The notes under the pieces are model-generated. The model ran no database searches. It saw only the letters and a list, made by a program, of their open reading frames with translations, and had not been told where the DNA came from. Both the position numbers and the translations under genes were made by a program. 64,000 nt of DNA, taken from positions 33,358-97,357 of the forward strand of contig JAHFFY010000001.1 of assembly GCA_023247705.1 (NCBI GenBank), in the 5' to 3' direction. This DNA comes from Candidatus Omnitrophota bacterium (lineage in GTDB: Bacteria; Omnitrophota; Gorgyraeia; Zapsychrales; JAHFFX01). Of the stretch, positions 1 to 64,000 are shown piece after piece. The stretch's first letter is position 1, and each line of letters begins with the position of its first letter.

Positions 1-1971
1 CTTCTTGTGAGCGGGAAAAAAGATGTTTTTATCGCGGGGGCGGATATTAAAGAAATTGAAAAGATCACGCAAACCAACGAAGGTGAAGACAAGGCGCAGG
101 CTGGTCAAAAAGTGTTTAACAAGCTCGAAGATTTAAAAGTCCCAACCATTGCGGTCATCAATGGGGTGGCGCTCGGTGGAGGATGCGAATTGGCCCTGGC
201 CTGCCGTTATCGCATCGGGACCTTCAATCCGAAGGTCAGGATTGGTTTGCCCGAAGTCAATTTAGGGATACTTCCCGGATTTGGAGGCACCTATCGTTTG
301 CCCAAAACGATTGGACTTTCTGAGGCTTTAAAAATTATTTTAGCCGGGAAGGTTATATCGGGAATGGAGGCTTACAAGATCGGCCTCCTTGATCGATTGT
401 TTCCGCAAGTTGGAATCCATGAGCAGCTTTTAAAATTTATCGACGAGATCCTTTCTTCAAAGAAAACAAAAAGAAATCAATCCCGGAAAGGATTCCTCAA
501 TGCATTTCTTGAGAAAAATCCTTTGGGCCGGGCGATTCTTTTCGACCAAACACGCCGCATGGTTTTGCAAACCACGAAAGGATTTTATCCGGCACCGCTG
601 AAAGCCTTGGAGGTGATTAAAAATAATTTTGGATTGAACCGCAACCAGGCCTTAAAAGCGGAAGCCAAAGGATTCAGCGAGCTGGTGATTGGATCGATCT
701 CCAAAAATTTGGTTAAGGTTTTTTATTTAACCGAAAAATTCAAGAAATATATGCCGCCGGGAACCGAAAATATTTTGCCTAAGCGCATTGATCAATGCGC
801 GGTGATCGGGGCCGGTGTCATGGGCGGTGGGATCGCGCAGCTTTTGACCCAGAAAGGTGTTTGGGTCCGCATGAAAGATATTGATTATAAATTAATCGGC
901 AATGGATTGAAGACCGCAGAAAAAATTTACAAAGAAGCGGTAAAAAAGCGAAAGCTCAAGCCCCACGAAGTGAAACGCAAAATGGCCCAAATCACAACCT
1001 CGATCGATTATTCCGGATTTAAGAGTGTCGACATGGTGATTGAGGCGGTCGTTGAAAATCTCGAGATAAAAAATAAAATTTTTAAGGAATTCAGCAATGA
1101 AGTCTCTGATAATGTGATTTTATGCACCAACACTTCGTCGTTACCGGTCAGTGCGATGGCGCAGGCGACCCGTCATCCAGCCAACGTCGTTGGCTTTCAT
1201 TTTTTCAATCCGGTTCATCGCATGCCTTTGATTGAGGTGATTAAAACTCCGTTTACTTCTGCTGAGACATTGGCGACCGCCTTTCAGTTTGCCCGACGGT
1301 TAGATAAAACCCCGATTTTGGTCAATGATTCTGCGGGTTTTTTGATCAACCGCATTTTACTTATTTATATCAACGAAGCCGGCCGGCTTTTAGAAGAAGG
1401 ATGGAAGATTCAAACGATCGATCAGATCATGACGGATTTCGGTATGCCGATGGGACCATTGACCTTGTCTGATGAGGTTGGACTTGATGTGGGGATCAAA
1501 GTGTTGCATATCCTGGAACAAAGTTTTGGAGCCCGTTTTAAAGCGGCCCAGATTTTTGAAAGGGTTTACAGCAATGGTCTTCTGGGCAAGAAGATGGGAA
1601 AAGGATTTTATATCCACCCCATGGAAAGTCGACGTAGCAAGATTTTAAAGAGAATAGCGAATAAAGAAATTGAGAAAATTTTAGGGACTCGTTCTGCGCA
1701 GGTTCTCGATCATGACGAGGCCCGCAAGCGCATGTTGTATTTGATGGTGAATGAAGCGGCGATGTGCTTGGAAGAAAAGATCGTAGAAGATGTCGATACG
1801 GTTGATCTGGGGATGATTATGGGCACTGGATTTCCTCCTTTCCAAGGCGGATTGATCCGGTACGCTCAAGAGATCGGGATCGACAAGATCATTGAGGATC
1901 TGAACACTTTTCAAGACAAATTTAAATCGGACCGCTTTAAACTCTGTGCGCATCTCGCAAATTTAGCATAA
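1..1971 (+). CDS. Fatty-acid oxidation multifunctional enzyme (enoyl-CoA hydratase / 3-hydroxyacyl-CoA dehydrogenase), 5'-truncated by the window edge
   Basis: Crotonase motif GGGCELALACRYRIG; NAD-binding IGAGVMGGGIAQ of 3-hydroxyacyl-CoA dehydrogenase; C-terminal 3HCDH dimerisation-like region. The frame stays open back to position 1. Confidence 0.85.
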   Translation, partial: LLVSGKKDVFIAGADIKEIEKITQTNEGEDKAQAGQKVFNKLEDLKVPTIAVINGVALGGGCELALACRYRIGTFNPKVRIGLPEVNLGILPGFGGTYRLPKTIGLSEALKIILAGKVISGMEAYKIGLLDRLFPQVGIHEQLLKFIDEILSSKKTKRNQSRKGFLNAFLEKNPLGRAILFDQTRRMVLQTTKGFYPAPLKALEVIKNNFGLNRNQALKAEAKGFSELVIGSISKNLVKVFYLTEKFKKYMPPGTENILPKRIDQCAVIGAGVMGGGIAQLLTQKGVWVRMKDIDYKLIGNGLKTAEKIYKEAVKKRKLKPHEVKRKMAQITTSIDYSGFKSVDMVIEAVVENLEIKNKIFKEFSNEVSDNVILCTNTSSLPVSAMAQATRHPANVVGFHFFNPVHRMPLIEVIKTPFTSAETLATAFQFARRLDKTPILVNDSAGFLINRILLIYINEAGRLLEEGWKIQTIDQIMTDFGMPMGPLTLSDEVGLDVGIKVLHILEQSFGARFKAAQIFERVYSNGLLGKKMGKGFYIHPMESRRSKILKRIANKEIEKILGTRSAQVLDHDEARKRMLYLMVNEAAMCLEEKIVEDVDTVDLGMIMGTGFPPFQGGLIRYAQEIGIDKIIEDLNTFQDKFKSDRFKLCAHLANLA

Positions 1972-1981
1972 AGGATCGAAT

Positions 1982-2533
1982 ATGTTGAAAAAAAAATTAT
2001 TGAAAAAGAAAAGTTGTATAAGACTCATTTTGTTACTCGTGATGCTGATTTCTGTATGCATCCGCTGCGGTTCTAACGGAAATTTTAAAGTTTATCAAAA
2101 TTCGAATTATCGTATAAAAATAAAATATCCTAAAAATTGGACATTACAAGAGAATCGGGATGGGGCGGTCGTTGTTTTTATGGCACCGCGGGAAGTGCCC
2201 GTTGATGTCTTTCAAGAAAACGTGAATATCGTGGTCCAGGATTTATCCGGTCAAGTCATCACCCTGCAGCAATACACCGCCACCGCGATCAATCAATTGA
2301 CCAGAGTTTTTAAAAGCGTCAAGATCCTTGATTCAGGCCCAACCTATTGGGGTGGAAAACCAGCGCATAAGGTGGAGTATATCATGCAAGCGAATGTCTC
2401 GTTGCGATTGATGCATATCTGGATGATCAAAGGGAAAAAAGCGTATCAATTTACCTTTGCCGCTGACGCCGACCGCTATGATGAATACATGGAAACCGTC
2501 CAGACCATGATCAATTCTTTTCAGGTGAATTGA
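1982..2533 (+). CDS. Hypothetical secreted/lipoprotein-like protein
   Basis: N-terminal basic stretch plus hydrophobic segment with Cys (LLLVMLISVCIRCGS). No recognisable catalytic motif. Confidence 0.4.
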   Translation: MLKKKLLKKKSCIRLILLLVMLISVCIRCGSNGNFKVYQNSNYRIKIKYPKNWTLQENRDGAVVVFMAPREVPVDVFQENVNIVVQDLSGQVITLQQYTATAINQLTRVFKSVKILDSGPTYWGGKPAHKVEYIMQANVSLRLMHIWMIKGKKAYQFTFAADADRYDEYMETVQTMINSFQVN

Positions 2534-3597
2534 TTCGCATGAATCCACATTTCGCATTGCCTCAGAAAGTAAAACCATCCTGTTCGGTTTTTGGAGAGTG
2601 CGGCGGGTGTCTTTATCAGGACATTCCTTACACGGAAGAATTGAGATTAAAAGAAACGAACCTGCAAAATCTTTTTCGCTCTCAGCTCAAGCTGAATGAC
2701 GATTGCTTTGAACAAATTCTTCCTTCGCCGCAAGAATATGCGTATCGTAATCGTCTCGATTTGAAGTTGCTTAGAACCAAACAGGGAGAGATTGTGATGG
2801 GATTTTCTCCAACGGGACGCTATCGTGTGGTTCAAGTCGATTCCTGCCCGATTGCCCGGCAAGAGATCTCGGAGTTTCTGCCGGAATTAAAAAAACAGGC
2901 GATCACGAAGCTGACCGGGAAGTACCGCGTCGCAAATCTGGTGGTGCGTTCCGGAGACGAAAAAAATGTTTCCTGGGGAGGGATCGGCCGGAATTCTTTG
3001 CAATTACAATCGGGACGTTATTTCTGGACCGAGCTTGCAGGGAAAAAAATATTCTACTCATTGGATACATTTTTTCAGGCGAACCTTTCGATTCTTCCGC
3101 TGGTGATGGAAAGGATCAGAAAGCTCAGGATTTGGGACAAGAAGACTGTTTTGTTTGATCTATATGGCGGGGTCGGACTATTTTCCGTTGTTTTAGCCGA
3201 TCAGGTCAAAAAAGTAATTTTGATCGAAGAATCGATTGCCTCTTTGCAAGTCGCCCACTTTAATAAGCATTATCATAACTTGGATCAACTCGAAATTATC
3301 CCGGGGAAGGTTGAAGATCGACTGGAAGCTTTTTTGGAAAAAGAATTTCACAATATTATTTTTATCGATCCTCCGCGCTGCGGAGTAAGTCCTACGGTTC
3401 TGGAAATCTTAAAGAAGTTAAATCATCTGCACTGCTTGCTTTATTTATCCTGTGATCCGCAGTCGCTGGTTCGGGATCTGAAAGGTTTCTTAAAAGAGCG
3501 CTGGCAGATTATAAGAGTATTTCCTTTTGATTTTTTTCCTAAAACAAAGCATGTTGAAACCTTAGTCATTTTAAGTAAAACAAAGGTGGAGGTTTAG
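2530..3597 (+). CDS. 23S rRNA (uracil-C5)-methyltransferase, RlmD/RumA family, lacking the TRAM domain
   Basis: Four-Cys Fe-S cluster (CSVFGECGGCLYQ ... SCP); SAM motifs DLYGGVGLFS and IDPPRCG; C-terminal catalytic Cys region (LYLSCDP). Confidence 0.75.
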   Translation: MIRMNPHFALPQKVKPSCSVFGECGGCLYQDIPYTEELRLKETNLQNLFRSQLKLNDDCFEQILPSPQEYAYRNRLDLKLLRTKQGEIVMGFSPTGRYRVVQVDSCPIARQEISEFLPELKKQAITKLTGKYRVANLVVRSGDEKNVSWGGIGRNSLQLQSGRYFWTELAGKKIFYSLDTFFQANLSILPLVMERIRKLRIWDKKTVLFDLYGGVGLFSVVLADQVKKVILIEESIASLQVAHFNKHYHNLDQLEIIPGKVEDRLEAFLEKEFHNIIFIDPPRCGVSPTVLEILKKLNHLHCLLYLSCDPQSLVRDLKGFLKERWQIIRVFPFDFFPKTKHVETLVILSKTKVEV

Positions 3598-3598
3598 A

Positions 3599-3892
3599 AT
3601 GAAAGCGGATAAAATTCCCTACGAGAAACAGATTTTTGTTTGCACCAACGATAAGAAAGGTGAAAAACCCAGTTGTGGCGATCATAAGGGGGAGGAAATT
3701 TTTACCGAATTACGAAAAATCGCTAAAGACCGCGGCCTTCATCCCCGAATTCGTGTCGCTCAGGCCAAATGCCTCGGACAATGCAATATGGGCGTTAATA
3801 TGATGGTTTATCCGGACAATGTCTGGCACAACGGGATTCGTTTGGAAGACATTGGCACGATTGCAGAGAAATATTTGCCTCAAGGGAAATAG
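3599..3892 (+). CDS. Thioredoxin-like [2Fe-2S] ferredoxin (NuoE-like fold)
   Basis: IFVCTN...CGD...CLGQC pattern, typical of the thioredoxin-like 2Fe-2S ferredoxin family. Confidence 0.65.
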   Translation: MKADKIPYEKQIFVCTNDKKGEKPSCGDHKGEEIFTELRKIAKDRGLHPRIRVAQAKCLGQCNMGVNMMVYPDNVWHNGIRLEDIGTIAEKYLPQGK

Positions 3893-3930
3893 AAGAGTTC
3901 AATCATAAAAAATAAAAATAGAACACAGCA

Positions 3931-3958
3931 TTGATTTTTACGATTAACACTTTATAAT
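3931..3958 (+). promoter_or_regulatory. Sigma-70 promoter (TTGATT-N16-TATAAT) upstream of the acyl-CoA dehydrogenase gene
   Basis: TTGATT at 3931-3936, 16-bp spacer, TATAAT at 3953-3958. About 110 nt upstream of the ATG at 4070. Confidence 0.5.
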
Positions 3959-4069
3959 CTTAATTGACAAACTTCCTTCTTTAAACAATTAAGAAAAACT
4001 CAATAGACTTCTCGCTATTCAACTTTGTCTTGGGCAAGGAAAAGACCACTAAAACGAAGAGGAGAACGC

Positions 4070-5929
4070 ATGAGTTTGTTTGATAAGAATATCAGTCAGG
4101 AAAAACGCGAATCGTTGGAGTTAGCGGAAGCTTCGCGCGAAAGCGAATGGCGATATCCCAGTTTTGCTTTAAAACTTTTTCACGGTGTTCTTGATTGGTC
4201 GTTGATCCATCCTTTTCCCATTCAGTCCGAACAAGACCGCAAAGAAGGCGACGAATACTTAGCGCAATTAAAGAAATTTTTAAAAGAAAATCTGGATCCC
4301 GATGAAGTCGATCGAACAGGAATAATCCCGCCCCAGGTGATCGATGGTCTCGCCAAGCTCAAGGCCTTTGCGATTAAAATTCCGAAAGAATACGGCGGTT
4401 TGGGTTTTAGTCAGACAAATTATTGCCGGGCGATCCATTTGGTTGCGAGTTTTTGCGGATCAACGGCTGTGTTGCTTTCGGCGCATCAAAGCATTGGCGT
4501 TCCGCAGCCTTTAAAACTTTTTGGAACCGAAGAACAAAAGAAAAAATATTTCCCGCGATTTGCCCAAGGGACGATCTCGGCATTCGCTTTGACCGAACCG
4601 GAGGCCGGTTCCGATCCCCGCCGGATGACGACCACTGCGACTCCGATCGAAGGCGGAAAACATTTTCTGCTCAATGGAGATAAATTATGGTGTACCAACG
4701 GATTGATTGCCGGTGTCATTGTGGTGATGGCTGTGACACCGCCCAAAATCATTAAAGGCAAAGAACAAAAGCAAATCACCGCTTTTATTGTTGAAACCAA
4801 TTCTCCGGGCTTTGAAATTGTTCATCGTTGTCAATTTCTGGGATTGCATGGCATCCAAAATGGACTGTTGCGTTTTAAAAATGTCAAAGTCCCTCGAGAG
4901 AATATTATTTTGGGTGAGGGAGAAGGATTGAAGTTGGCTTTAACCACGTTGAATACCGGCCGGTTGACTCTTCCGGCGGCCTCAACCGGAATCGCGAAAT
5001 GGTGCTTGCATGTAGCACGACAATGGTCCGTTAAACGAAAACAATGGGGCGCGGCCATCGGGGAACATGAGAGCATCGGATTGAAGCTCGGTTATATCGC
5101 CAGCCATACGTTTGCGATGGACGCGATGAGCTGGCTGACCTCCGCCATGGCGGATGATAAAAATAAAGATATTCGTCTGGAAGCCGCGATCGCTAAATAT
5201 TTTTGCACGCTGCATGCCTGGAAGATCGTGGATGAAACCATGCAGATCCGGGGAGGGCAGGGCTACGAACAATCGTCTTCACTGCGTTCCCGCGGGGCGG
5301 ATTATTATCCGGTTGAACGCGTTTTAAGAGACACCCGGATTAATCTTATCATTGAAGGGACATCGGAGATCATGCATCTTTTTATCGCTCGAGAAGCGCT
5401 GGATCCTCATTTGAGCCGATTTAAGAAACTCATTGATCCGCATGTACAACTCCCCGCGAGAATAAAAACATTTTTGTCCGTTGGCATGTATTATGTGCAA
5501 TGGTATTTGAAATTGCTTTTGCCTAATCACTTTTCTTCGAATCTCACCAGTTTGCCGGAGATTTTGGTGGAACACATGATCTATGTGCAGAATTCAAGTA
5601 AGCGTTTGGCCAGAACCACTTTTCATCAGATGATCAAATATCAGCAAAAACTCGAAGCGAAGCAAAGTGTCCTGAACCGCGTTGTTGAGATCGGAACGGA
5701 TTTGCTCGCAATGAGCGCAACCTGCTCCTATGCGAATCATCTCGTTAAAAATTCTAAACATACCCAAGGGACGATTGATTTGGCAGATTTATTCTGCCGG
5801 GAAGCAAGAAAACGGATTGAATTGAATTTTAAGGAAAATTGCCAGAATACCGACCGCAAAAATATTGCTGTTGCGCATCGGGTGATGGCCCAAGAAATCG
5901 AATGGCTCGAGAGCGATATTATAAAATAG
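4070..5929 (+). CDS. Acyl-CoA dehydrogenase, long form with a C-terminal extension
   Basis: ACAD N/M/C domain motifs (AFALTEPEAGSDP; GGxGY...; C-terminal helical domain). The ATG at 4070 follows a GAGGAG RBS; the track ORF begins earlier at 4025. Confidence 0.8.
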   Translation: MSLFDKNISQEKRESLELAEASRESEWRYPSFALKLFHGVLDWSLIHPFPIQSEQDRKEGDEYLAQLKKFLKENLDPDEVDRTGIIPPQVIDGLAKLKAFAIKIPKEYGGLGFSQTNYCRAIHLVASFCGSTAVLLSAHQSIGVPQPLKLFGTEEQKKKYFPRFAQGTISAFALTEPEAGSDPRRMTTTATPIEGGKHFLLNGDKLWCTNGLIAGVIVVMAVTPPKIIKGKEQKQITAFIVETNSPGFEIVHRCQFLGLHGIQNGLLRFKNVKVPRENIILGEGEGLKLALTTLNTGRLTLPAASTGIAKWCLHVARQWSVKRKQWGAAIGEHESIGLKLGYIASHTFAMDAMSWLTSAMADDKNKDIRLEAAIAKYFCTLHAWKIVDETMQIRGGQGYEQSSSLRSRGADYYPVERVLRDTRINLIIEGTSEIMHLFIAREALDPHLSRFKKLIDPHVQLPARIKTFLSVGMYYVQWYLKLLLPNHFSSNLTSLPEILVEHMIYVQNSSKRLARTTFHQMIKYQQKLEAKQSVLNRVVEIGTDLLAMSATCSYANHLVKNSKHTQGTIDLADLFCREARKRIELNFKENCQNTDRKNIAVAHRVMAQEIEWLESDIIK

Positions 5930-5942
5930 AGCGGTATCTCCC

Positions 5943-8030
5943 ATGGAATCTCCGATAAACGGTCTCTCCAAGATCATCAATAAATTTTCGATCATCAAGC
6001 AAATTCCGATTTTTAATAATCTCAATTGGTTTCAATTGCACATGATCAGCCAAAAAAGTGTTCTTCAGGAATACCATAAGGGAGATTTTATTTATAAAGA
6101 GGAAAGTCCTGCGGATGGTTTTTATTGTTTGATCTCGGGAAGATTGCAGGCGTATAACATGAAATCATCCGGGCGCAAAGACAACCTGGAGCTTATTCTC
6201 CGCGGAACTCATTTCGGAATTACCTCGCTTTTTACCGGAGAGAATCATTCTTTAACCGTTGAAGCGGTGAACGATTCGATCATCCTGAAGATTACGCGGG
6301 ATGATTTTTTGTTGCTCTTGAAGATGATTCCCAAACTGGCCATCGAACTCAACCGGAGCTTATCCCAGCGTGTCAGAAATAAAAAACTCAACGCCCAATC
6401 CATTTTTAACAGTTCGATTATTTCCGTTTACAGTCCTGTCAAGGGGACCGGCAGTTCCACGTACGCGCTGAATCTCGCGATTAACCTTGAACGCGAAACC
6501 AAACGAAAGGTTATTTTAGTCAATATTAGTTCCAATCTTTCGGATGAACAGTCGTTGATTTTCAAGGTCCCGGACGCCTCGCCTCATTGGAAGATCCCGG
6601 GGATCAGGATTCAGGAGACGGTGGGCGATCATCAGAAAATTATCCAGAGCGTGATTAAAGGGCATCTTAATGTCGATCTGTTGCATGTTGTTTTTAACCC
6701 TACGAACAAAAATTTAGTCGACCTGATCAGCCAGTTTGTCAGTGCGTTGATCAACGATTATTATTATCTCGTTGTTGATCTTCCCAATAATATGGATGAT
6801 GTTGTCTTGCAGACATTGACTCAATCGGACTTGATCCACTTGATCACTCTAAACCGGATGGAAGATCTGAAGCTCACAAATCAGGTGATTCATGATCTGC
6901 AAACAAAGTTAAAAGACCGTTTTATTAAGGAAAACGTTCAAGTCATGATCAGCAGTTTAGATCGTTCGGAAAACCGTTTAGTCCATCACGAGATCGATAA
7001 CGTTTTAGATTTTAAGGTCTCAGACGTATTACCGTTTATTCCCCCTGAGGATTTGAGAAATCCAGTGATCACGGATGCGATCGCTGTCATCACTCCGGGA
7101 CTTGATAGTGAATATACCAAGACCTTGGCCAGAATTTCGCGGAAAATCGGAGGGATTTTAATCGGCTTAGTCTTGGGCGGTGGGGCGGCTTTAGGATTAG
7201 CTCACATCGGCGTTATCAAGGTCCTGGAGCGGGAAAATATCCCCATTGATATTGTGGTGGGAAGCAGCATGGGTGCATTAATTGCCGCTCTCTGGACGAT
7301 TGGCAATAATTCCGAACATCTAGAAATATTTGCGCGGGAATTTGAGAAAAAACAGAATGGATTGAAATTATTCGATCCTGTTTTTCCAAGGACTGGCTTT
7401 ATCGGTGGACGCCTGATCAAATTGTGGTTGAAAAAGCATCTCGGAGATAAGACGTTTTATGATACAAAAGTCTCTTTGAAAATCGTCAGCTATGATCTGA
7501 TCAGACGAGAGGAACAAATTTTGGACCAAGGCAGTTTAGTCGATGCGGTTAGGGAAAGCGTTGCGATCCCGGGTGTTATCGAACCTGTCTTTCGTGGTGG
7601 AAAGATGATTATTGATGGAGGAGTTTTGAATCCTTTGCCGACCAATGTATTGACCACCCTTGGAATTAAAAAAATCATTGCGATCAATGTCCTGCAATCA
7701 CCGGCGGATGTTTCGAAAGGCTATGATCTTCATCAGGAAAAAGCGCAGCTAGAACATCAAATTCCGTTCATGAAATCGCCGTTAGTCTTTTTGGGTGTTC
7801 GGATCTCTAAAGTTTTCAGCGCCAATATCCCGGATATTATTATCCGGACTCTTCAAGCCTCTGAATATGTCATCGCTGAGCAAAGCGCCAACCAGGCCGA
7901 TGTGCTTATTCATCCGAATCTGGTCGGCATTAACTGGTTTGAATTGTATCAGGTCGATCAGCTAATTCAAAGCGGAGAAGACGCGACGTTGCAAAAAATT
8001 GGAGAAATTAAGAGATTGATCCGGGAATAA
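5943..8030 (+). CDS. cNMP-binding domain + patatin-like phospholipase fusion (NTE-like)
   Basis: N-terminal Crp-like cyclic-nucleotide-binding fold (residues ~20-140). C-terminal patatin motifs GGGAALGLAHIG (Gly-rich), GSSMG (GxSxG nucleophile) and DGG (catalytic Asp). Confidence 0.75.
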   Translation: MESPINGLSKIINKFSIIKQIPIFNNLNWFQLHMISQKSVLQEYHKGDFIYKEESPADGFYCLISGRLQAYNMKSSGRKDNLELILRGTHFGITSLFTGENHSLTVEAVNDSIILKITRDDFLLLLKMIPKLAIELNRSLSQRVRNKKLNAQSIFNSSIISVYSPVKGTGSSTYALNLAINLERETKRKVILVNISSNLSDEQSLIFKVPDASPHWKIPGIRIQETVGDHQKIIQSVIKGHLNVDLLHVVFNPTNKNLVDLISQFVSALINDYYYLVVDLPNNMDDVVLQTLTQSDLIHLITLNRMEDLKLTNQVIHDLQTKLKDRFIKENVQVMISSLDRSENRLVHHEIDNVLDFKVSDVLPFIPPEDLRNPVITDAIAVITPGLDSEYTKTLARISRKIGGILIGLVLGGGAALGLAHIGVIKVLERENIPIDIVVGSSMGALIAALWTIGNNSEHLEIFAREFEKKQNGLKLFDPVFPRTGFIGGRLIKLWLKKHLGDKTFYDTKVSLKIVSYDLIRREEQILDQGSLVDAVRESVAIPGVIEPVFRGGKMIIDGGVLNPLPTNVLTTLGIKKIIAINVLQSPADVSKGYDLHQEKAQLEHQIPFMKSPLVFLGVRISKVFSANIPDIIIRTLQASEYVIAEQSANQADVLIHPNLVGINWFELYQVDQLIQSGEDATLQKIGEIKRLIRE

Positions 8031-8134
8031 CAAACCCGTTACTTACCCCAACCGTCCCATCACATTTTATTTTATAACATTCTGTTTTGTTCCCCTCCTG
8101 ACCATTAAATAATCATGTAAATTTATTTATAAAT

Positions 8135-8143
8135 TGATATAAT
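8135..8143 (+). promoter_or_regulatory. Extended -10 promoter (TGATATAAT) upstream of the heme operon
   Basis: TGnTATAAT at 8135-8143; roughly 100-140 nt 5' UTR before the hemC-like gene. Confidence 0.4.
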
Positions 8144-8247
8144 ATCACCTCCTCGAGTTTTGCCTCAAATTCCTGTTCAATCTGAAAGATTTTTTGGAAT
8201 GATTCTGAACATGTGTATTCGGCCCGGGGCAAACGGCTTTGTAGGAG

Positions 8248-10359
8248 ATGTGGTTTTTAGCTTACTCCAAGAGATCATGTTTTATGTCAGGAACACCGCA
8301 AAAAATTCGAATCGGATCACGTTCCAGCGCTTTGGCCATCAAACAGGTTGAAGAGGTTTTGTATCTTTTCAAAAAAAGTGGGATCTATTTTGAATATGAA
8401 CTCAAGATATTTCAAACCCGCGGGGATCACGACAAACAGACTCCTCTCACCGCTAGCTCAATTGATAATTTTTTTACCGATACTCTTGATGAAGCCCTCC
8501 GGACCGAACAAATCGATCTTGCGGTGCACAGTGCGAAAGATGTTCCTCAGCGATTGCCGCCAGGATTGGATTTATTTGCATTAACCCCGTGTTTGGACGA
8601 AACAGACAGTCTCGTGGCCTCCCGAAAATTATCTGAACTTAAATCCGGATCGAAAATCGGTGCAAGCAGTTTAACTCGTCAGGAAGCGATCAAAGCCATT
8701 AATCCTCATGTTAAAGTGTTTGATATCCGTGGGACGATCGAAGAGCGGATGGATTTGGTCAAAAAAGAAACATTAGATGGAGTGATTATCGCGACGTGTG
8801 CTTTAAAACGTTTAAATTTAGAGCAAGACATCACGGAAATCATGCCCTGGGAGACAACCGCATTACAGGGACAATTAGCGATCGTTGGCCGATCAAGGGA
8901 TTTAAAATTAAAATTCATGTGTCATCCGCTGGATGTCCGTTCAAAGTATGGACGGGTTGTTTTGGTTGGTGCTGGTCCGGGAGACCCGGAACTCATCACC
9001 TTGAAGGCGATCAAGGCGTTAGAACAAGCCCAGTGTGTTTTTTATGATTACCTTGCTCATCCTGATTTATTGAAATATGCGCCCAACGCCGAAAAGATTT
9101 ATGTCGGTAAAAGAAAAGCCGAGCATTCGCTTTCCCAGGCGCAACTGTCCAGAATGTTACGCGAAAAAGCCGCGCAAGGCCAACAGGTCGTTCGATTGAA
9201 GGGCGGAGATCCTTTGATTTTTGGGCGTGGGGCGGATGAGATTCAATATTTAAGATCTTATCATATCCAGGTGTCGGTTGTGCCCGGCATCAGTTCAGCT
9301 ACAGGCATTCCATCGCTGTTAGGCATTCCTCTGACGGCGCGCGGCATTTCATCTTCAGTTGCTTTTATCAGCGGACATGAAGAGGATGAAAAAATTCTAC
9401 CTAACAGAATATTACAGATTCCAAAAGTTCAAACGATCGTATTTTTTATGGGATTGACAAAGTTAAAGATCGTTGTCGAGTCTTTACAGCAATCCGGATG
9501 GTCCAATGAAACACCGGTAATTATTATTTCTAGAGGAACAAGGCAAGATCAACAGATTGTTACCGGAACGATCAGCAATATTGAAGCGCGGTTATTATCC
9601 CATAAAATTGAGCCTCCGGCCCTGATTATAGTCGGAGAAACGATTGAATTTTATAATCAAAATAATTCTGCAGCCCCCAATATTCTGTATTTGGGGACCA
9701 AGCCGGAGAAATACGCGTTTTTGGGTCAGATCATTCATTTCCCTATGATGGATATTATTCCCACTGAATTCTCTCAACCACAGCGCGATCAGATTTTTTC
9801 CGATTTTAGTCGAAGCGAAGTCATTATTTTTACCAGCAGGTTTGCTGTGCAATATTTCGTCGCGTTGCTACAAGACCAAAAGGATCTTTTATCGAAGCTC
9901 AAGACCAAGATCATCTGTGCCGTGATCGGCCGGGAGACCGAGAAGGTTTTAAATGAGTTCGGTATCAAAGCCCGCTGTGTTCCTTCGATCGAAACCAGCC
10001 AGGGATTGTTTGAAGCTTTAAACCAACAGTTTGAACTCAAAGGAAAGAAAATTATCCTGCCCCGTTCCTCATTGCCAAACCCGTATCTCAAACAAAAATT
10101 AACCGAAAACGGAGCACAGGTGATCGAGGTTACAATTTATAAAAACAAAAAGCGAACAACAATTTTCCCGAACCTCCAAGACCAATCCTTTGCCCAAGTG
10201 AGCCATATTCTTGTTTCGAGTCCGTCAACGGTTAATTATTTTCTCGAGATTTATCATCAGATCCCTCAAAATTGGCAAATCATCAGTAAAGGACCAGTGA
10301 CGACTCAGGCGTTATCAAACGTCGGTTATGCGACAACAAAAATCATTGAATTAATGTAG
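8248..10359 (+). CDS. Tri-domain fusion: porphobilinogen deaminase-like (HemC domains 1-2) + uroporphyrinogen-III C-methyltransferase (CobA/SUMT) + uroporphyrinogen-III synthase (HemD)
   Basis: HemC-like IRIGSRSSALA, AVHSAKDVP, QGQLAIVGR. SUMT signature VVLVGAGPGDPELITLKA plus GGDPLIFGRG. The C-terminal ~230 aa is HemD-like. Start is ambiguous between 8248 and 8284. Confidence 0.7.
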   Translation: MWFLAYSKRSCFMSGTPQKIRIGSRSSALAIKQVEEVLYLFKKSGIYFEYELKIFQTRGDHDKQTPLTASSIDNFFTDTLDEALRTEQIDLAVHSAKDVPQRLPPGLDLFALTPCLDETDSLVASRKLSELKSGSKIGASSLTRQEAIKAINPHVKVFDIRGTIEERMDLVKKETLDGVIIATCALKRLNLEQDITEIMPWETTALQGQLAIVGRSRDLKLKFMCHPLDVRSKYGRVVLVGAGPGDPELITLKAIKALEQAQCVFYDYLAHPDLLKYAPNAEKIYVGKRKAEHSLSQAQLSRMLREKAAQGQQVVRLKGGDPLIFGRGADEIQYLRSYHIQVSVVPGISSATGIPSLLGIPLTARGISSSVAFISGHEEDEKILPNRILQIPKVQTIVFFMGLTKLKIVVESLQQSGWSNETPVIIISRGTRQDQQIVTGTISNIEARLLSHKIEPPALIIVGETIEFYNQNNSAAPNILYLGTKPEKYAFLGQIIHFPMMDIIPTEFSQPQRDQIFSDFSRSEVIIFTSRFAVQYFVALLQDQKDLLSKLKTKIICAVIGRETEKVLNEFGIKARCVPSIETSQGLFEALNQQFELKGKKIILPRSSLPNPYLKQKLTENGAQVIEVTIYKNKKRTTIFPNLQDQSFAQVSHILVSSPSTVNYFLEIYHQIPQNWQIISKGPVTTQALSNVGYATTKIIELM

Positions 10360-10402
10360 AATTGAAAAGCTCGTGTATAATACAGTATCAATATAAAAAA
10401 TT

Positions 10403-11359
10403 ATGAATCGTTCTCGACGGCTACGCAAAAATGAAATTATTCGCAATCTGGTCAGGGAAACACGATTAGCGAAAGATCAGCTCATTCAGCCTTTTTTTGT
10501 CTTGGAAGGAAGAAACAGGAAGATTGAGATATCTTCCATGCCCGGGATTTATCGCTATTCAGGAGATTTACTTCTGAAGGCAATTCAGGATTATCAAAAA
10601 TCAGGAGGGAAGGCGGGAATTTTGTTCGGAATTCCCGGGAAGAAAGATTTGCAAGGAAGTCAGGCCTATGCGGACAACGGGATCATTCAAAAAACTCTAA
10701 AACTGATCAAGAAAGAATTTCCAGATTTTTTTGTTATCACTGATGTTTGTTTGTGTGGATATACTACCCACGGACATTGTGGACTTGTGGAAGGCCGACA
10801 GATCCTCAACGATAAAACGCTGCTGCTTTTGACAAAAGTAGCGGTGTCCCATGCGCAAGCTGGAAGTGATATGGTTGCTCCATCGGATATGATGGATTTT
10901 CGGGTTCAGCATATTCGTGCGGGCTTGGATAAGAATGGATTTGAGGATACTCCAATCCTGTCTTATGCCGTCAAGTATTCGTCCGCTTTTTACGGCCCGT
11001 TTCGCGATGCGGTTGATTCAACCCCGCAGTTCGCAGACCGCAAAACTTATCAAATGGATTGTGCTAATCAGCGTGAAGCGATCAAAGAAGCCCGGCAGGA
11101 TGTCATGGAAGGTGCTGATCTGATCATGGTGAAGCCGGCGTTACCGTATTTAGATATCATAACCTTGCTTCGGCATCAGCTCACCGTGCCTATTGTCGGA
11201 TTTAGCGTTAGCGGAGAATACGCGATGATTAAAGCGGCGGCTCGAGCCAAGTGGATTGATGAAAAATCTTCAGTTCTGGAAAGTTTAATTGCGATTAAAC
11301 GCGCAGGTGCGGACATAATTATCTCCTATTACGCGCATGAAGTTTTAACATGGATATAA
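10403..11359 (+). CDS. hemB: Porphobilinogen synthase (delta-aminolevulinate dehydratase)
   Basis: Zn-binding DVCLCGYTTHGHCG; active-site Lys region (MVKPA); full-length ALAD similarity. Confidence 0.9.
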   Translation: MNRSRRLRKNEIIRNLVRETRLAKDQLIQPFFVLEGRNRKIEISSMPGIYRYSGDLLLKAIQDYQKSGGKAGILFGIPGKKDLQGSQAYADNGIIQKTLKLIKKEFPDFFVITDVCLCGYTTHGHCGLVEGRQILNDKTLLLLTKVAVSHAQAGSDMVAPSDMMDFRVQHIRAGLDKNGFEDTPILSYAVKYSSAFYGPFRDAVDSTPQFADRKTYQMDCANQREAIKEARQDVMEGADLIMVKPALPYLDIITLLRHQLTVPIVGFSVSGEYAMIKAAARAKWIDEKSSVLESLIAIKRAGADIIISYYAHEVLTWI

Positions 11360-12633
11360 AAAGATCGAAGCAGATATTTAAGGAAGCCCAGACCGTCATG
11401 GTAGGGGGTGTTAATAGCCCGGTGCGATCTTTTCGGTTGGTGGGAGGACATCCGTTGGTGATGAAATCGGGTCAAGGAAGCCAGTTATTCGATGAAGACC
11501 AAAATGCTTATACGGACTATTGTTTATCCTGGGGCTCTTTGATTCTAGGGCACAGCCACAAAGATATTGTCCAAATCCTGAAAAAAGCGATTGTCCATGG
11601 GACAAGTTTTGGAACCACGACCTCGGCTGAACTTGAGATCGCTAAATTTATTACCAAAAATATTCCATCAATTGAACGCGTTCGGTTTGTTAATTCCGGA
11701 ACTGAAGCAACGATGAGTGCAATACGCGTGGCCAGGGGGTTCACAAAAAAAGAAAAGATCATCAAATTTGATGGCTGCTATCATGGCCATTTTGATGATT
11801 TGTTGACAAAAGCGGGATCCGGCGTTGCCAATTTATCGGAATCCTCGAGTCTTGGGATTACGAAGAACCATATCCAAAATACCTTCAGCCTGCCATTCAA
11901 TGATAGCCAAACGTTTGAAAAAATTGTGACCCAGCATAAAGCTGAAATTGCCTGCGTGATCATTGAACCTGTTGCTGGCAACATGGGGGTTATTCCAGCT
12001 AAAGAGGAGTTTTTGAAAACAATCCGGCAAATCACTCAAAAAAATAATATTGTTCTGATCTTCGATGAAATCATGACGGGTTTCCGCAGTCATATCGGTG
12101 GTGTTCAATCAGAGTTAGGTGTCATTCCTGATATGACCTGTTTGGGAAAAATCATCGGAGGCGGATTCCCCGTTGGCGCGTATGGTGGTAAAAGGGAAAT
12201 CATGTCCTACCTTGCGCCGTTAGGTGGCGTGTATCAGGCTGGAACGTTTGCCGGAAATCCTGTCGTAATGCAAGTTGGTCTGGCGACTTTAAAAAATTTA
12301 ACGCCATCTTTTTACAAAAAACTGAATGCCTTTGCGGATCAATTTGCCCAGAAGTTGAATGCTTTTTTTCAAAAGAATCAAATTGAAGCGTTTTTATCGC
12401 ACTATAAATCCATGATGAGTTTACGATTCAGAAAAAAGCCGGTTGCGAATTACGAAGACGCTGTCGCAGCCTCTTCACAAGCAAAGTATTCTAAAGTTTT
12501 CCACCAGTTATTACGCCATCAAATCTATTGGCCTCCAGCTGATTTGGAAGCATTTTTTTTGTCCGGATCTCATACGCAAGCAGATTTAAATGTGTTATAT
12601 CGATGGATATGTGATTATTTCAGTAAAAATTAA
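11350..12633 (+). CDS. hemL: Glutamate-1-semialdehyde 2,1-aminomutase
   Basis: GGVNSPVRSF signature; class III PLP aminotransferase fold; overlaps the hemB stop. Confidence 0.9.
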   Translation: MDIKRSKQIFKEAQTVMVGGVNSPVRSFRLVGGHPLVMKSGQGSQLFDEDQNAYTDYCLSWGSLILGHSHKDIVQILKKAIVHGTSFGTTTSAELEIAKFITKNIPSIERVRFVNSGTEATMSAIRVARGFTKKEKIIKFDGCYHGHFDDLLTKAGSGVANLSESSSLGITKNHIQNTFSLPFNDSQTFEKIVTQHKAEIACVIIEPVAGNMGVIPAKEEFLKTIRQITQKNNIVLIFDEIMTGFRSHIGGVQSELGVIPDMTCLGKIIGGGFPVGAYGGKREIMSYLAPLGGVYQAGTFAGNPVVMQVGLATLKNLTPSFYKKLNAFADQFAQKLNAFFQKNQIEAFLSHYKSMMSLRFRKKPVANYEDAVAASSQAKYSKVFHQLLRHQIYWPPADLEAFFLSGSHTQADLNVLYRWICDYFSKN

Positions 12634-12683
12634 TTTAGAATGCTAAACATTTTAAGCGTTTGCAAAAGAAAGGAGATGCCGTA

Positions 12684-13079
12684 ATGTACAAGTTCTCTAG
12701 AAATTTATTTTTTGCGTTTTTAGTCGGGGTCATTTCTTTTTCTGCTTCAGGGTGCCTGCCTTTAGTCGTTGGCGCTGCAGCCGGAGCGGGAAGCGTTATT
12801 TGGGCCAAGGGGACCATTCAACAAGATTTCAATAGACCACTTAATAGCGTCTATAAAGCAACCAAGGTGGCCCTGAAGAAACTGGATGTGCCTATTATCG
12901 TTGATAAGAAAGATAACTTGACTGCTCATCTGGAATCGCAATTTGCAGATGGGAAGAAGATCAAAATCGATATCGAATATGTTTCAACCTACACGTCCAA
13001 GATCTCGATCCGGGTTGGCACCCTTGGCGATGAGAATAAATCCAGGGAAATTTTGGAAATGGTCATAAAATATCTCTAA
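12684..13079 (+). CDS. Small lipoprotein, hypothetical
   Basis: Signal peptide with lipobox FSASGC. The ATG at 12684 has an AAAGGAG RBS 9 nt upstream; the track ORF uses a TTG at 12660. Confidence 0.5.
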   Translation: MYKFSRNLFFAFLVGVISFSASGCLPLVVGAAAGAGSVIWAKGTIQQDFNRPLNSVYKATKVALKKLDVPIIVDKKDNLTAHLESQFADGKKIKIDIEYVSTYTSKISIRVGTLGDENKSREILEMVIKYL

Positions 13080-13186
13080 TTAAGTTTTTATGCAAACGAT
13101 GAAATGTTTATTGAAAATTAAAATATAATTTGTTATTACTATGGCATGGATAAAATGAACCATTAGGATTGGAATGAAAGATCTCT

Positions 13187-13543
13187 ATGGAAAATACTGA
13201 TTCATTTTCAACCCGTCCCTGGGGTAATTATCATAAGCTTTTTCAAGAGCCCGGAGTCTGGGTTAAGCGGGTGGAAGTCAACCCCGGAGCCCGTTTGAGT
13301 TTGCAGAAACATATCAAGCGTTCGGAGAAATGGATTGTGGTGAATGGTTTTGGCTTAGCTGTAGTCAATAATCTGGAAATCAAGGTTAAACCAGGTTCAG
13401 TCATTGATGTTCCTTTGGGGGCCGTCCATCGCATCGGAAACACGGGGCAAGAGAAATTAATCTTCATCGAGGTCGCTTGCGGTAGTTATTTAGCAGAGGA
13501 TGATATCATCCGCCTACAAGACGATTACGATCGTAAATCCTAG
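13187..13543 (+). CDS. Cupin-domain protein (mannose-6-phosphate isomerase type II C-terminal-like cupin)
   Basis: Cupin motifs (G..H.H.....E ; G..H..N.G) in a 118-aa protein. Confidence 0.55.
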   Translation: MENTDSFSTRPWGNYHKLFQEPGVWVKRVEVNPGARLSLQKHIKRSEKWIVVNGFGLAVVNNLEIKVKPGSVIDVPLGAVHRIGNTGQEKLIFIEVACGSYLAEDDIIRLQDDYDRKS

Positions 13544-13650
13544 AAGCCATTTCATAACCCCTTTTCACCACGTCAACCTCGTCAATGAGAAGGATCGTTT
13601 TCGATGTTGTGAAATGATTTCTAAACAAAAGACGATCAAATTTTATTATA

Positions 13651-15042
13651 TTAGATATATCGGCGTAAATGAGAGGGAAGGATTTTTAACGAATGTCGGT
13701 ATTTGCTGACTGTTCTACGGGCAAGAACTAATCCTTTTTCCTGAAAGAGACGCTGAATATCTTGGTCTGAGAGGGGTGTATTTTTATCTTCGTTGTCCAC
13801 CATATCTTTAATTTCCTCGCGAATACTCCTGCTCGAAATATTATTCTGTTGTTCATCAACCAGGCCGTTTGAGAAAAAGAACTTGATTGGGACCACCCCT
13901 TGAGGAGTTTCAATATATTTATTTTGAATGGCTCGGCATATGGTCGATTCATTCCGGCCGATCGCCAGTGCGATCTCTTTCATGTTCATGGGCGGAATGG
14001 CACTGTTTGTTCCTTCGAAATACTCTTTTTGTTTGGTGAGGATAAACTGCGCGATTTCCCGAATAGTTGAACCGCGCTGTTCTATACTTTTGATGAAATG
14101 GAGGGCATCTCGCAGTTTTCCCTTAAGAAATTCCTTTTCTTCATTGGTTAAATTGTTTTTACTCATAATATTTTTATAGAATGAATTAATACGCAAATGG
14201 GGGATCTGCCGCATATTGATATTAATCTGATAGCCATGAACAGGATCATTTTTGATGATTACATCTGGAACAATCTCAATGTTGCTGGATAATGGACGAT
14301 AATTTCTGGCTGGTTTTGGTTCCAATAATGCGATAATTTTGATTGATTCTTTGAGTTTGTCAATGGATATCCCTAATGCGCGAGCGATTGGCGTGTATTT
14401 TTTTCGACCTAAATCTTCTAAATATAAGTCTACGATTTTATAGACAGCGGTTTCCTTTGCGTAATTTTTGTTTCGTAACTGACAAAGTAGGCATTCTTTG
14501 AGTGTAAAAGAGGCTATGCCGATCGGTTCAAAGTTTTGAATGATTCTCCTGACTTCTTCAACTGGTTCTGTGGAGGGCAGGGCAAGGACTTGTGCTATTT
14601 CATCACAAGATATTTTGAGATAGCCATCTTCATCAAGGTTTCCAATAATCAATTCGGCAATTTCGAGTTTGAGCGAATCAGATATTTCAATGCGAGCTTG
14701 TTGCAGGAGTATATCTTCCAGAGGAAGCTCTCTGGTGATTGGTTTTTCTTCAAATTCATCTTCATCCGTTGGATGGTTGTCGTATTTATTTATTTTGTTC
14801 AATTCCGTATGCTGAAGGATTTTTTGATTCATTTGGGATTCGAGGTGTGCAACAGAAGCCTCAAGGTTTTCTTCCGCCAGCTCAAGAAGCGGGTTATTTT
14901 CAAGTTCCTGCTCAATTGTTAGGCGTAGTTCAGTCAAGGGTAGCATAAGAATCGAGATAGATTGCTGCATGAGGGGAGACAGAACTGGTTTTAGGGTCTG
15001 TAAAGGTGTTAATTTGAATTTCATATGCAGAAAGTATACCAT
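13651..15042 (-). CDS. rpoN: RNA polymerase sigma-54 factor
   Basis: C-terminal RpoN box (ARRTVSKYR); HTH region; acidic region II; N-terminal Gln/Leu-rich activator-interacting region. Confidence 0.9.
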   Translation of the reverse strand: MVYFLHMKFKLTPLQTLKPVLSPLMQQSISILMLPLTELRLTIEQELENNPLLELAEENLEASVAHLESQMNQKILQHTELNKINKYDNHPTDEDEFEEKPITRELPLEDILLQQARIEISDSLKLEIAELIIGNLDEDGYLKISCDEIAQVLALPSTEPVEEVRRIIQNFEPIGIASFTLKECLLCQLRNKNYAKETAVYKIVDLYLEDLGRKKYTPIARALGISIDKLKESIKIIALLEPKPARNYRPLSSNIEIVPDVIIKNDPVHGYQININMRQIPHLRINSFYKNIMSKNNLTNEEKEFLKGKLRDALHFIKSIEQRGSTIREIAQFILTKQKEYFEGTNSAIPPMNMKEIALAIGRNESTICRAIQNKYIETPQGVVPIKFFFSNGLVDEQQNNISSRSIREEIKDMVDNEDKNTPLSDQDIQRLFQEKGLVLARRTVSKYRHSLKILPSHLRRYI

Positions 15043-15165
15043 ATGATTTTAAAATAAGGCAAATTCTAATTTTTTTTATCATATTTCCATTTTATCAATT
15101 TTAGCGGTGATGATAATAATTTTAAACATTTGTTTAACTCTTTATTTTTCTTGGCTTTTCTGTGC

Positions 15166-15188
15166 TTGTCCTACCTTGTCTAGGACAA
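15166..15188. promoter_or_regulatory. Inverted repeat TTGTCCTA-N7-TAGGACAA (candidate enhancer / bEBP binding site)
   Basis: Perfect 8-bp arms, about 140 bp upstream of the sigma-54 -24 element at 15324. Confidence 0.35.
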
Positions 15189-15323
15189 ATACGTCCATTC
15201 TTCTAAACACATACCTAAAGTGTGTCTGTAAGTGTTTTTATCAAGCGCAAAAATTTATTTCATAACTTATTGAAGATAATTAGGTTATAGATTTAAAAAA
15301 TATTCTCAACATCGATACAAAGA

Positions 15324-15339
15324 TGGCACACTAGTTGCT
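15324..15339 (+). promoter_or_regulatory. Sigma-54 (-24/-12) promoter, TGGCAC-N5-TTGCT, heading the EPS operon
   Basis: Exact consensus match: TGGCAC at 15324-15329, 5-nt spacer, TTGCT at 15335-15339. About 85 nt upstream of the first gene (15425). Confidence 0.7.
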
Positions 15340-15424
15340 TAATGCCATTGTAAATCGATGCAATAATGATTTGCGATATTCAATATATATTATAAAATAC
15401 ACAAAGTAAAAAGGAGGAGTTGCA

Positions 15425-15610
15425 GTGAAGAAGAGAATGACTATTACGGAAGTCGCCGGCATGATTGGCATCAGTCCGAAAACAATAGCGCGATGGGAAA
15501 AAGTTGGAAAAATTAAAAAACCCAAACGAGATTGGCGTGGATGGCGAGTGTACGATGAAAATGATGTCACCCAGATTCGGGAATTTCATGAGACTGTGTT
15601 TGAGGTATAA
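15425..15610 (+). CDS. Small MerR/excisionase-type HTH DNA-binding protein
   Basis: TITEVAGMIGISPKTIARWEKVGKI helix-turn-helix; GTG start 6 nt after an AAAGGAGGAG RBS; first gene behind the sigma-54 promoter. Confidence 0.6.
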   Translation: MKKRMTITEVAGMIGISPKTIARWEKVGKIKKPKRDWRGWRVYDENDVTQIREFHETVFEV

Positions 15611-15648
15611 AAAGTCTTAAATTTAATCAATTTAAGGAGTCGCAATAT

Positions 15649-16488
15649 ATGAAACACAATATAAAAACATTTAATATTCTGATTTTAGCTTTAATGGCCA
15701 TTCTATTGGACTTTAACGTTGTTCACGCCGAAAATTATGCTGGCGGGAATCCAGAGATCAAAGCTAAAGAACAAACTCAAAAATTAACAGAAACCAAGAA
15801 TACTGATACTACTAAAGAAGCTCAAGAAGGGATGGTAGTCCAGGAACCTAGCGCAGAAGATATTCTTCAGCAATCACAATCTTTATCATCGGAATCTGAT
15901 CCGAGTCGATATACGTTAGGAGTCAATGACGTGATCGAAATATCTGTATTGCGCCATCCAGAAGTCACAGGGCAATATGTGATTAATAGTGAAGGCAAGA
16001 TCCAATACGAATTTGTCGGAGATATTAAAATTCAAGGAAAGACAAAGGATGAGGTCAAGGCGATCATAACCGAAAGTTTATCAAAATATATCGTATCTCC
16101 GGATGTAACAGTTAAAATCAGCGGATATAACAGTAAAGTCGTCTATGTCATTGGAGAAGTTGGAAATCCGGGAAAGATTTATATGCGAGGAGATACGATT
16201 ACCATTCATGAAGCTCTCCTGCAAGCGGGCTTACCGCTTTTAACCGCTTCTACGCGAAAAAGCAGGCTCATAACACCTTCAAAAGAAGGAAAGGCTTCTC
16301 AAAAATTCGTTAATGTGGAAGCTTTGCTGTATGAAGGTGACTTAAGAGAAAATTTAGTGATGAAACCTGGAGATACTCTTTATATCCCAGCAACTGTTAT
16401 GGCGAAGGCTATGAGAGTTATTTCTCCGGTCGCTCAACCAGTCGGAGCAGCCGCTACTACTGGAAGAACCGTTACGACAGGTTTTTAA
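15649..16488 (+). CDS. Polysaccharide export protein (Wza/OPX-like periplasmic Poly_export + SLBB domains)
   Basis: Signal peptide; Poly_export-like motif (YTLGVNDVIEISVLRHPE...); SLBB-like repeat (VYVIGEVGNPGKIYM). Confidence 0.8.
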   Translation: MKHNIKTFNILILALMAILLDFNVVHAENYAGGNPEIKAKEQTQKLTETKNTDTTKEAQEGMVVQEPSAEDILQQSQSLSSESDPSRYTLGVNDVIEISVLRHPEVTGQYVINSEGKIQYEFVGDIKIQGKTKDEVKAIITESLSKYIVSPDVTVKISGYNSKVVYVIGEVGNPGKIYMRGDTITIHEALLQAGLPLLTASTRKSRLITPSKEGKASQKFVNVEALLYEGDLRENLVMKPGDTLYIPATVMAKAMRVISPVAQPVGAAATTGRTVTTGF

Positions 16489-16536
16489 TTTTATCATAAT
16501 AACCGTTATTCTCGGATAGGCAAGAAAGGAAATAGC

Positions 16537-17841
16537 ATGGATGATTTAAATACTAGTTCGCTGTCAGTCATGAGTTATCTAAAAATATTTTTTAGAAGAA
16601 AATGGCTGTTTATTATTCCCGTGTATGCCGGTTTGATTTTCGGTGTTTGTGCAGGGATAGTTCTTCCGAAAAAATATTTATCATCCACAATTATTTTGGT
16701 AGAGGAAGGGAAATCGGATAATCCTTTGTTTAATAATTTAGCTGTTTCAACGACCGTCACGCAACGTATGACAGCGATTCAAGAGTCCATGCTCGGATGG
16801 AATAGTCTGGTCAAACTCGTTAAACGGTTAAATATGGATTCCTTGGTGAAAACGCCGCAAGATTTGGAAAAGCTGATTTTAGGCATAAGAAAGGACATAA
16901 TTATCAAATTACGTGATAAGAATATTATTGATCTATCTTACATTGGTACGGAGCCGGAACAGACTCAAGCCGTCGTTAAGAATATCACAGAAATTTTTAT
17001 CGAAAGAAACGTTGAAGTCCAAAGCAAGGAAACCTCTGATGCCATCACTTTTATAGAAGGGCAGTTGCATCTTTATCAGGGGAAGATTAAATCAGCAGAA
17101 ATTGCGCAACTTCAAGATCAATTGAATACATTATTATTAGATTCAACCGAACAACACCCGCATGTCAAGCAACTCAGAGAACAGATTGAAAACAAAAAAC
17201 AAGAATTAGCCAAAGAGAACCTGGTATATACGGAAAATGTTTCTCTGGATACAAGCACTACAAATCCTATTATTGATGAAATCAAAAAAGCTTTAGGTAA
17301 TATCGAAACAGCGAGCAATGATGGTCCCGATGCCAACGGGATCAACGATCCAGGAACCAAGGATATTTATAAAGTTATGTTAATTGATAAACTTGACAAT
17401 GTGATCGCCCGTGATGTTAATGTTAACACGAACATTTATAATATGCTTTTACAGCGACTGGAAACTGCGAAAATTACCCAGCGCCTGCAGTCGTCAAAAG
17501 AAGGTACGAAATATACAATTTTAGATCCGCCGCGGGTTCCGCTAGATCCAGTACAACCTAATAAAGTTTTAGTGATCATGATGGGAACCTTGCTTGGCGC
17601 GATCATCGGAGGGGCATTGGTTTTTGCGATCGAGTTCCTTGATAAATCGTTTCTTGATGTTGAGGAAGCCAAAGAATATCTCGGAACACCTCTTTTAGGA
17701 GCGATTTCAAAGATTGTTACAGTGGAAAGTTTGCAGCAAGACAAAGTTAAACAAGGATGGATTGCCGGATTAACCGCAGTGGCCGGAGTCATCATCGTCA
17801 TTGTCACAGTGCTGGTATCGAAATTTATTTCAAACAGTTAA
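16537..17841 (+). CDS. Polysaccharide chain-length determinant protein (Wzz/PCP family, PEP-CTERM-locus type)
   Basis: N-terminal and C-terminal TM helices flanking a long coiled-coil periplasmic region; Wzz-like N-terminal motif. Confidence 0.75.
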   Translation: MDDLNTSSLSVMSYLKIFFRRKWLFIIPVYAGLIFGVCAGIVLPKKYLSSTIILVEEGKSDNPLFNNLAVSTTVTQRMTAIQESMLGWNSLVKLVKRLNMDSLVKTPQDLEKLILGIRKDIIIKLRDKNIIDLSYIGTEPEQTQAVVKNITEIFIERNVEVQSKETSDAITFIEGQLHLYQGKIKSAEIAQLQDQLNTLLLDSTEQHPHVKQLREQIENKKQELAKENLVYTENVSLDTSTTNPIIDEIKKALGNIETASNDGPDANGINDPGTKDIYKVMLIDKLDNVIARDVNVNTNIYNMLLQRLETAKITQRLQSSKEGTKYTILDPPRVPLDPVQPNKVLVIMMGTLLGAIIGGALVFAIEFLDKSFLDVEEAKEYLGTPLLGAISKIVTVESLQQDKVKQGWIAGLTAVAGVIIVIVTVLVSKFISNS

Positions 17842-17865
17842 CTATTCAAGAAAGAAGACGTCATT

Positions 17866-18750
17866 ATGTATCTTCAATTTTACGGATTTCAGGAACCACC
17901 ATTTAATATTACCCCAAATTCGCGTTTCTTTTTTTCCAGCACAAAGCACACGGAAGCCTTGAGTACTCTTGTTTATGCGATTTCGGAACGCAAAGGGTTC
18001 GTTGTGATAACCGGGGATATCGGTTCCGGCAAAACAACCGTATGCCGGGCGCTGGTCAACAAGCTGGATTCAAGAACCCAAATTGCCTTGATTACAAACA
18101 CGCTGATGAGCGGGAGAGATTTGATTACGACCATTCTAGAAGATTTAGAAGTCGATTTTACCTCCGGATCCAAGGCCAAACTTCTTTCTCAATTGAATTC
18201 ATATCTGATCGAACAATTGCGAAGCAACAATAACGTCGTTTTAATCATTGATGAAGCCCAGAATTTAACACCTTCCGTGCTAGAAGAGGTCCGCTTGTTA
18301 TCCAATTTAGAAACTGAAAATGAGAAATTGATACAAATTATTTTTCTTGGGCAACCTGAGCTTAAGAAAAAATTAGCGTTAAGTAAATTAGAGCAGCTCA
18401 GACAGCGTATTGCGGTCTTTTATCACCTTTATCCATTAACACAAAAAGAAACTCATGAATATGTGCTCCATCGGTTGAAAGTCGCCAGTGGAAGTGATCG
18501 GAATTATTTGACTCCGGAGGCCTTGGAACTGGTCTATCAGTTTTCCAAAGGGATTCCGCGATTAGTTAATCAAATTTGTGATAGCGCGTTTTTAACCGGG
18601 TATATCAACGAATCCAAAATAATCGATGCGACGATTTTGAAAGAAGTCATTGCTGAATCTCCGATGACGTTAATCGGAGATGGCACGAAGAAGGATATCA
18701 ATGTCTCGTCTTTAGATGACGATCTGCCCAAGGCATGGCTACGCGGATAA
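17866..18750 (+). CDS. ExeA/GspA-like AAA ATPase (PEP-CTERM locus secretion-ATPase family)
   Basis: Walker A GDIGSGKTT; Walker B IIDEAQNL; ExeA-like architecture. Confidence 0.7.
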   Translation: MYLQFYGFQEPPFNITPNSRFFFSSTKHTEALSTLVYAISERKGFVVITGDIGSGKTTVCRALVNKLDSRTQIALITNTLMSGRDLITTILEDLEVDFTSGSKAKLLSQLNSYLIEQLRSNNNVVLIIDEAQNLTPSVLEEVRLLSNLETENEKLIQIIFLGQPELKKKLALSKLEQLRQRIAVFYHLYPLTQKETHEYVLHRLKVASGSDRNYLTPEALELVYQFSKGIPRLVNQICDSAFLTGYINESKIIDATILKEVIAESPMTLIGDGTKKDINVSSLDDDLPKAWLRG

Positions 18751-18805
18751 TCAACGTTTCTAGAAATGGAAAAGTATCTCAGTGATCTAGGGAGGATTTT
18801 AAGTT

Positions 18806-19522
18806 ATGAGCAAAGTCTTGAAAGCACAAAAAGAATTAGGCGAGGGAAGAAAGATCAAATTCAGTCTGTTGTCGTTGCCCCACGCTCACGATGATTTAAA
18901 TCATGGCGCTTCTTCAATGGCCACAGAAAACGAAGGGCTAGAATCTCCCGAGTCGACCCAATCCCAGCCATCTGCTAAAAACCATTCCAAAGAACGCAAT
19001 CATCTGGAATTTTCTGGAGAAAAGAAAAGATCCAATTTTAAGCATATGATGCCGGTTATTTTTTTGGTTGCAGTTTTTGGATTCTCCTTGATGATTTTTA
19101 GTTTGAAGATCCTGGAGGAATTAAAATCGTTAGAAACGGCATCCGCAGATATTCATAAGAATTTTCTTTCGCAAAATGCCAAATTGATCGAGTTGGAGCA
19201 TTCTTGGGAGGAGTTCAGAATGAAATCACTGAATGATATCACTCAGATCATCAATGACCAAGAGGATTTTATGCAAACCGCAAAAACATCACAAACCGCT
19301 TTATTTAAAGTCTCCAACAATGTGGCAGGTTTGAACTCTACGATCATGAACATGGAGAATAATTTACAGAAGAATCAAGAACGGCTTAATGAACTTTATT
19401 CAAGTCATTTAACCTTACAGACGATGGTGAGTGACATGAATGAGAGTGTACAGCAGATCCAAATGAAATTGGATACTAATCCTACTGAGGGAGTAAGAGG
19501 AAAAGAAAGTTCTGTCCAATAG
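18806..19522 (+). CDS. Hypothetical bitopic membrane protein with periplasmic coiled-coil (possible ExeB-like partner)
   Basis: Single TM (MMPVIFLVAVFGFSLMIFSL) after a ~75-aa charged N-terminus; coiled-coil C-terminus; sits directly after the ExeA-like ATPase. Confidence 0.35.
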   Translation: MSKVLKAQKELGEGRKIKFSLLSLPHAHDDLNHGASSMATENEGLESPESTQSQPSAKNHSKERNHLEFSGEKKRSNFKHMMPVIFLVAVFGFSLMIFSLKILEELKSLETASADIHKNFLSQNAKLIELEHSWEEFRMKSLNDITQIINDQEDFMQTAKTSQTALFKVSNNVAGLNSTIMNMENNLQKNQERLNELYSSHLTLQTMVSDMNESVQQIQMKLDTNPTEGVRGKESSVQ

Positions 19523-19553
19523 ACAGTCATCTTAAGAAAGGGCAAAGACGAAC

Positions 19554-20339
19554 ATGGGAAAAATCACGAGTGCATTGAAAAAAGCCGCGGATGAACGGTT
19601 CCAAAGAATAGATAAGATCAATCGGATCAAAGAGCAAGATCGTTTAATTATTAAAAAAATGGGGTCTTCCAGCATTGATCCGCGATTAATCACTTATTTC
19701 GATCCCAAGGCACTGATTACGGAACAATATAAAATCTTGAGGACCAATTTTCTTTCCATCAATAAAGGCCGCCCCCCGAAAATCGTCGTGGTGACAAGTG
19801 CCTTGCATTCAGAAGGGAAGACAATTACTGCACTCAATTTAGCCATTGCTTTGGCGCAAACGACCAATAAACCAAGAATTCTGTTGATTGACGCCGATTT
19901 GCGCCGTGGCCGTATCGCTAAGTATCTCGGAGTTGACCAGAATTCAGGCTTAAGCGATCTTTTGAGCGCTAGAGCCTCGTTGGATCAAGTTTTATTCAGT
20001 ATTGATCTTGAGAATTTAAGTTTTATTGCGCCGGGATCTCCTCCGGAAAATCCCTCAGAGCTTCTTTCATCTGAAAATATGAAAACTTTACTGAATGAAG
20101 TCAAACACCAATTTGATTTTGTTTTGATTGATACTCCCCCCATTATTGCGGTGACTGATTCGGGAGTTTTAGGTTCTATGGTTGACGGTGTCCTTATGGT
20201 TGTGCAAGCTGGCCGAACCCAGCGCGGGATCATCAATCGGGCCACTGAACTTCTCGAGCAAGCTCACGCGAAATTGATAGGCCATGTGCTAACAAATATC
20301 GAATATCATCTTCCAGAATATATCTATCGGTATTTGTAA
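19554..20339 (+). CDS. Tyrosine-protein kinase (BY-kinase) cytoplasmic ATPase domain (CpsD/Wzc C-terminal-like)
   Basis: ParA/MinD-type Walker A (TSALHSEGKTITALNLA), A' (LLIDADLRRG) and B (VLIDTPP); C-terminal Tyr cluster EYHLPEYIYRY. Confidence 0.8.
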   Translation: MGKITSALKKAADERFQRIDKINRIKEQDRLIIKKMGSSSIDPRLITYFDPKALITEQYKILRTNFLSINKGRPPKIVVVTSALHSEGKTITALNLAIALAQTTNKPRILLIDADLRRGRIAKYLGVDQNSGLSDLLSARASLDQVLFSIDLENLSFIAPGSPPENPSELLSSENMKTLLNEVKHQFDFVLIDTPPIIAVTDSGVLGSMVDGVLMVVQAGRTQRGIINRATELLEQAHAKLIGHVLTNIEYHLPEYIYRYL

Positions 20340-20403
20340 CAAAATTATATTTAACATATCGGAATTTATTACGAATTCATTTTAACGATCATCAAGAGGA
20401 GAG

Positions 20404-21381
20404 ATGATGGAAAAATATTTAATTACTGGTGGAGCTGGTTTTGTAGGATCTAACATTGCAGAGCATCTTATCCGGCAAGGACATTTCGTCCGGGTGCTGG
20501 ATAACTTCTATACGGGTAAAGAAGAGAATTTAGTTTTTACACAGAGCTTGGGCAAAAAACAGTTCGAATTGATCCGAGGCGATATTAGAGATAAATCCAT
20601 GTGTGAACAAGCGACTCAGGGAATGGATTATGTTCTTCACCAGGCCGCGTTGCGTTCGGTCCCGAAATCGCTGCAAGACCCCCAAAGTTATAATGATGTC
20701 AATATTAATGGGATTTTAACGATGTTGCAGGCGTCCGCGAAGAATAAAGTAAAACGGTTTGTATTCGCGTCTTCAAGTTCGGTCTATGGTGACACAACCA
20801 TCTTCCCTCAAACGGAAGAGCATCTACCGTTACTGATTTCTCCCTATGCCTTAAGTAAATTAGCCGGAGAATATTATTGCCGTATATTTTCTGAATTTTT
20901 TAATTTAGAAACGGTTTGTTTGCGTTATTTCAATATTTTTGGACCCAAGCAGGCGCTTGATGATGAATATGCCGTCGTGATTCCAAAATTTATACATTGT
21001 ATTCTGCATGATCAACCGCCGCCCATCTTCGGGACAGGGAAACAATCCAGAAATTTTACGTATATCGATAACGTGATATTGGCCAATATTCTTGCCGCGA
21101 CAACTCTGGGGATCAAACATGAGGTTTTCAACGTGGCCAGCGGAAAAGATAATACGGTATTAGAACTCGTTAGAGTCATCAATCAAGTTCTCAAGAAAAA
21201 TGTAGAGCCTAAATTTTTGCCGGTCAGAGCCGGCGACATTTTCAGAACAAACGCGGATCTTTCGAAAATTGAGAAGATTTTAAAATATAAGTCATTGGTC
21301 GATTTCCAGGATGGGATTGAAAGAACAATCAATTATTTCAGAACAAAATGGGCAAAAAATTATTCTGCTGCACAAAATTGA
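20404..21381 (+). CDS. NAD-dependent sugar epimerase/dehydratase (UDP-sugar 4-epimerase, WbpP/TviC-like)
   Basis: GGAGFVGS Rossmann motif; YxxxK (YALSK) catalytic dyad; SDR-extended fold. Confidence 0.8.
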   Translation: MMEKYLITGGAGFVGSNIAEHLIRQGHFVRVLDNFYTGKEENLVFTQSLGKKQFELIRGDIRDKSMCEQATQGMDYVLHQAALRSVPKSLQDPQSYNDVNINGILTMLQASAKNKVKRFVFASSSSVYGDTTIFPQTEEHLPLLISPYALSKLAGEYYCRIFSEFFNLETVCLRYFNIFGPKQALDDEYAVVIPKFIHCILHDQPPPIFGTGKQSRNFTYIDNVILANILAATTLGIKHEVFNVASGKDNTVLELVRVINQVLKKNVEPKFLPVRAGDIFRTNADLSKIEKILKYKSLVDFQDGIERTINYFRTKWAKNYSAAQN

Positions 21382-21493
21382 TGGGATTTTACAGTTTTGT
21401 GTAGCAATATTTTCTCCAGAGAATATTGCTGCGAAGCAAAAGAAACCAGTCCGATTGCTTTCGTGAAGGAGAATAATTTAATTCCTTGAAACC

Positions 21494-22528
21494 ATGATCA
21501 TTCAATACTTAAAATCAAAGCTAAAGTTGCTAGTCTGTCATTTTATTCTGTATTCCGGAATTCTGCATTGTTATATTGAATTCGTTTACAAAAGACGAAG
21601 ATCTTTTCCTCTTATTATCATCAACTACCACGGATTTTTTACGAATATTGATCAGCTAATCGATTCCGGACATTCGGTCTCACACCGGATTAGTGATTTC
21701 AGGAAAGAACTTAAATTTTTACGGCGATACTTTAAGCTGATCTCGCTCGATGAAGCTGTCCAGGCCCTGAAGAAGAACAAACAGTTCGACCAGCCAACCA
21801 TCACCCTGACCGTGGATGATGGATATAAGAATAATTTTGAAATCCTTTTTCCTGTTTTAAAAGAAACCAATACGCCGATCACCATATTTTTAACGGCCGG
21901 TTTAATCGGAACAAAAGACAGAACCTGGGTGAGCCAGATGGGAGATATGATTTTAAAAGCTTCTGGGGAATCGCTTAAACTTAACGGGCTTTTCTCCAAA
22001 CAATCCTTTTCCCTGAAATCATTGGCGGACAAACGTCGGACATACGCGAAGATTTTAGGGAAATTGAAAGATTTATCAAATTCCGACCGGAATCAATATC
22101 TGAAAGAAATTGAACATCTGCTCGGTGGTGTGACGTACGATACTCCGGATATGTTGAACTGGGATGATGCGCGTATGATGCAAAAGCATAATGTGTTTTT
22201 CGGCGCCCATACCTGTAACCATCCGATCCTTACCAATATTCCCTTGGAAGAAGCCAAAAAAGAAATCCTGGATTCTAAGAAAATGATTGAGAAAGAATTA
22301 GGCGTTCCGGTCAAGCATTTTGCCTATCCGAATGGCCGGCCGAGAGATTTTAATGAAGAGTTGCGTCAATACTGTAAAGAAATCGGTCTGGAAAGCATTG
22401 CCACGTGTGATTACGGTCATAATCATCGTCCGGATGATATCTGGGCGTTAAAACGCATCGGTCCGCCTTTGCCGGTCAGTATTTATGCGTTCAATATTTT
22501 TCGGGCGTTATTGAAGAGAGGTTCGTGA
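21494..22528 (+). CDS. Polysaccharide deacetylase (NodB-homology domain)
   Basis: TLTVDDGY, catalytic Asp-Asp and His motifs of carbohydrate esterase family 4. Confidence 0.7.
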   Translation: MIIQYLKSKLKLLVCHFILYSGILHCYIEFVYKRRRSFPLIIINYHGFFTNIDQLIDSGHSVSHRISDFRKELKFLRRYFKLISLDEAVQALKKNKQFDQPTITLTVDDGYKNNFEILFPVLKETNTPITIFLTAGLIGTKDRTWVSQMGDMILKASGESLKLNGLFSKQSFSLKSLADKRRTYAKILGKLKDLSNSDRNQYLKEIEHLLGGVTYDTPDMLNWDDARMMQKHNVFFGAHTCNHPILTNIPLEEAKKEILDSKKMIEKELGVPVKHFAYPNGRPRDFNEELRQYCKEIGLESIATCDYGHNHRPDDIWALKRIGPPLPVSIYAFNIFRALLKRGS

Positions 22529-23730
22529 TGGCAAAAAGATATTCGATTCCAGCAATTGTTTTAGGGATGACCGCCAATGGGTTGGGGGTGGTTCGGTCTT
22601 TGGCCCGTAACGGCGTTAAGGTTTATGCCCTGGATTCCTATATTCATCGTCCGGCGATGAAGACACGATATGCGACCTGCTTAAGCTGTCCGGACGTTCA
22701 AAAGAATCCGAAAGCGTTTAGCAGTTTTCTATTAAAACTAACCGATGAGGTAGGGGGAAAGGCCGTTCTGTTTCCTACCAGCGACGCGCACAACGAATAT
22801 GTGAATGAATACCGCAACCTTCTCGACCCTTCGTTATTCTTCTCGATCTCTCCCAAACCCGTCATGGACCAATTGCTGAACAAAAAAGGTCAATATGAAA
22901 TAGCTGTTCGTTATGGAATTCCATCTCCAAAAACATTTTTTCCCGAGACCATTGAACAGATCGAAAAAATATCCCAAGAATTAAAATATCCCGTGATCCT
23001 TAAGGGGCTGAGCACAGGCAATTGGCGCGCCAGGTTCGGTGATCAGAAAGCTGTTGTGGTCAAGACGTCTCAAGAACTGATTGAATCGTATCGTTCGATC
23101 CATCAAATCGGCCAGATTGAAACGATTCTGCAAGAGATTATCCCGGGCGAGGACACAAGGCACTATAAAATTTGCGTCTACATGAATAAGGCCGGCGAAC
23201 CGCTTTTGACATTTACACTACAAAAAATCCGTCAGTATCCCTGTGATTTCGGCATTGGATCCAGTGTCATCAGCGTTTGGATCCCCGAAATTGCTGAGAT
23301 GGGAATTAAATTTATGAAAAAGATGGGGTATTGTGGCGTGGGTTCGATTGAGTTTAAAAAAGACACTCGCGATGAACAGTTTAAGATGATCGAGATCAAT
23401 CCCCGGCTCTGGGCGCAAAACAGCCTTCCGGAAGCCTGTGGACAGAATTTCGCGTTCACGGCCTATCTGGATCTTCTGGGAGAAAAGGTTGAGGCCAAAG
23501 CAAAATTCAAGGAAGGAATAAAATGGATTGCCCTCAACGTTGATCGTGCCTCATTTAAAGGTTATCTTGCCCAGGGCAGGATCACCTGGGGAAAATGGCT
23601 GAAAAGTATTTTAACGGGCCGCCGGACATGGGCGATTTGGGCGATGGATGATCCGATGCCGTTTTTGACGGCCATTAAGTTCGGATTTTTACCTTTTGAA
23701 AAAGTCATTTCCCGTTTACAACGAAAATAA
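22525..23730 (+). CDS. ATP-grasp domain protein (carboxylate-amine ligase)
   Basis: ATP-grasp motifs including IEINPRLW (Mg-binding E-x-N). Paralogous to 37394..38566. Confidence 0.6.
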   Translation: MMAKRYSIPAIVLGMTANGLGVVRSLARNGVKVYALDSYIHRPAMKTRYATCLSCPDVQKNPKAFSSFLLKLTDEVGGKAVLFPTSDAHNEYVNEYRNLLDPSLFFSISPKPVMDQLLNKKGQYEIAVRYGIPSPKTFFPETIEQIEKISQELKYPVILKGLSTGNWRARFGDQKAVVVKTSQELIESYRSIHQIGQIETILQEIIPGEDTRHYKICVYMNKAGEPLLTFTLQKIRQYPCDFGIGSSVISVWIPEIAEMGIKFMKKMGYCGVGSIEFKKDTRDEQFKMIEINPRLWAQNSLPEACGQNFAFTAYLDLLGEKVEAKAKFKEGIKWIALNVDRASFKGYLAQGRITWGKWLKSILTGRRTWAIWAMDDPMPFLTAIKFGFLPFEKVISRLQRK

Positions 23731-23750
23731 CCCGGCTGGGCAAAGAACCG

Positions 23751-24851
23751 ATGGACAATTCCGAAATTCAGACAACAACGATCAAAAACGTCGAATCATT
23801 CATAAAATTACGCACCGAATGGAACGACCTTCTTAAAGAAACCGGAAATCAGACCCCGTTTATCCGGCATGAATGGTTAAGCGCCTGGTGGACCGCTTAT
23901 GGGAAAGACAAAGAACTCTGTGTCGTCTGCTTTAAAAAAGGCGGACGATTGGTCGGATTTATTCCTTTAATGCGCTATCAAAGCAAATTCTTGGGAATGA
24001 ATCTCGCGGTCCTCGGCTTCATGGCGAATCATTGGGTGGAGCTCGACATCGTTGCTACTGCGGCCGAACGGGAAGATTGTCTTAAGAATTTCTTGAAGAT
24101 GGTGCAAAAAGAAAAACGGATGGTCATCCTTTCGCACTTTTGCGAGACATCGCCGGTATTTGAACGCTGGCTGGAGCTTCTTTCTCAAGCCTCATTAAAA
24201 TTCAAGCTTAAAAAGATGTCCGTGCCGTATATCAAACTTGAAGACTCCTGGGAAGGATATTTAAAGAAACGGACGTATCGGTTTCGCGCGGAATATAAGA
24301 AGAAGTTTAAGAGTCTGAAAGAAAAAGGCACATACCAGCTTGTACGCTACCAAAAGAATTCCGACTTTAACGACGCCTTAAAACAGGCCGAGGAGATTGT
24401 GGTCAACAGCTGGCAAGGTAAAAACGGGGTGGCGATCCTCTCCCAAGAGGAAGGAAAATTTTTTTATCAAGAATTGATCAAGACTTGGGGACCGCTGGAG
24501 CAGATCGATATATCGATTTTGAAACTAGACGACAAACCGCTCGCGTATCTCATCGGATTCATCGCGGAGGGATGTTTTCATGTATTCGATACCGGGTACG
24601 ACGATAATTACAAAAATGATTCACCGGGCATGGTCATCCATAATCTTTTGCTGGAGATCCTGCATTCAAGCGGCCTGAAAGAATTTAATTTCGGTTATAT
24701 GGCCGATTATAAAAAGCGTTGGACCGAAGACGCACGCGTCATCTCCGACTGCTTGATCTTCGCCAAAGGCCCGATGGGAGAAGTGCTTTGGCAGGCCAAC
24801 CGTTTAAAGGAACGAATCAAAAACAAGAAAGTGGAAGTTGCCAAAGATTAA
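23751..24851 (+). CDS. FemAB/CelD-like GNAT-fold acyltransferase (PEP-CTERM locus-associated type)
   Basis: Size and N-terminal region (FIRHEWLSAWW) resemble the CelD/BioF2-like FemAB-related family. Confidence 0.45.
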   Translation: MDNSEIQTTTIKNVESFIKLRTEWNDLLKETGNQTPFIRHEWLSAWWTAYGKDKELCVVCFKKGGRLVGFIPLMRYQSKFLGMNLAVLGFMANHWVELDIVATAAEREDCLKNFLKMVQKEKRMVILSHFCETSPVFERWLELLSQASLKFKLKKMSVPYIKLEDSWEGYLKKRTYRFRAEYKKKFKSLKEKGTYQLVRYQKNSDFNDALKQAEEIVVNSWQGKNGVAILSQEEGKFFYQELIKTWGPLEQIDISILKLDDKPLAYLIGFIAEGCFHVFDTGYDDNYKNDSPGMVIHNLLLEILHSSGLKEFNFGYMADYKKRWTEDARVISDCLIFAKGPMGEVLWQANRLKERIKNKKVEVAKD

Positions 24852-24890
24852 TCGCTCTGATTAAACAGCTTTAGAATAGGAAGGGAGAAT

Positions 24891-25676
24891 ATGAAGCAGA
24901 TATTGGAACAAATCTTAAAATACCGCGACCTCTTGTTCATGCTGACCTTAAGAGACATCAAGATCCGCTACAAGCAGGCGGTCATGGGATTCTTGTGGGC
25001 CATTTTCATGCCGATGGTGGCGGTGGCATCAGGACTTTTGATCAAAAAGGCCATGTCCGTCGTTTCGGGAAAACCAATGGATTTAGCGAGTGTTGTTTCG
25101 ATATCGGTCAAAGTCCTTCCCTGGACGTTTTTTGTGAGCGCGATCAAATTTTCGGTTCAAACACTGGTTGGAAACAGCAATTTAGTGACCAAGATTTATT
25201 TCCCGCGGGTTGTGCTGCCGTTGTCTTCGATTTTGGCCTGTCTTTTTGATTTTGGTATCGCGATTCTTGTTTTGAGCGTCCTTTTGATCATTGCCAAGAT
25301 TGGTATCAGTGTTTACATCCTATGGTTGCCGATTGTTCTTTTCTTGCTGGTTTTGTTTACCGCAGGAACAGGGATCCTCTTAGCTTCGATCAATCTGTTT
25401 TTGCGAGATGTTAAATATATTGTAGAAGTCATCTTGATGTTCGGGATATTTTTTACACCAGTTTTCTATGACGCCAGCAGCGTTGGCGAATGGAAAATAT
25501 TTTTATTGTTAAATCCGATCGGAAGTTTATTGGAGTCGATCAATCGGGTTGTGGTACTTCATCAGATGCCTGATTTATTCTGGCTGACGTACGCAGGGTT
25601 TTGTTCCGTCGTGATATTTTTTTTAGGGATTATTATTTTTCATAGACAGGAACCTTATTTTGCCGAGAATATATAA
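24891..25676 (+). CDS. wzm: ABC-2 type polysaccharide export permease (Wzm)
   Basis: Six TM helices; ABC-2 signature region; precedes the Wzt ATPase. Confidence 0.8.
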   Translation: MKQILEQILKYRDLLFMLTLRDIKIRYKQAVMGFLWAIFMPMVAVASGLLIKKAMSVVSGKPMDLASVVSISVKVLPWTFFVSAIKFSVQTLVGNSNLVTKIYFPRVVLPLSSILACLFDFGIAILVLSVLLIIAKIGISVYILWLPIVLFLLVLFTAGTGILLASINLFLRDVKYIVEVILMFGIFFTPVFYDASSVGEWKIFLLLNPIGSLLESINRVVVLHQMPDLFWLTYAGFCSVVIFFLGIIIFHRQEPYFAENI

Positions 25677-25690
25677 AATTGGAGAAATAA

Positions 25691-26926
25691 ATGGGCATAG
25701 CGATAGAGTTTAATGACGTTTGGAAAAAATTTAGGAGGGGAGAGAAACGGAATTCGCTACGCGATGCGGTGCCTTACTTGTTCAAGAAAATCTCCCAAAA
25801 AAACGATAGTTTAGAGAGTAAAGAGTTCTGGGCCGTCCAAGGAGTCAGTTTTGATATTGCCAAAGGGGACGTTGTTGGCATTATGGGACCCAATGGCGCT
25901 GGAAAAAGCACTATTCTCAAATTACTTTCCCAAATAATCATTCCTAACAAAGGGGAAATGAAAATTAACGGAAAACTTTCCGCCCTTATTGAAGTCACGG
26001 CGGGATTTCATTCTGACTTAACCGGAAGAGAAAATGTTTACTTAAACGGCACCATATTAGGAATGAAGAAACGGGAAATTGATAAAAAATTTGATGCGAT
26101 TGCTGAGTTTTCCGGAGTCAGTGAATTCATTGATACTCCGGTCAAGCGGTATTCCTCCGGAATGTGCTCCCGGCTTGGATTCTCGGTGGCGGCGCATATG
26201 GATCCAGATATTCTTTTAGTGGATGAAGTATTGTCGGTTGGGGATATTTCATTCCAGGCTAAATGCGCTCAGAAGATGAGAGAGCTTTTGAAATCCGGTT
26301 CGACGATTGTTTTGGTTTCCCATCATCTTTCACTCATTCAAAGTCTGTGCAAACGGGTCATACTGCTGAACCGCGGCGAAGTCTTGAAGGATGGACTGAC
26401 CGATGAAGTAATCCCTTATTATGAAAATTTGGTTTTTAAGAGTCAGGAAGAAGATTTAAAGAAGAAAATAACGTCCTCCTCAAATTATAAGGTTCGAGTT
26501 AAGGCGGACATTGCTGTTGAAATCAGCGGCTGTCAGATAACCGACGGGCAGAAGAAACAGAAAAATACTTATCACAGTTTGGATGAGATTAATCTCAAGC
26601 TTGAGTATACCGCGCAAAAAAAGATTGATCAGCCGGTTTTTTGTATTGAAATTATTCGGGCGGATGGTGTCCTTTGCTGTACGTCAAGGACGAAGGATAC
26701 GGGTTTTGTCATTCCTTATATTGAAGGTAAAGGCAGGATTGATGTGAATTTAAGAGCGATGAATTTAGGACCAGGTATTTATATGTTAAAGATTTCCGTG
26801 TGGGATAAAGATCTCATTCATCCGTTTGCGGTCCGGCATTCCGATGTCTTGCGCATTGAAGCCGAACGAGGCTATATAGACTCGGGGGCTGTGTTTATAC
26901 CCCAATCTCAATGGAATCAGGAATAA
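25691..26926 (+). CDS. wzt: Polysaccharide ABC transporter ATP-binding protein (Wzt) with C-terminal glycan-binding domain
   Basis: Walker A GPNGAGKST; signature YSSGM; Walker B ILLVDEVLSVGD; ~150-aa C-terminal beta-rich extension typical of Wzt that recognises a capped polymer terminus. Confidence 0.85.
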   Translation: MGIAIEFNDVWKKFRRGEKRNSLRDAVPYLFKKISQKNDSLESKEFWAVQGVSFDIAKGDVVGIMGPNGAGKSTILKLLSQIIIPNKGEMKINGKLSALIEVTAGFHSDLTGRENVYLNGTILGMKKREIDKKFDAIAEFSGVSEFIDTPVKRYSSGMCSRLGFSVAAHMDPDILLVDEVLSVGDISFQAKCAQKMRELLKSGSTIVLVSHHLSLIQSLCKRVILLNRGEVLKDGLTDEVIPYYENLVFKSQEEDLKKKITSSSNYKVRVKADIAVEISGCQITDGQKKQKNTYHSLDEINLKLEYTAQKKIDQPVFCIEIIRADGVLCCTSRTKDTGFVIPYIEGKGRIDVNLRAMNLGPGIYMLKISVWDKDLIHPFAVRHSDVLRIEAERGYIDSGAVFIPQSQWNQE

Positions 26927-26929
26927 GGT

Positions 26930-27619
26930 ATGCCGAAAATGCTGTTAGAAAATTTCCAGAAAATCCAAAATAGAATCATCGACTTTAAAAACAATAAAAA
27001 ATATCGTGCAATCTACGAAGAATTTAAAGACTACACGATAATTCCCAAAGAAACTTACATCGATAATTTAATCCTAGCCGATATTTACCGTAAAGTTGAT
27101 GGTGCAATCGTTGAATGTGGCGTTTGGCGAGGCGGAATGATTGCCGGGATTGCAAAATTGTTCTCGGATCAACGTGATTATTACTTGTTTGACAGTTTTG
27201 AAGGATTACCTCAAGCCAGGGACGTCGATGGGGAAGATACCATTCAGTGGCAGAAAGATCAAGACAATACGATGAAAGCAGAGATTGATTTTGCGCAAAA
27301 GGCTATGCGCTTATCCGGGACAAGAAATTATCATTTCATCAAAGGTTGGTTTAAAGACACTCTTCCAAAATTTAAGATGGATACTAAGATCGCCATCCTG
27401 AGATTAGATGGTGATTTATACGATTCAACCATGGACTGCCTCACGTATCTTTATCCTTTCTTGTCTGATGATGGGATCATCATTGTGGATGATTATTATT
27501 TCTGGGAAGGTTGTACAAAAGCAGTGCATGATTATTTATCAAAGCATCAACTGTGTTCCAGACTTAGACAGTTCGGTTGTTCTGTTTGCTATCTGATCAA
27601 AAAAGATAAGAAAATTTAA
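26930..27619 (+). CDS. TylF/MycF-family SAM-dependent O-methyltransferase
   Basis: ECGVWRGG, DSFEGLP and RLDGDLYDST motifs of the macrocin-O-methyltransferase family. Confidence 0.75.
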   Translation: MPKMLLENFQKIQNRIIDFKNNKKYRAIYEEFKDYTIIPKETYIDNLILADIYRKVDGAIVECGVWRGGMIAGIAKLFSDQRDYYLFDSFEGLPQARDVDGEDTIQWQKDQDNTMKAEIDFAQKAMRLSGTRNYHFIKGWFKDTLPKFKMDTKIAILRLDGDLYDSTMDCLTYLYPFLSDDGIIIVDDYYFWEGCTKAVHDYLSKHQLCSRLRQFGCSVCYLIKKDKKI

Positions 27620-27625
27620 TGTGAT

Positions 27626-28564
27626 ATGCCCAAAGTCAGCGTCATTGTTCCAACATTTAACCGTGCCAATCTCCTATCCGAGGCGATCCAGAGCGTATTG
27701 GATCAAACGTTTAAGGATTATGAGATCATTGTGGTTGACGTGGGATCAACGGATAACACACGGGAGATGATCGGACGATTTGGAGATCAAGTAAAATATT
27801 TCTATAAGGATCAATGTCCCGTATCAACTGCAAGAAATTTCGGGATGAAGAATTCGTGTGGGGAATATATTGCTTTTCTTGATGATGACGACTTATGGTA
27901 CAAGAACAAGCTTGCAGTTCAGGTGAAAGAACTGGATCAGAACCAGGAATTGGGTTTTTTATGTGCTGAAGCTGATGTCATGACCATGGATGGAAGAACA
28001 CTGTATACTTTGAGAAAAGGTTGGGGAAACAAGGAAAATTTTGAAAGTTTGTTTAATGAAAACTTTATTCCGATGTTAACGGTCTTGATGCGTCGAACAT
28101 GTTATGAGCAAATCGGCGGATTCGATGAAAATTTTATTAATTCCGAAGATTATGATTACTGGCTGAGATTAGCTCAAGTATATCAATTCAAGTATCTTGA
28201 CACCCCGTTGGCAAAATGGCGCGTGACCCCTAATAGTAAGAGTAAAAATATTGAGCGGATGTTTAAAGCGTATTGGAAAATTTTTACAAAAAAGAAGATT
28301 ATCAAGAATGTCCCATTTCGAAAGATCATTATTCGCCGTTCAAAATTCTGTTTGGAGTATGCTGACCTATATAAACAAAAAGGACAATTTTTGCAATCTG
28401 CCCAAGCGTATTTAAAGGCTGTTCTTGTCTTCCCGCTTATTGGGTTTTACATATGGCCGAAAGAAATACGACGGATACATTTTACGCTTTTTTATCGAAT
28501 TTTTAGGATTTATGGGCTGATGTTGTATAGTTTTCTTATGGCCATCAGGAATCCCAAGAATTGA
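27626..28564 (+). CDS. Family 2 glycosyltransferase (tandem paralogue A)
   Basis: VSVIVPTFN, DxD (DDDD), QxxRW-like region. About 83% aa identity to the next gene. Confidence 0.85.
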   Translation: MPKVSVIVPTFNRANLLSEAIQSVLDQTFKDYEIIVVDVGSTDNTREMIGRFGDQVKYFYKDQCPVSTARNFGMKNSCGEYIAFLDDDDLWYKNKLAVQVKELDQNQELGFLCAEADVMTMDGRTLYTLRKGWGNKENFESLFNENFIPMLTVLMRRTCYEQIGGFDENFINSEDYDYWLRLAQVYQFKYLDTPLAKWRVTPNSKSKNIERMFKAYWKIFTKKKIIKNVPFRKIIIRRSKFCLEYADLYKQKGQFLQSAQAYLKAVLVFPLIGFYIWPKEIRRIHFTLFYRIFRIYGLMLYSFLMAIRNPKN

Positions 28565-28591
28565 AATCCTAAGGGAAAGATTAGAACTTAT

Positions 28592-28720
28592 CCCAAAATT
28601 TCTCATCAGGATTTTCGTGCGGGTGGCCCGGAGGCGGGTTCCCTGCCGCCCGCAGGTGATGAGGACGGCAGGGTGCCGCAGGGACAGAACCCGCAACAAA
28701 TTCACAGAAGCAATTTTGGG
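28592..28720. repeat. GC-rich (~70% GC) nested palindromic element between the tandem GT2 paralogues
   Basis: Outer IR CCCAAAATT (28592-28600) / AATTTTGGG (28712-28720). Inner IR TGCGGGT (28618-28624) / ACCCGCA (28689-28695). Core CCTGCCGCCCGCAGG self-palindrome and CCCTGCCG/CGGCAGGG pair. Confidence 0.6.
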
Positions 28721-28780
28721 ACAAGTTCTAGACAGTTTGATCGCTCTGGTTGTTATTTGGTAGAAAGAATTAAATTTAAC

Positions 28781-29725
28781 GTGAAGATACCCAAAGTCAG
28801 CGTTATTATCCCGACTTATAATCGAGCCAATCTCCTATCCGAGGCGATCCAGAGCGTATTGGATCAAACGTTTAAGGATTATGAGATCATTGTGGTTGAC
28901 GTGGGATCAACTGATAACACGCGGGAGATGATCGGACGATTTGGAGATAAGATAAACTACATTTATCAAAAGCAATGTCCAGTCGCAACGACAAGAAATT
29001 TAGGAATGAAGAATTCATCTGGGGAATATATTGCCTTTCTTGATGATGATGACTTTTGGCACAAGAACAAACTTGAAATCCAGGTGAAAGAACTGGATCA
29101 GAACCAGGAATTGGGTTTTATCTGCTCTGAAGCTGATGTTGTGACCTTGGATGGAAAATTAATGTACACTTTAAAACGAGGGTGGGGAAACAAGGAAAAT
29201 TTTGAAAGCTTGTTTAACGAAAATTTTATTCCGGTGTTAACGGTCTTGATGCGCAGAAAATGCTATGAGCAAATCGGCGGATTTGATGAGAATCTTATTG
29301 CTGCCGAAGATTATGATTACTGGCTGAGATTAGCCCAGGTGTATCAATTCAAGTTTCTTGATGCCCCATTGGCGAAATGGCGCATGACTCCCAATAGTAC
29401 AAGCAAAAATATTCAGCAAATGTTCGAAGGACATTTGCAACTTTCTAGAAAAAAGAAAATTATTGCGAATGTCCCATATTTAAAAGTCATTATTCGACGT
29501 TCAAAGTTTTGTTTGGAATATGCTGAGCAATATAAACAAAAAAAGCAATTTTTGCAATCCGCCCAAGCTTACTTAAAAGCAGTTCTTGTTTTTCCAATGA
29601 TTGGTTTTTATATATGGCCCAAAGAAGTTAGAAAAATGCGTTTCACCTTGTTTCACCGAATTTTTAGAGTTTATGGCCTCATGTTGCAAAGTTTTTTTAT
29701 GGCCGTCAGGAATCCCCGCAAATGA
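28781..29725 (+). CDS. Family 2 glycosyltransferase (tandem paralogue B)
   Basis: Same motifs as paralogue A. Likely GTG start at 28781 (VKIPKVSVIIP aligns to MPKVSVIVP of A). The track ORF's 5' extension from 28673 reads through the GC-rich element and is probably not coding. Confidence 0.8.
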   Translation: MKIPKVSVIIPTYNRANLLSEAIQSVLDQTFKDYEIIVVDVGSTDNTREMIGRFGDKINYIYQKQCPVATTRNLGMKNSSGEYIAFLDDDDFWHKNKLEIQVKELDQNQELGFICSEADVVTLDGKLMYTLKRGWGNKENFESLFNENFIPVLTVLMRRKCYEQIGGFDENLIAAEDYDYWLRLAQVYQFKFLDAPLAKWRMTPNSTSKNIQQMFEGHLQLSRKKKIIANVPYLKVIIRRSKFCLEYAEQYKQKKQFLQSAQAYLKAVLVFPMIGFYIWPKEVRKMRFTLFHRIFRVYGLMLQSFFMAVRNPRK

Positions 29726-31011
29726 AAATTATAAAAAGATTTATACAAAATTTGATCAGAATATTTTTTATGCTATTGACATTGATCCGACAATGTTTGA
29801 GAAATAAGTCCGATATAAAGTTGGGTTTTCTTGTGGAAGAGTTCTTTCATGAAGATCTGAGAGGCTTTGGTGGTTTTGGAATGCTGGTTAAGTACATCAC
29901 GGATCATTTCAATCCCAAAAGAGGAATGTTTGGAGCAGATGTTTTATTAACTTTTCCGGTAGATTGCGATCAGCCACAAAAAAAAAGATATCATCACGCC
30001 AATGTGATTTTAAAACCTAAAGTTAATAAAAATTATGTTGCCAATTATTTGCGATATAGCAATCTGATCTTCCAAACACGCATCAATGCGTTTATCTCTA
30101 TTGATTATTATGGTTCATATGATTATCCATTATCAGTGTTTCCTCACATGCCTTTAATGATTTGGCATCAGGATCCGCGGGATGAACAAGAATGGGTGCA
30201 AATCATAACGGTTTCTTTAGAAGTGAAATTTTTAAGTAAATTTAAAACATTTGATTATAACCGTTTTATGAATAATCAGCGTACCTCAGTTGAAAAAATG
30301 CTTGATGACAGTAAAAGATTGAATCGAAAAATTTATTTTGTTAGTCAAGCAAATCAATTAAACGCAATGGCGGAACGATTATACGGCATTTCCAATACCA
30401 ACCCAACATTTTTGCCGAATCCGATTCAAAGCATTGGGGTTCAGCATCAGCATTTTTCTCAAAAGCCCTCTTTTCTTCTTTTGGGACGGTTAGATCCAAT
30501 CAAACGACCATGGATCTATTTTGAGTTGGCCAAACGGTTTAAGGAATATGATTTCTACGTGGCGGGTTCAACTCATTATCAGGAAGAGATGGATCGGGTT
30601 ATTGCCAACTATCAAAATATCCCTAATCTAAAATTTCTAGGAAGAATTATGAGCGAACAGAAGGATCAAATTTTGAATTCTATATGGGCGGTTATTAATA
30701 CCAGTATTCACGAGGCATTGCCCGTCTCTTTTTTAGAAGCTTTTGCCTATGGCAAACTGGTTATCAGCTGCCGTAATCCGGATAATTTAGTGAATCGGTT
30801 TGGTTTTTATACTGGAGAAATCTTAGGAGAGGGAACAGATCAGGTATCAATGGGAAAGTTTGAAACGGCTGTAAAAAAATTGGTATCAAAAGATTTTGAT
30901 AAAGAAACGAGGGGACTGGCTGCTCGTCAATATGTCCTGGAGACGCATACGTTTGAAAATTACGAGAAGATCGTTCGGGAAGTCCTAACGAATAAAAAAT
31001 CTTATCTCTAG
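29722..31011 (+). CDS. Glycosyltransferase (GT4-like C-terminal domain, divergent N-terminus)
   Basis: C-terminal Rossmann GT-B half with E...E motif (EALPVSFLEAFAYGK); ATGA overlap with the upstream gene. Confidence 0.55.
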   Translation: MKIIKRFIQNLIRIFFMLLTLIRQCLRNKSDIKLGFLVEEFFHEDLRGFGGFGMLVKYITDHFNPKRGMFGADVLLTFPVDCDQPQKKRYHHANVILKPKVNKNYVANYLRYSNLIFQTRINAFISIDYYGSYDYPLSVFPHMPLMIWHQDPRDEQEWVQIITVSLEVKFLSKFKTFDYNRFMNNQRTSVEKMLDDSKRLNRKIYFVSQANQLNAMAERLYGISNTNPTFLPNPIQSIGVQHQHFSQKPSFLLLGRLDPIKRPWIYFELAKRFKEYDFYVAGSTHYQEEMDRVIANYQNIPNLKFLGRIMSEQKDQILNSIWAVINTSIHEALPVSFLEAFAYGKLVISCRNPDNLVNRFGFYTGEILGEGTDQVSMGKFETAVKKLVSKDFDKETRGLAARQYVLETHTFENYEKIVREVLTNKKSYL

Positions 31012-31019
31012 GAGTTGAC

Positions 31020-32231
31020 ATGGGAGATCGTAAGAAAAAAATTGTTTTTTTAACTGATCCGCGAGAGTGGGGCGGGTGCGAGATATTGCTTTTAGATTAT
31101 CTGACGGCAATTGATTATTCTAAAGTAGAAGTTGTCCTCATGACAACCAACGATTTCTTCTCCAAACGAATCGCTGAACGGGGGTTACCGGTTAAGGTCG
31201 AACTATTCCCTTTCAAATTAGCAGGACATCCGTTAAGCAGATTTATAAAATTCTACCGAATGTTAAGCAAGTTCAAACCGATGGACAAGATTATTTATTT
31301 TACTGGTGGTTTTTATATTTTTAAATGGTCGGAATATTTAGCGGGATATATGCTCTCGAAAAAAGAAGTTTACTCAGTAGAAAATTTAGGACCATTCAAG
31401 CTGCCGGAAACGGGAGACAAAAAATATTTTGGTGTTATTCCACCGCTTAATCTATGGCGACATAAGAAAATATTTTTCGCCAAATTACGCCTTAGTCTCT
31501 GTAAACGGATTCTGACAGTTGGGCTTGATATCAAAACTCGCTTGGTGGATTGGTATGGATGCTCACCCAATAAAATTTTTGTAGCGTATAACGGTGTGAG
31601 TTCAAAAAAATTTAGCCCGGATAGATCCAAAAAAGAAAATTTTCTCAAACGCTATCACAGAACAACAGGTGATATCGTTATTACGAGTACGTCCCGATTA
31701 TCTCAAGAAAAATGCGTCTATCGGTTACTTGAGGCAATCGCGCAAATTAAAGATAAGTATCATAATATTTTTGTGGTGATCGTTGGGGACGGTCCGTTAA
31801 GATCCGAACTAGAGAAGTTAGCGGTCGAGAAAGGTTTGATGCCGATCATCAAATTTGTCGGTTATCAAGAGAACGTGGTCGATTTCCTCCATCTGGGCGA
31901 TATATTTGTTCTGCCGTCTGATTATGAGGGGTTTTCGATCGCGATGCTGGAAGCGATGGCGGTTGGTCTGATCCCGGTACGAACGGATACCTGCGGCGCA
32001 GGGGAAGTGATTATCCATGGCGAGAACGGATTTATTGTTGAATGCTCAACCGAGGGTGTTCGCAAGGGATTAGAAATGACCCTGAAACTTACGGCCGCAC
32101 AGAGACGTATCATGAGCGAAAAGGCCAGGAAAACAATTGAGGAAAATTTTGATTTTACCAAAAATATCAAAAGAGCTGTTTCATTTCTAGAATTAAGTCC
32201 TGTATCTGATTTTGATTCTTCAAAAGGTTAA
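31020..32231 (+). CDS. Family 4 glycosyltransferase
   Basis: GT-B fold; EGFSIAMLEAMAVGLIPV (EX7E motif). Confidence 0.8.
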   Translation: MGDRKKKIVFLTDPREWGGCEILLLDYLTAIDYSKVEVVLMTTNDFFSKRIAERGLPVKVELFPFKLAGHPLSRFIKFYRMLSKFKPMDKIIYFTGGFYIFKWSEYLAGYMLSKKEVYSVENLGPFKLPETGDKKYFGVIPPLNLWRHKKIFFAKLRLSLCKRILTVGLDIKTRLVDWYGCSPNKIFVAYNGVSSKKFSPDRSKKENFLKRYHRTTGDIVITSTSRLSQEKCVYRLLEAIAQIKDKYHNIFVVIVGDGPLRSELEKLAVEKGLMPIIKFVGYQENVVDFLHLGDIFVLPSDYEGFSIAMLEAMAVGLIPVRTDTCGAGEVIIHGENGFIVECSTEGVRKGLEMTLKLTAAQRRIMSEKARKTIEENFDFTKNIKRAVSFLELSPVSDFDSSKG

Positions 32232-32284
32232 ATCGCATCGGATTGCAGGAAAATTTGTAGAGTTTTACAAAAGGCGTAATCGTT

Positions 32285-33532
32285 ATGGAGAACCAGAAAA
32301 GAAAATTACGGATTGCCATGGTGGTATACGCATTCCCAGCGTTATCTCAGACATTTATTGTTAATCAAATCACCGGACTGATTGATCTGGGCCATGAAAT
32401 CGATATATTTTCGTTTATTAAATTGAAGGAGAATCAAATTGCCAACGATATTCATAAATACAATCTGTTAAGTAAGGTCACTTATCTTAAAGGCATTTCG
32501 AAAGATTTTAGTAAAACAATCCTAAGATTTCTTAAGTTATTTTTTCGTTTCATATTTATTTATCCCAAAGAGATTCTAAAAGTACTTAATATTTTTCAAT
32601 ATAAAAGCATGCGGATCGTATTAAACAATTTTTTTATACTTAGCTATTTTCTAGGGAAGAATTATGATGTGTTCCATTGCCATTTTGGTCTTGTTGGAAA
32701 AGAGCTTGTTTTCGTAAAAGAGATCATGCCTCAGGTAAAAATTATTACTCAGTTTCACGGTTATGATATCAGTAAATATATTAAAGAAAATGGCGAACAG
32801 ACATATGATGAACTTTTTAGAAAAGGAGATCATTTTTTGCCGGTCAGTGAACATTTCAAGAACCGGTTGCTCCAGTTGGGATGCCCTCAAGAGAAGATTA
32901 CGATTCATTATTGTGGTGTCTATCTTGACCGCTTTCCATGGTGTGAACATAAATTCGATTTTGGCCAGCGAATACAAATACTTTCGCTGGGGCGTTTGGC
33001 TGAAAAAAAAGGGGTAGAGTATATGATCAAAGCGGTCGCGCATTTAAGATTTAAATTTCCGCAGCTGCAATGTGAAATTGTGGGAGATGGAGAAGAGAGA
33101 ACTAAACTCGAAGAACTCGTTGAGCAAAATGATTTAGAACGGATGATTCAATTTAAAGGCAGTGTGACAACCGGAGAAGTTCAGCAATATTTCCAGAGAG
33201 CCGATATTTTCATTGCCCCCAGCGTGACTTCTTCCAGTGGGGATGAAGAGGGTTTAGTTGTTACGATCAAAGAGGCCATGGCCACCGGGACCCCCGTTAT
33301 CACAACAAACCATGCAGAAATTCCGGAGATGGTTAGAGATGGAATATCAGGTTTTTTGGTCAGCGAGCGTAATGCTCAGGAAATTGCGGACCGGATCACA
33401 TCTTTAGTCCTTAATCCTGACCTTTGTCGTACGTTTGCTTCCGGGGCCCGGAAAGTTGTTGAACAAAAATTCGATCAACTAAAATTAAATGAACAATTAG
33501 AAGAAATATATTTTAATGTCTCCAGCAGATAA
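32285..33532 (+). CDS. Family 4 glycosyltransferase
   Basis: GT-B fold; EEGLVVTIKEAMATGTPVI (EX7E). Confidence 0.8.
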   Translation: MENQKRKLRIAMVVYAFPALSQTFIVNQITGLIDLGHEIDIFSFIKLKENQIANDIHKYNLLSKVTYLKGISKDFSKTILRFLKLFFRFIFIYPKEILKVLNIFQYKSMRIVLNNFFILSYFLGKNYDVFHCHFGLVGKELVFVKEIMPQVKIITQFHGYDISKYIKENGEQTYDELFRKGDHFLPVSEHFKNRLLQLGCPQEKITIHYCGVYLDRFPWCEHKFDFGQRIQILSLGRLAEKKGVEYMIKAVAHLRFKFPQLQCEIVGDGEERTKLEELVEQNDLERMIQFKGSVTTGEVQQYFQRADIFIAPSVTSSSGDEEGLVVTIKEAMATGTPVITTNHAEIPEMVRDGISGFLVSERNAQEIADRITSLVLNPDLCRTFASGARKVVEQKFDQLKLNEQLEEIYFNVSSR

Positions 33533-34454
33533 GAAAATAATAAGTATCATTATTGCGACTTTTCAACGTCCTGATCTTTTGAAAGATGCATTGAACAGTA
33601 TCTTGGGCTGTGAGTTGAATGACTCTTTTGATTATGAAGTCATTGTTGCTGATAATGACTCGCGTGATCACACTCAACAAGTGGTTGAGAACCTGATGCC
33701 TGATTTTCAGGGACGGTTAAAATATGTTTTGGAAGCAAAAAAAGGAAAAAGTTTTGCTATCAATACGGGTATTCTGGAATCTAAAGGCTCTTATATTGCG
33801 ATTACAGACGATGATTGCTTGATTGATAAGAATTGGATCTCTACGATTCATAGTACATTCGCTGTGTGCGATTTGGATATTTTATCCGGAAAAGTTATTC
33901 CATTGTTTGACCAAGAAAAACCTGATTGGATTGACTTTAATGTAAATTTTTTCCAAGGGCCCATGGTGTATTTTAACATGGGCGACAGTTATCTTGACAA
34001 TGCGAAACGGCCAATGTTTGCGGCGGGGGCCAACCTGATCTTGAAACGGTCGTCCATCGAGAGATTTGGACTGTTCCAAAAAGAAGCGCGCTCGCAGGAT
34101 ACCGAGATTTGTCATCGTTGGCAAAATCAAGGGGCTAAAATGGGCTATGATCCCAATCTGGTTGTCTATCATAAAACCCCTTTGTCCCGTTTGAATAAAA
34201 ATTATTTCCGTCAATGGCAGTTTACTCTTGGGAAGAATGCCGTTGAGATTTTTTTTTATGAGCGGTATTATTTCCAGGAGTCCAAACGAAATTGTTTCAA
34301 AATCCCGTTGTGGTTATATCGGAGGATTCTTTCCAGCATTGGTCGATATCTAAAGCAGATGTTCATTGGTAAAGCCACTTTTGCTGATGAATTATCGGTA
34401 TGGTTTCATTCGGGAGAGCTTTGCGGATTATGGAGTCAATATCATGCAGTATAG
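33516..34454 (+). CDS. Family 2 glycosyltransferase
   Basis: ISIIIATFQRPDLL, DNDS, TDDD motifs. Confidence 0.8.
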   Translation: MSPADKKIISIIIATFQRPDLLKDALNSILGCELNDSFDYEVIVADNDSRDHTQQVVENLMPDFQGRLKYVLEAKKGKSFAINTGILESKGSYIAITDDDCLIDKNWISTIHSTFAVCDLDILSGKVIPLFDQEKPDWIDFNVNFFQGPMVYFNMGDSYLDNAKRPMFAAGANLILKRSSIERFGLFQKEARSQDTEICHRWQNQGAKMGYDPNLVVYHKTPLSRLNKNYFRQWQFTLGKNAVEIFFYERYYFQESKRNCFKIPLWLYRRILSSIGRYLKQMFIGKATFADELSVWFHSGELCGLWSQYHAV

Positions 34455-35322
34455 CGTCATCATTTGTACTTACAATCGCGCTAACGACTTGGCGAAAGTA
34501 TTAGATCAGTTATGCAAACAATCGAAGGAAGTTGATGTTAAGCTAGAGTTTTTAGTGATTGATAACAATTCAACGGATCAGACACAAGAAATTGTGATTG
34601 AATTTGCAGAACAATATCATCACGTTCGATATTTGTTTGAAGACCGGCAGGGGAAGCCTTTTGCCTTAAATACGGCAATTCAGCAGGCAAAAGGGGATTG
34701 GTTATTCTTTACCGATGACGATGTCGTGTTTGATGATCATTGGCTCAAAGCAATGATTAACGCGGTGAACATATATTCGTTTAAATGTTTTTTTGGAAAG
34801 ATTATTCCTTTATGGCCCATGGAAAAACCGGATTGGTATGACCCCCGGATGGGCAGTGTGATTGTCAACGCTGATCACGGGAATAGCTTCAAAGATAAAA
34901 TGAATTATATGGTTGGTGCCAATATGGGCATCCATAAAGATATTTTTAAACAATACGGTGGTTTTAACGAAAAGATTAAGCGTTTTGAGGATTCCGAGTT
35001 GAGTCTCAGACTCCGGGAGAAAGTCAATATCGCATATGTTCCTGATGCGGTTGTTTACCATCCGGTTACTCCCTCACGAGTCAACAAACTATATTTTAAA
35101 AAATGGTATTTTGAAATGGGAAGGATTATTGATTTACGCCTCTTTGCTCAACAGCATAAGAAAATCTTGGGCATTCCCAGGTGGGTTTACCGCGCATTCT
35201 TGAAGCAATTGTTTTTATCTCTAAAATCAATCGATCCCAAGATCAGGTTTTATCATCAATTGCAAGTGTGGAGATACTTAGGATCATTCCAAGAGAAATG
35301 GTTTAATGCAAACGTAAAATGA
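34444..35322 (+). CDS. Family 2 glycosyltransferase
   Basis: YSVIICTYNRANDL, DNNS, TDDD. The ATG at 34444 is preferred over the track's 34366 start, which overlaps the previous gene by 89 nt. Confidence 0.75.
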   Translation: MQYSVIICTYNRANDLAKVLDQLCKQSKEVDVKLEFLVIDNNSTDQTQEIVIEFAEQYHHVRYLFEDRQGKPFALNTAIQQAKGDWLFFTDDDVVFDDHWLKAMINAVNIYSFKCFFGKIIPLWPMEKPDWYDPRMGSVIVNADHGNSFKDKMNYMVGANMGIHKDIFKQYGGFNEKIKRFEDSELSLRLREKVNIAYVPDAVVYHPVTPSRVNKLYFKKWYFEMGRIIDLRLFAQQHKKILGIPRWVYRAFLKQLFLSLKSIDPKIRFYHQLQVWRYLGSFQEKWFNANVK

Positions 35323-36515
35323 AAATCGCATTTGTCAATACAGAATATTTGCCGGTTCCGCCTACACGCGGTGGAGCGGTTGAAGAGTGGATCGAAAAGA
35401 TTGCGCAAAGTCTTAAAGAGCACGATATTTTTGTCTTGAGTTATGACGAAAAGCGTAAAAAATCATCAGATAAAAAATGGCATGTTCGATACTTTTGGTT
35501 CAAGCCGAATATTCTCGATAAACTCCTATTGTCAAATTATCGCCTACCGTTTAGACGTGATGATTCCAAGTGGCTATTTTATCCGTATTCTCTTTGGTGT
35601 GCGCAAGAATTAAAAGAAATAAAACCGGATGTGATTCATATTCATAATCGTCCGCATTTTGTGTGGATAATCAAGAAGCTGAACCCCGAAGCCAAAATTA
35701 TTCTGCATCTGCATCAGGTAAGCGCGATGGAAGAGAAAAATTTATGGACGAAAGAATTGATTGCCAGCATTGATTTATTTGTCGGTTGCAGCCAGTTTAT
35801 CGTTGATGAGATGATTCAACGCTATGGCGTTGATAAATCGAAAACAGCGGTTTTTTACAATGGGCTTGATTTGAATGATTTTCCGTCTATTTCGCGAAAG
35901 CAAGAAAAACGTTTAGCGCTTCGCCTAGAAAATAACCTGGCTGATAAAACAACGATTTTGTATGTGGGGCGTTTGGTGGAAAATAAAGGTGTGCATCATC
36001 TGGTTCAAGCGGTACGAGATCTGATCCAGCGTAAATTTTCGAATATAAAGCTTGTTGTCTGCGGGGCATGCGGTTATGCTAGCCGGCACATGACTCCCTA
36101 TGTCCAAAGAATTTATAATATAGCGTATGAAGTTAATGAAAACGTCTTTTTTACCGGTTTTATCTCTCATGAAAAGATTTTAGATTATTATTTAATGGCG
36201 GATCTCGTTGTTATACCATCAGAAGTCCAGGAAGGTTTTTGTTTAGTGACTATCGAGAGTATGGCGGCCGGTGTTCCGGTGATGGCAACGAAGAGGGGAG
36301 GAATGCCCGAAATTATAGAACACCGAAAAACAGGCATCATTGTCGGTGAACCATCCGCGGCCAATATCGAACAGCATATTGAAGAGTTTCTTAAAAATCC
36401 TGAAGGCTTCAGGCAATATATTGCGATAGGTCGAAAAACGGTTGAAGAAAAATTTACCTGGGACATTGTAAGCCGTAACGTGGCCAAAGTATACATGGAG
36501 TTGCAAAATGCCTAG
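35319..36515 (+). CDS. Family 4 glycosyltransferase
   Basis: GT-B; EGFCLVTIESMAAGVPVM (EX7E). Confidence 0.8.
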   Translation: MKIAFVNTEYLPVPPTRGGAVEEWIEKIAQSLKEHDIFVLSYDEKRKKSSDKKWHVRYFWFKPNILDKLLLSNYRLPFRRDDSKWLFYPYSLWCAQELKEIKPDVIHIHNRPHFVWIIKKLNPEAKIILHLHQVSAMEEKNLWTKELIASIDLFVGCSQFIVDEMIQRYGVDKSKTAVFYNGLDLNDFPSISRKQEKRLALRLENNLADKTTILYVGRLVENKGVHHLVQAVRDLIQRKFSNIKLVVCGACGYASRHMTPYVQRIYNIAYEVNENVFFTGFISHEKILDYYLMADLVVIPSEVQEGFCLVTIESMAAGVPVMATKRGGMPEIIEHRKTGIIVGEPSAANIEQHIEEFLKNPEGFRQYIAIGRKTVEEKFTWDIVSRNVAKVYMELQNA

Positions 36516-37392
36516 AGTTAGTATCCTTACCCCGGCTTACAATTGTGAGAAATATATCGTTGAAACGATTGAATCTGCTTTAAAACAGACTTTTCAGGAT
36601 TTTGAAATGATTATCGTTGATGATGGCTCGATCGATCGTACACAGGAAATCGTGGAGCGATATGTTTTCAATTTTCCAGAAAAAATCCGTTATATTTATC
36701 AAGCCAATGGAGGTCCGGCCAAGGCCAGAAATAGAGGGATCAGAGAATCGAAAGGAGAGTATCTTGCTCTTTTAGATGCGGATGATTTGTGGTTACCCAA
36801 TCGGCTAGAAGAGACGGTGGCCGTTTTGAATCGAAAAGCTGAAGTTGGACTCGTCCACGCAAAAACAAAAAGAATTTTAGAAGATGGGCGTTTCACCGAA
36901 ACACCTCGAAAGAATATTCGGTATTTATCCGGACACATCTTTCCTTATATCCTATTGAGAAAAGCAAATATTTCCTGTTTAACCGTTCTTTTTCGGAAAG
37001 AGTGTGTAGAGAAAGTTGGTTATTTTGATGAGACGAAAGAATGTTTCGGTGTTGAAGACCGCGATCTATGGTTAAGGATTGCTTCAAATTATCGAATCGA
37101 ATTTATTGATAAAGTCCTCGGATATTACCGGCTTCGCTCCAGCGGGATTAGTCAGGGAGAGAAAATCCAGGCTAACAAGATTTACGTGATCAATAAGCAT
37201 TGTTCCAGTGAACAACATAAAACTCTAAAGAAACTTGCGCTGGCCCAGATTTACCGGGAATTAGGCGATAGTCTGCTTGCTCAGAAAGAAATTGTCCAAG
37301 CCAAATACTATTACTGGCAGTCTATTTCTTTTTATCCATTCAAATTTTGGCCTTGGATCAATTTATTGAGATTATCATTAAGGAGATATTAA
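36508..37392 (+). CDS. Family 2 glycosyltransferase
   Basis: VSILTPAYNCEKYI, DDGS, DADD motifs. Confidence 0.8.
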   Translation: MPRVSILTPAYNCEKYIVETIESALKQTFQDFEMIIVDDGSIDRTQEIVERYVFNFPEKIRYIYQANGGPAKARNRGIRESKGEYLALLDADDLWLPNRLEETVAVLNRKAEVGLVHAKTKRILEDGRFTETPRKNIRYLSGHIFPYILLRKANISCLTVLFRKECVEKVGYFDETKECFGVEDRDLWLRIASNYRIEFIDKVLGYYRLRSSGISQGEKIQANKIYVINKHCSSEQHKTLKKLALAQIYRELGDSLLAQKEIVQAKYYYWQSISFYPFKFWPWINLLRLSLRRY

Positions 37393-37393
37393 C

Positions 37394-38566
37394 ATGAAAA
37401 AAATTCTGCTTCTATCAACGAATGCCGATGACGCACGTATTCTTCTTTGGTGTATGAGAGAAGCAAATTATGACTGTGTTGTGGCTGGTAATTTATCTCA
37501 GAATCGCGAATTGGAACATTTTCCTTTATGTCATAAACTTTATGCGATCCCAGAACAGTGGAGTATTGAGAAGAGGTCTCCGGAAATAATCCCCATTCTA
37601 GGGTCGATTATGGCGCATGAAAAAACCAGTATTTTATTGCCTACGGGATTTGAAAGTATAAAATTTTTAAGTCAGCATTACGAGAATGTCAAAAAATTTG
37701 GTCCGGTTATTCCTCTCCCAACGCTTGCGATGATCGATACCTTAAGCAATAAATTCAGTTTTGCGAAATTTTGTAAAGAGAATGATATCCCTCATCCGGA
37801 TATTTATCTTTTGGAAGATCTCGCGGTGGTTAGAGATAAAAAATTGCCTATTCGGTTTCCGTTATTAACCAAACCCTTGTCGATGTCAGCAGGGAAAGGG
37901 ATTTATGTGTTTCATAATGGAGATGAACTTTATAAATATCTGCAAGAAGGTCGCAGTGACCTATCCAATGCGCTGCCGTTGTTATTGCAAGAGTTCATTC
38001 CTGGACAAGATATTGATTTTAATGGTTTCGCACAAGATGGCCGTTTATGCGCCTGGACGATCCAAAAGGCGATTGAAATTCCTAGGGGCGACAAAGAACC
38101 TCTGCGCTGGATCCAATTTTTGCCTAATGACGAGGTCAAGAACATCGGAGAAAGGATCATCGAAAAGAGTGGATACTCCGGCCCAATCCATATTGATATG
38201 CGGGTGGATGAACGCAACGGCCAGGTAAAGTCGATCGAGATTAATCCGCGTTTTTGGGCGAGCACGTTTTATTCGATTTGCGACGGCGTCAATTTCCCGG
38301 CGATCGCAGTCCAATGCACCTGGGATCGTCAATACACCGCGACACCGAACAATTCCCATCGCATCTGGGGAACGCCGCATCGTATTCCACTTTTATTCTT
38401 ACAATATAAAGATTTAATCTTTCTTAAGTACGGTCTGCAGCATACTTGGTTGCAGGTGAAATTTGAGATTTTGAATCGTTATTTTAATTTTATCCAAAAT
38501 TATAATCAAAAGAATAAGAACGGTCATAAGAGTAATATTGCGGCTTTAGCCAATACAATTAAATGA
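37394..38566 (+). CDS. ATP-grasp domain protein (carboxylate-amine ligase), paralogue of 22525..23730
   Basis: IEINPRFWAS; ATP-grasp central domain with Gly-rich loop. Confidence 0.6.
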   Translation: MKKILLLSTNADDARILLWCMREANYDCVVAGNLSQNRELEHFPLCHKLYAIPEQWSIEKRSPEIIPILGSIMAHEKTSILLPTGFESIKFLSQHYENVKKFGPVIPLPTLAMIDTLSNKFSFAKFCKENDIPHPDIYLLEDLAVVRDKKLPIRFPLLTKPLSMSAGKGIYVFHNGDELYKYLQEGRSDLSNALPLLLQEFIPGQDIDFNGFAQDGRLCAWTIQKAIEIPRGDKEPLRWIQFLPNDEVKNIGERIIEKSGYSGPIHIDMRVDERNGQVKSIEINPRFWASTFYSICDGVNFPAIAVQCTWDRQYTATPNNSHRIWGTPHRIPLLFLQYKDLIFLKYGLQHTWLQVKFEILNRYFNFIQNYNQKNKNGHKSNIAALANTIK

Positions 38567-38703
38567 TTCTGCGCTAGATCATGACAGCTTATCTGTGTTA
38601 TTCATTAATCCGCAGAAAAGATGGGAAGCGGGTTTGAAAGTATTAATTTTTTATTGAAAATAGGCTAGCGAAAACGGTTTAATTTTAGAGAGAGACAGAA
38701 AAT

Positions 38704-40044
38704 ATGATCGGAACACTAAAAATTATAACGCCAATAATATTTTATTTCATTGGCATCATGTTCATTTTTGTCTCTTTTTCCGGAAAAGTGCGGTGGACGA
38801 TCTTGTTTATTACCTTTTTGTTGCCTTTACAAAATATTATCGATAAGTTGCAGCAATTTCCTTTTGGTAAAGATTATATTGATATCTTGCTCATTGCGAT
38901 GACATTTGGATGGGTCGTTGACGCTGCTCAATACAAGCGGAAAACGTTTGAGAAATCACCGATCAATACTATTGCGATTGTACTCATGTGCTATATCTAT
39001 TTGTCATTATGGAATGGGTATCTTTATTTGCACTATTTTGCCCCATTTGATCTATCGGATCCTCGGTTGAAATCCTGCAAAAATTTTCTTATTTTACCGT
39101 TTTTATATTTTTTGACATTTAATAATATCCATGACAAAAAATGGGTTTGGCGAACGTTTGCCATGATGTGTTTATCGATGGTATTTATGAATTACTATCT
39201 TCTGCGTCAGATTGAGATGTTTTCCACCATCACCTCCCGGGATAAAATACATGGCACATTCGTTGATCTTGGCCCCAATGAAATCGCGGCATTTTACAAT
39301 CAATACTCTATGATCTTGTTGAGCATCATCTTTTTTATGAAGAACAATTTAAAAAAAATTTTATTGTTTATACTTTTTTGTGTAAATATTTTTTGCGTCG
39401 CCTTTCTTTTTTCTCGCGGGGCTTATTTAGGACTTGTGGCAGGATTGTTTTTCCTCTTTGCCATCAAACGAAAAGTTCTTCTTATCCCGCTTATTTTAGC
39501 GCTCTTGGCCTGGCAAACTGTTTTGCCGGCTAACGTAAAAGCCCGAATTGAAATGACCACCAATGCGCAAGGGGAATTGGACCCTTCGGCGCAAGGTCGT
39601 ATCATCATCTGGGAGCAAAGTATCTCGTTATTCAAAAGTCAGCCTATTTTTGGTGTCGGGTATGCCGTATTCCGCGAGTTAGGATACGGGTTGGGAGATA
39701 CACACAATATTTATCTGAAAATACTGACGGAACAGGGAGTCATTGGATTTATTATATTTCTGGTTCTTATCGGGACATTGTTTCGGGAGGGCTGGAAACT
39801 ATTCAAACGGGGGGACGATGATATGTCGAAGGCTTTGGGATTAGGTTTTGCCGCGTGTATCATTGTTCTGCTGGTTAATAATCTTTTTGGAAACCGCTGG
39901 ACTCATCCTGTGTTAAGTTCTTATTTTTGGATCATTGCTGGCTTAGTGGCTCGTTGCAATGTGTTAGCGGATCAATCGAATAAAGAACAACATCCTAATC
40001 GGAAAAAAAGAGAAAGAAGCCCGAGACTTTATGGAAGAATCTAG
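38704..40044 (+). CDS. O-antigen ligase/polymerase-like (Wzy_C) membrane protein, exosortase-locus associated
   Basis: About 10-12 TM helices; Wzy_C-like loop (FSRGAYLGLVAGLFF ... periplasmic loop with R/H residues). Confidence 0.65.
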   Translation: MIGTLKIITPIIFYFIGIMFIFVSFSGKVRWTILFITFLLPLQNIIDKLQQFPFGKDYIDILLIAMTFGWVVDAAQYKRKTFEKSPINTIAIVLMCYIYLSLWNGYLYLHYFAPFDLSDPRLKSCKNFLILPFLYFLTFNNIHDKKWVWRTFAMMCLSMVFMNYYLLRQIEMFSTITSRDKIHGTFVDLGPNEIAAFYNQYSMILLSIIFFMKNNLKKILLFILFCVNIFCVAFLFSRGAYLGLVAGLFFLFAIKRKVLLIPLILALLAWQTVLPANVKARIEMTTNAQGELDPSAQGRIIIWEQSISLFKSQPIFGVGYAVFRELGYGLGDTHNIYLKILTEQGVIGFIIFLVLIGTLFREGWKLFKRGDDDMSKALGLGFAACIIVLLVNNLFGNRWTHPVLSSYFWIIAGLVARCNVLADQSNKEQHPNRKKRERSPRLYGRI

Positions 40045-41176
40045 TCCAATTCCAAAATATCATGTTCTTTTTCTGACGGATTGCTGTCCGGATCTTGCGG
40101 GAGGAGCGGAAAAACAAATTTATGAACTCAGTAAAAGAATCAACCCGAAATTATTCCGGGTTACGGTGATCAGCCTGGATCCTCAAGGCGTTATTCCACA
40201 GCATTTATTTAATGCCGTTGGATGCCAGATCAAAAATTTTCCAGTTAAAAAAATGTACGGACTATCGGGTATTTTACAAGGGATTCATTTTATTAAATTC
40301 TTAAAAAAAGAAAAAGTGGATATTGTTCTGACTTATCATTTTTGCTCTGATATCTGGGGATGCATTTTTGCGCATTTGGCCGGAGTGAAGCTGGTCGTTT
40401 CGAATCGAAGAGATATGGGGTTTTGGCGCAAAAGTTGGCATACCCTTGCTTATCGGATGATTCAACATTGGATAAATAAAATTATCGTGGTCTCTCATTC
40501 GGTCAAAGAAATTGTCAAGAAAACAGAAAATGTTCCTGATGATAAAATACAGGTCATTTATAACGGAATCGATCTTTCTGAAAATGGTCCCCCAAGCACA
40601 CCCGTCGTGTCTTTAAAGAAACAACTTGGAATCAATATGGATGAACCTGTTGTGATGCATGTCGCAAATTTTAAAACTGTTAAAGGACATGATTATTTAT
40701 TAGAGGCTATGGTTTCGGTGGTGAAGTCTGTTCCGAAAGTCAAGTTAGTTCTCATTGGTGAAGATGAAATGAACGGACGACTTCAGAATCTGGCTGTGCA
40801 ATTAGGGATCGATAAGAATTTGCTTTTTCTCGGCAAACGGGATGATGTCCAGAATTTATTACCCATGGCAGACATTTGTGTTTTGCCGTCCTTAAGCGAA
40901 GGGATGTCGAACGCTATTCTTGAATACATGAAATGGGGGAAGCCGGTGATTGCAACGCAAGTTGGAGGAAACCCAGAACTCATTGAAGAAGGACGAAGCG
41001 GACTGCTCGTTCCACCGAGAAATTCTCAAAGTTTAGGAATGGCCATGATCCATCTGCTTCGAGATCCCTTTTTATGCCGACAAATGGGAAAAAACGCAAG
41101 AAAAAGAGTAGAAGAGATATTTACGATCGAAAAAATGGTTCAAAACTACGAACAGCTTTTTGAATCTCTCATCTAA
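40031..41176 (+). CDS. Family 4 glycosyltransferase
   Basis: GT-B; EGMSNAILEYMKWGKPVI (EX7E). Confidence 0.8.
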   Translation: MEESSPIPKYHVLFLTDCCPDLAGGAEKQIYELSKRINPKLFRVTVISLDPQGVIPQHLFNAVGCQIKNFPVKKMYGLSGILQGIHFIKFLKKEKVDIVLTYHFCSDIWGCIFAHLAGVKLVVSNRRDMGFWRKSWHTLAYRMIQHWINKIIVVSHSVKEIVKKTENVPDDKIQVIYNGIDLSENGPPSTPVVSLKKQLGINMDEPVVMHVANFKTVKGHDYLLEAMVSVVKSVPKVKLVLIGEDEMNGRLQNLAVQLGIDKNLLFLGKRDDVQNLLPMADICVLPSLSEGMSNAILEYMKWGKPVIATQVGGNPELIEEGRSGLLVPPRNSQSLGMAMIHLLRDPFLCRQMGKNARKRVEEIFTIEKMVQNYEQLFESLI

Positions 41177-41187
41177 TATGATTTCGC

Positions 41188-43089
41188 ATGGATACGATGC
41201 CAAAACGATTAACTGCAATTATTTCAATTTTCCTAATTTTATTAGCAGAAATATGTGCTGCGTCCTATATTGATACATTTCTATATTCATTTCATCGCAG
41301 GTTGTTAGTTTCGCGTTTTGTTTTTTTCTTAGTCGTGATGCTGAGTTTGTCTGTAGCGGTGCGATTAAAATCGAAGATAGCCGTTTTCGTGAGAGAATTC
41401 TTTTCAACGCCTGAACATCCTTTGAACTTGGCCGTTTTTCGGGTCGTTTTATTCGGGACGCTCTACCAAAGTTCGGATCTCGTCCAGTTGATTCAATTCA
41501 GCCAAATCCCTTCGGTCTTGATTTTCCCTCCGTTCGGTACAGAATGGATTCTTCGGTTTCTTCCGATCAATACCCATTTGGCGATTATCAGCTGGGTTAT
41601 TTTTCGTATTTTTTGCTTAAGCGCTATGATCGGTTATTGCACGCGCATTAGTATTTTAGGGACAATTCTTTCAGCGCTATATGTCTTGGGGATTCCCCAA
41701 TTTTTTGGCAAAGTTGATCATCCCTATCTTCACCTCATTTGGTTCGCCATGATTTTAAGCGTCAGTCCGTGTGCAGATCTTGGGTCAGTCGATGCATTAT
41801 TAACGTTAAAGAAGACGAAAGCTGTCAGCTTAAGAAAAATAACCCCATCTCTTGAATATGCATTACCATTACGCTTTGTCTGGTTACTCATAGGGATAAT
41901 TTATTTTTTTCCTGGCGTTTGGAAGTTATGGAAGGGTGGTTTTGATTGGGCACTGAGCGAGAATATACAATTCACGCTTTACCTTAAATGGTATGAATTT
42001 TCTGATTGGGTTTCTTCATTTCGGTTGGATCACCATCCCATTCTTTATCGCCTTTTTGGACTTGGAGCGATTGTTTTTGAACTCTCATTCATTTTCTTGA
42101 TTTTTCTACCGCGTATGCGTCTTTGGATTGCCGGTATAGGACTTTTATTCCATAATTTGACCAATCTTGTCTTTCGTATTTCCTTCTGGAATTTACAAAC
42201 CTGTTACGTTGCCTTTGTCAATTGGCATCAGGTTTTTCAAAAGATAGGGAAGAGGTTCTCTAGAGAAAAATTATATGTCATCTATGATGGACACTGTTCT
42301 TTTTGCATACAAACCGTCAACTGCTTGCAGATGTTTGATGTATTTGATCAATTGATATGTGTCAATGCGAATGATAGAAATCAATTAAATGTGCATCCCT
42401 TGTCTGGGCTTGATCGAGAGGCTATTTTAAAGGACATGCATGTTGTCGATGGAAAAAATGTTTATTTGGGTTTTTCCGCTTACCGTGCTTTAGCCAGACG
42501 GATTCCCATATGCTGGATATTCCTGCCGTTTTGCTATCTTGGTTTTGTGAATCGGATCGGCAATCAAGTTTACCGAACGATTGCGGATCATCGTCAATGT
42601 GCGATCAATGTGAACAAAACCTTTGAGGCCCAATCCCATCCCTTGCCTGGGTCTTCTTTAAATGGCATCGTTGTGGTCGGGATATTATCAGTATTGATGA
42701 ATATTTATGTTGGGACCAAACAGATCACCCAGGGCTGGCCGTTTGCCTGTTATCCTACCTTTTCTGATCTCGCCCATGGCACAACAACGACGATCGAGAT
42801 AGAAGCGGATAGTTTTAACGGCAAGAAAGTTGTCTTAACTCAACATCAAATGAGTAATAATTTTGAAGAACATCGTTTTCGCGGATTGTTAAGTAAAATC
42901 CTGGCAACCAAGGATAAAAAGCTACAAGAAATGCAACTAAACGCTTTATGGACACTTTACACGCGATATAATTCTCATTTAGGGAATATCAAGACTGTTT
43001 ACTTCTATCGTGTTGAACGGCTAACTTCTCCCGAAATGAAAAAACATAATTTGCTGAAACGAGAATTAATTCTGGTGAACGAATTTTAA
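41188..43089 (+). CDS. Multi-pass membrane protein: HTTM (gamma-carboxylase-like) domain fused to DCC-family thiol-disulfide oxidoreductase (DUF393) plus unknown C-terminal domain
   Basis: N-terminal ~330 aa polytopic with HTTM-like conserved stretch; middle LYVIYDGHCSFCIQTV (DGxCxxC of the DCC family); ~150-aa C-terminal domain of unknown function. Confidence 0.5.
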   Translation: MDTMPKRLTAIISIFLILLAEICAASYIDTFLYSFHRRLLVSRFVFFLVVMLSLSVAVRLKSKIAVFVREFFSTPEHPLNLAVFRVVLFGTLYQSSDLVQLIQFSQIPSVLIFPPFGTEWILRFLPINTHLAIISWVIFRIFCLSAMIGYCTRISILGTILSALYVLGIPQFFGKVDHPYLHLIWFAMILSVSPCADLGSVDALLTLKKTKAVSLRKITPSLEYALPLRFVWLLIGIIYFFPGVWKLWKGGFDWALSENIQFTLYLKWYEFSDWVSSFRLDHHPILYRLFGLGAIVFELSFIFLIFLPRMRLWIAGIGLLFHNLTNLVFRISFWNLQTCYVAFVNWHQVFQKIGKRFSREKLYVIYDGHCSFCIQTVNCLQMFDVFDQLICVNANDRNQLNVHPLSGLDREAILKDMHVVDGKNVYLGFSAYRALARRIPICWIFLPFCYLGFVNRIGNQVYRTIADHRQCAINVNKTFEAQSHPLPGSSLNGIVVVGILSVLMNIYVGTKQITQGWPFACYPTFSDLAHGTTTTIEIEADSFNGKKVVLTQHQMSNNFEEHRFRGLLSKILATKDKKLQEMQLNALWTLYTRYNSHLGNIKTVYFYRVERLTSPEMKKHNLLKRELILVNEF

Positions 43090-43091
43090 AT

Positions 43092-44234
43092 ATGTATATA
43101 AGCGCATTCCCTACGTTAACCATAAAAACATTGTTTAATCCATTCCCGCAGCGGTCCTGGGATAGACATTTCCCTTTTCAAAAACCTATTTTTTTCTATC
43201 GGGGAGCGAATGCGGTTTGGAGTGCGGTTAAAATTTTAAAGTTGCCGCCCCAATCCCATGTCTTGGTCCCAGCCTATCATTGCGGGGTCGAAATAAGCGC
43301 AGTCCTGAAAGCAGGCGGATTCATTCAGTTTTATAATATTAAAAACGATTTGCTGGTTGATTTGGAGGATATCCAGCGAAAAATAAATCATGAAACAAAG
43401 GCGATTCTTGTGATTCACTATTTCGGATTTCCGCAACCCATCCGGGAAATTAAACGACTCTGCGATTCAAAAAAAATATTTTTAATCGAAGATTGCGCCC
43501 ACGCTTTGTTCGGCCGCATTCCAGAAGGAATGTTAGGCAGTTTTGGAGATGCCAGTATTTTCAGTTTTCAGAAAAGTCTTCCGGTCGCGGATGGAGGGGC
43601 GATGATCCTCAAGAAGGAAAAACTTGAAGAATCCCGGATGTTAAGACAACCGCCGGGATTAACCGTCCTGAGAGGTCTGAGCGTTTTATGGATGGAACAT
43701 CTAAAAATGTTCCATCAAACTGTTTATCAATTTTTAGAAGGATTCATTTTTAACCCTCTTCGGTATTTATTGAAACAATTAAAGAAAATTCCGACCGAAT
43801 CATTTCAAATTAAGACAGCAAGCACGCATGAATTTGACGAAGGACTGACCGTTCTTGGCATGTCGAATGTTTCCTTGAAGATCAGTCAAAACATTGATCC
43901 TGATCTTGTGATTCAAAAGCGCAGAAAAAATTTTCAATTTCTAAAAGAAGGATTAAAGAATGTTAAAGGAATTGCATTCCTTTATCACGATTTAGCAGAA
44001 GGGATTTGTCCTTTGTTTTTTCCGATCTTAGCGGATGATCGGAATTTTTTGCAGGAGAGACTAAATCAGAAATCAATCGGAACATTTATCTTCGGCAAGA
44101 TACTTCATCCCCATCTGCCGCGGGAAAAATTTCCGTCGGCTGAATTTGTTTCGAACAAAAACCTTTGTTTCCCCATTCATCAGGATTTAGACGAAATTCA
44201 TCTAAAATATATGATCGAAGCGATCACAGAATGA
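43092..44234 (+). CDS. DegT/DnrJ/EryC1/StrS-family PLP-dependent sugar aminotransferase-like protein
   Basis: HYFGFPQPI...IEDCAHALFG...SFGDASIFSFQKSLP resembles the DegT family core, with a candidate PLP Lys in FSFQK. Confidence 0.5.
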   Translation: MYISAFPTLTIKTLFNPFPQRSWDRHFPFQKPIFFYRGANAVWSAVKILKLPPQSHVLVPAYHCGVEISAVLKAGGFIQFYNIKNDLLVDLEDIQRKINHETKAILVIHYFGFPQPIREIKRLCDSKKIFLIEDCAHALFGRIPEGMLGSFGDASIFSFQKSLPVADGGAMILKKEKLEESRMLRQPPGLTVLRGLSVLWMEHLKMFHQTVYQFLEGFIFNPLRYLLKQLKKIPTESFQIKTASTHEFDEGLTVLGMSNVSLKISQNIDPDLVIQKRRKNFQFLKEGLKNVKGIAFLYHDLAEGICPLFFPILADDRNFLQERLNQKSIGTFIFGKILHPHLPREKFPSAEFVSNKNLCFPIHQDLDEIHLKYMIEAITE

Positions 44235-44235
44235 T

Positions 44236-45390
44236 ATGCGTATTGCTCATCTGATCAGCAGTAGCGGTTTTTTTGGAGCGGAGAAGGTTGTCTTAACCTT
44301 AGCCGAGGCCTTTTCCACGAAAGGAACGATGACATCCTTGGGAACAAGGCTGGATTTTGTTTCGATTGGGACACTGTTAGATCAACGACAACCGAATCTT
44401 ACCTTGCTGGAAAAGGCAAGAGAGAGAAAAATCTCAACTTTTACTCTCGAAAGTAGAGGCCGGTTTGATTTTCGTCCTGTATCGCAGTTGAAAGCTTATC
44501 TCAAGGTGAATAAAATCGACGTTCTTCACACGCATAATTATAAATCAGACTTGATTGGTTTTTGGGCAGCCCAATCCGCTGGGATCCCGGTTGTCGCCAC
44601 CGCGCACGGCTTTACTGATATGACGCAGACCGTGAGCATTTACGAAGGGTTGGACCGCTGGATGTTGAAACATTTTTTTGGAAAAGTGGTTGTGGTGACG
44701 AACCAGTTGTTGAAGGATTTTCCCGTTAAAAAGCGAGTGGTTATTCCTAATGGTGTTTTGCTGAATGATCAGAACTCAAATCGCATAAGACAAGATCTCC
44801 GACGAACTTTGGGCGTCAAAGATCAGGATTATCTTGTTGCGACCATAGGCCGGCTGAGCAAAGAAAAAAATCAGATCTTGTTTCTGGAAGCGGCACAGCA
44901 GTTGATTACGCGGCATCGTCATGTCAAATTTCTTATTGTTGGATCAGGACCAGAAGAACATAAATTAAAGCAAAAAGCGGAACAAATGAGATTATCAGCG
45001 AATGTGATATTCACCGGATTAATCAGTGATATATCCCCGATTTATCAAGCGATTGATTTGTTTGTTTTGTCATCACTGACGGAAGGAATTCCCATGACGA
45101 TCTTGGAGGCGATGGCCTCGCGCGTTCCTGTCGTTGCCACTCGGGTTGGAGGGGTTCCAGAATTGATTGATGATCGTAAAACTGGCTTGCTGGTTCCGTC
45201 AAATAATGCATTAAAACTTGCCGATCGGATCGAAGCCTTGATGTTGAATCAAGGTCTACAAAAAGAACTGACCATAAACGCATTTGAATTGGTCAAATCC
45301 AAATTTTCTTTAGACTCTATGGTGGAATCGTATCGAAAAGTATACCAAGACATTCTGCAGTCCCAAAAACTCATGGCGAAAGGCATTTAA
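44236..45390 (+). CDS. Family 4 glycosyltransferase
   Basis: GT-B; EGIPMTILEAMASRVPVV (EX7E). Confidence 0.8.
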   Translation: MRIAHLISSSGFFGAEKVVLTLAEAFSTKGTMTSLGTRLDFVSIGTLLDQRQPNLTLLEKARERKISTFTLESRGRFDFRPVSQLKAYLKVNKIDVLHTHNYKSDLIGFWAAQSAGIPVVATAHGFTDMTQTVSIYEGLDRWMLKHFFGKVVVVTNQLLKDFPVKKRVVIPNGVLLNDQNSNRIRQDLRRTLGVKDQDYLVATIGRLSKEKNQILFLEAAQQLITRHRHVKFLIVGSGPEEHKLKQKAEQMRLSANVIFTGLISDISPIYQAIDLFVLSSLTEGIPMTILEAMASRVPVVATRVGGVPELIDDRKTGLLVPSNNALKLADRIEALMLNQGLQKELTINAFELVKSKFSLDSMVESYRKVYQDILQSQKLMAKGI

Positions 45391-45453
45391 ACATTTCATT
45401 GATCAATTTGAGAAAGGTCAAATTTAAGTTGGGATAGGAGGTTATCAAATATC

Positions 45454-46650
45454 ATGAAGATTTTATTTGTTGCACCCCGTTTACCCGTCCCGGCTGATAC
45501 GGGAGGAAAAATTCGGACATTCAATCTTTTAAAACAAATCGCGAAAAAAGCCGAGACCAGATTGGTTTGTTTTTCCTTTGAGAAGGAAGATAAGGGACTG
45601 GCCAATGAGCTCGATAAAAATTTAGGTATTTTAACCTCCCTGATTCCGATGCTGCCGCTGGGGTTGATCAATAATATCAAAAATGTCTTAGCCGATCCTT
45701 TGCCGTATTCCATCATCAAATATTATTCACCGGCCATGGAGGAGACTTTAACCTCTTTCAAAGCAATCGGAACATTTGACGCGGTTCATATCGATCATTT
45801 GCATATGGGACATTACATCAAGTGTTTGAGTCCATTACCATGTATTCTGGATGAACATAATGTCGAATATAGAATTCTGGAACGTTGCGCCAAATTTGAA
45901 CGCTCATTTTTCAAACGGTGTTTTTTTTCACAACAAGTTCTCAAAATGAAAACCTTTGAAGCGAGTAAAATTCAGGAATGTTCTCAATTCTGCGCTGTCT
46001 CTGATGATGATCGTAAGGATCTTTTGACATTAGGCCAGGGAAAAGCCAAAGGACACACCATTGCTAATGGAGTGGATACGGAATATTTTCATCCTCAGGC
46101 GTTTACTTCTATGGAGGAAGAATCGTCCTTGGTTTTTACCGGATCGATGGACTGGTTGCCGAACGAAGATGCGGTCTTGTTTTTTTGCAAGGACATTCTG
46201 CCTCTGATCTGGAAAGATAAACCCGAGGTCAAATTTTATGTGGTGGGTAAGGCGCCTTCATCTGCGATCCAAGAACTTGCGCGCAAAGACCCCCGGATCA
46301 TCGTCACCGGTCGGGTCGATGATGTTCGTCCCATTATGGCGAAAGCAAAGGTTTTTGTTGTTCCGATGAGAGTTGGCGGGGGGACGCGATTGAAGATTCT
46401 GGAAGCCATGGCGATGCAAAAGGCCGTAGTCTCCACAAAAGTCGGAGCGGAAGGGATCCAATACACAGAAGGTAAAAATATCCTCATTGGAGATTCTCCT
46501 GAGGCATTTGCAAAGCAGGTGATTGCGGCTCTCAATGATTCGGCTAAAACCACTGAAATCGGAATTCTAGCAAGAGACCTGGTTTGTCGACAATATGATT
46601 GGAACAGTATTGGTGAACGATTATGGAGCATTTATGCAAAATTCGCCTAA
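45454..46650 (+). CDS. Family 4 glycosyltransferase (PEP-CTERM locus sugar-transferase type)
   Basis: GT-B; GGTRLKILEAMAMQKAVV. Confidence 0.75.
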   Translation: MKILFVAPRLPVPADTGGKIRTFNLLKQIAKKAETRLVCFSFEKEDKGLANELDKNLGILTSLIPMLPLGLINNIKNVLADPLPYSIIKYYSPAMEETLTSFKAIGTFDAVHIDHLHMGHYIKCLSPLPCILDEHNVEYRILERCAKFERSFFKRCFFSQQVLKMKTFEASKIQECSQFCAVSDDDRKDLLTLGQGKAKGHTIANGVDTEYFHPQAFTSMEEESSLVFTGSMDWLPNEDAVLFFCKDILPLIWKDKPEVKFYVVGKAPSSAIQELARKDPRIIVTGRVDDVRPIMAKAKVFVVPMRVGGGTRLKILEAMAMQKAVVSTKVGAEGIQYTEGKNILIGDSPEAFAKQVIAALNDSAKTTEIGILARDLVCRQYDWNSIGERLWSIYAKFA

Positions 46651-47419
46651 GCAAAATCCGATCGTGTTAATGTACCATGGCATCATCAGCCATCCGGATT
46701 CCATCCCAAATAATAGAGAACCGGGAGCGGACTTATATGATGTTTCGCTGGATCAATTTAATGCACAGATGGAATTTATAAAAACGTATGGGTATCCTGT
46801 GGTTAGGTTTGGTCATGAGGACGATCTCGGAAAGAAGAGAAATGTCGTAATGACATTCGACGATGGCGAGAGCAATAATTTTGATGGCGCGTTTGCTGTT
46901 CTCAGGAAGTTCGGCTTTCCGGCTTATTTCTTTGTAATCGTGCATCGGATTGGACGTCCCGGTTATATGAGCTGGGAAATGCTTCACGAATTAATTGCTA
47001 ATGGGATGATCATTGGATCACACGGTCTAAGTCACGCAATTTTAACTCAATGCACAAATCGGCAAATCGAAGAAGAGTTTACAGAATCCAAATCTATTTT
47101 AGAAAAAAATTTGAATTCCCAGGTGAATGATTTTTCTGTTCCCCGGGGTTTTTATAACGCAAGGGTTATCGAGGCCGCACGGAGGGCTGGTTATAAAAAT
47201 ATTTTTATCTCCACTAAACTTACGAACGAAGCCGATCATGGTATTGAACGAATCGCCATCAAGAGAAACTGGACGATGGAACGTTTTCAACAGAGTTTAG
47301 AAGGCCGAGTCTCTCTTGGCGAAATTATCTTGGATTTGATCAAAACTACTTGCAAAAAATTTTTCGGCGGGGCGATTTACAATCGTATCAGAAATAAATT
47401 ACTCGGTTCAAAATTATGA
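46634..47419 (+). CDS. Polysaccharide deacetylase (NodB-homology domain), second copy
   Basis: VMTFDDGESNN plus His motifs. An ATG at 46634 is plausible; the track ORF starts at 46595. Confidence 0.7.
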   Translation: MQNSPKQNPIVLMYHGIISHPDSIPNNREPGADLYDVSLDQFNAQMEFIKTYGYPVVRFGHEDDLGKKRNVVMTFDDGESNNFDGAFAVLRKFGFPAYFFVIVHRIGRPGYMSWEMLHELIANGMIIGSHGLSHAILTQCTNRQIEEEFTESKSILEKNLNSQVNDFSVPRGFYNARVIEAARRAGYKNIFISTKLTNEADHGIERIAIKRNWTMERFQQSLEGRVSLGEIILDLIKTTCKKFFGGAIYNRIRNKLLGSKL

Positions 47420-48564
47420 AAACCATATTCTGGATTTTATTCATATTAATCGTGTACTGTTATTTTGGATATCCGATCCTGCTTAGCGTTTTCGCCAGCT
47501 GCCGTACGCGAAAAGTTATAAAACAAGAAATTTTTCCAACCATTTCCGTTGTGATCTCGGTTGCGAATGAGGAATCGGTCATTGAGAAGAAGATGAGTAA
47601 CCTTTTATCCATGGATTATCCTTCCGACAAACTGGAAATTTTAATCGGATCGGATGGTTCAACGGATAAAACGAATGATATCGTCCGAAATTTTAACGAC
47701 AAACGCATTCAGCTAATTGTTAGTTCACAGCGAAAAGGGAAGATGGCGACCGTTAATCAACTGGTTCAACTGGCCCAAAACGAAATGATCGTTTTTACGG
47801 ATGCCCGTCAGATGTTTGACCGAGTTGCTTTTAAGGAATTGGTTTTTAACTTTGCCGATCCACACGTAGGATGTGTCAGCGGAGAGTTGATTTTTACGAA
47901 AAAGGAAGGCTCGACCGCTCAGGGAATTAATCTATACTGGGAATATGAAAAATTTATGCGTCAAAAAGAAAGCCAACTTCATTCCATGATCGGGGCAACA
48001 GGAGCGATCTATGCGATCCGTCGAAAATTGTTTGTTCCTGCGCCGACCAATATGATTTTGGATGATGTTTTTACGCCGCTTAAAATTGTTCAACAAGGGT
48101 ACCGTGCGATCTTTGAGGGACAGGCGATCGCTTACGATGAAGCGGCAAACAACCCAAAAGAAGAATATGCGCGGAAAGCCAGAACCTTAGCCGGCAATTA
48201 TCAGATATTTTTTGTTTTGCCGGACATCTTTAACCCCTTGAAAAGTCCTTTGGCGATTCAGATGTTCTCGCATAAACTGCTAAGGGTTTTGATCCCATTT
48301 TTTTTGATTTTTTTGCTCATTATCAATTTTAAATTAAGAAACAATCAATTTTTTATTTTTATTTTATGGGGCCAGATCCTTTTCTACGGGATGGCGATAT
48401 TGGGAAGCTTGGCAAAAAAACCAAAATATGCTATTCTTAAGCCTATTTCTAAAATGTGTTATATTCCCTATGTCTTTTGTCTCCTTAATTTCTCTGCTTT
48501 AGCTGGATTTTGGCGCTTTGTTCGGTCTTCGCAGACGGTCACTTGGGAGAAGGCAAGGACTTAG
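47416..48564 (+). CDS. Family 2 glycosyltransferase with N- and C-terminal TM segments (processive-type topology)
   Basis: ISVVISVANEE, DGSTD, TDAR motifs; C-terminal multiple TM helices. Confidence 0.75.
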   Translation: MKTIFWILFILIVYCYFGYPILLSVFASCRTRKVIKQEIFPTISVVISVANEESVIEKKMSNLLSMDYPSDKLEILIGSDGSTDKTNDIVRNFNDKRIQLIVSSQRKGKMATVNQLVQLAQNEMIVFTDARQMFDRVAFKELVFNFADPHVGCVSGELIFTKKEGSTAQGINLYWEYEKFMRQKESQLHSMIGATGAIYAIRRKLFVPAPTNMILDDVFTPLKIVQQGYRAIFEGQAIAYDEAANNPKEEYARKARTLAGNYQIFFVLPDIFNPLKSPLAIQMFSHKLLRVLIPFFLIFLLIINFKLRNNQFFIFILWGQILFYGMAILGSLAKKPKYAILKPISKMCYIPYVFCLLNFSALAGFWRFVRSSQTVTWEKART

Positions 48565-48586
48565 CGAAACGATTCAAAATAACGAT

Positions 48587-49405
48587 ATGCGTGAGTTAAT
48601 TACAAAATATAAAAACCAATTTTTAATTGCTTTAATCTTATTATTTACCTATACGCCCACATTAATTTGGATGTGGGATCGATGGTTTACTCGGGATTCT
48701 TATTATTCGCATGGGATTCTTATTCCATTCATTACAGCTTATTTAATCTGGCAGAATAGATCACAGTTAATGCAGATGAAACCAGAAAAATCCGAGATAG
48801 GGATGAAATTGATCATTCTCGGACTGTTTGTTCATTTAATTAGTTCTCTTTTCCGGGTTTATTTTTCCTCTGGTTTTTCTCTGGTGATTGTTATTATCGG
48901 ACTCATTCTTTATTTTTATGGAGAAAAAATTTTAAAAGATATCTCGTTCCCGATCGTTTTTTTATTTTTTATGGTTCCCTTACCGCTGGTTGTTATTATC
49001 AATATTAGTTTTAAGATGAAATTATTCGCGGCTCAAATTGCGGCTGTTGTGTTAAATAGCATGAATATTCTGGCGGTCAGGGAGGGGAGCCTGATTCGCA
49101 TGGCTAATGCCCAAGTTGTCGTCGATGATGTCTGCAGCGGGTTGCGATCTTTGATGTCGTTGACGGCCTTAGGAAGCATTTTTGCGTATTGGATGAAAGG
49201 GCCGATGTGGAAGCGGCTTTTACTGTTTTTGTCTACAGTCCCCATCGCGGTGATCACAAATGTGTGCCGAATTATATTGCTTGCTTCGGTCAGCGAGATT
49301 TGGGGGTCGAAATACGCGACGGGGTTTATTCATGATCTTTCTGGCTTTATTGTTTTTGCGTTAGCTTTTATTTTATTGTATTCAGTTTCTAGGTTAATGG
49401 AATAA
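48587..49405 (+). CDS. Exosortase (EpsH/XrtA family)
   Basis: Eight-TM architecture. Conserved exosortase motifs: DDVCSGLRSL (catalytic Cys region), NVCRIILL (Asn/Arg) and the HD-like C-terminal motif. The track ORF starts at 48518, overlapping the upstream gene. Confidence 0.85.
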   Translation: MRELITKYKNQFLIALILLFTYTPTLIWMWDRWFTRDSYYSHGILIPFITAYLIWQNRSQLMQMKPEKSEIGMKLIILGLFVHLISSLFRVYFSSGFSLVIVIIGLILYFYGEKILKDISFPIVFLFFMVPLPLVVIINISFKMKLFAAQIAAVVLNSMNILAVREGSLIRMANAQVVVDDVCSGLRSLMSLTALGSIFAYWMKGPMWKRLLLFLSTVPIAVITNVCRIILLASVSEIWGSKYATGFIHDLSGFIVFALAFILLYSVSRLME

Positions 49406-49407
49406 AT

Positions 49408-50043
49408 ATGATACGTGATAAAAATTTTGGCATCATTGTTTGTCTTCTATTAATTTCCGGAATAATTTCCTGGGTTTTATATTTCAAGGAATATACTCAA
49501 GTGGATACAGTGGATATTACCAAATTTCCGAAATCGATATCGGGCTGGACAGCTGAAGATCTTCCAATCAGCAAGGAAGAGTATGATATTTTAGAGACTC
49601 ACAATGTCGTAGCAAGGCGTTATAAAAATATTCAGAATGAACCGATATATCTCTTAATTGTTTATTCTCAGCATAATCGCAAAATTTCTCATCCTCCAGA
49701 AGTTTGCTATACAGGGGGAGGCGTTACTATTTTAGAAAATGTTAAAGATAAGATCCCTGTTTCTGCAGGAAAGAATATAATCAGTGCGAACCGATTACTT
49801 TTAGAGCTAAGGGGGACCAAGCAGTTTTCGTATTATTGGTTTAAAGTAGGCGATTCGTTTACCGCGAACTATTGGAATCAACAAGCCCTCATTGCCGTAA
49901 AAACATTGTTTGGGCAGCCTCATAGTAGCGCATTAATTCGAATTTCATCCGACATCAGCAAGAATGATGAAAAAGGGGCTATTGATCGAATTAAGTACTT
50001 TACAAATTTGATCCTAAATGATTTAAATCGATATCTGCCGTAA
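49408..50043 (+). CDS. EpsI-family exosortase-associated protein
   Basis: N-terminal TM; size, position (immediately 3' of exosortase) and ISGWTAEDLPISKEEYDIL...VVARRY region match the EpsI family. Confidence 0.7.
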   Translation: MIRDKNFGIIVCLLLISGIISWVLYFKEYTQVDTVDITKFPKSISGWTAEDLPISKEEYDILETHNVVARRYKNIQNEPIYLLIVYSQHNRKISHPPEVCYTGGGVTILENVKDKIPVSAGKNIISANRLLLELRGTKQFSYYWFKVGDSFTANYWNQQALIAVKTLFGQPHSSALIRISSDISKNDEKGAIDRIKYFTNLILNDLNRYLP

Positions 50044-50080
50044 AAAATATCAAATCGTTGGGACCTCAAATCATGAATAA

Positions 50081-50099
50081 TTCTGTTTGTTAAACAGAA
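50081..50099. promoter_or_regulatory. Inverted repeat TTCTGTTT-gtt-AAACAGAA (candidate enhancer site)
   Basis: Perfect 8-bp arms with a 3-bp spacer, about 200 bp upstream of the sigma-54 promoter at 50298. Confidence 0.3.
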
Positions 50100-50297
50100 A
50101 ATTTTTTTTCGATCCGAAAAAGGGATGAAAATTAAAAACAACATGCGTTTAATAAATTCAACATCTTTTGATTCTAATTTTATAATTTCCCAATAAATTG
50201 TTGGAAATTGTTAAGTTTTTATAGTTTCTCTTATTGTAAGGTTATATTTAGCAATAATTTATAATAGAGGTGTTTCTTAAATGATTTTTAAAAAACT

Positions 50298-50313
50298 TGG
50301 CACATTATTTGCT
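50298..50313 (+). promoter_or_regulatory. Sigma-54 (-24/-12) promoter, TGGCAC-N5-TTGCT
   Basis: Exact consensus at 50298-50303 / 50309-50313; about 45 nt upstream of the ATG at 50358; the same 16-mer architecture as the promoter at 15324. Confidence 0.7.
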
Positions 50314-50357
50314 ATAAAGATTGTGTACCAAAGTTTAACAAAGCTAAATTTACATCT

Positions 50358-51224
50358 ATGGAAACTCAGAAAAAAATCAATCACAACTCTAAAGGAAAAA
50401 TGACAGTTGTTTTAGCGGTCATTTTCCTCATGCTATTTGTTCAAGCAGCTTGGGCGACCCTTTCCTTTCTCAAACCGTATGACAGTGACATCCAATCAAC
50501 GAATATAAAGGAAGGCAATGCATCAGAAATTCCTGAGCAATTACCCGAAAATTCGAAATCGCATGCTCCTGAGCCGACAACTCTAGCGTTATTTGGGAGT
50601 GGTGTTCTTGGGATGGTTGTGAGTGCCATTCGAAAGGCTTATAACCATGCAAAAAGAATTTTTGATATATTTGTATCAATTGTCGCTTTTATCATCCTTT
50701 CTCCATTGTTTTTATTTGCTGCCGTTCTCATCAAGTTGAGCTCCCGCGGACCGGTTTTGTTCACCCAAGAGCGAGTAGGAAAAGATGGAAAACATTTCAA
50801 AATTTATAAATTCCGTACCATGCGCGTGGATGCTGAGAAAGAAACAGGGCCGGTTTGGGCAAAGGCAAATGACACTAGACTTATCCCTTCCGGACGTTTT
50901 TTAAGAAAGACTCATATTGATGAAATCCCTCAGTTTTTTAATGTCCTTATAGGTGACATGAGTATTATTGGGCCAAGACCTGAACGGCCAGTTTTCGTAA
51001 CTAAATTTAAAGAAATTATTCCTGATTATGAACAAAGACTATCAGTCAAACCGGGCATTACTGGTTTAGCGCAAGTTTGGCATAAATATGATGAGACGAT
51101 CGAAGATGTCCGTAAAAAAATCCGTTATGATTTGTTATATATTAAAAAGTTATGTCTTTGGACTGATTTAAAGATATTTTTAAGGACTTTTCGGGTTGTT
51201 CTAACTGGAGAGGGAGCTCGATAG
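50358..51224 (+). CDS. Polyprenyl-phosphate sugar phosphotransferase (small WcaJ/EpsL-type priming enzyme) with an N-terminal signal-peptide + PEP-CTERM-like module
   Basis: The catalytic domain starts at KRIFDIFVSIV..., the usual N-terminus of small priming sugar transferases, and contains RTMRVDAE and IIGPRPERP motifs. The preceding 85 aa carry a signal peptide (VVLAVIFLMLFVQAAWA) and a PEP-CTERM-like motif (APEPTTLALFGSGVLGMVVSAIRKAYNHAKR). Confidence 0.75.
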   Translation: METQKKINHNSKGKMTVVLAVIFLMLFVQAAWATLSFLKPYDSDIQSTNIKEGNASEIPEQLPENSKSHAPEPTTLALFGSGVLGMVVSAIRKAYNHAKRIFDIFVSIVAFIILSPLFLFAAVLIKLSSRGPVLFTQERVGKDGKHFKIYKFRTMRVDAEKETGPVWAKANDTRLIPSGRFLRKTHIDEIPQFFNVLIGDMSIIGPRPERPVFVTKFKEIIPDYEQRLSVKPGITGLAQVWHKYDETIEDVRKKIRYDLLYIKKLCLWTDLKIFLRTFRVVLTGEGAR

Positions 51225-51292
51225 TTAAGTAATAAATTTTTGAGTAAAAAAAGTATTGTTTAATTTGATCAGTACAGTTACAATCTAATATC

Positions 51293-51321
51293 TTGACATC
51301 TAGGTGGTGTCTTTATATAGA
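51293..51321 (+). promoter_or_regulatory. Sigma-70 promoter (TTGACA-N17-TATAGA, or N15-TATATA) upstream of the major PEP-CTERM protein gene
   Basis: TTGACA at 51293-51298; -10 at 51316-51321; strong GGGGGAG RBS before the ATG at 51378. Confidence 0.5.
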
Positions 51322-51377
51322 GAATAGTTTCAAACCGTAATAAAAAGATAAATGTAACAAATAAAGGGGGAGTTTAA

Positions 51378-52289
51378 ATGAAGAAGTTATTTGTAGTTTT
51401 AGCCCTAGTTGTTGGAGTGTTCTCAATTAACTCCCAAGTTTGGGCACAACCGTTTACACCATCGATGGCGGGAGATACTTATGATACTACGCCAGATGCG
51501 ATCCCGACTCCTAAGGATAATAATGATAACTTAGGACCTTATTCGGGTACGCCTTATACGTTAAGTTCAACAGAACCTGGTTCACATGGACCTAACCCGG
51601 CGGACATCAACGATGCCATCAATTTGCTTTTGAGCACTGCTTACGTAAGAAATCAAGATGTTGATTTCCTTCGTTTTCTTGGCCCAGATGCAACCTGGAA
51701 AGACTTGAGCACAATAGATAACGATGGAACATATGTGCTCGTTTCTCTTACCGCAGCTAACGAAAATACCTTAAGAGTGTATGATGTGGCTTCACCTGGG
51801 ATTAAATTGAATGTTCTTGGCCCAGATCGGGGTTTTGGATATACTGGGGATGGAAGCCTGGCTAAACCTTTTGAGGCTGGTTTTTCTCCATTAACTCCAG
51901 GAACGAACTTTGGTTGGTCACTAAAAAGTGAAAGAAAGGCACCCCAGACTCCTCCATTTTTTGTAAGAGAATGGGATTCCAATGTCGCTTTTAACGTTGA
52001 TGGTTTGGATCATATGTTGACATACCATTTAGCCGATTTAAAAGGTAAGAAAGTTTACATCAAAGTTGGCACGGTTGTTCAGCAGTATACGTTTAACGAT
52101 CCATATCTTTTAGCCTGGGAAGACAAAGGATTAGGCACAGATGGTAAACTAGGCGATGAAGATTATGATGATCTTATTTATCTAGTTGATCGCGTTCAAC
52201 CTTTCAACCCGGTTCCAGAACCGATGAGCATGATGTTGCTCGGTAGTGGGTTGGTTGGTTTAGTTGGTTTAAGAAAGAAGATTAGTTAA
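51378..52289 (+). CDS. PEP-CTERM domain secreted protein (exosortase substrate)
   Basis: Sec signal peptide (AQP cleavage); C-terminal VPEPMSMMLLGSGLVGLVGLRKKIS (PEP motif + TM helix + basic tail). Confidence 0.85.
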   Translation: MKKLFVVLALVVGVFSINSQVWAQPFTPSMAGDTYDTTPDAIPTPKDNNDNLGPYSGTPYTLSSTEPGSHGPNPADINDAINLLLSTAYVRNQDVDFLRFLGPDATWKDLSTIDNDGTYVLVSLTAANENTLRVYDVASPGIKLNVLGPDRGFGYTGDGSLAKPFEAGFSPLTPGTNFGWSLKSERKAPQTPPFFVREWDSNVAFNVDGLDHMLTYHLADLKGKKVYIKVGTVVQQYTFNDPYLLAWEDKGLGTDGKLGDEDYDDLIYLVDRVQPFNPVPEPMSMMLLGSGLVGLVGLRKKIS

Positions 52290-52292
52290 TAA

Positions 52293-52321
52293 TCTTTTAC
52301 GGAATTATCAGAAGTAAAAGA
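52293..52321 (+). other. AU-rich hairpin between the two PEP-CTERM genes (possible attenuator or processing site)
   Basis: TCTTTTAC (52293-52300) / GTAAAAGA (52314-52321), 13-nt loop; no T-tract. Confidence 0.2.
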
Positions 52322-52381
52322 AAATATATTCCCTAGAGCATTTGATAACCTGTAGCAAAAAGGAGAGGAGGTTCATATGAG

Positions 52382-52660
52382 ATGTCAAAAGACACGAAAA
52401 AACTTTTATCTTTTGCCCTTATCTCGTTATTTCTCCCGTTCTTTGTCGGGTGTCAAGGTGCTGCCAATCAACTAAGTGAATTCACCTTGGGTGGGGGTGG
52501 TACAAACAATGCTGTTAGTTCTGGTTTTTTCCCCCTTAGTGTTGTAGATGGAGGTACTGCGATAGCAGCCATCCACAATCCAGAACCTACAACAGTGTTA
52601 TTGTTAGGGAGTGGCTTCATAACAATGGGTTTATATAGGAATCGAAGAAAGAATAGATAA
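52382..52660 (+). CDS. Mini lipoprotein with C-terminal PEP-CTERM domain (dual-anchor exosortase substrate)
   Basis: Lipobox FFVGC after a signal peptide; C-terminal HNPEPTTVLLLGSGFITMGLYRNRRKNR; AGGAGAGGAGG RBS. Confidence 0.75.
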   Translation: MSKDTKKLLSFALISLFLPFFVGCQGAANQLSEFTLGGGGTNNAVSSGFFPLSVVDGGTAIAAIHNPEPTTVLLLGSGFITMGLYRNRRKNR

Positions 52661-52686
52661 TCGATCCCTTATATATGAAATAAGAT

Positions 52687-52731
52687 AAAAAAATACGGTA
52701 GGATGAGTGATCTTCCTACCGTATTTTTTTT
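52687..52731 (+). terminator. Rho-independent (bidirectional-type) terminator after the PEP-CTERM genes
   Basis: A-tract at 52687-52692; 11-bp stem ATACGGTAGGA (52693-52703) / TCCTACCGTAT (52714-52724); 10-nt loop; T8 at 52725-52732. Confidence 0.8.
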
Positions 52732-52770
52732 ATTCGTGACCGTACTTAAGGCAAAAATTTGGCTTTATGT

Positions 52771-52798
52771 TTGACACGAATCGTATCTATGTTAAAAT
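52771..52798 (+). promoter_or_regulatory. Sigma-70 promoter (TTGACA-N16-TAAAAT) for the regulatory operon
   Basis: TTGACA at 52771-52776; TAAAAT at 52793-52798. Confidence 0.45.
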
Positions 52799-52836
52799 AA
52801 CTCACTTGTTTAGAGATAATAATAATTGAATTTATA

Positions 52837-53706
52837 ATGAATAAGCATAAAAACAATAAAAGTTTGATTTCTTTGCTGCGGTCATCAATTGAGATTCTAT
52901 TTCATAAACCATTGATTTTCTATCCCTATGTGATTTCAATTTTTATTCAACTTTTTGTGCTTGAAATTTTATACTTTGCACCGCGGTATCCTTTATCGCT
53001 ATTTTTTGCTCCCCTGATCAGACAATTTTGGGGGGAAATGTTTTTACATTTTCCGTTTAATCTCCTTTTATTGCCTGTTTTATTCCAATACGTAAAAACC
53101 CCGATTTATATTATCTCGAGCAGTTATCTCATTGGGATAGCAATCATTATCATCGCTGCCATTAACGAAGATCAAACGATTAGCTTTAAATCGGCCGCCA
53201 AAAAGGTATTGCCTCGCTATATCCATTTGATCTTCATCACTAGCATTTCTTATTCACTTTTTTATGGATTTTCGCAACTTTATGGATTGGTGATCAAAAG
53301 GGCCTTTATTATTCACTCTGAGACAGGAATATTTTATTTAATTAAGCGGATTGTGCTTGATGGGACTCCCTTTTTCTCCCTTTTAATAAGCGTTTTTGTT
53401 TCGACCCTCTTAGTTTTTATGATGCCGCTCCTCCTGCTCGAAAAAAAGAATTTATTCGCAGCGTTTTGGACTAATTTGAAGAAAGTTATTAAATCCTTCT
53501 GGTTTGTCTTGGGGATTGTTTTATTGCCGACCTTGTTATATCTGCCAGTCTTGTTATTGAGTAGTAATCTATCGAGTTTTGGAAATGGGGTTGCTCCTGA
53601 AATCCGAATGTCCCTCACAATAGCCAATATCCTTATTATAGTGATCATTGATGCCATCGTTTATACAGCGATAACATTATATTATTTATTTGATCAAGAA
53701 AATTAA
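52837..53706 (+). CDS. Polytopic membrane protein, hypothetical (possibly the detached sensor module of a PrsK-like kinase)
   Basis: About 7 predicted TM helices; no catalytic motifs; first gene of the operon containing the TPR protein, histidine kinase and sigma-54 regulator. Confidence 0.4.
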   Translation: MNKHKNNKSLISLLRSSIEILFHKPLIFYPYVISIFIQLFVLEILYFAPRYPLSLFFAPLIRQFWGEMFLHFPFNLLLLPVLFQYVKTPIYIISSSYLIGIAIIIIAAINEDQTISFKSAAKKVLPRYIHLIFITSISYSLFYGFSQLYGLVIKRAFIIHSETGIFYLIKRIVLDGTPFFSLLISVFVSTLLVFMMPLLLLEKKNLFAAFWTNLKKVIKSFWFVLGIVLLPTLLYLPVLLLSSNLSSFGNGVAPEIRMSLTIANILIIVIIDAIVYTAITLYYLFDQEN

Positions 53707-54614
53707 TGATTAAACGATCAATATTAATCTTTACCAGCATTCTCACCGTAGTCTATGGAATTCTTACTTTCCTTGACAGGGGGGGAGAGTATCAAGTCGA
53801 GCAGATGATTTGGAAGGCGAATGAAAAATTTCATGAGATCGCCAGAGATCCTGCCGCAGTTCCCGATCAATCTTTTGACCAACTTAGTCGACAGTATCAA
53901 AAAATTATTGAAAAATTCCCTAAATCGCCGTTAGCCAAAAAAGCGTATTTGGCGATTGGAAGGTTATATTTGGTGCAAAAAGATTTTCCGAAAACACGAC
54001 TAGTCATGGAGAAAGTCCTGCAAAGATATCCGGATGATCAGGATTTCTCAGCGGAATGTCTTACGGTCATAGGAAAATCATATGAGTTGGCAGGAGATCC
54101 GGTCAACGCGGTTAAGGTTTACACAGGCATAATGACCCAATATCCTGTAACGGATATCGGACTAAGTACGCCGTTATATATCGCAAATTATTACAAGAGC
54201 ATAAATCAAAACAATAAATTTATGTCAGCCTATAATAGTGCGATTTCACATTATAAAACTCTATCAGCGAAATATCCTAATTCCTCAACAGATCTGAAAA
54301 GTCTTCGTTTATTGGCGAATTGTTATATTGAAATGAAAATGTGGAATGAGGCCGTAGAGACTTTCGGACAGATATTAATATCATACCCTTCTAAGGCTGA
54401 TCTCACCCCGCAACGGGCAAATTTGATCCTCAAATCGATTAATACTATTTCAACCATCCAGCTTAAGAATTATGATATTCCGATACGCATATACCAAAAC
54501 TTCATTGATCAACATCCCCAACATGGTTTAAACAAGGTTCTCCATGAGATGATAAAATCCTTTAATCTCTTGCGAATTAAAGGCGTGGAGGTCGACACTA
54601 AGAATGCGGGATAA
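53706..54614 (+). CDS. TPR-repeat protein (PrsT-like)
   Basis: N-terminal TM/signal segment followed by several TPR-like 34-residue repeats (AYLAIGRLYLVQKDF..., AECLTVIGKSYELAGD...). Confidence 0.6.
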   Translation: MIKRSILIFTSILTVVYGILTFLDRGGEYQVEQMIWKANEKFHEIARDPAAVPDQSFDQLSRQYQKIIEKFPKSPLAKKAYLAIGRLYLVQKDFPKTRLVMEKVLQRYPDDQDFSAECLTVIGKSYELAGDPVNAVKVYTGIMTQYPVTDIGLSTPLYIANYYKSINQNNKFMSAYNSAISHYKTLSAKYPNSSTDLKSLRLLANCYIEMKMWNEAVETFGQILISYPSKADLTPQRANLILKSINTISTIQLKNYDIPIRIYQNFIDQHPQHGLNKVLHEMIKSFNLLRIKGVEVDTKNAG

Positions 54615-54623
54615 ATCCTACGC

Positions 54624-55934
54624 TTGATTATCATGACTAGAACACTAGAAGATTTTTCTCACAGCATTCTTTTTCAAAAAATTAGCGATATTTGTGCCAG
54701 CGTTAATATCGTTAAGAATGCGCGCGAACTTTTAGAATTGTCCTTGAAGCAAACGATGGATCTTTTTGGCGCAAAAAGAGGCTCGATTTTTATTTTTAAT
54801 GAGAATAAGAAAGAATTGATCCTGAAGATCGCGCATGGTATGGAAATAAATGAACAAAAGCAAATGGTCAAACGTTTGGGAGAAGGAGTGGTCGGTAAGG
54901 TTGCTCAAATCAAAAAGCCTATTGTTGTCTATGATATCGCGGATGACAGCCGATTTAACAATTTTAAACCTAGGCGAAGCTATCATACACCATCGTTCAT
55001 TTGTGGTCCGCTGTTAATTAAAGATAAACTCATAGGGGTCATTAACATTGCGGATAAAAATTCTGGACATCGTTTTAATAATGAAGAGCTTCAGCTCCTT
55101 GATTTTTTGTCAAGTCAGATTGCCCTGAACTATCGGCGCATACAACTGTATCAGAAATTTAAGAATTTAGTCAAAGAGTCCAAATACCTTAAAACTAAAT
55201 TAGGCAAAAGCAGCGCTGAAGCAGATGATCTAAAGAAGAAAATTGTAGTGCAAGAAAAATTTGCCTCAATCGGGAAACTTGCTGGAGGCATTGCGCATGA
55301 ATTTAATAACCCTTTAGATGGCGTTATCCGCTACACAAATCTTTCGTTAGAGCATATTAAAGACGATGATGTCGTTCGTGGATATTTATTAGAAATTAAG
55401 TATGGCCTTAATCGTATGGCAAATATCGTGAGAAGTCTTCTTGCCTGTTCACGAAATTCACGTCTTGCTATAGAGGAAATCGAAATTAATCGTTCGATTG
55501 AACAAGTGATTCTTAATCTTAAATCAGAAATTGCATATAAGAAGTTAATCATCGAGAAAGATTTTGATCATACGATCCCACCGATTATGGATTTAGGGAT
55601 GGAGTTAATCGTTTCCAACTTGTTTCGTAATGCCATTGACGCAGTTGATAAGGGGGGGAAAGTCACGGTTGTTACGCGAAATTTACACAATTATGTTTCG
55701 CTTAAAATCATTGATTCAGGATGCGGATTTTCAAGAGAATTAGCTCAAAAAATATTAGAGCCATTTTATACAACCAAAGACATTGATAAAGGATGTGGCT
55801 TAGGGTTAACGATTGTTAACGAAATCGTCAAGAGTTATGACGGAAAGATGACGATTGAAAGCGTCCCGAAAAAAGGTTCAACATTCACGATTTTTATTCC
55901 ATTAAAGATAAAAGATGAAAAAAGAATTATATAG
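54624..55934 (+). CDS. Sensor histidine kinase with N-terminal GAF domain (cytoplasmic; PrsK-like partner of the sigma-54 regulator)
   Basis: GAF domain (res ~30-180); H-box HEFNNPL; N/G1/G2 boxes (NAIDAV...; IDSGCGF; GCGLGL). Confidence 0.8.
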   Translation: MIIMTRTLEDFSHSILFQKISDICASVNIVKNARELLELSLKQTMDLFGAKRGSIFIFNENKKELILKIAHGMEINEQKQMVKRLGEGVVGKVAQIKKPIVVYDIADDSRFNNFKPRRSYHTPSFICGPLLIKDKLIGVINIADKNSGHRFNNEELQLLDFLSSQIALNYRRIQLYQKFKNLVKESKYLKTKLGKSSAEADDLKKKIVVQEKFASIGKLAGGIAHEFNNPLDGVIRYTNLSLEHIKDDDVVRGYLLEIKYGLNRMANIVRSLLACSRNSRLAIEEIEINRSIEQVILNLKSEIAYKKLIIEKDFDHTIPPIMDLGMELIVSNLFRNAIDAVDKGGKVTVVTRNLHNYVSLKIIDSGCGFSRELAQKILEPFYTTKDIDKGCGLGLTIVNEIVKSYDGKMTIESVPKKGSTFTIFIPLKIKDEKRII

Positions 55935-57330
55935 CGCCTATCACATCCTCATTGTAGATGATGAGCCGCTGATTCGACAGTCATTGTATGAAATCTTGAG
56001 AATTGAGGGCTACAAAGTACATATGGCTCAAAATGGAGAAGAAGCGATAGAATTACTCAAAAAATTTCATATTGATATTATTTTAACGGATATGAAGCTT
56101 CCTAAAATGAGCGGGCTTGATATTCTGACTTTTGTGAAAGAAAACAAGCCTGACATCGAAGTTATATTAATAACGGGTTTTGGAACAATCGAATCTGCTG
56201 TCGATGCCATGCGAAAAGGGGCTGCAGACTATATCACAAAACCAATCAATGATAGTGAAATTAAAATTATTCTTAACCAAATTGTAGAACGCAAACAAAT
56301 TCTTAAAGAAAATTTAAATTTAAAAAAGATTATCGCACAAACTTCCCGAAAATCTTTTTGCAGTATCATTGGATCCAGCCCGAAAATGCAGAAGGTCTAC
56401 CACGTGATTGACTGTGTTGCAAGCACGAATGCGACAGTCCTAATTACAGGGGAAAGTGGAACAGGAAAGGGTTTGGTGGCGAGAGCAATTCATGAAAGTG
56501 ATCAGAATCGATCCGAGAAACCTTTTGTAGAGGTCAGCTGTGGGGCTCTTTCGGAAACATTGCTTGAAAGTGAGTTGTTTGGACATGCCAAAGGATCATT
56601 TACTGGAGCAATTCGAGATAAAGAGGGAAGATTTGAAATCGCGCAGGGTGGAACGATTTTTCTCGATGAGATTGATGCATTTTCGCCTAATTTACAAGCG
56701 AAACTTTTACGCGTATTGCAAGATGGAGTATTTGAACGTGTTGGCGATAACCAAACGCGAAGAACTAATGCTCGAATTATCGTTGCCACCAATCAGGTTT
56801 TAACCGATTTAGTGGAGAAAGAACTTTTTAGAGAAGATCTTTATTACCGAATCAATGTGATTTCGATTCAATTGCCTCCGTTACGAGAACGAAGGGATGA
56901 TATTGATTCTTTAATAACGCATTTCATTCAGATGTATGCCCAAAAAAATAATAAAAAGATTACTAAATTATCAGAAGATGCCCATAAAGTTTTTATAACA
57001 TATGAATGGCCAGGAAATATTCGTGAACTGGAAAATGCCATCGAAGGCGCTGTCATTATGACGAAAGACCATGTCATTAATATTTCAGATGTCCCCAATC
57101 ATACCAAATTTTCAGCTTCAACGTCGTTAAGCACTAATAAATCATCAAGCTCTAAATCTCTTAAGAAAGTGTTAGAACAGCCAGAAAGAGAACTTATTCT
57201 TTCTGTTCTCGATGAATGCAATTGGAATCGCAACAAAGCCGCGGCGAATTTAGGAATAAACAGGACAACCTTATATAACAAAATGAAAAAATTTAAAATT
57301 ATCTTTGACCGGGTCAAAACGCATGAATAA
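55915..57330 (+). CDS. Sigma-54-dependent response regulator (NtrC family; PrsR-like)
   Basis: Receiver domain (phospho-acceptor Asp in ILTDMKLP); AAA+ sigma-54 activation domain with GESGTGKG, ESELFGH and GSFTGA (GAFTGA variant); C-terminal Fis-type HTH. Confidence 0.9.
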   Translation: MKKELYSAYHILIVDDEPLIRQSLYEILRIEGYKVHMAQNGEEAIELLKKFHIDIILTDMKLPKMSGLDILTFVKENKPDIEVILITGFGTIESAVDAMRKGAADYITKPINDSEIKIILNQIVERKQILKENLNLKKIIAQTSRKSFCSIIGSSPKMQKVYHVIDCVASTNATVLITGESGTGKGLVARAIHESDQNRSEKPFVEVSCGALSETLLESELFGHAKGSFTGAIRDKEGRFEIAQGGTIFLDEIDAFSPNLQAKLLRVLQDGVFERVGDNQTRRTNARIIVATNQVLTDLVEKELFREDLYYRINVISIQLPPLRERRDDIDSLITHFIQMYAQKNNKKITKLSEDAHKVFITYEWPGNIRELENAIEGAVIMTKDHVINISDVPNHTKFSASTSLSTNKSSSSKSLKKVLEQPERELILSVLDECNWNRNKAAANLGINRTTLYNKMKKFKIIFDRVKTHE

Positions 57331-58402
57331 TCCGGAATATTTAAGACATGAATTTATGGAGCAATTGATCAATAGAGAAAAATGGGTCGATATTCTGAAG
57401 CATTTTATTGATGTGTTGCAAATCGATATTTTCTTAGTTAGTCTTGATGGAGAAGTGATTATCCCTCCGTGTAAAGATAAATACGGGGGAGAATTATGGA
57501 CAGCGAATTCCGACTTCACATCCACGGGAAAAGAAAAAAATATGAATTTTTTGACAAAATTTGAGAAACACGGAATGTACCTCGAATATAATCATCATTC
57601 CGACCTGCAAAGTTTTGCAATCCCCCTACAGCTCGAAGAAGGAAAAACGCTCGCGTATATGATTGTTGGTCCTGTTGCTTTAAACAAGCGACTTGATTCT
57701 CAAGATTTGAAGAAAATCAAATCAATTACTGAAAAATTATCCGTCAATGCCGAACGTGTTGTCAGTATCTTGCATGAAATTAGAGTTGTGTCGTTTCTTA
57801 CGATGAAATCAATCCTTGATTTATTATTTGAGGTATCAAAATATGTTCTGCAGCTTAGTTCTCAGGGGCAAAAATTTCAGAAATTGACAACGAATAAAGA
57901 AAGCATCGCTCAGCAAGTCAGCGATGCAGCTCAAGATATTTATTCTTCAATATGTCTTGATGAATTACTGGTCACGCTTTTGGATGTTGCGCTCAGTATG
58001 ACAAAGACAGAATGTGGCTCGATTATGGTTTTTGATCAAAATAATCAAGTTTTAACGATTAAAGTATCCCGGGGGTTAAATACGGAAATCGCGAGTTCGA
58101 CTCAGATTAAAATTGGGCAAGGAGTTGCGGGGTATTCAGCCCAGAAGAAATTACCGCTGATTATACGTGGGACCCATGGGGATAATCGGATTAAGAGTTA
58201 TTTAAAAAGACCAGAAATTCAACATGCCCTAGTTGTCCCAATCTTGACCGAAAACAATGTGTTCGGAGTTTTAAATTTACATACAAAACGCAAGAGAAGC
58301 AATATCAATGATGAGAGCCTGGGATTAATTCAAAACCTATCCAAATTAACTTCCGCCGCTATAAGCAGTATTCAGCAAAAGCAAAACTCAGATTTTAATT
58401 AA
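57305..58402 (+). CDS. GAF-domain protein with unknown N-terminal domain
   Basis: C-terminal GAF fold (LDVALSMTKTECGSIMVFD...GQGVAGY...VVPIL). Overlaps the regulator gene's end, so likely co-transcribed. Confidence 0.55.
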   Translation: MTGSKRMNNPEYLRHEFMEQLINREKWVDILKHFIDVLQIDIFLVSLDGEVIIPPCKDKYGGELWTANSDFTSTGKEKNMNFLTKFEKHGMYLEYNHHSDLQSFAIPLQLEEGKTLAYMIVGPVALNKRLDSQDLKKIKSITEKLSVNAERVVSILHEIRVVSFLTMKSILDLLFEVSKYVLQLSSQGQKFQKLTTNKESIAQQVSDAAQDIYSSICLDELLVTLLDVALSMTKTECGSIMVFDQNNQVLTIKVSRGLNTEIASSTQIKIGQGVAGYSAQKKLPLIIRGTHGDNRIKSYLKRPEIQHALVVPILTENNVFGVLNLHTKRKRSNINDESLGLIQNLSKLTSAAISSIQQKQNSDFN

Positions 58403-58553
58403 CCTATAGACGCATTAAAATTGGTATTTGAGGGAATAAATTTTTGTCTATATATATTCTTATAATATATGTTATGTTAACTTTTATGCTTAAAATTAGA
58501 GATTAATGGAGAGATATTCCCATGTTTCGTTCTTGGGATTTTATTTAGGTGGA

Positions 58554-59012
58554 TTAGGATTCAACAACCAGCTTAAATTGAACTTTATCAGGCGCTTTTT
58601 GGACTGGGGTCATTGTCTCGATTGTTTCGGAATCAATTTCGAGTAAAACATAACGATCATCTTCCGGGCTGGAGAAATATTGTCTGAGCATCGGGATGTT
58701 ATTCCAGACGAGTTCTTTCTTTTCAAGATTTTGGCTGATTTTGGCTTTCGCAGTAATCCGACAAAAGCACATTTTTCTGTCAATGTAGCAGAGTTCGATA
58801 TTGGGATTCTTTGTGATATGCTCAATTGTTCGGGAATGCGAAAGAACAGCCAGTAGTAATTGACCGTCATCTGCCAAGTGTGGCATCATGGGTCTTACTT
58901 TCGGCTTATTGTCTTCAACTGTGGCTAAGCACCCATACCCCGCATCCTTAATTAAATCAATAATCCAGTTCTTTTTTAATTCCTGTTTCTCATCCATTAC
59001 AATTCCCTCCAT
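58554..59012 (-). CDS. Pyridoxamine 5'-phosphate oxidase-like FMN-binding split-barrel protein
   Basis: Size and conserved pattern (GYGCLATV...KPKVRPM...) of the PNPOx-like family. Confidence 0.5.
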   Translation of the reverse strand: MEGIVMDEKQELKKNWIIDLIKDAGYGCLATVEDNKPKVRPMMPHLADDGQLLLAVLSHSRTIEHITKNPNIELCYIDRKMCFCRITAKAKISQNLEKKELVWNNIPMLRQYFSSPEDDRYVLLEIDSETIETMTPVQKAPDKVQFKLVVES

Positions 59013-59028
59013 TCTTAATGTCGATCTC

Positions 59029-59829
59029 TTAGTATTGATAATTAAACTTTAATGATCCTTCTAAAGCGTTATTATTTAAGGCAACAATTTCTGCCATAAT
59101 CGCAATGGAAATTTCTTCGGGAGTTTGCGCTCCAATTTTTAGTCCCATCGGCGCGTTAATCTTTTTGATTAATTTTTCAGGGAAATTTTTTTCTCGTAAT
59201 CGTCTTATAAATTTAATTTTTTTTACTTTGCTTGAGATAAAACCAATATAACTTGCTTTTGATCGCAACGCAGCTTGTAGGCAGTTGAAGTCATTTTCGT
59301 ACCCTTGTGTCACGATAATAATATAAAATTCTTTTGTCGGTTTTATTCGTTTTAAAATTTCTACATGTTCTCCAACGTAGATCTCATCAACGTGCGGGAA
59401 ACGCTTTTTGTTGGCAAATTCGGGACGATTATCAATAATAGAGACTTTGTAGTTTAACATTTTTGCAAAAGCAGATAACGGCAAGGCAATGTGCCCAGCC
59501 CCGCAGATAACAAAATGGCGTTTTCCGGCAAACGGTTCAATGAATACTCTGATTTTCCCTCCGCAAATCGAATTGCCGGGTCTTTCATCGAATTTATATG
59601 TCACCGTCGTTGGTTTTTGGGTTTTGATCGCTTTGATGCATTCCAGATGGGCATTGCGCTCATTTCTTCCTCCTCCAATTGATCCACTCATGCTCCCATC
59701 TTCGAACACGATCATTTTAGCTCCGGTTTTCCGCGGGGTTCCTTTGAGGGTAGATTCAATAATGGTTGCAAAAGCGTAGCTTTTACCTTTTTGGGCGGCT
59801 TCAAAAGCTTTTAAAAACAAGTCATCCAT
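59029..59829 (-). CDS. xdhC: XdhC/CoxI-family molybdoenzyme maturation factor
   Basis: N-terminal XdhC_CoxI domain and C-terminal Rossmann-like domain (FVICGAGHIALPLSAFAKMLNYKVSIIDNRPEF). Confidence 0.8.
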   Translation of the reverse strand: MDDLFLKAFEAAQKGKSYAFATIIESTLKGTPRKTGAKMIVFEDGSMSGSIGGGRNERNAHLECIKAIKTQKPTTVTYKFDERPGNSICGGKIRVFIEPFAGKRHFVICGAGHIALPLSAFAKMLNYKVSIIDNRPEFANKKRFPHVDEIYVGEHVEILKRIKPTKEFYIIIVTQGYENDFNCLQAALRSKASYIGFISSKVKKIKFIRRLREKNFPEKLIKKINAPMGLKIGAQTPEEISIAIMAEIVALNNNALEGSLKFNYQY

Positions 59830-59833
59830 TCAA

Positions 59834-60412
59834 TTATCTTTCTAGGACGTAGGCTTTTATGATTTTTTGCTCTTGCTGGGGACGATTGGATGGGCCAACA
59901 GGAGAATTCGAAATCTTCTCAACCACATCAAAACCGTTGGTGATTTCACCAAAAATCGTGTGAATGCCATTCAGCCAAGGGGTTGGAGCAACGGTAATAA
60001 AAAATTGACTCCCGTTAGTGTTCGGACCGGAATTGGCCATGGCCAGAAGTCCTTTGCGATCGAATTTAATCATTGGATTAATTTCATCTTCAAATTTCCC
60101 GCCCCATATACTTTTCCCATAGCGTCCGATTCCAGTGGGATCTCCACCTTGAATCATAAAATTTTTTTTCACACGATAGAATATGGTTCCATCATAATAA
60201 TTTTTATCGACCAGGCCAATCATGTTTTCGCAGGCCTTCGGTGCGATATCAGGAAATAATTTTACTTCAAAAGGACCTTGGTTGGTCTCAAAGATGATGA
60301 GTGGATTTTTCTTCAGCGATGGCTGCAGATTGTTTTCTTGCGCTCGTAACGAATTTCCGATAACACAAACGGAAAAACATATCGCAAGAATCATTAAAGA
60401 TTTCTTTATCAT
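59834..60412 (-). CDS. Cyclophilin-type peptidyl-prolyl cis-trans isomerase, secreted (copy 1)
   Basis: YYDGTIFYRV...MIQGGDP...GKSIWG cyclophilin signature. A start at 60412 (MIKKSLMILAICF signal peptide) avoids overlap with the neighbouring gene; the track start is 60466. Confidence 0.8.
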   Translation of the reverse strand: MIKKSLMILAICFSVCVIGNSLRAQENNLQPSLKKNPLIIFETNQGPFEVKLFPDIAPKACENMIGLVDKNYYDGTIFYRVKKNFMIQGGDPTGIGRYGKSIWGGKFEDEINPMIKFDRKGLLAMANSGPNTNGSQFFITVAPTPWLNGIHTIFGEITNGFDVVEKISNSPVGPSNRPQQEQKIIKAYVLER

Positions 60413-60425
60413 ATCAGATCTCGAC

Positions 60426-60998
60426 TCATTCTTGCTTGATATATGCTCTGATGATCTTTTGATCATCTACTGGACGTTCTTGAGCATCTGTCGGGACTTT
60501 ATTGATTTTGTCAACGACATCATATCCTTTGATCACTTCTCCGAACAAGGTGTATTGCATGTCATTTCGGGGGGCCGGAACGGTTGTAATAAAAAATTGA
60601 CTTGTATTTGTATCAGGTCCTGCATTTGCCATGCCAACAAGCCCTTTTCGATCAAATTTCACGAAAGGATTAACCTCATTTTCGAACGGTTTTCCCCAAA
60701 TGCTCTTGCCTCCTGCTCCCGTTGCCGTTGGATCTCCTGTTTGAATGACCCAGTCTTTGACAACACGATGGAAAATAAGACCATCATAAAATTTTTTTTT
60801 TATTAAGCCGATCAAATTTTCGCAGGCTTTGGGAGCAATGTCCGGAAAAAGTTTAATTTCAATATTCCCTTGGGTTGTTTCAAAAACAACTACGGGGCCT
60901 GAAGCATTTTGCGCCTTCGGTGCGCTACAGGAAGTGAAAGGTAAGACAGCAAAGAAAATGAGTATTAAAAACCGGTTTAACATATCTGGGGAAAACAA
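60426..60998 (-). CDS. Cyclophilin-type peptidyl-prolyl cis-trans isomerase, secreted (copy 2)
   Basis: FYDGLIFHRV...VIQTGDP...GKSIWG; signal peptide. Confidence 0.85.
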   Translation of the reverse strand: MFSPDMLNRFLILIFFAVLPFTSCSAPKAQNASGPVVVFETTQGNIEIKLFPDIAPKACENLIGLIKKKFYDGLIFHRVVKDWVIQTGDPTATGAGGKSIWGKPFENEVNPFVKFDRKGLVGMANAGPDTNTSQFFITTVPAPRNDMQYTLFGEVIKGYDVVDKINKVPTDAQERPVDDQKIIRAYIKQE

Positions 60999-61010
60999 AA
61001 TATTCTAAAA

Positions 61011-61541
61011 TTATGTGGCTGAAATCGCGACATTTCGATCGTTGGTCAAATTTTCTTTAAGCTCTTGATCGGTTTTTGCCTCTCTTAACTTGTCTGTCGA
61101 AGAATTGAGCTCTAATTGAAGTTTATGATTTAAATTCCGTGTTTCCAACAATTGTTTTTCTAAAATAGAATTAACGATTTGTGCCCCTTTGACAACTTCC
61201 ATTTGATGAAATAAGGCCTTCTGGAGTTTTTCAATTTCTAGACTCTTTTCTGATATCAATACTTCGAAACGCTCACATTGATTTTTCAACGTTAAAATAG
61301 TCTGATCTTTCTCATCGCTTGACGGCTTTGAGGATTTGTTTTCCTGAGAGTTTCTATATGTCATCATCCGGAGATCTTCTCTATCTTTAATTTTTAAATT
61401 AATACTTCCCTCTCTTCTGTTATATAAAATTTTGGTGATTTCGATTGGGGCAGGAGTGTTAGCGATCGTTTCCTGGGTTGTTTCTGTATCTTGGAGCGAA
61501 GAAATTTTTTCCACTTTATTGTTTTGTATTTTCTCTTTCAT
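61011..61541 (-). CDS. Coiled-coil protein, hypothetical; probably longer at the N-terminus (TM anchor) via a non-ATG start
   Basis: Heptad-rich sequence. The frame stays open upstream to 61616 and encodes a TM helix (FNLLLFIYLAILLVGGYVICSLL). A strong SD AAGGAGGTGA at 61617-61626 sits about 5 nt from an ATT codon at 61611-61613. Confidence 0.4.
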   Translation of the reverse strand: MKEKIQNNKVEKISSLQDTETTQETIANTPAPIEITKILYNRREGSINLKIKDREDLRMMTYRNSQENKSSKPSSDEKDQTILTLKNQCERFEVLISEKSLEIEKLQKALFHQMEVVKGAQIVNSILEKQLLETRNLNHKLQLELNSSTDKLREAKTDQELKENLTNDRNVAISAT

Positions 61542-61642
61542 CAGAAGAGAACAAATGACATAACCTCCGACAAGGAGGATCGCTAAATAAATAAATAGAA
61601 GTAGGTTGAAAATATCTCACCTCCTTGGAAAAAACTTATTTT

Positions 61643-61670
61643 TTGACGATATCACTCAATGCGCTATAAT
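61643..61670 (+). promoter_or_regulatory. Sigma-70 promoter (TTGACG-N16-TATAAT) placing the start site on the MocA ATG (leaderless)
   Basis: TTGACG at 61643-61648; TATAAT at 61665-61670; ATG at 61677, 7 nt downstream of the -10; no SD. Confidence 0.5.
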
Positions 61671-61676
61671 ATCAGC

Positions 61677-62291
61677 ATGATTTCCTGCATTTTACTCACG
61701 GCCGGCAATAGTTCCCGTTTTGGTTCTCCCAAGGCTTTAGCGCTTTTAAATAATACGACCAATGTTATTACTCGCCTGCAGAATACGCTGCTGGCGACTC
61801 AGGTTCATGAAGTTATTGTTGTTCTTGGCGCTCATTCGGAAAAAATCAAGCCTTCGATTATTCGACATAAAAAGATCAAATCTACCGTTAATCAGGAACA
61901 CCAGTTAGGACAAACATCTTCATTTAAGACTGGCCTTCAAATGGTTTCTAATCGTTCGTTGGGGGTCATGTTGCTTCCCGTTGATTGTCCGTTTATCCAG
62001 GCGCAAACGATTGATCGACTAATACGTGAGTTCATTCAAACCAATCCTCATATCCTCATCCCGACCTATCACAAGAAAAATGGGCATCCACCGATTTTTA
62101 ACGTAAGTTTAGTCCCTGCGCTTCTTCAGATGGACAATTCCATGGGTCTTAATTCCTATCAAAAACAATCCAACATTAATACTTTCTATTTCGAAATCGA
62201 TGATGAATGGATTTTGAAAAGTTTCAATACGTCAATTGATTTCGAAAGACTAAAAAAAGAGTATTCATTGGAACATGCGGCGGAAATTTAG
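61677..62291 (+). CDS. MobA-like NTP transferase; molybdenum cofactor cytidylyltransferase (MocA-like)
   Basis: LLTAGNSSRFGSPKAL (the LAGGxSxRxG motif of MobA/MocA). The genomic context (XdhC, xanthine-dehydrogenase-family large subunit) favours MocA. Confidence 0.7.
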   Translation: MISCILLTAGNSSRFGSPKALALLNNTTNVITRLQNTLLATQVHEVIVVLGAHSEKIKPSIIRHKKIKSTVNQEHQLGQTSSFKTGLQMVSNRSLGVMLLPVDCPFIQAQTIDRLIREFIQTNPHILIPTYHKKNGHPPIFNVSLVPALLQMDNSMGLNSYQKQSNINTFYFEIDDEWILKSFNTSIDFERLKKEYSLEHAAEI

Positions 62292-62333
62292 CCTGCCATA
62301 AACTAAGCGGTTGAAGCAAACAAAAGTAATCAA

Positions 62334-62768
62334 CTATTCGGTCCAATTGTTCTGATCATTTGATTCGTTGCTTAAGAAAACAATCACTTCGGCCGTATAA
62401 TCTTCGCGGATATTCGCATTGGCAAATATTTTAGTTAATTTGTTGTCTGTCCATTTTTTAGTCTCCGAACTGATCGTGATGTTTGTGATCGCATCACCTC
62501 CGATTGAAGCCGCTTCGGTTTTTAGTCTATCAAGGATTTCTTCTTTTTTCTGATTGCGTTCCGCGTTAATCGTCACATATCCAATGGTTTTATGCGGTTG
62601 GTTGACATCTGCGAGATATTGAATTGAATTTTGGGCAGGATAGTAGTCAAACGTTGTTTCTTCGGAAGAGATTTTATAAAAACTGCATCCCAACAAGAAT
62701 GAAAACGAAAAACATAGTATGCCAAATAAAGATTTTTTAGCGTAAACGTTATGCGTTGCTTTTTTCAT
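62334..62768 (-). CDS. Hypothetical lipoprotein
   Basis: Signal peptide with lipobox LLGC; no other motifs. Confidence 0.45.
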   Translation of the reverse strand: MKKATHNVYAKKSLFGILCFSFSFLLGCSFYKISSEETTFDYYPAQNSIQYLADVNQPHKTIGYVTINAERNQKKEEILDRLKTEAASIGGDAITNITISSETKKWTDNKLTKIFANANIREDYTAEVIVFLSNESNDQNNWTE

Positions 62769-64000
62769 AGCCCTGCTTGCTCAGTTCCTCTTTTTCTTTG
62801 ATGGCCTTTAATATTTTATCCGGGGTGATGGGTAATTCTTTCATCCGAACCCCTATAGCGTCCTCAATCGCATTGGCAATCGCCGCAGAGGTGGGAAGTA
62901 ATGAGGCCTCCCCCATCCCCTTGGCTCCAAAAGGGCCCTCCGGGTCATTCGTTTCAATCATAATAGTTTCAATGGGAATTGCGCCAATTGACTTAGGTAA
63001 TCGATAGTTGGCGAAATTGGGATTAACCACCCTTCCATTGCGGAATTTGAGATCTTCATAAAATGTATAGCCGATTCCCATGGCAATCGAACCTTCAATC
63101 TGCCCCTCGACCGATTGAGGATTTATGGCTTTACCGATATCGTGAGCATCCCACATTTTTAGGACTTTTACCTGCCCCGTTTCTTTATTGACCTCTACTT
63201 CGGCAATCTGTGCTTCAAATCCGTAGCTTCCGGAAACATTGCCTTCCGCAGTTCTAAAATCAACTGGTGTTGTTTTGGGATTATAACTTCCTCTTCCGAT
63301 GATTTGACGTCCATAATTAAAGGAATAACAAAGGTCTAAGGCTTTGTCGAACGTCATGATGATCGAGTTGTTGGTTTTGTTTACCACTTGCTCCGCGATA
63401 ATATCTAAATCATCGATATTTAATTTATGCTCTTCAGCGACAACACTGAGGATTTGTTTTTTTGCATCCGTCGCCGCTCGTTTGGTTGCATTTCCAGAGA
63501 TAAACGTCACGCGGCTGGCAAAACTTCCGGTATCAAAAGGTGTGATTTCGGTGTCCCCGGATTTACATCGGATTCGACTATAACTTACTCCTAATTCATG
63601 AGCGGCGATTTGGGAAAGAGCTGTGTTAGATCCTTGTCCGGTATCGGCAGCACCGGTAAAAAGATAAACAGACCCGTCTTCTTCCACCTTTACGATGGAG
63701 CCAGCTGATTCATGCGATTTATACATTTTTGATCCCATGACATCGGCGGCAACGCCAATGCCAATGCCTCGGCATAAATGCTTTTGCTTCCCTCTCTTCT
63801 CTTTCCAGTTGGAAGCGGTGGCGGCTTTTTCGATGCATTCTTTCAGGCCATTGGAAGAAAGATACATTTTGTTGATTGTAACCATATTGGGTTCCGTGAT
63901 ATTTTTTAGCCGAAATTCGATCGGATCCATTCCGATCCCCTGTGCTAATAAATCGATATGGGATTCAACAGAAAATCCGGATTGCACTCCGCCAAAACCG
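62749..64000 (-). CDS. Xanthine dehydrogenase/aldehyde oxidase family molybdopterin-binding large subunit, C-terminal part (the 5' end lies beyond the window)
   Basis: MoCo-binding domain motifs, including the C-terminal catalytic Glu region (FGAKGMGEASLLP). The frame is open to the window edge. Confidence 0.8.
   Translation of the reverse strand, partial: GFGGVQSGFSVESHIDLLAQGIGMDPIEFRLKNITEPNMVTINKMYLSSNGLKECIEKAATASNWKEKRGKQKHLCRGIGIGVAADVMGSKMYKSHESAGSIVKVEEDGSVYLFTGAADTGQGSNTALSQIAAHELGVSYSRIRCKSGDTEITPFDTGSFASRVTFISGNATKRAATDAKKQILSVVAEEHKLNIDDLDIIAEQVVNKTNNSIIMTFDKALDLCYSFNYGRQIIGRGSYNPKTTPVDFRTAEGNVSGSYGFEAQIAEVEVNKETGQVKVLKMWDAHDIGKAINPQSVEGQIEGSIAMGIGYTFYEDLKFRNGRVVNPNFANYRLPKSIGAIPIETIMIETNDPEGPFGAKGMGEASLLPTSAAIANAIEDAIGVRMKELPITPDKILKAIKEKEELSKQGYEKSNA

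What the first reader, a model, noticed from the sequence alone, without database searches (positions are those of the whole stretch)
41188..43089. HTTM (gamma-carboxylase-like) + DCC thiol-disulfide oxidoreductase + unknown domain fusion embedded in the EPS locus
A 633-aa polytopic protein combines an N-terminal HTTM-like membrane domain with a DUF393/DCC domain (YDGHCSFC) and a ~150-aa C-terminal domain lacking recognisable motifs. It is translationally coupled between a GT4 gene and a DegT-like gene. HTTM is the fold of vitamin-K-dependent gamma-carboxylase, and a redox partner fused in cis recalls the carboxylase/VKOR pairing. Its presence inside a PEP-CTERM glycan locus is unexplained; it could modify the polymer or the PEP-CTERM proteins.
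Basis: partly seen in the sequence, partly recalled or inferred. Interest (0 to 1): 0.6.

Follow-up and report, generated by a model that had tools for sequence, protein, structure and literature searches.

The report
Vitamin-K-carboxylase-like enzyme in glycan locus
A 633-residue membrane protein inside a bacterial exopolysaccharide gene cluster has the fold and the catalytic residues of the human vitamin-K-dependent carboxylase plus an optional thioredoxin-like insert, and its unstudied family sits next to sugar-transferase genes in many phyla, which suggests (but does not prove) that vitamin-K-type chemistry is used on glycans.

Summary
ORF 41188-43089 (+) encodes a 633-aa polytopic protein with three parts: an HTTM/GGCX-like membrane domain, a DCC1-like domain (DGHCSFC), and a late TM helix followed by a ~110-aa domain with no Pfam or PDB match. 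The refutation test fails: Pfam HTTM misses the query but hits 13/36 family members. The family profile aligns to human GGCX (hhalign 88%, E 3e-6), and all 16 top PDB fold hits are GGCX.

New findings:
- The GGCX catalytic dyad K218/D263 is kept as invariant K246/E298.
- The conserved core is HTTM plus the C-terminal module. The DCC domain is an optional insert (absent in 25%, CxxC lost in 13% of 301 members). It is predicted to be cytoplasmic, across the membrane from the active site, so it is not a VKOR-like same-side partner.
- The family (about 1,150 representatives) recurs next to glycosyltransferase genes in non-cyanobacterial phyla (36/65 loci within 3 kb, plus one GT2 fusion). Exosortase is nearby in only 1/78 loci.

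Best reading: a quinol-dependent GGCX-type enzyme acting on a glycan-associated substrate. Cofactor, chemistry and substrate are inferred, not shown. I rate it a new variant of a known kind.

The parts
41188..43089 (+). Whole gene: 633-aa HTTM + DCC + TM + C-terminal-domain protein (the stop codon is included)
   Evidence: ORF list and translation. Full-length homologues to E 2.6e-155. AF2 model with pLDDT 88.1 and pTM 0.88.
41188..41364 (+). Two poorly conserved N-terminal TM helices (aa 6-26 and 35-59), absent in many homologues
   Evidence: Hydropathy and model helices. The alignment shows variable or missing N-termini.
41395..42225 (+). HTTM/GGCX-like membrane core (aa 70-346), equivalent to GGCX TM1-TM8
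   Evidence: hhalign to GGCX 54-334 gives probability 87.8% and E 3.3e-6. Foldseek top 16 hits are GGCX. Pfam HTTM hits 13/36 relatives.
41707..41733 (+). GKVDHPYLH loop: invariant K175 and H178, with H182 (32/36) aligned to GGCX H160
   Evidence: Invariant columns. Mapping to GGCX K154/W157/H160. The H160 role comes from PMC12589487 and PMC12647623.
41923..41925 (+). K246, the counterpart of the GGCX catalytic base K218 (motif YFFPGVWK against YFIAGVKK)
   Evidence: 36/36 in A1 and 268/269 in the wider set.
41947..41949 (+). W254, the counterpart of GGCX W223, which stacks on K218
   Evidence: 36/36 conserved. The W223 role comes from PMC12647623.
42079..42081 (+). E298, the counterpart of GGCX D263, the acid partner of K218
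   Evidence: 36/36 and 269/269. D263E keeps partial activity, and viral homologues also carry Glu here (PMC13486548).
42148..42153 (+). F321-H322, the counterparts of GGCX F286 (naphthoquinone pocket) and H287
   Evidence: F in 34/36 and H in 36/36. F286 lies in the vitamin K pocket.
42271..42600 (+). DCC1-like thioredoxin-type domain (aa 362-471) inserted between TM8 and TM9. It carries DGHCSFC (C370/C373, nt 42286-42306) and a third Cys, C471.
   Evidence: PF04134 at E 5.1e-14. C471 co-varies with the CxxC, 183/204 against 3/61. The domain is absent in 74/301 members.
42652..42720 (+). Late TM helix (aa 489-511), positional equivalent of GGCX TM9. It returns the chain to the outer side of the membrane.
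   Evidence: Hydropathy peak 1.97 and model helix H489-511. Present in both DCC-bearing and DCC-less members.
42736..42762 (+). WPFACYPTF motif (W517, P518, P523 and F525 invariant; Y522 in at least 90%) directly after the late TM helix
   Evidence: Invariant columns. The equivalence to the GGCX TMD-PBD linker is by position only; no significant alignment was found.
42763..43086 (+). Family-specific C-terminal alpha/beta domain (beta-beta-alpha-alpha-beta-beta), predicted to be extracytoplasmic
   Evidence: Model with pLDDT 85.6. No Pfam hit. No PDB fold match, best E 0.22. Present in 73 of 82 homologue ORFs.
40031..41176 (+). Upstream GT4 glycosyltransferase (context), 11 nt from the gene
   Evidence: Pfam Glycos_transf_1 at E 3.2e-42. 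Best NCBIfam hit is the XrtA-system stp2 family, below its cut-off.
43092..44234 (+). Downstream DegT/DnrJ/EryC1-type aminotransferase-like gene (context), 2 nt from the gene
   Evidence: PF01041 at E 2e-31. The same GT - X - DegT order occurs in Omnitrophota locus L020.

Best explanation
**What it is.** The gene encodes a polytopic inner-membrane enzyme of the HTTM/GGCX superfamily that works with the glycan-assembly machinery.

**Anatomy.**
- After the eighth helix, a DCC thioredoxin-like domain (aa 362-471; C370, C373, C471) is inserted into the cytoplasmic loop.
- A ninth helix (489-511) takes the chain back outside. There an invariant WPxxxYPxF stretch and a ~110-aa family-specific domain cap the site.

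**Proposed mechanism.**
1. The core binds a reduced naphthoquinone (menaquinol).
2. K246, assisted by E298, deprotonates it.
3. O2 converts it into a strong base and then the epoxide, as in GGCX.
4. That base removes a proton from a carbon acid on a glycan-associated substrate at the outer face of the membrane. The substrate could be the exopolysaccharide repeat unit, a substituent on it, or its lipid-linked form. The carbanion is most likely trapped with CO2, giving carboxylation.
5. The DCC domain is an accessory that passes cytoplasmic thiol reducing power to regenerate the quinol. Lineages without it rely on other reductases.

**Shown here:** fold, conserved residues, domain order and gene neighbourhoods.

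**Inferred:** topology, cofactor, chemistry, substrate and the role of the DCC domain.
For: **Fold and homology.**
- All 16 top PDB fold matches are human GGCX (E 1.2e-7 to 1.3e-2); the next hit has E 0.74.
- The family profile aligns to verified GGCX 54-334 with probability 87.8%, E 3.3e-6, over 234 columns.
- 13/36 relatives pass Pfam HTTM.

**Active site.**
- K218->K246, D263->E298, W223->W254 and H287->H322 are conserved 36/36. F286->F321 is 34/36 and H160->H182 is 32/36.
- K246 (268/269), E298 (269/269) and H322 (267/269) hold across 269 sequences, with or without DCC.
- The roles of these GGCX residues come from PMC12589487, PMC12647623 and PMC13486548.

**Architecture.**
- Among 82 homologue ORFs, 48 are HTTM+DCC+CTD and 25 are HTTM+CTD.
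- Among 301 full-length members, 189 have DCC with CxxC, 38 have DCC without CxxC, and 74 have no DCC.

**Topology.**
- The positive-inside pattern fits: K/R-rich loops at 60-77, 192-221 and after 346.
- GGCX has nine TM helices with a luminal C-terminal domain.
- An N-terminal GT2 fusion (P0092) and a C-terminal DUF6298 fusion (P0162) fit an N-in, C-out orientation.

**Glycan link.**
- GT4 and GT2 are the commonest neighbour families, in 29 and 24 of 78 loci.
- GT density is 2.34 per 10 kb within 1.5 kb, against 0.33-0.87 further out.
- 36/65 non-cyanobacterial loci have a GT within 3 kb, 25/40 when both flanks are complete. The link holds for both DCC-bearing (24/37) and DCC-less (12/28) members.
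- EPS loci in Pyrinomonadaceae, a soil metagenome and a 7-Mb contig carry the gene between Wzy, Wzx and GT genes.

**Precedent for non-protein substrates.** MloH carboxylates an aspartyl residue of a small molecule, and viral GGCX-like epoxidases are fused to a lipid desaturase.
Against: - No substrate, cofactor or activity has been measured for any family member.
- All 13 cyanobacterial loci lack GT neighbours, so the function cannot be tied strictly to one EPS pathway.
- Only about 55-63% of non-cyanobacterial loci have a GT within 3 kb, and GT genes are common.
- The GGCX N290 counterpart is Thr or Ile, and the CO2-stacking F299 counterpart is not conserved. Carboxylation specifically is therefore unproven.
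- The C-terminal domain shows no detectable similarity to the GGCX luminal domain (hhalign probability 0.1%; Foldseek best E 0.22).
- Some members occur in CPR Peribacteria, which are not known to make quinones (own knowledge).
- The DCC domain is predicted to lie across the membrane from the active site. No DCC protein is known to reduce quinones or epoxides.
- Topology was inferred; model coordinates could not be inspected.
Confidence: 0.45

Rival explanations
1. It is a protein gamma-carboxylase like GGCX. It carboxylates Glu (or Asp) residues of secreted proteins, here the PEP-CTERM proteins sorted by the neighbouring exosortase.
For: GGCX fold and catalytic dyad. The counterparts of the Glu-carboxylate ligands N159/H160 are His-His in most members. 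A PEP-CTERM protein and an exosortase lie 5-9 kb downstream.
Against: An exosortase lies within 10 kb in only 1 of 78 other loci. No small secreted-protein gene recurs next to the family; the recurrent neighbours are GTs. The C-terminal domain shows no similarity to the GGCX propeptide-binding domain.
Confidence: 0.12
2. It is an epoxidase-only or quinol-oxidising redox module with no carboxylation. The HTTM core oxidises quinol with O2 and the DCC thiols are coupled to it. The role could be membrane redox or thiol homeostasis, or driving another oxidative modification, as proposed for viral GGCX-like epoxidases.
For: The epoxidation dyad is invariant, while the CO2-site residue (the F299 counterpart) is not conserved. 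Viral truncated homologues are interpreted this way (PMC13486548). In Nostoc an NDH-2/SQR-like flavoprotein lies directly upstream. Cyanobacterial loci have no glycan genes.
Against: Unlike the viral enzymes, the family always keeps a post-TM9 invariant motif and an outer domain. This suggests a second, substrate-binding site. The DCC domain is missing in 25% of members. The GT adjacency would be left unexplained.
Confidence: 0.18
3. It is not a quinone enzyme. The HTTM scaffold, whose tunnel binds an isoprenyl tail in GGCX, is reused to bind undecaprenyl-linked glycan intermediates. It would act as a transferase, ligase or polymerase accessory in polysaccharide assembly.
For: GT adjacency and a GT2 fusion. 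Wzy and Wzx genes are neighbours in several loci. GGCX holds the isoprenyl tail in a narrow tunnel.
Against: Strict invariance of the K/E dyad, the stacking Trp and the pocket Phe/His is most simply explained by retained quinol chemistry. No GT-C or other glycan-enzyme fold appeared among the PDB matches.
Confidence: 0.12
4. The placement in the EPS locus is incidental. The family has a housekeeping membrane function, such as quinone repair or turnover, unrelated to glycans.
For: There are stand-alone contexts in Coleofasciculus, in Chloroflexia and in all Nostoc loci.
Against: GTs are 4- to 6-fold enriched in the first 1.5 kb across many phyla, 27/78 loci have a GT within 300 bp, and GT2 and glycan-related fusions exist.
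Confidence: 0.08

Closest known systems
[quoted passage not shown]
   Same: Same membrane fold: all top PDB hits, E 1e-7. The profile alignment has probability 88%. The catalytic Lys/acid dyad, the stacking Trp, the pocket Phe/His and the His at the H160 position are kept. The overall order is also the same: TM bundle, last TM, outer domain.
   Different: About 14% identity. The outer domain is unrelated in sequence and was not matched in fold. A DCC domain is inserted in the TM8-TM9 loop. The N290 and F299 counterparts are not conserved. The genomic partners are glycosyltransferases, not Gla-protein genes.
Bacterial HTTM-DCC fusion with a separate DUF5819 partner (Melghirimyces thermohalophilus; bioRxiv 10.64898/2026.08.19.745780)
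   Same: HTTM followed by a DCC1-like domain in one chain. The partner is a TM helix plus a small domain, predicted to sit where the GGCX luminal domain sits. That is the same logic as the late TM helix plus C-terminal domain here.
MloH, vitamin-K-dependent carboxylase of malonomycin biosynthesis (Streptomyces)
   Same: A bacterial GGCX-superfamily enzyme that acts on a non-protein substrate (an aspartyl residue of a PKS-NRPS intermediate), with the HTTM region fused to an outer domain.
   Different: It lies in a natural-product cluster, not a glycan cluster, and no DCC insert is reported. Its relatedness to this family was not tested here because no sequence was available.
Giant-virus GGCX-like epoxidases (VKED) with VKOR
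   Same: They retain K218 and carry Glu at the D263 position, exactly as here. They are proposed to work on a lipid, not a protein (PMC13486548).
   Different: The viral proteins lack everything after about residue 300 and are fused to a sterol desaturase. Here a ninth TM helix, an invariant motif and an outer domain are always present, and the redox partner is DCC, not VKOR.
DCC family thiol-disulfide oxidoreductases (Pfam PF04134; Arabidopsis DCC1, B. subtilis YuxK)
   Same: Clear Pfam match and a DxxCxxC motif. DCC1 is described as a functional thioredoxin acting on respiratory complex I (PMC6603150).
   Different: Here the domain is an insert inside a membrane enzyme. It is optional within the family, and some members have lost the cysteines.
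VKOR (vitamin K epoxide reductase) as the redox partner of GGCX
   Different: No sequence or fold relation. The VKOR cysteines lie on the same (luminal) side as the GGCX site (own knowledge). The DCC domain is predicted to be on the cytoplasmic side.
B. subtilis SdpA/SdpB (and YitP/YitO) toxin-maturation pair
   Same: From my own recollection of the TIGRFAM descriptions, SdpB is HTTM-like and SdpA is DCC-like, so this would be a known split HTTM + DCC pair. The pair is required to produce a secreted toxin (PMC6818787).
   Different: The query matches no NCBIfam model, including the SdpA/SdpB families, at E<=1. The substrate there is a secreted peptide. No such gene neighbours this family.

Membership tests
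HTTM / GGCX superfamily (Pfam PF05090) | Detectable homology to the HTTM domain | tested here: met
   The query alone gives no Pfam hit at E<=1. However, 13/36 full-length relatives hit PF05090, best E 3.5e-10. The family profile aligns to GGCX 54-334 with hhalign probability 87.8%, E 3.3e-6.
HTTM / GGCX superfamily (Pfam PF05090) | GGCX-type transmembrane fold | tested here: met
   The AF2 model (pLDDT 88) was compared with the PDB by Foldseek. Ranks 1-16 are all GGCX, E 1.2e-7 to 1.3e-2, probability 1.00. The next hit has E 0.74.
HTTM / GGCX superfamily (Pfam PF05090) | Catalytic base Lys (K218) with an acidic partner (D263) | tested here: met
   K246 and E298 are invariant in 36/36 members, and in 268/269 and 269/269 of the wider set.
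Vitamin-K-dependent protein carboxylase (GGCX orthologue) | Luminal propeptide-binding domain and the conserved 374-418 linker needed for Glu carboxylation | tested here: not met
   The C-terminal profile against GGCX 335-625 gives hhalign probability 0.1%. The C-terminal model has no GGCX hit by Foldseek. Only a positional analogue exists: a TM helix, the WPxxxYPxF motif and a domain.
Vitamin-K-dependent protein carboxylase (GGCX orthologue) | Quinol- and O2-dependent epoxidation coupled to CO2 fixation | not testable with these tools
   This needs biochemistry. The CO2-stacking F299 counterpart is not conserved.
DCC1-like thiol-disulfide oxidoreductase (PF04134) | Pfam match above the gathering score and a DxxCxxC motif | tested here: met
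   53.9 bits against a cut-off of 27.8. DGHCSFC lies at aa 367-373.
DCC1-like thiol-disulfide oxidoreductase (PF04134) | Thiol-disulfide oxidoreductase activity | not testable with these tools
   Only sequence evidence is available. 38/301 family members with a DCC domain lack the CxxC.
DUF5819 (partner of HTTM-DCC proteins) | Pfam DUF5819 match in the C-terminal module | tested here: not met
   No DUF5819 hit in any of 25 C-terminal sequences at E<=10. Hits from a profile search carry no Pfam annotation. A structural comparison could not be run.
SdpB / SdpA antimicrobial-peptide maturation families (NCBIfam) | Match to the NCBIfam models | tested here: not met
   No NCBIfam family at E<=1 for the whole protein.
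XrtA / PEP-CTERM system-associated gene | Consistent co-occurrence with exosortase in other genomes | tested here: not met
   An exosortase and EpsI lie within 10 kb in 1 of 78 other loci, although the window itself is an XrtA-type locus.
VKOR-like recycling partner | Redox cysteines on the same membrane face as the carboxylase active site | tested here: inconclusive
   The positive-inside rule and GGCX topology place the DCC domain in the cytoplasm and K246 near the outer face. Model coordinates could not be inspected and there is no experimental topology.

The most novel reading that the evidence does not exclude
Vitamin-K-type (menaquinol/O2-driven) carbanion chemistry is applied to a polysaccharide or its lipid-linked precursor at the outer face of the bacterial membrane. 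An example would be carboxylation of an acidic or amino-acid substituent to create a malonate- or Gla-like calcium-binding group on the exopolysaccharide. This would be the first glycan substrate for the GGCX superfamily. It would also make a widespread ~1,000-cluster family, currently annotated only as 'DCC thiol-disulfide oxidoreductase', into a new class of glycan-modifying enzyme.
Probability: 0.2. Interest if true: 0.85.

Novelty: new variant of a known kind. Interest (0 to 1): 0.6.

Why it matters
GGCX chemistry is known for animal Gla proteins and for one bacterial natural product. It uses oxygenation of vitamin K hydroquinone to make a base strong enough to carboxylate an unactivated carbon. 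Recent structure papers note that GGCX-like genes are widespread in bacteria, without saying what they do.

This family offers a concrete, testable case:
- It keeps the catalytic dyad.
- It has its own outer domain.
- It is embedded in or fused to glycan-assembly genes in Acidobacteriota, Planctomycetota, Bacteroidota, Chloroflexota and others.

If the substrate is a glycan, the result would add a new type of polysaccharide modification and a new use of menaquinone. It would also correct a widespread annotation that names the protein after its optional accessory domain. Finally, the optional cytoplasmic DCC insert gives a handle on how bacteria might recycle the quinone without VKOR.

Tried and rejected
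1. **Thiol relay from the DCC CxxC to membrane cysteines (C195, C521 in WPFACYPTF).** Rejected. C521 is Cys in 58% of members with DCC and CxxC, 55% of members with DCC lacking the CxxC, and 39% of DCC-less members. C195 is Cys in 79% against 69%. Only C471, inside the DCC domain, co-varies.
2. **C-terminal module as DUF5819.** No Pfam signal at E<=10. A profile search found only unannotated fragments.
3. **C-terminal module as the GGCX luminal domain.** hhalign probability 0.1%. Foldseek of the isolated domain gave best E 0.22, to unrelated proteins.
5. **Direct sequence search of the PDB.** Neither the protein nor the full family profile found GGCX. The relation is visible only with the N-terminal profile in hhalign and by fold.
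6. **Exosortase co-occurrence.** 1/78 loci, so the PEP-CTERM-specific idea was dropped.
7. **Stand-alone 'TM + CTD' genes.** P0131 looks like part of a gene broken by frameshifts inside an EPS locus. P0132 and P0133 were uninformative.
8. **Literature.** Only three papers in the library use the term 'HTTM domain', and none links it to polysaccharides. One broad search was uninformative.
9. **Source organism.** Not identified; the exact protein carries no name in the collection.
Full report
**1. The observation.**
The ORF at 41188-43089 (+) is real and encodes 633 aa. Pfam finds one domain on the query itself: DCC1-like (PF04134) at aa 364-470, E 5.1e-14. The motif YDGHCSFC lies at aa 366-373. 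NCBIfam has no model for the protein.

The gene lies 11 nt after a GT4 gene and 2 nt before a DegT-like gene, all on the same strand. The surrounding 15.6-57 kb is an XrtA/PEP-CTERM-type exopolysaccharide locus. It contains:
- export, chain-length, ATPase and tyrosine-kinase genes;
- many GT4 and GT2 genes, a Wzy-like gene and deacetylases;
- an exosortase (above the curated cut-off), EpsI, a priming glycosylphosphotransferase and a PEP-CTERM protein;
- a TPR / histidine kinase / sigma-54 regulator set.

Translational coupling is plausible from the spacing but was not shown.

**2. Is the N-terminal domain HTTM?**
The query alone gives no Pfam HTTM hit at E<=1. The protein or family profile does not find GGCX in a sequence search of the PDB. 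Three independent results nevertheless establish the relationship.
- The protein has many full-length homologues at ~40% identity, and 13 of 36 sampled ones pass Pfam HTTM, best E 3.5e-10.
- The profile of the N-terminal 300 residues aligns to human GGCX residues 54-334 with hhalign probability 87.8%, E 3.3e-6, over 234 columns. I had first verified that GGCX sequence as identical to the PDB chains.
- An AlphaFold2 model (pLDDT 88.1, pTM 0.88) finds GGCX, and only GGCX, in the PDB. Ranks 1-16 have E from 1.2e-7 to 1.3e-2 and the next hit has E 0.74.

**3. The active site is kept.**
I mapped the hhalign alignment onto the 36-sequence family alignment.

| GGCX residue | Role in GGCX | Counterpart here | Conservation |
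|---|---|---|---|
| K218 | Catalytic base | K246 | 36/36 |
| D263 | Acid partner of K218 | E298 | 36/36 |
| W223 | Stacks on K218 | W254 | 36/36 |
| H287 | - | H322 | 36/36 |
| F286 | Naphthoquinone pocket | F321 | 34/36 |
| H160 | Binds the substrate carboxylate; needed for carbanion formation | H182 | 32/36 |
| Y200, R204, Y211 | - | Y224, R229, Y239 | Invariant |

The residue roles come from the recent GGCX structure papers and the viral VKOR paper. The latter notes that D263E keeps 25% activity and that viral homologues also carry Glu. In a wider set of 269 family sequences, K246 is kept in 268, E298 in 269 and H322 in 267.

Two positions do not fit. The N290 counterpart is Thr or Ile, and the F299 (CO2-stacking) counterpart is variable. 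The quinol-activating half-site is therefore well supported, but the carboxylation half-site is not.

**4. Architecture and topology.**
Domain-specific HMMs were run on 82 homologue ORFs from other genomes. They show HTTM+DCC+CTD in 48 and HTTM+CTD without any DCC domain in 25; the rest are mostly truncated contigs. In 301 full-length family sequences:
- 189 have DCC with CxxC;
- 38 have a DCC domain without CxxC;
- 74 have no DCC, with a median of only 39 residues between the HTTM end and the C-terminal module.

The invariant unit is thus the HTTM core plus a late TM helix (489-511), an invariant WPxxxYPxF motif (517-525) and a ~110-aa alpha/beta domain. The DCC domain is an optional insert.

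GGCX has nine TM helices, a cytosolic N-terminus and a luminal C-terminal domain. The insert here lies between the counterparts of TM8 and TM9, which is a cytosolic loop. The positive-inside pattern agrees: K/R-rich segments occur at 60-77, 192-221 and 346-360. So do two natural fusions: an N-terminal GT2 domain in P0092 and a C-terminal DUF6298 domain in P0162.

I therefore place the DCC cysteines in the cytoplasm, and K246/E298 with the C-terminal domain at the outer face.

**5. The C-terminal domain.**
It models confidently on its own (pLDDT 85.6). It has no Pfam match at E<=10 in any of 25 members and no significant PDB fold match. It shows no profile similarity to GGCX 335-625.

A 2026 preprint predicts that HTTM-DCC fusions of Firmicutes bind a separate 'TM helix + DUF5819' protein that occupies the place of the GGCX luminal domain. 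It also notes that MloH has such a region fused. The module here has the same position and logic, but I could not show homology. The structure libraries that could test it were unavailable.

**6. Genomic context elsewhere.**
I analysed 78 non-redundant loci, mostly from one scan of species-representative genomes.
- The two commonest neighbour families are GT4 (29 loci) and GT2 (24 loci). WecG-type GTs, GH10 and other glycoside hydrolases also recur.
- GT genes are 2.34 per 10 kb in the first 1.5 kb beside the gene, against 0.33-0.87 per 10 kb at 1.5-9 kb.
- A GT lies within 300 bp in 27 loci and within 3 kb in 36.
- Excluding the 13 cyanobacterial loci, which have none, this is 36/65, or 25/40 when both flanks are at least 3 kb. 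It holds for DCC-bearing (24/37) and DCC-less (12/28) members.

Clear EPS or O-antigen-like loci carry the gene between Wzy, Wzx, GT, methyltransferase and deacetylase genes. These occur in Pyrinomonadaceae, a metagenome contig where it is fused to a GT2 and a 7-Mb contig.

An exosortase is nearby in only one other locus. In Nostoc the upstream neighbour is an NDH-2/SQR-like flavoprotein. That is a lead towards quinone reduction, but it comes from a single lineage.

The family has 1,157 cluster representatives at E<=1e-30 among 1.84 billion.

**7. Interpretation.**
The best-supported reading is a GGCX-type, quinol- and O2-dependent enzyme. Its outer-face site is completed by a family-specific domain, and it works on something made by the neighbouring glycosyltransferases. 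The DCC domain would be an optional cytoplasmic accessory, plausibly for regenerating the quinol.

- **Shown:** fold, catalytic residues, domain order, optionality of the DCC domain, and GT linkage.
- **Inferred:** topology, menaquinol as cofactor, epoxidation and base generation, carboxylation, the glycan substrate, and the role of the DCC domain.

Nearly all source lineages use menaquinone or phylloquinone (own knowledge), which fits. A few CPR genomes do not.

The rivals are a protein carboxylase for secreted or PEP-CTERM proteins, an epoxidase-only redox module, a non-redox polyprenyl-glycan handler, and incidental placement. Each is given above with evidence and confidence.

**8. Comparison and novelty.**
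The protein is a member of the HTTM/GGCX superfamily and of the DCC family. It is not a GGCX orthologue, because the outer domain and linker tests were not met. It did not match the DUF5819, SdpA/SdpB or exosortase-system families.

HTTM-DCC fusions and widespread bacterial GGCX-like genes have already been noted. I did not find three things described in the searchable literature:
- the fixed HTTM plus C-terminal-module core;
- the optional, cytoplasmic nature of the DCC insert;
- the cross-phylum linkage to glycosyltransferases.

I rate it a new variant of a known kind, with interest 0.6. The mechanism is plausible and testable, but entirely unproven.

Noticed in passing
window 8248-10359 (+), then 10403-12633: A single 703-aa ORF matches hydroxymethylbilane synthase (HemC), uroporphyrinogen-III C-methyltransferase and uroporphyrinogen-III synthase (HemD) in series. 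It is followed by hemB and hemL. This is an unusual three-part tetrapyrrole fusion.
   Followed up: no
window 24891-27619 (+): An ABC-2 permease, a Wzt-type ATPase with a Wzt_C domain and a TylF-type O-methyltransferase sit inside a locus that also has Wzy-like, chain-length and export genes. This suggests a second, ABC-transporter-dependent glycan with a methylated terminus.
   Followed up: no
window 22525-24851 and 37394-38566 (+): Two ATP-grasp genes and a FemAB-like Acetyltransf_6 gene lie in the EPS locus. This hints at amino-acid decoration of the sugar polymer. Such a substituent would be a conceivable carbon-acid substrate for the GGCX-like enzyme. ATP-grasp genes did not recur in other loci.
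   Followed up: partly
window 53706-58402 (+) and 13651-15042 (-): A TPR protein, a GAF histidine kinase, a sigma-54-dependent response regulator and a PocR/GAF protein lie directly right of the PEP-CTERM gene. rpoN lies just left of the locus. This looks like a PrsT/PrsK/PrsR-type regulatory set.
   Followed up: no
window 18806-19522, 52837-53706, 61011-61541; 33516-34454 and 34366-35322: Three ORFs have no family hit. Two further ORFs in the locus, of 312 and 318 aa, overlap by 89 nt and were never annotated here.
   Followed up: no
L010 8477-9817 (and five other Nostoc loci): A 446-aa pyridine-nucleotide-disulfide oxidoreductase (NDH-2/SQR-like, below the curated cut-offs) lies a median of 66 bp upstream of the cyanobacterial homologues. 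It is a possible quinone reductase partner, but the evidence comes from one lineage only.
   Followed up: partly
L062, L063, L069 (Candidatus Peribacteria): Family members without a DCC domain occur in CPR bacteria. These lineages are not known to synthesise quinones (own knowledge), which is awkward for a strict menaquinol dependence.
   Followed up: no
P0162 (1046 aa) and P0092 / L005 10001-12721: These are natural fusions of the family: a C-terminal DUF6298 domain in P0162 and an N-terminal GT2 domain in P0092. P0163, P0245 and P0224 carry extra regions with no Pfam match.
   Followed up: partly
window 42598-42600 (C471): A third cysteine at the end of the DCC domain co-varies with the CxxC pair: 183/204 when the CxxC is present against 3/61 when it is absent. 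This suggests a three-cysteine redox unit.
   Followed up: partly
L087 3870-5801: On a 7-Mb contig the homologue appears split into 280-aa and 266-aa ORFs inside a Wzz/GT2/GT4/Wzy/Wzx locus. The cause is probably frameshifts in the assembly or a pseudogene.
   Followed up: no

Follow-up and report, generated by a model that had tools for sequence, protein, structure and literature searches.

The window, by which we mean the whole 64-kb stretch of DNA analysed here, comes from a Candidatus Omnitrophota genome and contained two perfect matches to the sigma-54 consensus TGGCAC-N5-TTGCW (at 15324 and 50298), whereas only 0.05 were expected from shuffles. Both sites were intergenic, on the forward strand, and directed into operons that belong to a PEP-CTERM/exosortase polysaccharide cluster. 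The second one, P2, has the sequence TGGCACATTATTTGCT (TGGCAC-attat-TTGCT; positions 50298 to 50313, forward strand), a perfect 16-nt match in which exactly 10 bp separate the GG from the GC dinucleotide. It was found where the first-pass annotation had placed it, and its -24/-12 core is indeed identical to that of the first site, P1, at 15324. P2 lies inside the 314-nt intergenic region between epsI and the gene encoding a priming polyprenyl glycosylphosphotransferase (PGT), and ends 44 nt before the PGT start codon (ATG at 50358); transcription is predicted to start at about 50323-50325, which would leave a leader of approximately 33 nt. Two other sigma-54-like sites (39252 and 54684) had one mismatch each, were intragenic and at chance level, and were rejected.

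All the 29 Omnitrophota loci scanned had a -24/-12 element preceding the orthologous PGT gene (background of 0.14 per kb-strand), always between epsI and the priming glycosyltransferase and in the form TGGCAY-N5-(T/A)TGCT; in the close relatives it was located 38-68 nt upstream of the PGT start codon. Judged by this conservation and by the perfect consensus, the element at 50298-50313 is a real, conserved sigma-54 promoter of the sugar-transferase gene, and the earlier proposal of a sigma-54 promoter in front of the PEP-PGT/PEP-CTERM block stands. Genes for sigma-54 itself (rpoN) and for an AAA+ enhancer-binding protein were both encoded in the window. We infer from these features that P2 is active in vivo, with the operon boundaries proposed below.

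The PGT gene (50358 to 51224, forward strand), putatively the first of the P2 unit, encodes a protein matching TIGR03025 (313.7 bits; cut-off 295.6) and PF02397, and also PF07589 (23.0 bits; cut-off 20.7), and in which a PEP-CTERM-like motif (residues 70-93) precedes the Bac_transf domain. Next on the same strand come two genes (51378-52289 and 52382-52660) whose products match the PEP-CTERM motif. No strong terminator was found between the PGT gene and these two genes, which are probably co-transcribed with it from P2. A strong intrinsic terminator (52689 to 52731, forward strand; a stem of approximately 14 bp followed by U8) was much more stable than expected (-24.6 kcal/mol, z -5.56, none of 200 shuffles as stable), and probably ends the P2 transcription unit. 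The genes beyond it overlap one another and are preceded by a sigma-70-like promoter (52771-52798; 11 of 12 positions matching). The gene order, xrt-epsI-[P2]-PGT-PEP-CTERM genes-...-TPR-HK-EBP-GAF, was kept in the relatives. The first-pass annotation also gave the major PEP-CTERM gene a strong sigma-70 promoter of its own (51293-51321). This sequence does contain a perfect TTGACA, together with a TATAGA at 17 nt spacing or a TATATA at 15 nt, but as a promoter it looks weak: it was not listed by the sigma-70 consensus scan and was not evidently conserved in four relatives (L001, L002, L003 and L009). A terminator-like hairpin (51295-51311) is formed by the same bases.

P1 (15324-15339, forward strand) extends, together with a conserved upstream block, from 15157 to 15339. 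The rpoN gene (13651 to 15042, reverse strand; TIGR02395, 378 bits; cut-off 277) is divergent from P1, and this arrangement was kept in most of 52 metagenome loci. The first gene after P1 (15425-15610), which is followed by export and chain-length genes, encodes a small MerR/BldC-like HTH protein of 61 amino acids, corresponding to a MerR N-terminal domain (PF13411 MerR_1, 43.8 bits) and too short to include a coiled coil. Its score with the BldC model NF033787 was 31.9 bits, under the cut-off of 77. It also matched (E about 1e-4) the 71-72-amino-acid chains 6amk/6ama of the PDB, listed as “Putative DNA-binding protein”, which we take to be BldC-DNA structures.

The cluster encodes its own kinase/activator pair: a cytoplasmic kinase with GAF, HisKA and HATPase Pfam domains (54624-55934, forward strand) and a sigma-54 enhancer-binding protein with REC-AAA+-HTH_8 architecture (55915-57330, forward strand; PF00158), in which the GAFTGA loop present in most relatives is replaced by GSFTGA. 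The synteny of this pair with P2 is conserved in the relatives. A six-frame scan of the window for a second activator, using the GAFTGA, ESELFGH and Walker motifs, found only the protein at 55915-57330.

Upstream of the sigma-54 promoters, three elements were conserved in the family: an 18-bp palindromic box (TGTT-N10-AACA), an array of TGTC repeats phased at 10 bp, and a site resembling the IHF consensus. The box and the TGTC array were present at both P1 and P2 across the Omnitrophota family. At P1 of the window they form the block TGTC-N6-TGTC-N3-GACA plus box (15157-15210, forward strand), which was detected by nhmmer (E 2.7e-10) with a model for which metagenome P1 loci alone had been used; in most relatives, the region upstream of P2 was matched by this P1-derived model as well. 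The palindrome of P1 (15166-15188), from which that of P2 had been considered different, is the family-wide TGTC motif, carried by the relatives at P2 too. Two enhancer-binding proteins acting through different upstream sites, as suggested earlier, are therefore not what the data favour: since the box and the array occur at both promoters in the family and the window encodes one activator, a single regulon fits best.

At P2 of the window, the proximal box CGTTTAATAAATTCAACA (50146 to 50163) has one mismatch to TGTT-N10-AACA and is located at -152, in the range observed in the close relatives (-150 to -161). A nhmmer model of the box alone contained too little information, and the pattern was counted against the background instead: with up to one mismatch it was present in 22 of 28 P2 loci and 37 of 40 P1 loci (0.127 expected per 180 nt), loci without TGTC array included. 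The sequence at 50146-50163 is also one of only two matches in the window with two mismatches to the longer form TGTTTAA-N4-TTAAACA, but because matches at its stringency are not rare (14 with up to three mismatches, 8.4 expected), the weight of this box comes from its position and conservation, and not from the statistics of the window. Among possible binding sites of the enhancer-binding protein, this box ranks first. A degenerate distal box, TGAAAATTAAAAACAACA (50126 to 50143; two mismatches), is found 20 bp farther upstream and is weak when considered alone; tandem boxes separated by 18-20 bp were observed in L002, L009, L031 and L037 (at -175 to -181 and -157 to -161).

Between the box and the promoter, the IHF-consensus-like site TAGCAATAATTTA (50249 to 50261, forward strand) has one mismatch to WATCAANNNNTTR and is located at -49 from the T of TGGCAC. 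Sites with up to one mismatch were present at the same place in 19 of 28 P2 loci (-49 to -56 on the forward strand, -61 to -68 on the reverse), five P2 loci having a perfect one, against backgrounds per 85 nt of 0.154 (up to one mismatch) and 0.010 (perfect); the site appeared as a conserved block in the alignment. No IHF or HU gene was found in the 64-kb window by a simple motif search. The earlier description of the spacer as highly AT-rich and probably bent agrees with these results, as its GC content was 0.21-0.24 (0.40 in the window) and the site at 50249-50261 is a probable bending site.

The TGTC array of the family consists of 2-4 direct repeats on one helix face, L004 having four units in both of its orthologous fragments. 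Its positions are fixed, at -126/-116/-106 in most P2 loci and at -160/-150/-143 in the P1 loci. In the window, TGTC-N6-TGTC was present only at P1. A weight matrix of the array found nothing significant over 50044-50297 (best score -4.9, matched by 481 of 1000 shuffles), and the nhmmer models of the P1 block and of the array did not match P2 of the window. A TTGTT-N5-TTGTT sequence (50198 to 50212, forward strand) may be a degenerate remnant of the 10-bp-phased array; TTGTY-N5-TTGTY was found four times in the window (0.93 expected), and two of the four were upstream of the two sigma-54 promoters. P2 of the window has thus kept the box and the IHF-like site and lost the TGTC array, which P1 retains.

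This loss matters for the identification of the activator's site. If the array, rather than the TGTT-N10-AACA box, were the site of the activator, P2 of the window may be weakly activated or differently controlled: it would have lost its enhancer, and would either be weak or silent constitutively, depend on an activator in solution, or rely on the TTGTT-N5-TTGTT sequence at 50198-50212 alone. The strikingly fixed positions of the array in most P2 loci and in the P1 loci, the nhmmer matches joining P1 to P2, which were driven by the array, and the enrichment of TTGTY-N5-TTGTY upstream of both promoters speak for such an assignment. However, the window and five relatives (L001, L011, L015, L016 and L017) keep the sigma-54 promoter and the box with the array absent or reduced to one unit, and the recognition helix of the activator (GINRTTLYNKMKK) is nearly invariant whether the array is present or not, being almost unchanged in L001, L011, L017 and the window. 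Moreover, the array may have another binder in the product of the P1 operon's conserved leading gene, a MerR/BldC-like HTH protein of a family known for head-to-tail binding to direct repeats, and the Fis-type HTH dimers of the NtrC family usually bind inverted, not direct, repeats. We therefore regard the array as a rather unlikely site for the activator.

The remaining feature of the intergenic region is the palindrome TTCTGTTT-gtt-AAACAGAA (50081 to 50099), which is located 38 nt downstream of the epsI stop codon and followed by AA and T8 (50102-50109). It does exist about 200 bp upstream of P2, as the first-pass annotation reported, but the role of upstream activating sequence of P2 that was given to it, as the target of a further enhancer-binding protein, or of one with relaxed specificity, distinct from that of 15324, is very improbable. 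The most that can be said for that role is that the arms contain TGTTT/AAACA, pentamers of the half-sites of the conserved box (TGTTTAA-N4-TTAAACA), and that TGTTTGTTAAACAGAAAA is formally one mismatch from TGTT-N10-AACA at -214, near the distal box that P1 loci carry at approximately -215. Against this, the palindrome was a single copy in the window (up to three mismatches), did not recur in any of the 117 fetched loci, and was absent from all of about 30 orthologous loci, the closest ones (L114 and L001/L116) included; when the 314-nt intergenic region was shuffled with its composition preserved, 21% of the shuffles contained a perfect palindrome with 8-bp arms and a loop of 0-10 nt, and the feature is thus compatible with chance. 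The spacing between its half-sites is 3 nt and not 8, which would place them on opposite faces of the helix, and its centre lies about 234 bp from the predicted transcription start, beyond the conserved modules. With the upstream modules common to both promoters across the family, and one enhancer-binding protein only within 64 kb, the palindrome is outside the conserved promoter design and probably not the enhancer of P2. It could be a weak terminator-like hairpin or a chance feature, and its function is doubtful. An intrinsic terminator or pause here would end or attenuate the xrt-epsI transcript and make PGT dependent on P2, and would be compatible with the single-regulon explanation. In favour of this reading, the 8-bp hairpin has AA and U8 behind it and lies at a short distance from the epsI stop codon, with a further small hairpin at 50105-50121. 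Its stem, however, has only two G-C pairs (-5.9 kcal/mol) and the region folded no better than shuffles (z +0.44); it was not flagged by the terminator scan, the clear terminator of the locus (52689-52731) is far stronger, and no equivalent hairpin was noticed by eye in the corresponding regions of the relatives. A weak terminator at this point is therefore rather unlikely. Rfam gave no credible RNA family anywhere in 49900-51500.

Taken together, these results make it likely that 50298-50313 is a functional RpoN promoter belonging to one Omnitrophota-wide regulon, that it drives a three-gene unit, and that it is activated by the cluster's own kinase/activator pair. Weighing against this explanation are the loss at P2 of the TGTC array which most relatives have, the mismatch in the proximal box, the GSFTGA loop of the activator, and the negative motif search for an IHF or HU gene in the 64 kb. 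In the mechanism that we propose, the pair would be expressed from its separate sigma-70-like promoter (52771-52798) and respond to a signal. The phosphorylated REC-AAA+-HTH_8 activator would then bind the TGTT-N10-AACA box or boxes (50126-50163), approximately 135-170 bp upstream of the -24 element; the IHF-like bend at 50249-50261 would deliver it to the sigma-54 holoenzyme in its closed state, and P2 would be opened at the expense of ATP. The transcript would cover the PGT with its PEP-CTERM-like N-terminal segment and then the two PEP-CTERM proteins, ending at 52689-52731. P1, the other member of the regulon, would drive the gene of the MerR/BldC-like HTH protein and, after it, those for export and chain length. 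The sequence itself shows the elements with their statistical excess, conservation and positions, and the gene content; which protein binds which element is a prediction.

Sigma-54 control of PEP-CTERM genes is known from the PrsK/PrsR system of Proteobacteria (Haft et al. 2006, PMC1569441), whose upstream motif was found only in Proteobacteria (PMC1569441), and the transcription start of the RpoN1-dependent pepA of Aquincola has been mapped (PMC9850573). The Omnitrophota locus resembles these systems in several respects: a conserved motif lies upstream of the -24/-12 promoter; the exosortase/EPS cluster includes, or has nearby, genes for a histidine kinase, a response regulator of NtrC type and a TPR protein; the intergenic regions are long and AT-rich; and PEP-CTERM proteins are among the targets. 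The proteins themselves differ. The activator of the window is not a member of the PrsR family (TIGR02915, 401.3 bits; cut-off 502.6), and its best model was AtoC, also under the cut-off; the kinase is of a soluble GAF type and matches the transmembrane PrsK (TIGR02916) only in the catalytic part (85 bits; cut-off 300); and the TPR protein has only 302 amino acids and scored 20 bits (cut-off 312) with the model of PrsT (TIGR02917), a large TPR lipoprotein. The cis-elements differ too: instead of the 17-nt Prs motif 1, which ends in TTTACA and lies about 63 nt upstream of the sigma-54 motif, the Omnitrophota have the TGTT-N10-AACA box and the TGTC array, and TTTACA, the ending by which motif 1 was judged (without its logo), was absent from 50200-50297. 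In addition, the Omnitrophota promoters precede the export operon and the priming-transferase gene, and not each PEP-CTERM gene as in the Prs system, and rpoN is physically linked to the cluster.

In its architecture, P2 is close to the NtrC/NifA-type promoters with an IHF bend (glnAp2, nifH): a palindromic site approximately 100-170 bp upstream, an IHF-like site in between, a GG-N10-GC promoter, and a REC-AAA+-Fis-HTH activator. The half-sites and spacing are different, TGTT-N10-AACA here, NifA binding TGT-N10-ACA and NtrC TGCACC-N5-GGTGCA, and most of the relatives have an extra module of phased direct repeats.

The Omnitrophota system is a variant, specific to this phylum, of the sigma-54 control already known for PEP-CTERM systems. 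Such control of PEP-CTERM/exosortase genes has been described only for Proteobacteria, through PrsK/PrsR/PrsT and a motif of their own; the Omnitrophota version is independent, conserved in the loci examined, with other regulators, other enhancer modules, and rpoN linked to the cluster. For the window, the regulatory model is corrected from two activators to one regulon with one local activator. The cells of the Omnitrophota, an uncultured phylum, are very small and possibly attached to hosts, and surface polymers are likely to be central to their lifestyle. A sequence identical to that of the locus occurs in SRR14366787. The concrete cis-elements and candidate binding proteins described here are open to testing in vitro without culture.

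The small HTH protein of the P1 operon may add a further level of control. Members of the BldC family are stand-alone MerR-like winged HTH proteins which form head-to-tail oligomers on direct repeats (PMC5859096); the 61-amino-acid protein resembles them in being an HTH without coiled coil, and the TGTC array in being made of direct repeats. The repeat period is, however, 10 bp in the array and 9 in BldC, and the TGTC repeat is unrelated in sequence to AATTNNNN(C). The protein is a candidate for binding; the comparison bears on P1 and on P2 of the relatives, and not on the array-less P2 of the window. The Omnitrophota exosortase/EPS cluster might then have a dual-input sigma-54 enhancer, in which the NtrC-type activator acts on tandem TGTT-N10-AACA boxes and the BldC-like protein encoded first in the P1 operon assembles into a head-to-tail polymer along the neighbouring TGTC array, by which it shapes or gates the loop of the enhancer. 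We consider this a speculative and, on present evidence, unlikely arrangement. If it were true, the loss of the array at P2 of the window would uncouple priming and PEP-CTERM synthesis from the feedback of the HTH protein, while the export operon would keep it.

The genes of the window were mapped with NCBIfam and Pfam scans. The perfect sigma-54 consensus TGGCAC-N5-TTGCW occurred exactly twice, at 15324 (P1) and at 50298 (P2), against 0.05 occurrences in dinucleotide-preserving shuffles. Both copies were intergenic, on the + strand and identical in their -24 and -12 cores, which confirmed the second perfect promoter reported by the first-pass annotation. P2 (TGGCAC-ATTAT-TTGCT, 50298-50313) followed the + strand genes for an exosortase (48518-49405) and EpsI (49408-50043), and ended 44 nt ahead of the ATG (50358) of the priming polyprenyl glycosylphosphotransferase gene (PGT, 50358-51224, + strand). 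The AT-rich stretch described ahead of P2 was also found: the G+C content of the epsI-PGT intergenic region (50044-50357) was 24%, versus 40% for the whole window.

A scan of a genome collection with the PGT protein as query gave about 30 Candidatus Omnitrophota MAG loci (PGT identity 51-68%), and a sequence identical to that of the window was also present in a Logan assembly. TGGCAY-N5-(T/A)TGCT was found on the coding strand upstream of PGT in 29 of 29 informative loci; the density of sigma-54-like elements in the same loci (GG and GC fixed, up to two mismatches allowed) was 0.14 per kb over 810 kb-strands, true sites included. In close relatives the element ended 38-68 nt ahead of the PGT ATG, as in the window, and the gene order was kept according to local tblastn: xrt, epsI, PGT, PEP-CTERM genes, unknown, TPR, histidine kinase, enhancer-binding protein (EBP), GAF. 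The conservation of the element provides strong comparative evidence of function and, because rpoN and an activator also lie within the cluster, makes it very likely that P2 is a sigma-54 promoter.

In L114 (1778-2659), the relative whose PGT is most similar to that of the window (73% identity), epsI and the promoter were separated by an inserted methyltransferase gene, and the promoter module remained with PGT. In seven more distant Omnitrophota loci (L014, L015, L017, L018, L023, L024 and L025), the first in-frame PGT ATG was 12-16 nt past the -12 element, in a conserved TGCT-TATATA context; the predicted sigma-54 transcript would have little or no leader, an unusual feature.

P1 lay between rpoN (13651-15042, - strand) and a + strand series encoding a 61-aa MerR/BldC-like HTH protein (15425-15610), a Wza-like exporter (15649-16488), a chain-length determinant (16537-17841) and an AAA ATPase (17866-18750); polysaccharide genes took up about the next 30 kb. 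With the Wza-like protein as query, 52 loci were found in metagenomes, most with the same arrangement (divergent rpoN, sigma-54 promoter, small HTH, wza, chain-length determinant, AAA, ParA-like); the small HTH protein showed 58-87% identity across relatives, above the conservation of its neighbours. The region upstream of P1 contained some 55 nt of highly conserved sequence, TTTCC-N5-TGTC-N6-TGTC-N3-GACA-N4-TGTTCATTCTTTTAAACA. An nhmmer model built from the metagenome loci alone matched the window at 15157-15210 (E 2.7e-10), and its best matches among the PGT loci were mostly within the P2 upstream regions, indicating that the palindrome of the first-pass annotation at P1, TTGTCCTA-N7-TAGGACAA (15166-15188), held to differ from that of P2, is the TGTC motif of the family, also carried at P2 of the relatives.

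The divergent linkage between rpoN and the export-operon sigma-54 promoter (13651-15042 and 15324-15339 in the window; L063-L111) was seen in most of the 52 loci, and in L011 rpoN was placed after the GAF gene, at the opposite end of the cluster; Omnitrophota may use sigma-54 largely for the surface-polymer system. In P1 of L067, L072, L074, L079, L088, L089 and others, a TATAAT was conserved about 8-10 nt ahead of the TTTCC-TGTC block, with a TNGACA-like hexamer or a distal TGTT-N10-GACA box another 17 nt or so upstream. The arrangement resembles a sigma-70 promoter that reads into the TGTC array, which could then serve both as an operator and as an enhancer module. The window copy (15111-15160) had a poor -10.

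When the upstream regions of the relatives were aligned on P2, three conserved modules were found (distances from the T of TGGCAC): an array of 2-4 TGTC units with a 10-bp period at fixed places, e.g. -126/-116/-106 (unit consensus TTGTCATAGN); an 18-bp box, TGTT-N10-AACA (longer form TGTTTAA-N4-TTAAACA), often doubled with an offset of 18-20 bp, at about -140 to -182; and an IHF-like site matching WATCAANNNNTTR at -49 to -56 (+ strand) or -61 to -68 (- strand). Boxes with at most one mismatch were present in 37 of 40 P1 loci and 22 of 28 P2 loci (expected 0.127 per 180 nt), and perfect boxes in 22 of 40 and 11 of 28, respectively (expected 0.014). The window P2 kept the proximal box CGTTTAATAAATTCAACA (50146-50163, -152; -150 to -161 in close relatives), a degenerate distal copy 20 bp further upstream (50126-50143) and an IHF-like site TAGCAATAATTTA (50249-50261, -49), located where L004 and L031 have their perfect sites. 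The TGTC array was missing from the window P2: nhmmer gave no match, and the best weight-matrix score (-4.9) was equalled by 48% of shuffles; TGTC-N6-TGTC occurred in the window at P1 only, and at the expected place there was just TTGTT-N5-TTGTT (50198-50212), a possible remnant. Among the closest relatives, L001/L116 had one TGTC unit, and L114 had two with a degenerate one between them.

The palindrome TTCTGTTT-GTT-AAACAGAA, followed by AA and T8, was present at 50081-50099 as described, its centre about 234 bp from the predicted transcription start. It was not among the conserved modules, however, and its proposed role as the upstream activating sequence of P2 is not supported: it was absent from all related loci, a motif search within the window gave no second copy, and perfect palindromes of this kind (8-bp arms, loop of 0-10 nt) appeared in 21% of shuffles of the 314-nt intergenic region. 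Nor is the suggestion of two EBPs supported, since a six-frame scan of the 64 kb found no EBP besides that at 55915-57330, and P1 and the P2 of relatives share modules. The arms TGTTT/AAACA match the half-sites of the box, but are 3 nt apart instead of 8; the palindrome might therefore be an auxiliary low-affinity site, although nothing positive supports this role. As RNA, the palindrome would form a hairpin of 8 bp, two of them G-C (-5.9 kcal/mol), in a region no more stable than shuffles; it may be a weak terminator downstream of epsI, but this reading does not convince beside the far stronger terminator at 52689-52731.

The Fis-type recognition helix of the activator (GINRTTLYNKMKK) varied hardly at all across the window and 16 relatives, from lineages with and without the array, and the 61-aa HTH protein matched PDB chains 6amk and 6ama, presumably BldC-DNA structures. 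The activator is the predicted binder of the box, because the box is palindromic, tandem and the most widely retained module. The HTH protein is tentatively a candidate binder of the array, since BldC proteins form head-to-tail oligomers on direct repeats (PMC5859096). The reverse assignment is a rival.

In proteobacterial PEP-CTERM genes, Haft et al. (2006) identified an upstream sigma-54 motif that follows a 17-nt "motif 1" with TTTACA at its end, tied to PrsR, PrsK and PrsT and found in Proteobacteria only (PMC1569441); pepA was later shown to be RpoN-dependent and its transcription start mapped (PMC9850573), and Francke et al. (2011) put forward control of the cell exterior as a general role of sigma-54. 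The window system would work in the same way. However, its proteins are not Prs family members: the PrsR, PrsK and PrsT models were all below cut-off. Unlike in the Prs system, the kinase is of a soluble GAF type, the motifs are different ones, and the export operon and the priming transferase are targeted. No paper on a sigma-54/PEP-CTERM system in Omnitrophota was found. P2 is real and conserved by comparison of sequences, and the system represents a known type of regulation in a new form that is specific to the phylum.

Downstream of PGT, the + strand genes encoded two PEP-CTERM proteins (51378-52289, 52382-52660), a protein of unknown function (52837-53706), a TPR protein (53706-54614), a GAF-HisKA-HATPase kinase (54624-55934), a REC-AAA+-HTH_8 sigma-54 activator with a GSFTGA loop (55915-57330) and a PocR-GAF protein (57305-58402). 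A strong intrinsic terminator (52689-52731, -24.6 kcal/mol, z -5.56) lay 3' of the small PEP-CTERM gene, with a sigma-70-like promoter behind it (52771-52798; 11 of 12 positions, TTGACA-16-TAAAAT with TG), past which the genes overlap or nearly abut. We therefore infer two transcription units: PGT and the two PEP-CTERM genes would be driven by P2, and the regulatory genes (unknown, TPR, kinase, activator, GAF) would have their own sigma-70 promoter. With this terminator and promoter, the regulators appear insulated from P2.

The sigma-54 contact loop of the activator (residue 227) was GSFTGA in the window and L021 and GAFTGA in 14 other relatives checked, and no motif was found in L024. PGT had a PEP-CTERM motif match at residues 70-93 (PF07589, 23.0 bits; cut-off 20.7), located after a signal-like segment at the N-terminus and before the catalytic domain. 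It is an odd place for an exosortase signal, inside a membrane enzyme; the PF07589 and PF02397 annotation is common to many homologues in the protein database. A 6-bp hairpin with a T-rich tail (51295-51311), flagged by the terminator scan, shared bases with the -35 and spacer of the proposed sigma-70 promoter of the major PEP-CTERM gene, and may be a promoter or an attenuator.

Follow-up and report, generated by a model that had tools for sequence, protein, structure and literature searches.

The open reading frame (ORF) at 50358..51224 on the forward strand of the window (the whole 64-kb stretch of DNA that was analysed) encodes a conserved fusion protein, in which a Sec signal peptide, a short periplasmic segment and a bona fide PEP-CTERM are followed by a complete PglC-like monotopic phosphoglycosyl transferase (PGT). 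The only PGT catalytic domain found in the 64-kb window is that of this ORF, and judged by sequence it appears to be the only priming enzyme that we found in the ~43-kb exopolysaccharide (EPS) locus around it, which is of the Wzx/Wzy type and XrtA-like. A preliminary description of this DNA had proposed that signal peptide, spacer, PEP-CTERM and small PGT lie in one frame, and our profile searches and alignments confirmed this layout. The fusion is made of known parts in a new arrangement, which are located as follows:

50298..50312 (+), sigma-54 type -24/-12 promoter element TGGCACATTATTTGC, 46 nt upstream of the ATG at 50358
50358..51224 (+), whole ORF of 288 aa: signal peptide, linker, PEP-CTERM and monotopic PGT
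50358..50456 (+), predicted Sec signal peptide, aa 1-33: n-region basic, h-region at aa 15-30, then A31-W-A33 / T34
50457..50564 (+), predicted periplasmic linker, aa 34-69 (~36 aa), from alignments
50565..50636 (+), PEP-CTERM sorting domain, aa 70-93: APEP, the TM helix TTLALFGSGVLGMVVSAI, then RK
50637..50657 (+), predicted cytoplasmic junction AYNHA-KR, aa 94-100, with Y95, K99 and R100 invariant in the alignment
50652..51203 (+), monotopic PGT catalytic core, aa 99-282: PF02397, with PglC and WbaP matches by sequence and fold

Hydrophobicity analysis identified three hydrophobic segments in the 288-residue protein (residues 14-36, 74-91 and 100-128). The first of these is the h-region of the signal peptide and ends in AWA|T, as seen from hydrophobicity and inspection of the alignments. 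The signal peptide was assigned by inspection of its n-, h- and c-regions, hydrophobicity and the family alignment, in which [AST]-W-A followed by T or A is kept at the predicted cleavage site throughout the family. By the same inspection, signal peptide and PEP-CTERM reside on one protein. In the alignments the linker has a conserved start (TLSF.KP.D) and a SEIP-like patch, the remainder being variable, and its residues 41-59 have a pLDDT below 50 in the AF2 model.

The tripartite PEP-CTERM layout is present, with P71-E-P73 followed by the hydrophobic helix 74-91 and R92-K93. Residues 70-93 score 23.0 bits with the Pfam profile PF07589 (cut-off 20.7) and, by a narrow margin, 16.8 bits with TIGR02595 (cut-off 16), so that the proposed sorting domain stands above both curated cut-offs, whereas the preliminary description had named a score below noise as evidence against its own reading. 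The same signal peptide, PEP motif, Gly-rich TM helix of ~18 aa and basic cluster are known from canonical PEP-CTERM cargo (Haft et al. 2006, PMC1569441), such as the flocculation protein PepA. They also share a sigma-54 promoter after a long non-coding leader and a gene context of exosortase and EPS genes. However, in canonical cargo the stop codon follows the basic cluster, whereas in the window protein a 195-aa cytoplasmic enzyme follows it, and all family members are alike in not having the tag at the extreme C-terminus. The preliminary description had counted 85 residues before K-R and a spacer of four residues between RK and KR. In fact, 98 residues precede K99 from the first ATG (85 fits the second ATG, at 50400) and the spacer AYNHA is five residues long.

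The catalytic core is complete. PF02397 (Bac_transf) matches residues 99-282 with 233.6 bits (cut-off 27) over profile positions 1-178 of 179. In the alignment of 120 homologues K99, R100, the D188-E189 dyad and the G205-P-R-P-E-R-P211 motif are invariant, and the re-entrant helix (~aa 100-128) carries S115-P116, conserved or invariant. The dyad aligns with the LDELPQ motif of PglC. The AF2 model (pLDDT 81) matches 8g1n_A (E 7.5e-14) and 8t53_A (E 2.8e-11) in Foldseek searches, and PglC (8e37/8g1n) and WbaP (8t53) match the core by sequence as well as by fold. PglC of Campylobacter (PDB 8e37, 8g1n) has the same K-R ahead of a Ser-Pro-kinked re-entrant helix, the same Asp-Glu dyad and the same PRP motif, with 39% identity to the window core, a Foldseek E of about 1e-13 and a TM score (target) of 0.75-0.79. 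PglC starts ~7 residues before K-R, whereas the window protein has ~95 extra residues comprising signal peptide, linker and PEP-CTERM helix. Since residue 8 of PglC aligns to residue 96, these N-terminal residues are a true extension, as had been claimed.

The relation to the large enzymes is different. TIGR03013 (EpsB-type) enzymes and the large PGTs WbaP and WcaJ (PDB 8t53) share the priming role and the exosortase-associated EPS locus, and the catalytic half of TIGR03013 is homologous to the window PGT. They are ~440-530 aa in length and possess an N-terminal multi-helix bundle and a cytoplasmic domain but no sorting signal. In the window protein only ~98 residues with two hydrophobic segments lie ahead of the core, and the N-terminal half of the large PGTs is replaced by signal peptide and PEP-CTERM. 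Consistent with this, TIGR03013 reaches 268.9 bits against a full-length cut-off of 393.35, with model positions 252-443 alone aligned, and the alignment to WbaP begins only at WbaP residue 325. TIGR03025 (EPS polyprenyl glycosylphosphotransferase) exceeds its cut-off (313.7 against 295.55 bits) through model positions 242-445 of 445 only, and the N-terminal half of this model is without counterpart in the window protein. The joining of a monoPGT core to another functional module is itself familiar from Bi-PGTs, which a passage of PMC10312794 (citing O'Toole et al. 2021) describes as monoPGT cores fused N- or C-terminally to 'functional domains'.

All of the 120 best homologues have the same architecture, and those that are named belong to Candidatus Omnitrophota. 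PF07589 is matched in 116 of the 120 at E<=1e-3. P71, E72 and P73 are invariant among them at an overall identity of just 60-73%, and almost all of them have a distance of 28 aa between PEP and KR. A metagenome scan with the DNA-level motif APEP[ST]T.A[LF]FG recovered 46 ordinary C-terminal PEP-CTERM tails, with 24-34 aa from A-PEP to the stop codon, and 22 PGT fusions on independent contigs, in which this distance is a constant 219 aa, as it is in the 120 closest homologues. The motif is above chance because of the 116/120 PF07589 matches, the invariant PEP and the 46 tails and 22 fusions taken together. A scan of species-representative genomes with the pattern GP..Q.RV added at least four true fusions (L007-L010). 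In the PEP segment, 38 codons in 21 pairwise comparisons gave 223 identical, 290 synonymous and 285 replacement codons, a pattern that marks the segment as translated and subject to purifying selection.

These data bear on the possibility that a small PEP-CTERM gene and a small PGT gene were fused by a sequencing error, or that the true start of the protein is M86. M86 is nearly invariant and a start there would yield a PglC-sized protein, and a few metagenome copies (P0156, P0177, P0248) are truncated or frameshifted. Against this, the frame with its constant 219 aa is unbroken in the 120 homologues and the 22 contigs, substitutions at conserved residues are mostly synonymous, the promoter sits ahead of the full ORF, and several members have V, I or L in place of M86. 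An error fusion, which the preliminary description had raised against its own reading, is ruled out by this conservation and codon pattern, an internal start is judged unlikely, and we consider an artefact of either kind very improbable. The short matches P0141, P0152, P0156, P0177, P0221 and P0248, considered as stand-alone mini N-modules, are all fragments: each continues into K-R-x-F-D and ends with its contig or in a frameshift-like tail.

What could such a protein do? We lean, with some caution, towards the explanation that the exosortase binds the embedded tag and probably cleaves it at PEP, so that the PGT is brought to the exosortase and sorting is coupled to polysaccharide initiation. 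After cleavage of the signal peptide, the PEP-CTERM helix would cross the membrane from outside to inside and its basic tail would pass directly into the K-R with which the re-entrant helix starts. This would place the catalytic domain in the cytoplasm and the PEP motif at the periplasmic face, where exosortase acts. This topology, proposed earlier, appears self-consistent and is upheld. The AF2 model draws residues 74-128 as a single continuous helix, a geometry that the membrane-embedded protein cannot have, and the model accordingly lends no support to the topology. The adjoining exosortase would bind the PGT-borne helix like that of ordinary PEP-CTERM cargo, and with the probable cleavage at PEP the sorting reaction would have the PGT as its 'leaving group'. 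The cargo would be a small periplasmic peptide here and a full surface-protein domain in divergent relatives. The chain-starting enzyme would thus be made 1:1 with an exosortase substrate, and sigma-54 would control it as it controls such substrates; the PGT being brought to the exosortase would couple sorting and polysaccharide initiation in space and time. To our knowledge, no experiment or structure has an exosortase binding or cleaving a PEP-CTERM that is not C-terminal, and this counts against the explanation, as does the 'cargo' of only ~35 aa in the Omnitrophota form.

The gene neighbourhood contains the partners that this explanation would need:

48518..49405 (+), exosortase (EpsH family): PF09721 222.8 bits, TIGR02602 173.6 (cut-off 105.55)
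49408..50043 (+), EpsI, exosortase-associated protein: TIGR02914 91 bits (cut-off 42.8), PF11984
51378..52289 (+), stand-alone PEP-CTERM cargo protein (DUF4114-like), 303 aa: PF07589 25.2 bits, aa 278-300
52382..52660 (+), 92-aa mini PEP-CTERM protein with a lipobox-like FVGC: TIGR02595 21.5 bits
52837-53706 (+), conserved multi-pass membrane protein, no family match
53706-54614 (+), TPR protein
54624..57330 (+), GAF histidine kinase and sigma-54-dependent response regulator (PrsK/PrsR-like)

The same genome thus holds an exosortase and PEP-CTERM paralogues (at 51378 and 52382) besides the fusion. The exosortase has the TIGR04178 signature (70.5 bits), and its true start is probably a few codons past the listed TTG. 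The general exosortase model TIGR02602 and the EpsI model TIGR02914 pass their thresholds at this locus, whereas the XrtA equivalog and marker models all fall below theirs: XrtA itself (184.9 bits, cut-off 208), pepcterm_ChnLen (241, 279), pepcterm_ATPase (302, 324.5) and, for the kinase/regulator pair, PrsR (TIGR02915; 401, 502.6) and PrsK (TIGR02916; 85, 300). From these scores the locus appears to be XrtA-like yet divergent. The preliminary description had called the N-terminal module 'clearly paralogous' to the C-terminus of the mini lipoprotein at 52382. This could not be sustained: the likeness amounts to 12/25 identities confined to the PEP-CTERM, which is generic consensus, and by BLASTP it is no better than that to the neighbour at 51378 (9/17). 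The fusion and the 52382 protein have the same PEP-CTERM flavour (L.GSG), and a counterpart of the latter was found in L002/L003.

Gene order is well kept among orthologous loci. Exosortase and EpsI are directly upstream of the fusion gene in the window and in L001, L002, L008, L009 and L010, and of the 16 metagenome loci whose upstream flank reaches 1.6 kb or more, 13 have EpsI upstream on the same strand. Every locus examined has a stand-alone PEP-CTERM cargo gene immediately 3' of the PGT, and the multi-pass membrane protein and the TPR protein are kept downstream in L002, L004, L005 and L007. The sigma-54 element at 50298..50312 is one of two perfect matches across the window. All of the 7/7 orthologous loci have an equivalent element, 215-304 nt ahead of the PEP codon, and 20/22 metagenome loci have one before the full-length ORF (27/29 loci combined). 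Such a promoter is the regulatory signature given for PEP-CTERM genes by Haft et al. (PMC1569441).

This synteny and promoter signature also weigh on another reading, namely that the module derives from a PEP-CTERM gene and that its present role is purely to set the topology of a small PGT or to anchor it in the membrane, the exosortase not acting on it. Such an anchor would stand in for the four-helix N-domain of the large PGTs. The reading is attractive in that the tag is not C-terminal and has a junction specific to the PGT, with the invariant Y95 and the fixed 28-aa PEP-KR spacing, and in that the divergent loci L004 and L006 have no exosortase within 10 kb. The embedded tag also has its own conserved flavour ([KR][ST][RH]-A-PEP, Y95) and is better conserved across genomes than the adjoining cargo tails; this stronger conservation could stem from constraints of the PGT instead of those of the exosortase. 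However, P-E-P is invariant in 120 sequences of such limited overall identity, and a plain anchor would need neither the motif nor a cleavable signal peptide nor a periplasmic segment. Together with the tight association with exosortase and EpsI and the sigma-54 signature, these points make a mere anchor the less likely reading, though not a remote one.

Divergent relatives bear on the same question. In these, surface-protein domains of 120-260 aa are found ahead of the same PEP-CTERM-PGT junction. P0135 consists of a choice-of-anchor N domain (NF038141, 53.8 bits, cut-off 40), PEP-CTERM and PGT; P0139 and P0144 have a common 240-aa N-domain (42% identity, E 3.5e-50); and P0153 carries a PKD domain in front of the fusion. 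In P0135 the domain is followed by a PEP-CTERM as in ordinary choice-of-anchor proteins, but these stop after the PEP-CTERM where P0135 continues into the PGT; the window protein is without the choice-of-anchor domain. The presence of genuine cargo domains ahead of the tag speaks against an anchoring role alone and argues that the tag works as a sorting signal. In L005, whose contig also holds exosortase and EpsI, the PGT-embedded tag is identical at 19/31 positions to the tails of two co-resident cargo proteins. The divergent fusion P0174 comes from Elusimicrobiota. Spread to other phyla was also considered from MAG labels ('Planctomycetales', 'Lysobacterales'), which are too unreliable for such a claim.

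If the exosortase does recognize the tag, recognition might serve control instead of sorting. Cleavage would then activate or release the PGT, or an uncleaved tag would throttle the exosortase; in the pro-enzyme variant this would be a checkpoint by which EPS starts only with the sorting machinery present. The comparative evidence is the same as for sorting coupled to initiation, and the very short, partly conserved periplasmic peptide of the Omnitrophota form resembles a handle more than cargo. Nothing separates a regulatory role from simple co-localisation, and the full cargo domains of the long forms fit ordinary sorting better, so that we regard regulation as quite unlikely. An extension of the preferred explanation, which we hold to be unlikely as well, if a little less so, is that the acceptor of the exosortase is a lipid-linked glycan. 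The PGT, tethered to the exosortase through its PEP-CTERM helix, would make the polyprenyl-PP-sugar in cis, and the exosortase would transfer the cleaved cargo onto this nascent precursor or its polymer. If true, PEP-CTERM proteins would be covalently attached to exopolysaccharide at chain initiation, the cargo being a short peptide or, in the long forms, a full choice-of-anchor or PKD domain, and the fusion would act as a Rosetta stone that identifies the acceptor pathway and a physical complex.

Since 2006, exosortase and exopolysaccharide synthesis have been linked through the co-occurrence of their genes and a small number of genetic phenotypes. Here, a natural fusion conserved across a phylum joins an exosortase-type sorting signal covalently to the enzyme that starts a glycan, which provides a physical, testable link between protein sorting and sugar-polymer synthesis. 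Recognition or cleavage of the module by the exosortase, and the resulting coupling, would be accessible with this ready-made construct: whether an internal PEP-CTERM is a substrate for exosortase, what remains of the protein afterwards, and whether there is one complex. A fusion of PEP-CTERM and PGT is not described in the full-text literature searched; the survey of O'Toole et al. 2021 may list the architecture. The working assumption that a PEP-CTERM is always C-terminal is corrected by this family; it would make annotation pipelines and scans for sorting signals miss such proteins. Proteins of the family are currently annotated just as 'sugar transferase'.

PEP-PGT, the 288-aa product of the + strand ORF at 50358–51224, whose frame is without interruption, joins a signal peptide, a linker and a PEP-CTERM segment (the tag) to a monotopic phosphoglycosyl transferase (PGT). 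Its two Pfam domains are PF07589 (PEP-CTERM) on residues 70–93 (23.0 bits; gathering score 20.7) and PF02397 (Bac_transf) on residues 99–282 (233.6 bits). The NCBIfam model TIGR02595 (PEP_CTERM) agrees with Pfam at 16.8 (cut-off 16), so that the PEP-CTERM module proposed in the preliminary description scores above the cut-offs of both models, and TIGR03025 reaches 313.7 (cut-off 295.55). Three hydrophobic segments were identified in a hydropathy scan, namely the h-region of the signal peptide (14–36), ending with A31-W-A33 followed by T34, the PEP-CTERM helix (74–91) and the PGT re-entrant helix (100–128), which includes S115-P116.

Comparison with solved structures supports the earlier view of an N-terminal extension. 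Since residue 8 of PglC (205 aa) is the start of its alignment, at residue 96 of PEP-PGT, and the WbaP alignment begins only at WbaP residue 325, PEP-PGT is a small PglC-like PGT with an extension of ~95 residues and not of the large WbaP/WcaJ type. The extension had been given as 85 aa ahead of K99, but 98 residues are counted from the first ATG, and the spacer between R92-K93 and K99-R100 consists of five residues (AYNHA), not four. The PGT fold is borne out by the AF2 model (pLDDT 81), in which residues 74–128 form a single helix; the model therefore carries no reliable information on membrane geometry. All testable defining features of the monotopic PGT superfamily are present, and sequence and fold together point to a catalytically competent enzyme. 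PEP-PGT falls outside TIGR03013, to which the PGTs of XrtA loci usually belong.

Among 5.8 billion clustered proteins, more than 8000 PGT matches were found, of which the best 120 were analysed. These are 251–332 aa long (most 270–300), with 59–72% identity across the full alignment and a query coverage of 77–100% (most >90%), and their named sources are Candidatus Omnitrophota or Omnitrophica. All 120 share a basic n-region, a hydrophobic h-region, [AST]-W-A before T/A, a linker, the tag and KR. The linker (~35 aa) has a conserved start, TLSF.KP.D, and often contains SEIP; it is followed by [KR][ST][RH]APEP[ST]T[LM]ALFGSG..GM..SFVR[RK]TY...KR.FD. P71, E72, P73, Y95, K99 and R100 are invariant in these 120, PF07589 is found at E≤1e-3 in 116 and PF02397 in every one, and the spacing from PEP to KR is 28 residues in almost all. 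Seven loci were compared pairwise (21 comparisons) over 38 codons around the tag; 223 codons were identical, 290 differed synonymously and 285 were replacements. The codons therefore differ at more than half of the conserved residues, as in a segment that is translated and under purifying selection. This pattern, the layout common to the best 120 homologues and the recurrence of the fusion on many independent metagenome contigs rule out a sequencing error or other artefact.

As an unbiased control, JGI metagenomes were scanned for degenerate DNA encoding APEP[ST]T.A[LF]FG. Among 77 matches, 46 are ordinary C-terminal PEP-CTERM tails (13–34 aa from A-PEP to stop, nearly all 24–34), 22 are PGT fusions and nine are truncated or unclear; in all 18 complete fusion ORFs the distance from A-PEP to stop is 219 or 220 aa. 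Because one motif retrieves both classes, the embedded tag cannot be told apart from genuine sorting tails at the level of the motif, and it has every sequence feature of PEP-CTERM signals except the C-terminal position. We regard it as rather doubtful that the module is now only a membrane anchor.

The gene lies within a long + strand exopolysaccharide (EPS) locus, with the following features.

15649, + strand: Wza-like exporter, first in the locus order
With the exporter at the locus beginning, + strand: chain-length determinant, PEP-CTERM-system-like ATPase and tyrosine autokinase
Between the export genes and the exosortase, + strand: many glycosyltransferases and deacetylases
38704, + strand: Wzy-like polymerase
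48518–49405, + strand: exosortase
49408–50043, + strand: EpsI
50298–50312: perfect sigma-54 -24/-12 element TGGCACATTATTTGC, within the 314-nt gap 5' of the PEP-PGT gene
51378, + strand: 303-aa PEP-CTERM protein, after PEP-PGT
52382–52660, + strand: 92-aa PEP-CTERM mini protein, after the 303-aa protein
3' end of the locus order, + strand: membrane protein without annotation, TPR protein, GAF histidine kinase and sigma-54-dependent response regulator

The best NCBIfam matches of the locus proteins are XrtA-system models, all below equivalog cut-offs; the locus is XrtA-like but divergent. PEP-PGT is the only PGT found in the 64-kb window by tblastn with the catalytic domain as query. The order exosortase, EpsI, gap, PEP-PGT, cargo gene (encoding an ordinary PEP-CTERM protein) is kept in related loci L001, L002/L003, L008, L009 and L010. 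Of the metagenome loci, 16 extend at least 1.6 kb upstream; in 13 of these EpsI lies upstream on the same strand, with exosortase nearly always ahead of it.

The mini protein at 52382 had been considered clearly paralogous to the module. The likeness holds within the PEP-CTERM segment (12/25 identities) and nothing beyond it is shared; it is thus not specific, and is no stronger than that of the tail of the 303-aa neighbour (9/17). The mini protein comprises a lipobox-like signal peptide (FVGC), a Gly-rich spacer of ~40 aa and PEP-CTERM, paralleling the PGT module in size and layout, without sequence similarity outside the tag; a counterpart is present in L002/L003. Just 3' of its gene, an inverted repeat rich in G+C leads into a T-run (52690–52735); by eye the two resemble an intrinsic terminator, at which the PGT-cargo-mini gene group would end.

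Perfect sigma-54 -24/-12 matches occur only twice in the window, at 50298–50312 and 15324–15338. The seven Omnitrophota-type loci examined first all carry an equivalent of the former 215–304 nt upstream of the PEP codon, which is about 45–75 nt ahead of the start codon, as do 20 of the 22 metagenome loci. Of the remaining two, one offers 135 nt of upstream sequence, which is too short, and L098 has ~300 nt with no match. In Proteobacteria, PEP-CTERM cargo genes were described with a long leader and a sigma-54 site some 70 nt ahead of the start, together with the set PrsK/PrsR/PrsT (Haft et al., PMC1569441); the gene of the priming enzyme therefore shares their promoter type and long leader. 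Transcription initiation is thereby placed, on sequence grounds, upstream of the entire ORF; to alternative start sites, as to a purely regulatory role of the module, we assign a smaller weight than to an anchor. The second match, TGGCACACTAGTTGC, precedes the Wza-like gene that opens the EPS operon by ~310 nt, so the sigma-54 regulator encoded at 55915 may control the whole locus.

A junction profile (alignment A3), running from PEP-10 through the whole re-entrant helix, gave 282 matches at E≤1e-10 among 1.84 billion representatives; of the best 150, 33 combine PEP, helix and K-R-x-F-D. In addition to the short Omnitrophota form, the matches reveal long forms with a 120–260-aa extracytoplasmic region ahead of the same junction: P0135 (458 aa), P0139 (485 aa), P0144 (480 aa), P0148 (428 aa), P0174 (421 aa; NCBI name Elusimicrobiota bacterium) and P0153 (372 aa; with a PKD domain). 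PF07589 is above threshold in P0135, P0139, P0144 and P0138. P0139 and P0144 have N-domains that share 42% identity over 242 aa (E 3.5e-50), which makes the long form a conserved family in its own right and rules out a read-through accident. Residues 31–214 of P0135 match NF038141, 'choice-of-anchor N' (53.8 bits; cut-off 40); such domains belong to surface proteins found with alternative sorting anchors (10.1101/2023.03.06.531300). Its contig carries exosortase and EpsI upstream of the fusion and, directly before it, two stand-alone PEP-CTERM proteins whose tails (IPEPGSMLLFGTGLIGLIGIGRRRFF-stop) are identical at 19/31 positions to the tag inside the PGT (IPEPGTLLLFGTGLLGMIGSFARKRF...). Real cargo, a tag of local flavour and a PGT are therefore joined in one chain.

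Given the positive-inside rule and what is known of monoPGT and PEP-CTERM protein topology, the signal peptide would be removed and the linker would be periplasmic, with the PEP-CTERM helix spanning from outside to inside, R92, K93, K99 and R100 at the cytoplasmic face, and the re-entrant helix and catalytic domain in the cytoplasm. The comparative data suggest, with odds we place slightly above even, that exosortase recognises and engages the tag. Cleavage at PEP, as proposed for ordinary exosortase substrates, would leave the PGT in the membrane, and the periplasmic peptide (a full cargo domain in long forms) would be carried away. Functionally, the simplest interpretation is that glycan initiation is co-localised and co-regulated with protein sorting. 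In recent accounts the exosortase-EPS link is still given as inferred. PEP-PGT, as a conserved natural 'Rosetta stone' from uncultured organisms, makes that link directly testable, and the function put forward here is a proposal.

Full-text searches, whose reach excluded the monoPGT-architecture survey of O'Toole et al. 2021, found no paper on the fusion. Because precomputed Pfam tables carry both domains on about half of the homologues, the architecture is visible in databases, yet as far as can be told it has received no discussion.

A 289-aa multi-pass membrane protein without a Pfam match (52837–53706), followed by a TPR protein (53706–54614), is conserved on the 3' side of PEP-PGT and the cargo genes, both in Omnitrophota loci and in the divergent L005 (the P0135 contig) and Elusimicrobiota L004 loci; because of this conservation, the pair may be an unrecognised core component of the system. 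Also within the EPS locus, a 633-aa protein (41188–43089) has a DCC1-like thiol-disulfide oxidoreductase domain at residues 364–470, the remainder being without a family match. In L004 (contig JBHOUV010000003.1), a 525-aa PEP-CTERM protein (11301–12878) adjoining the fused PGT contains, besides its C-terminal tag, an internal PEP and hydrophobic-helix segment (around 11988), which would be another non-terminal PEP-CTERM. P0161 (483 aa), a junction-profile match, has a PGT with an N-terminal transmembrane segment and a C-terminal penicillin-binding-protein transpeptidase-like region, and may be a true fusion or the product of a chimeric assembly. Unambiguous PEP-PGT family members of Omnitrophota type in MAGs labelled Lysobacterales or 'uncultured Planctomycetales' (L010, JBLINE010000003.1; L007; L008) more likely reflect binning or labelling problems than true phylum spread.
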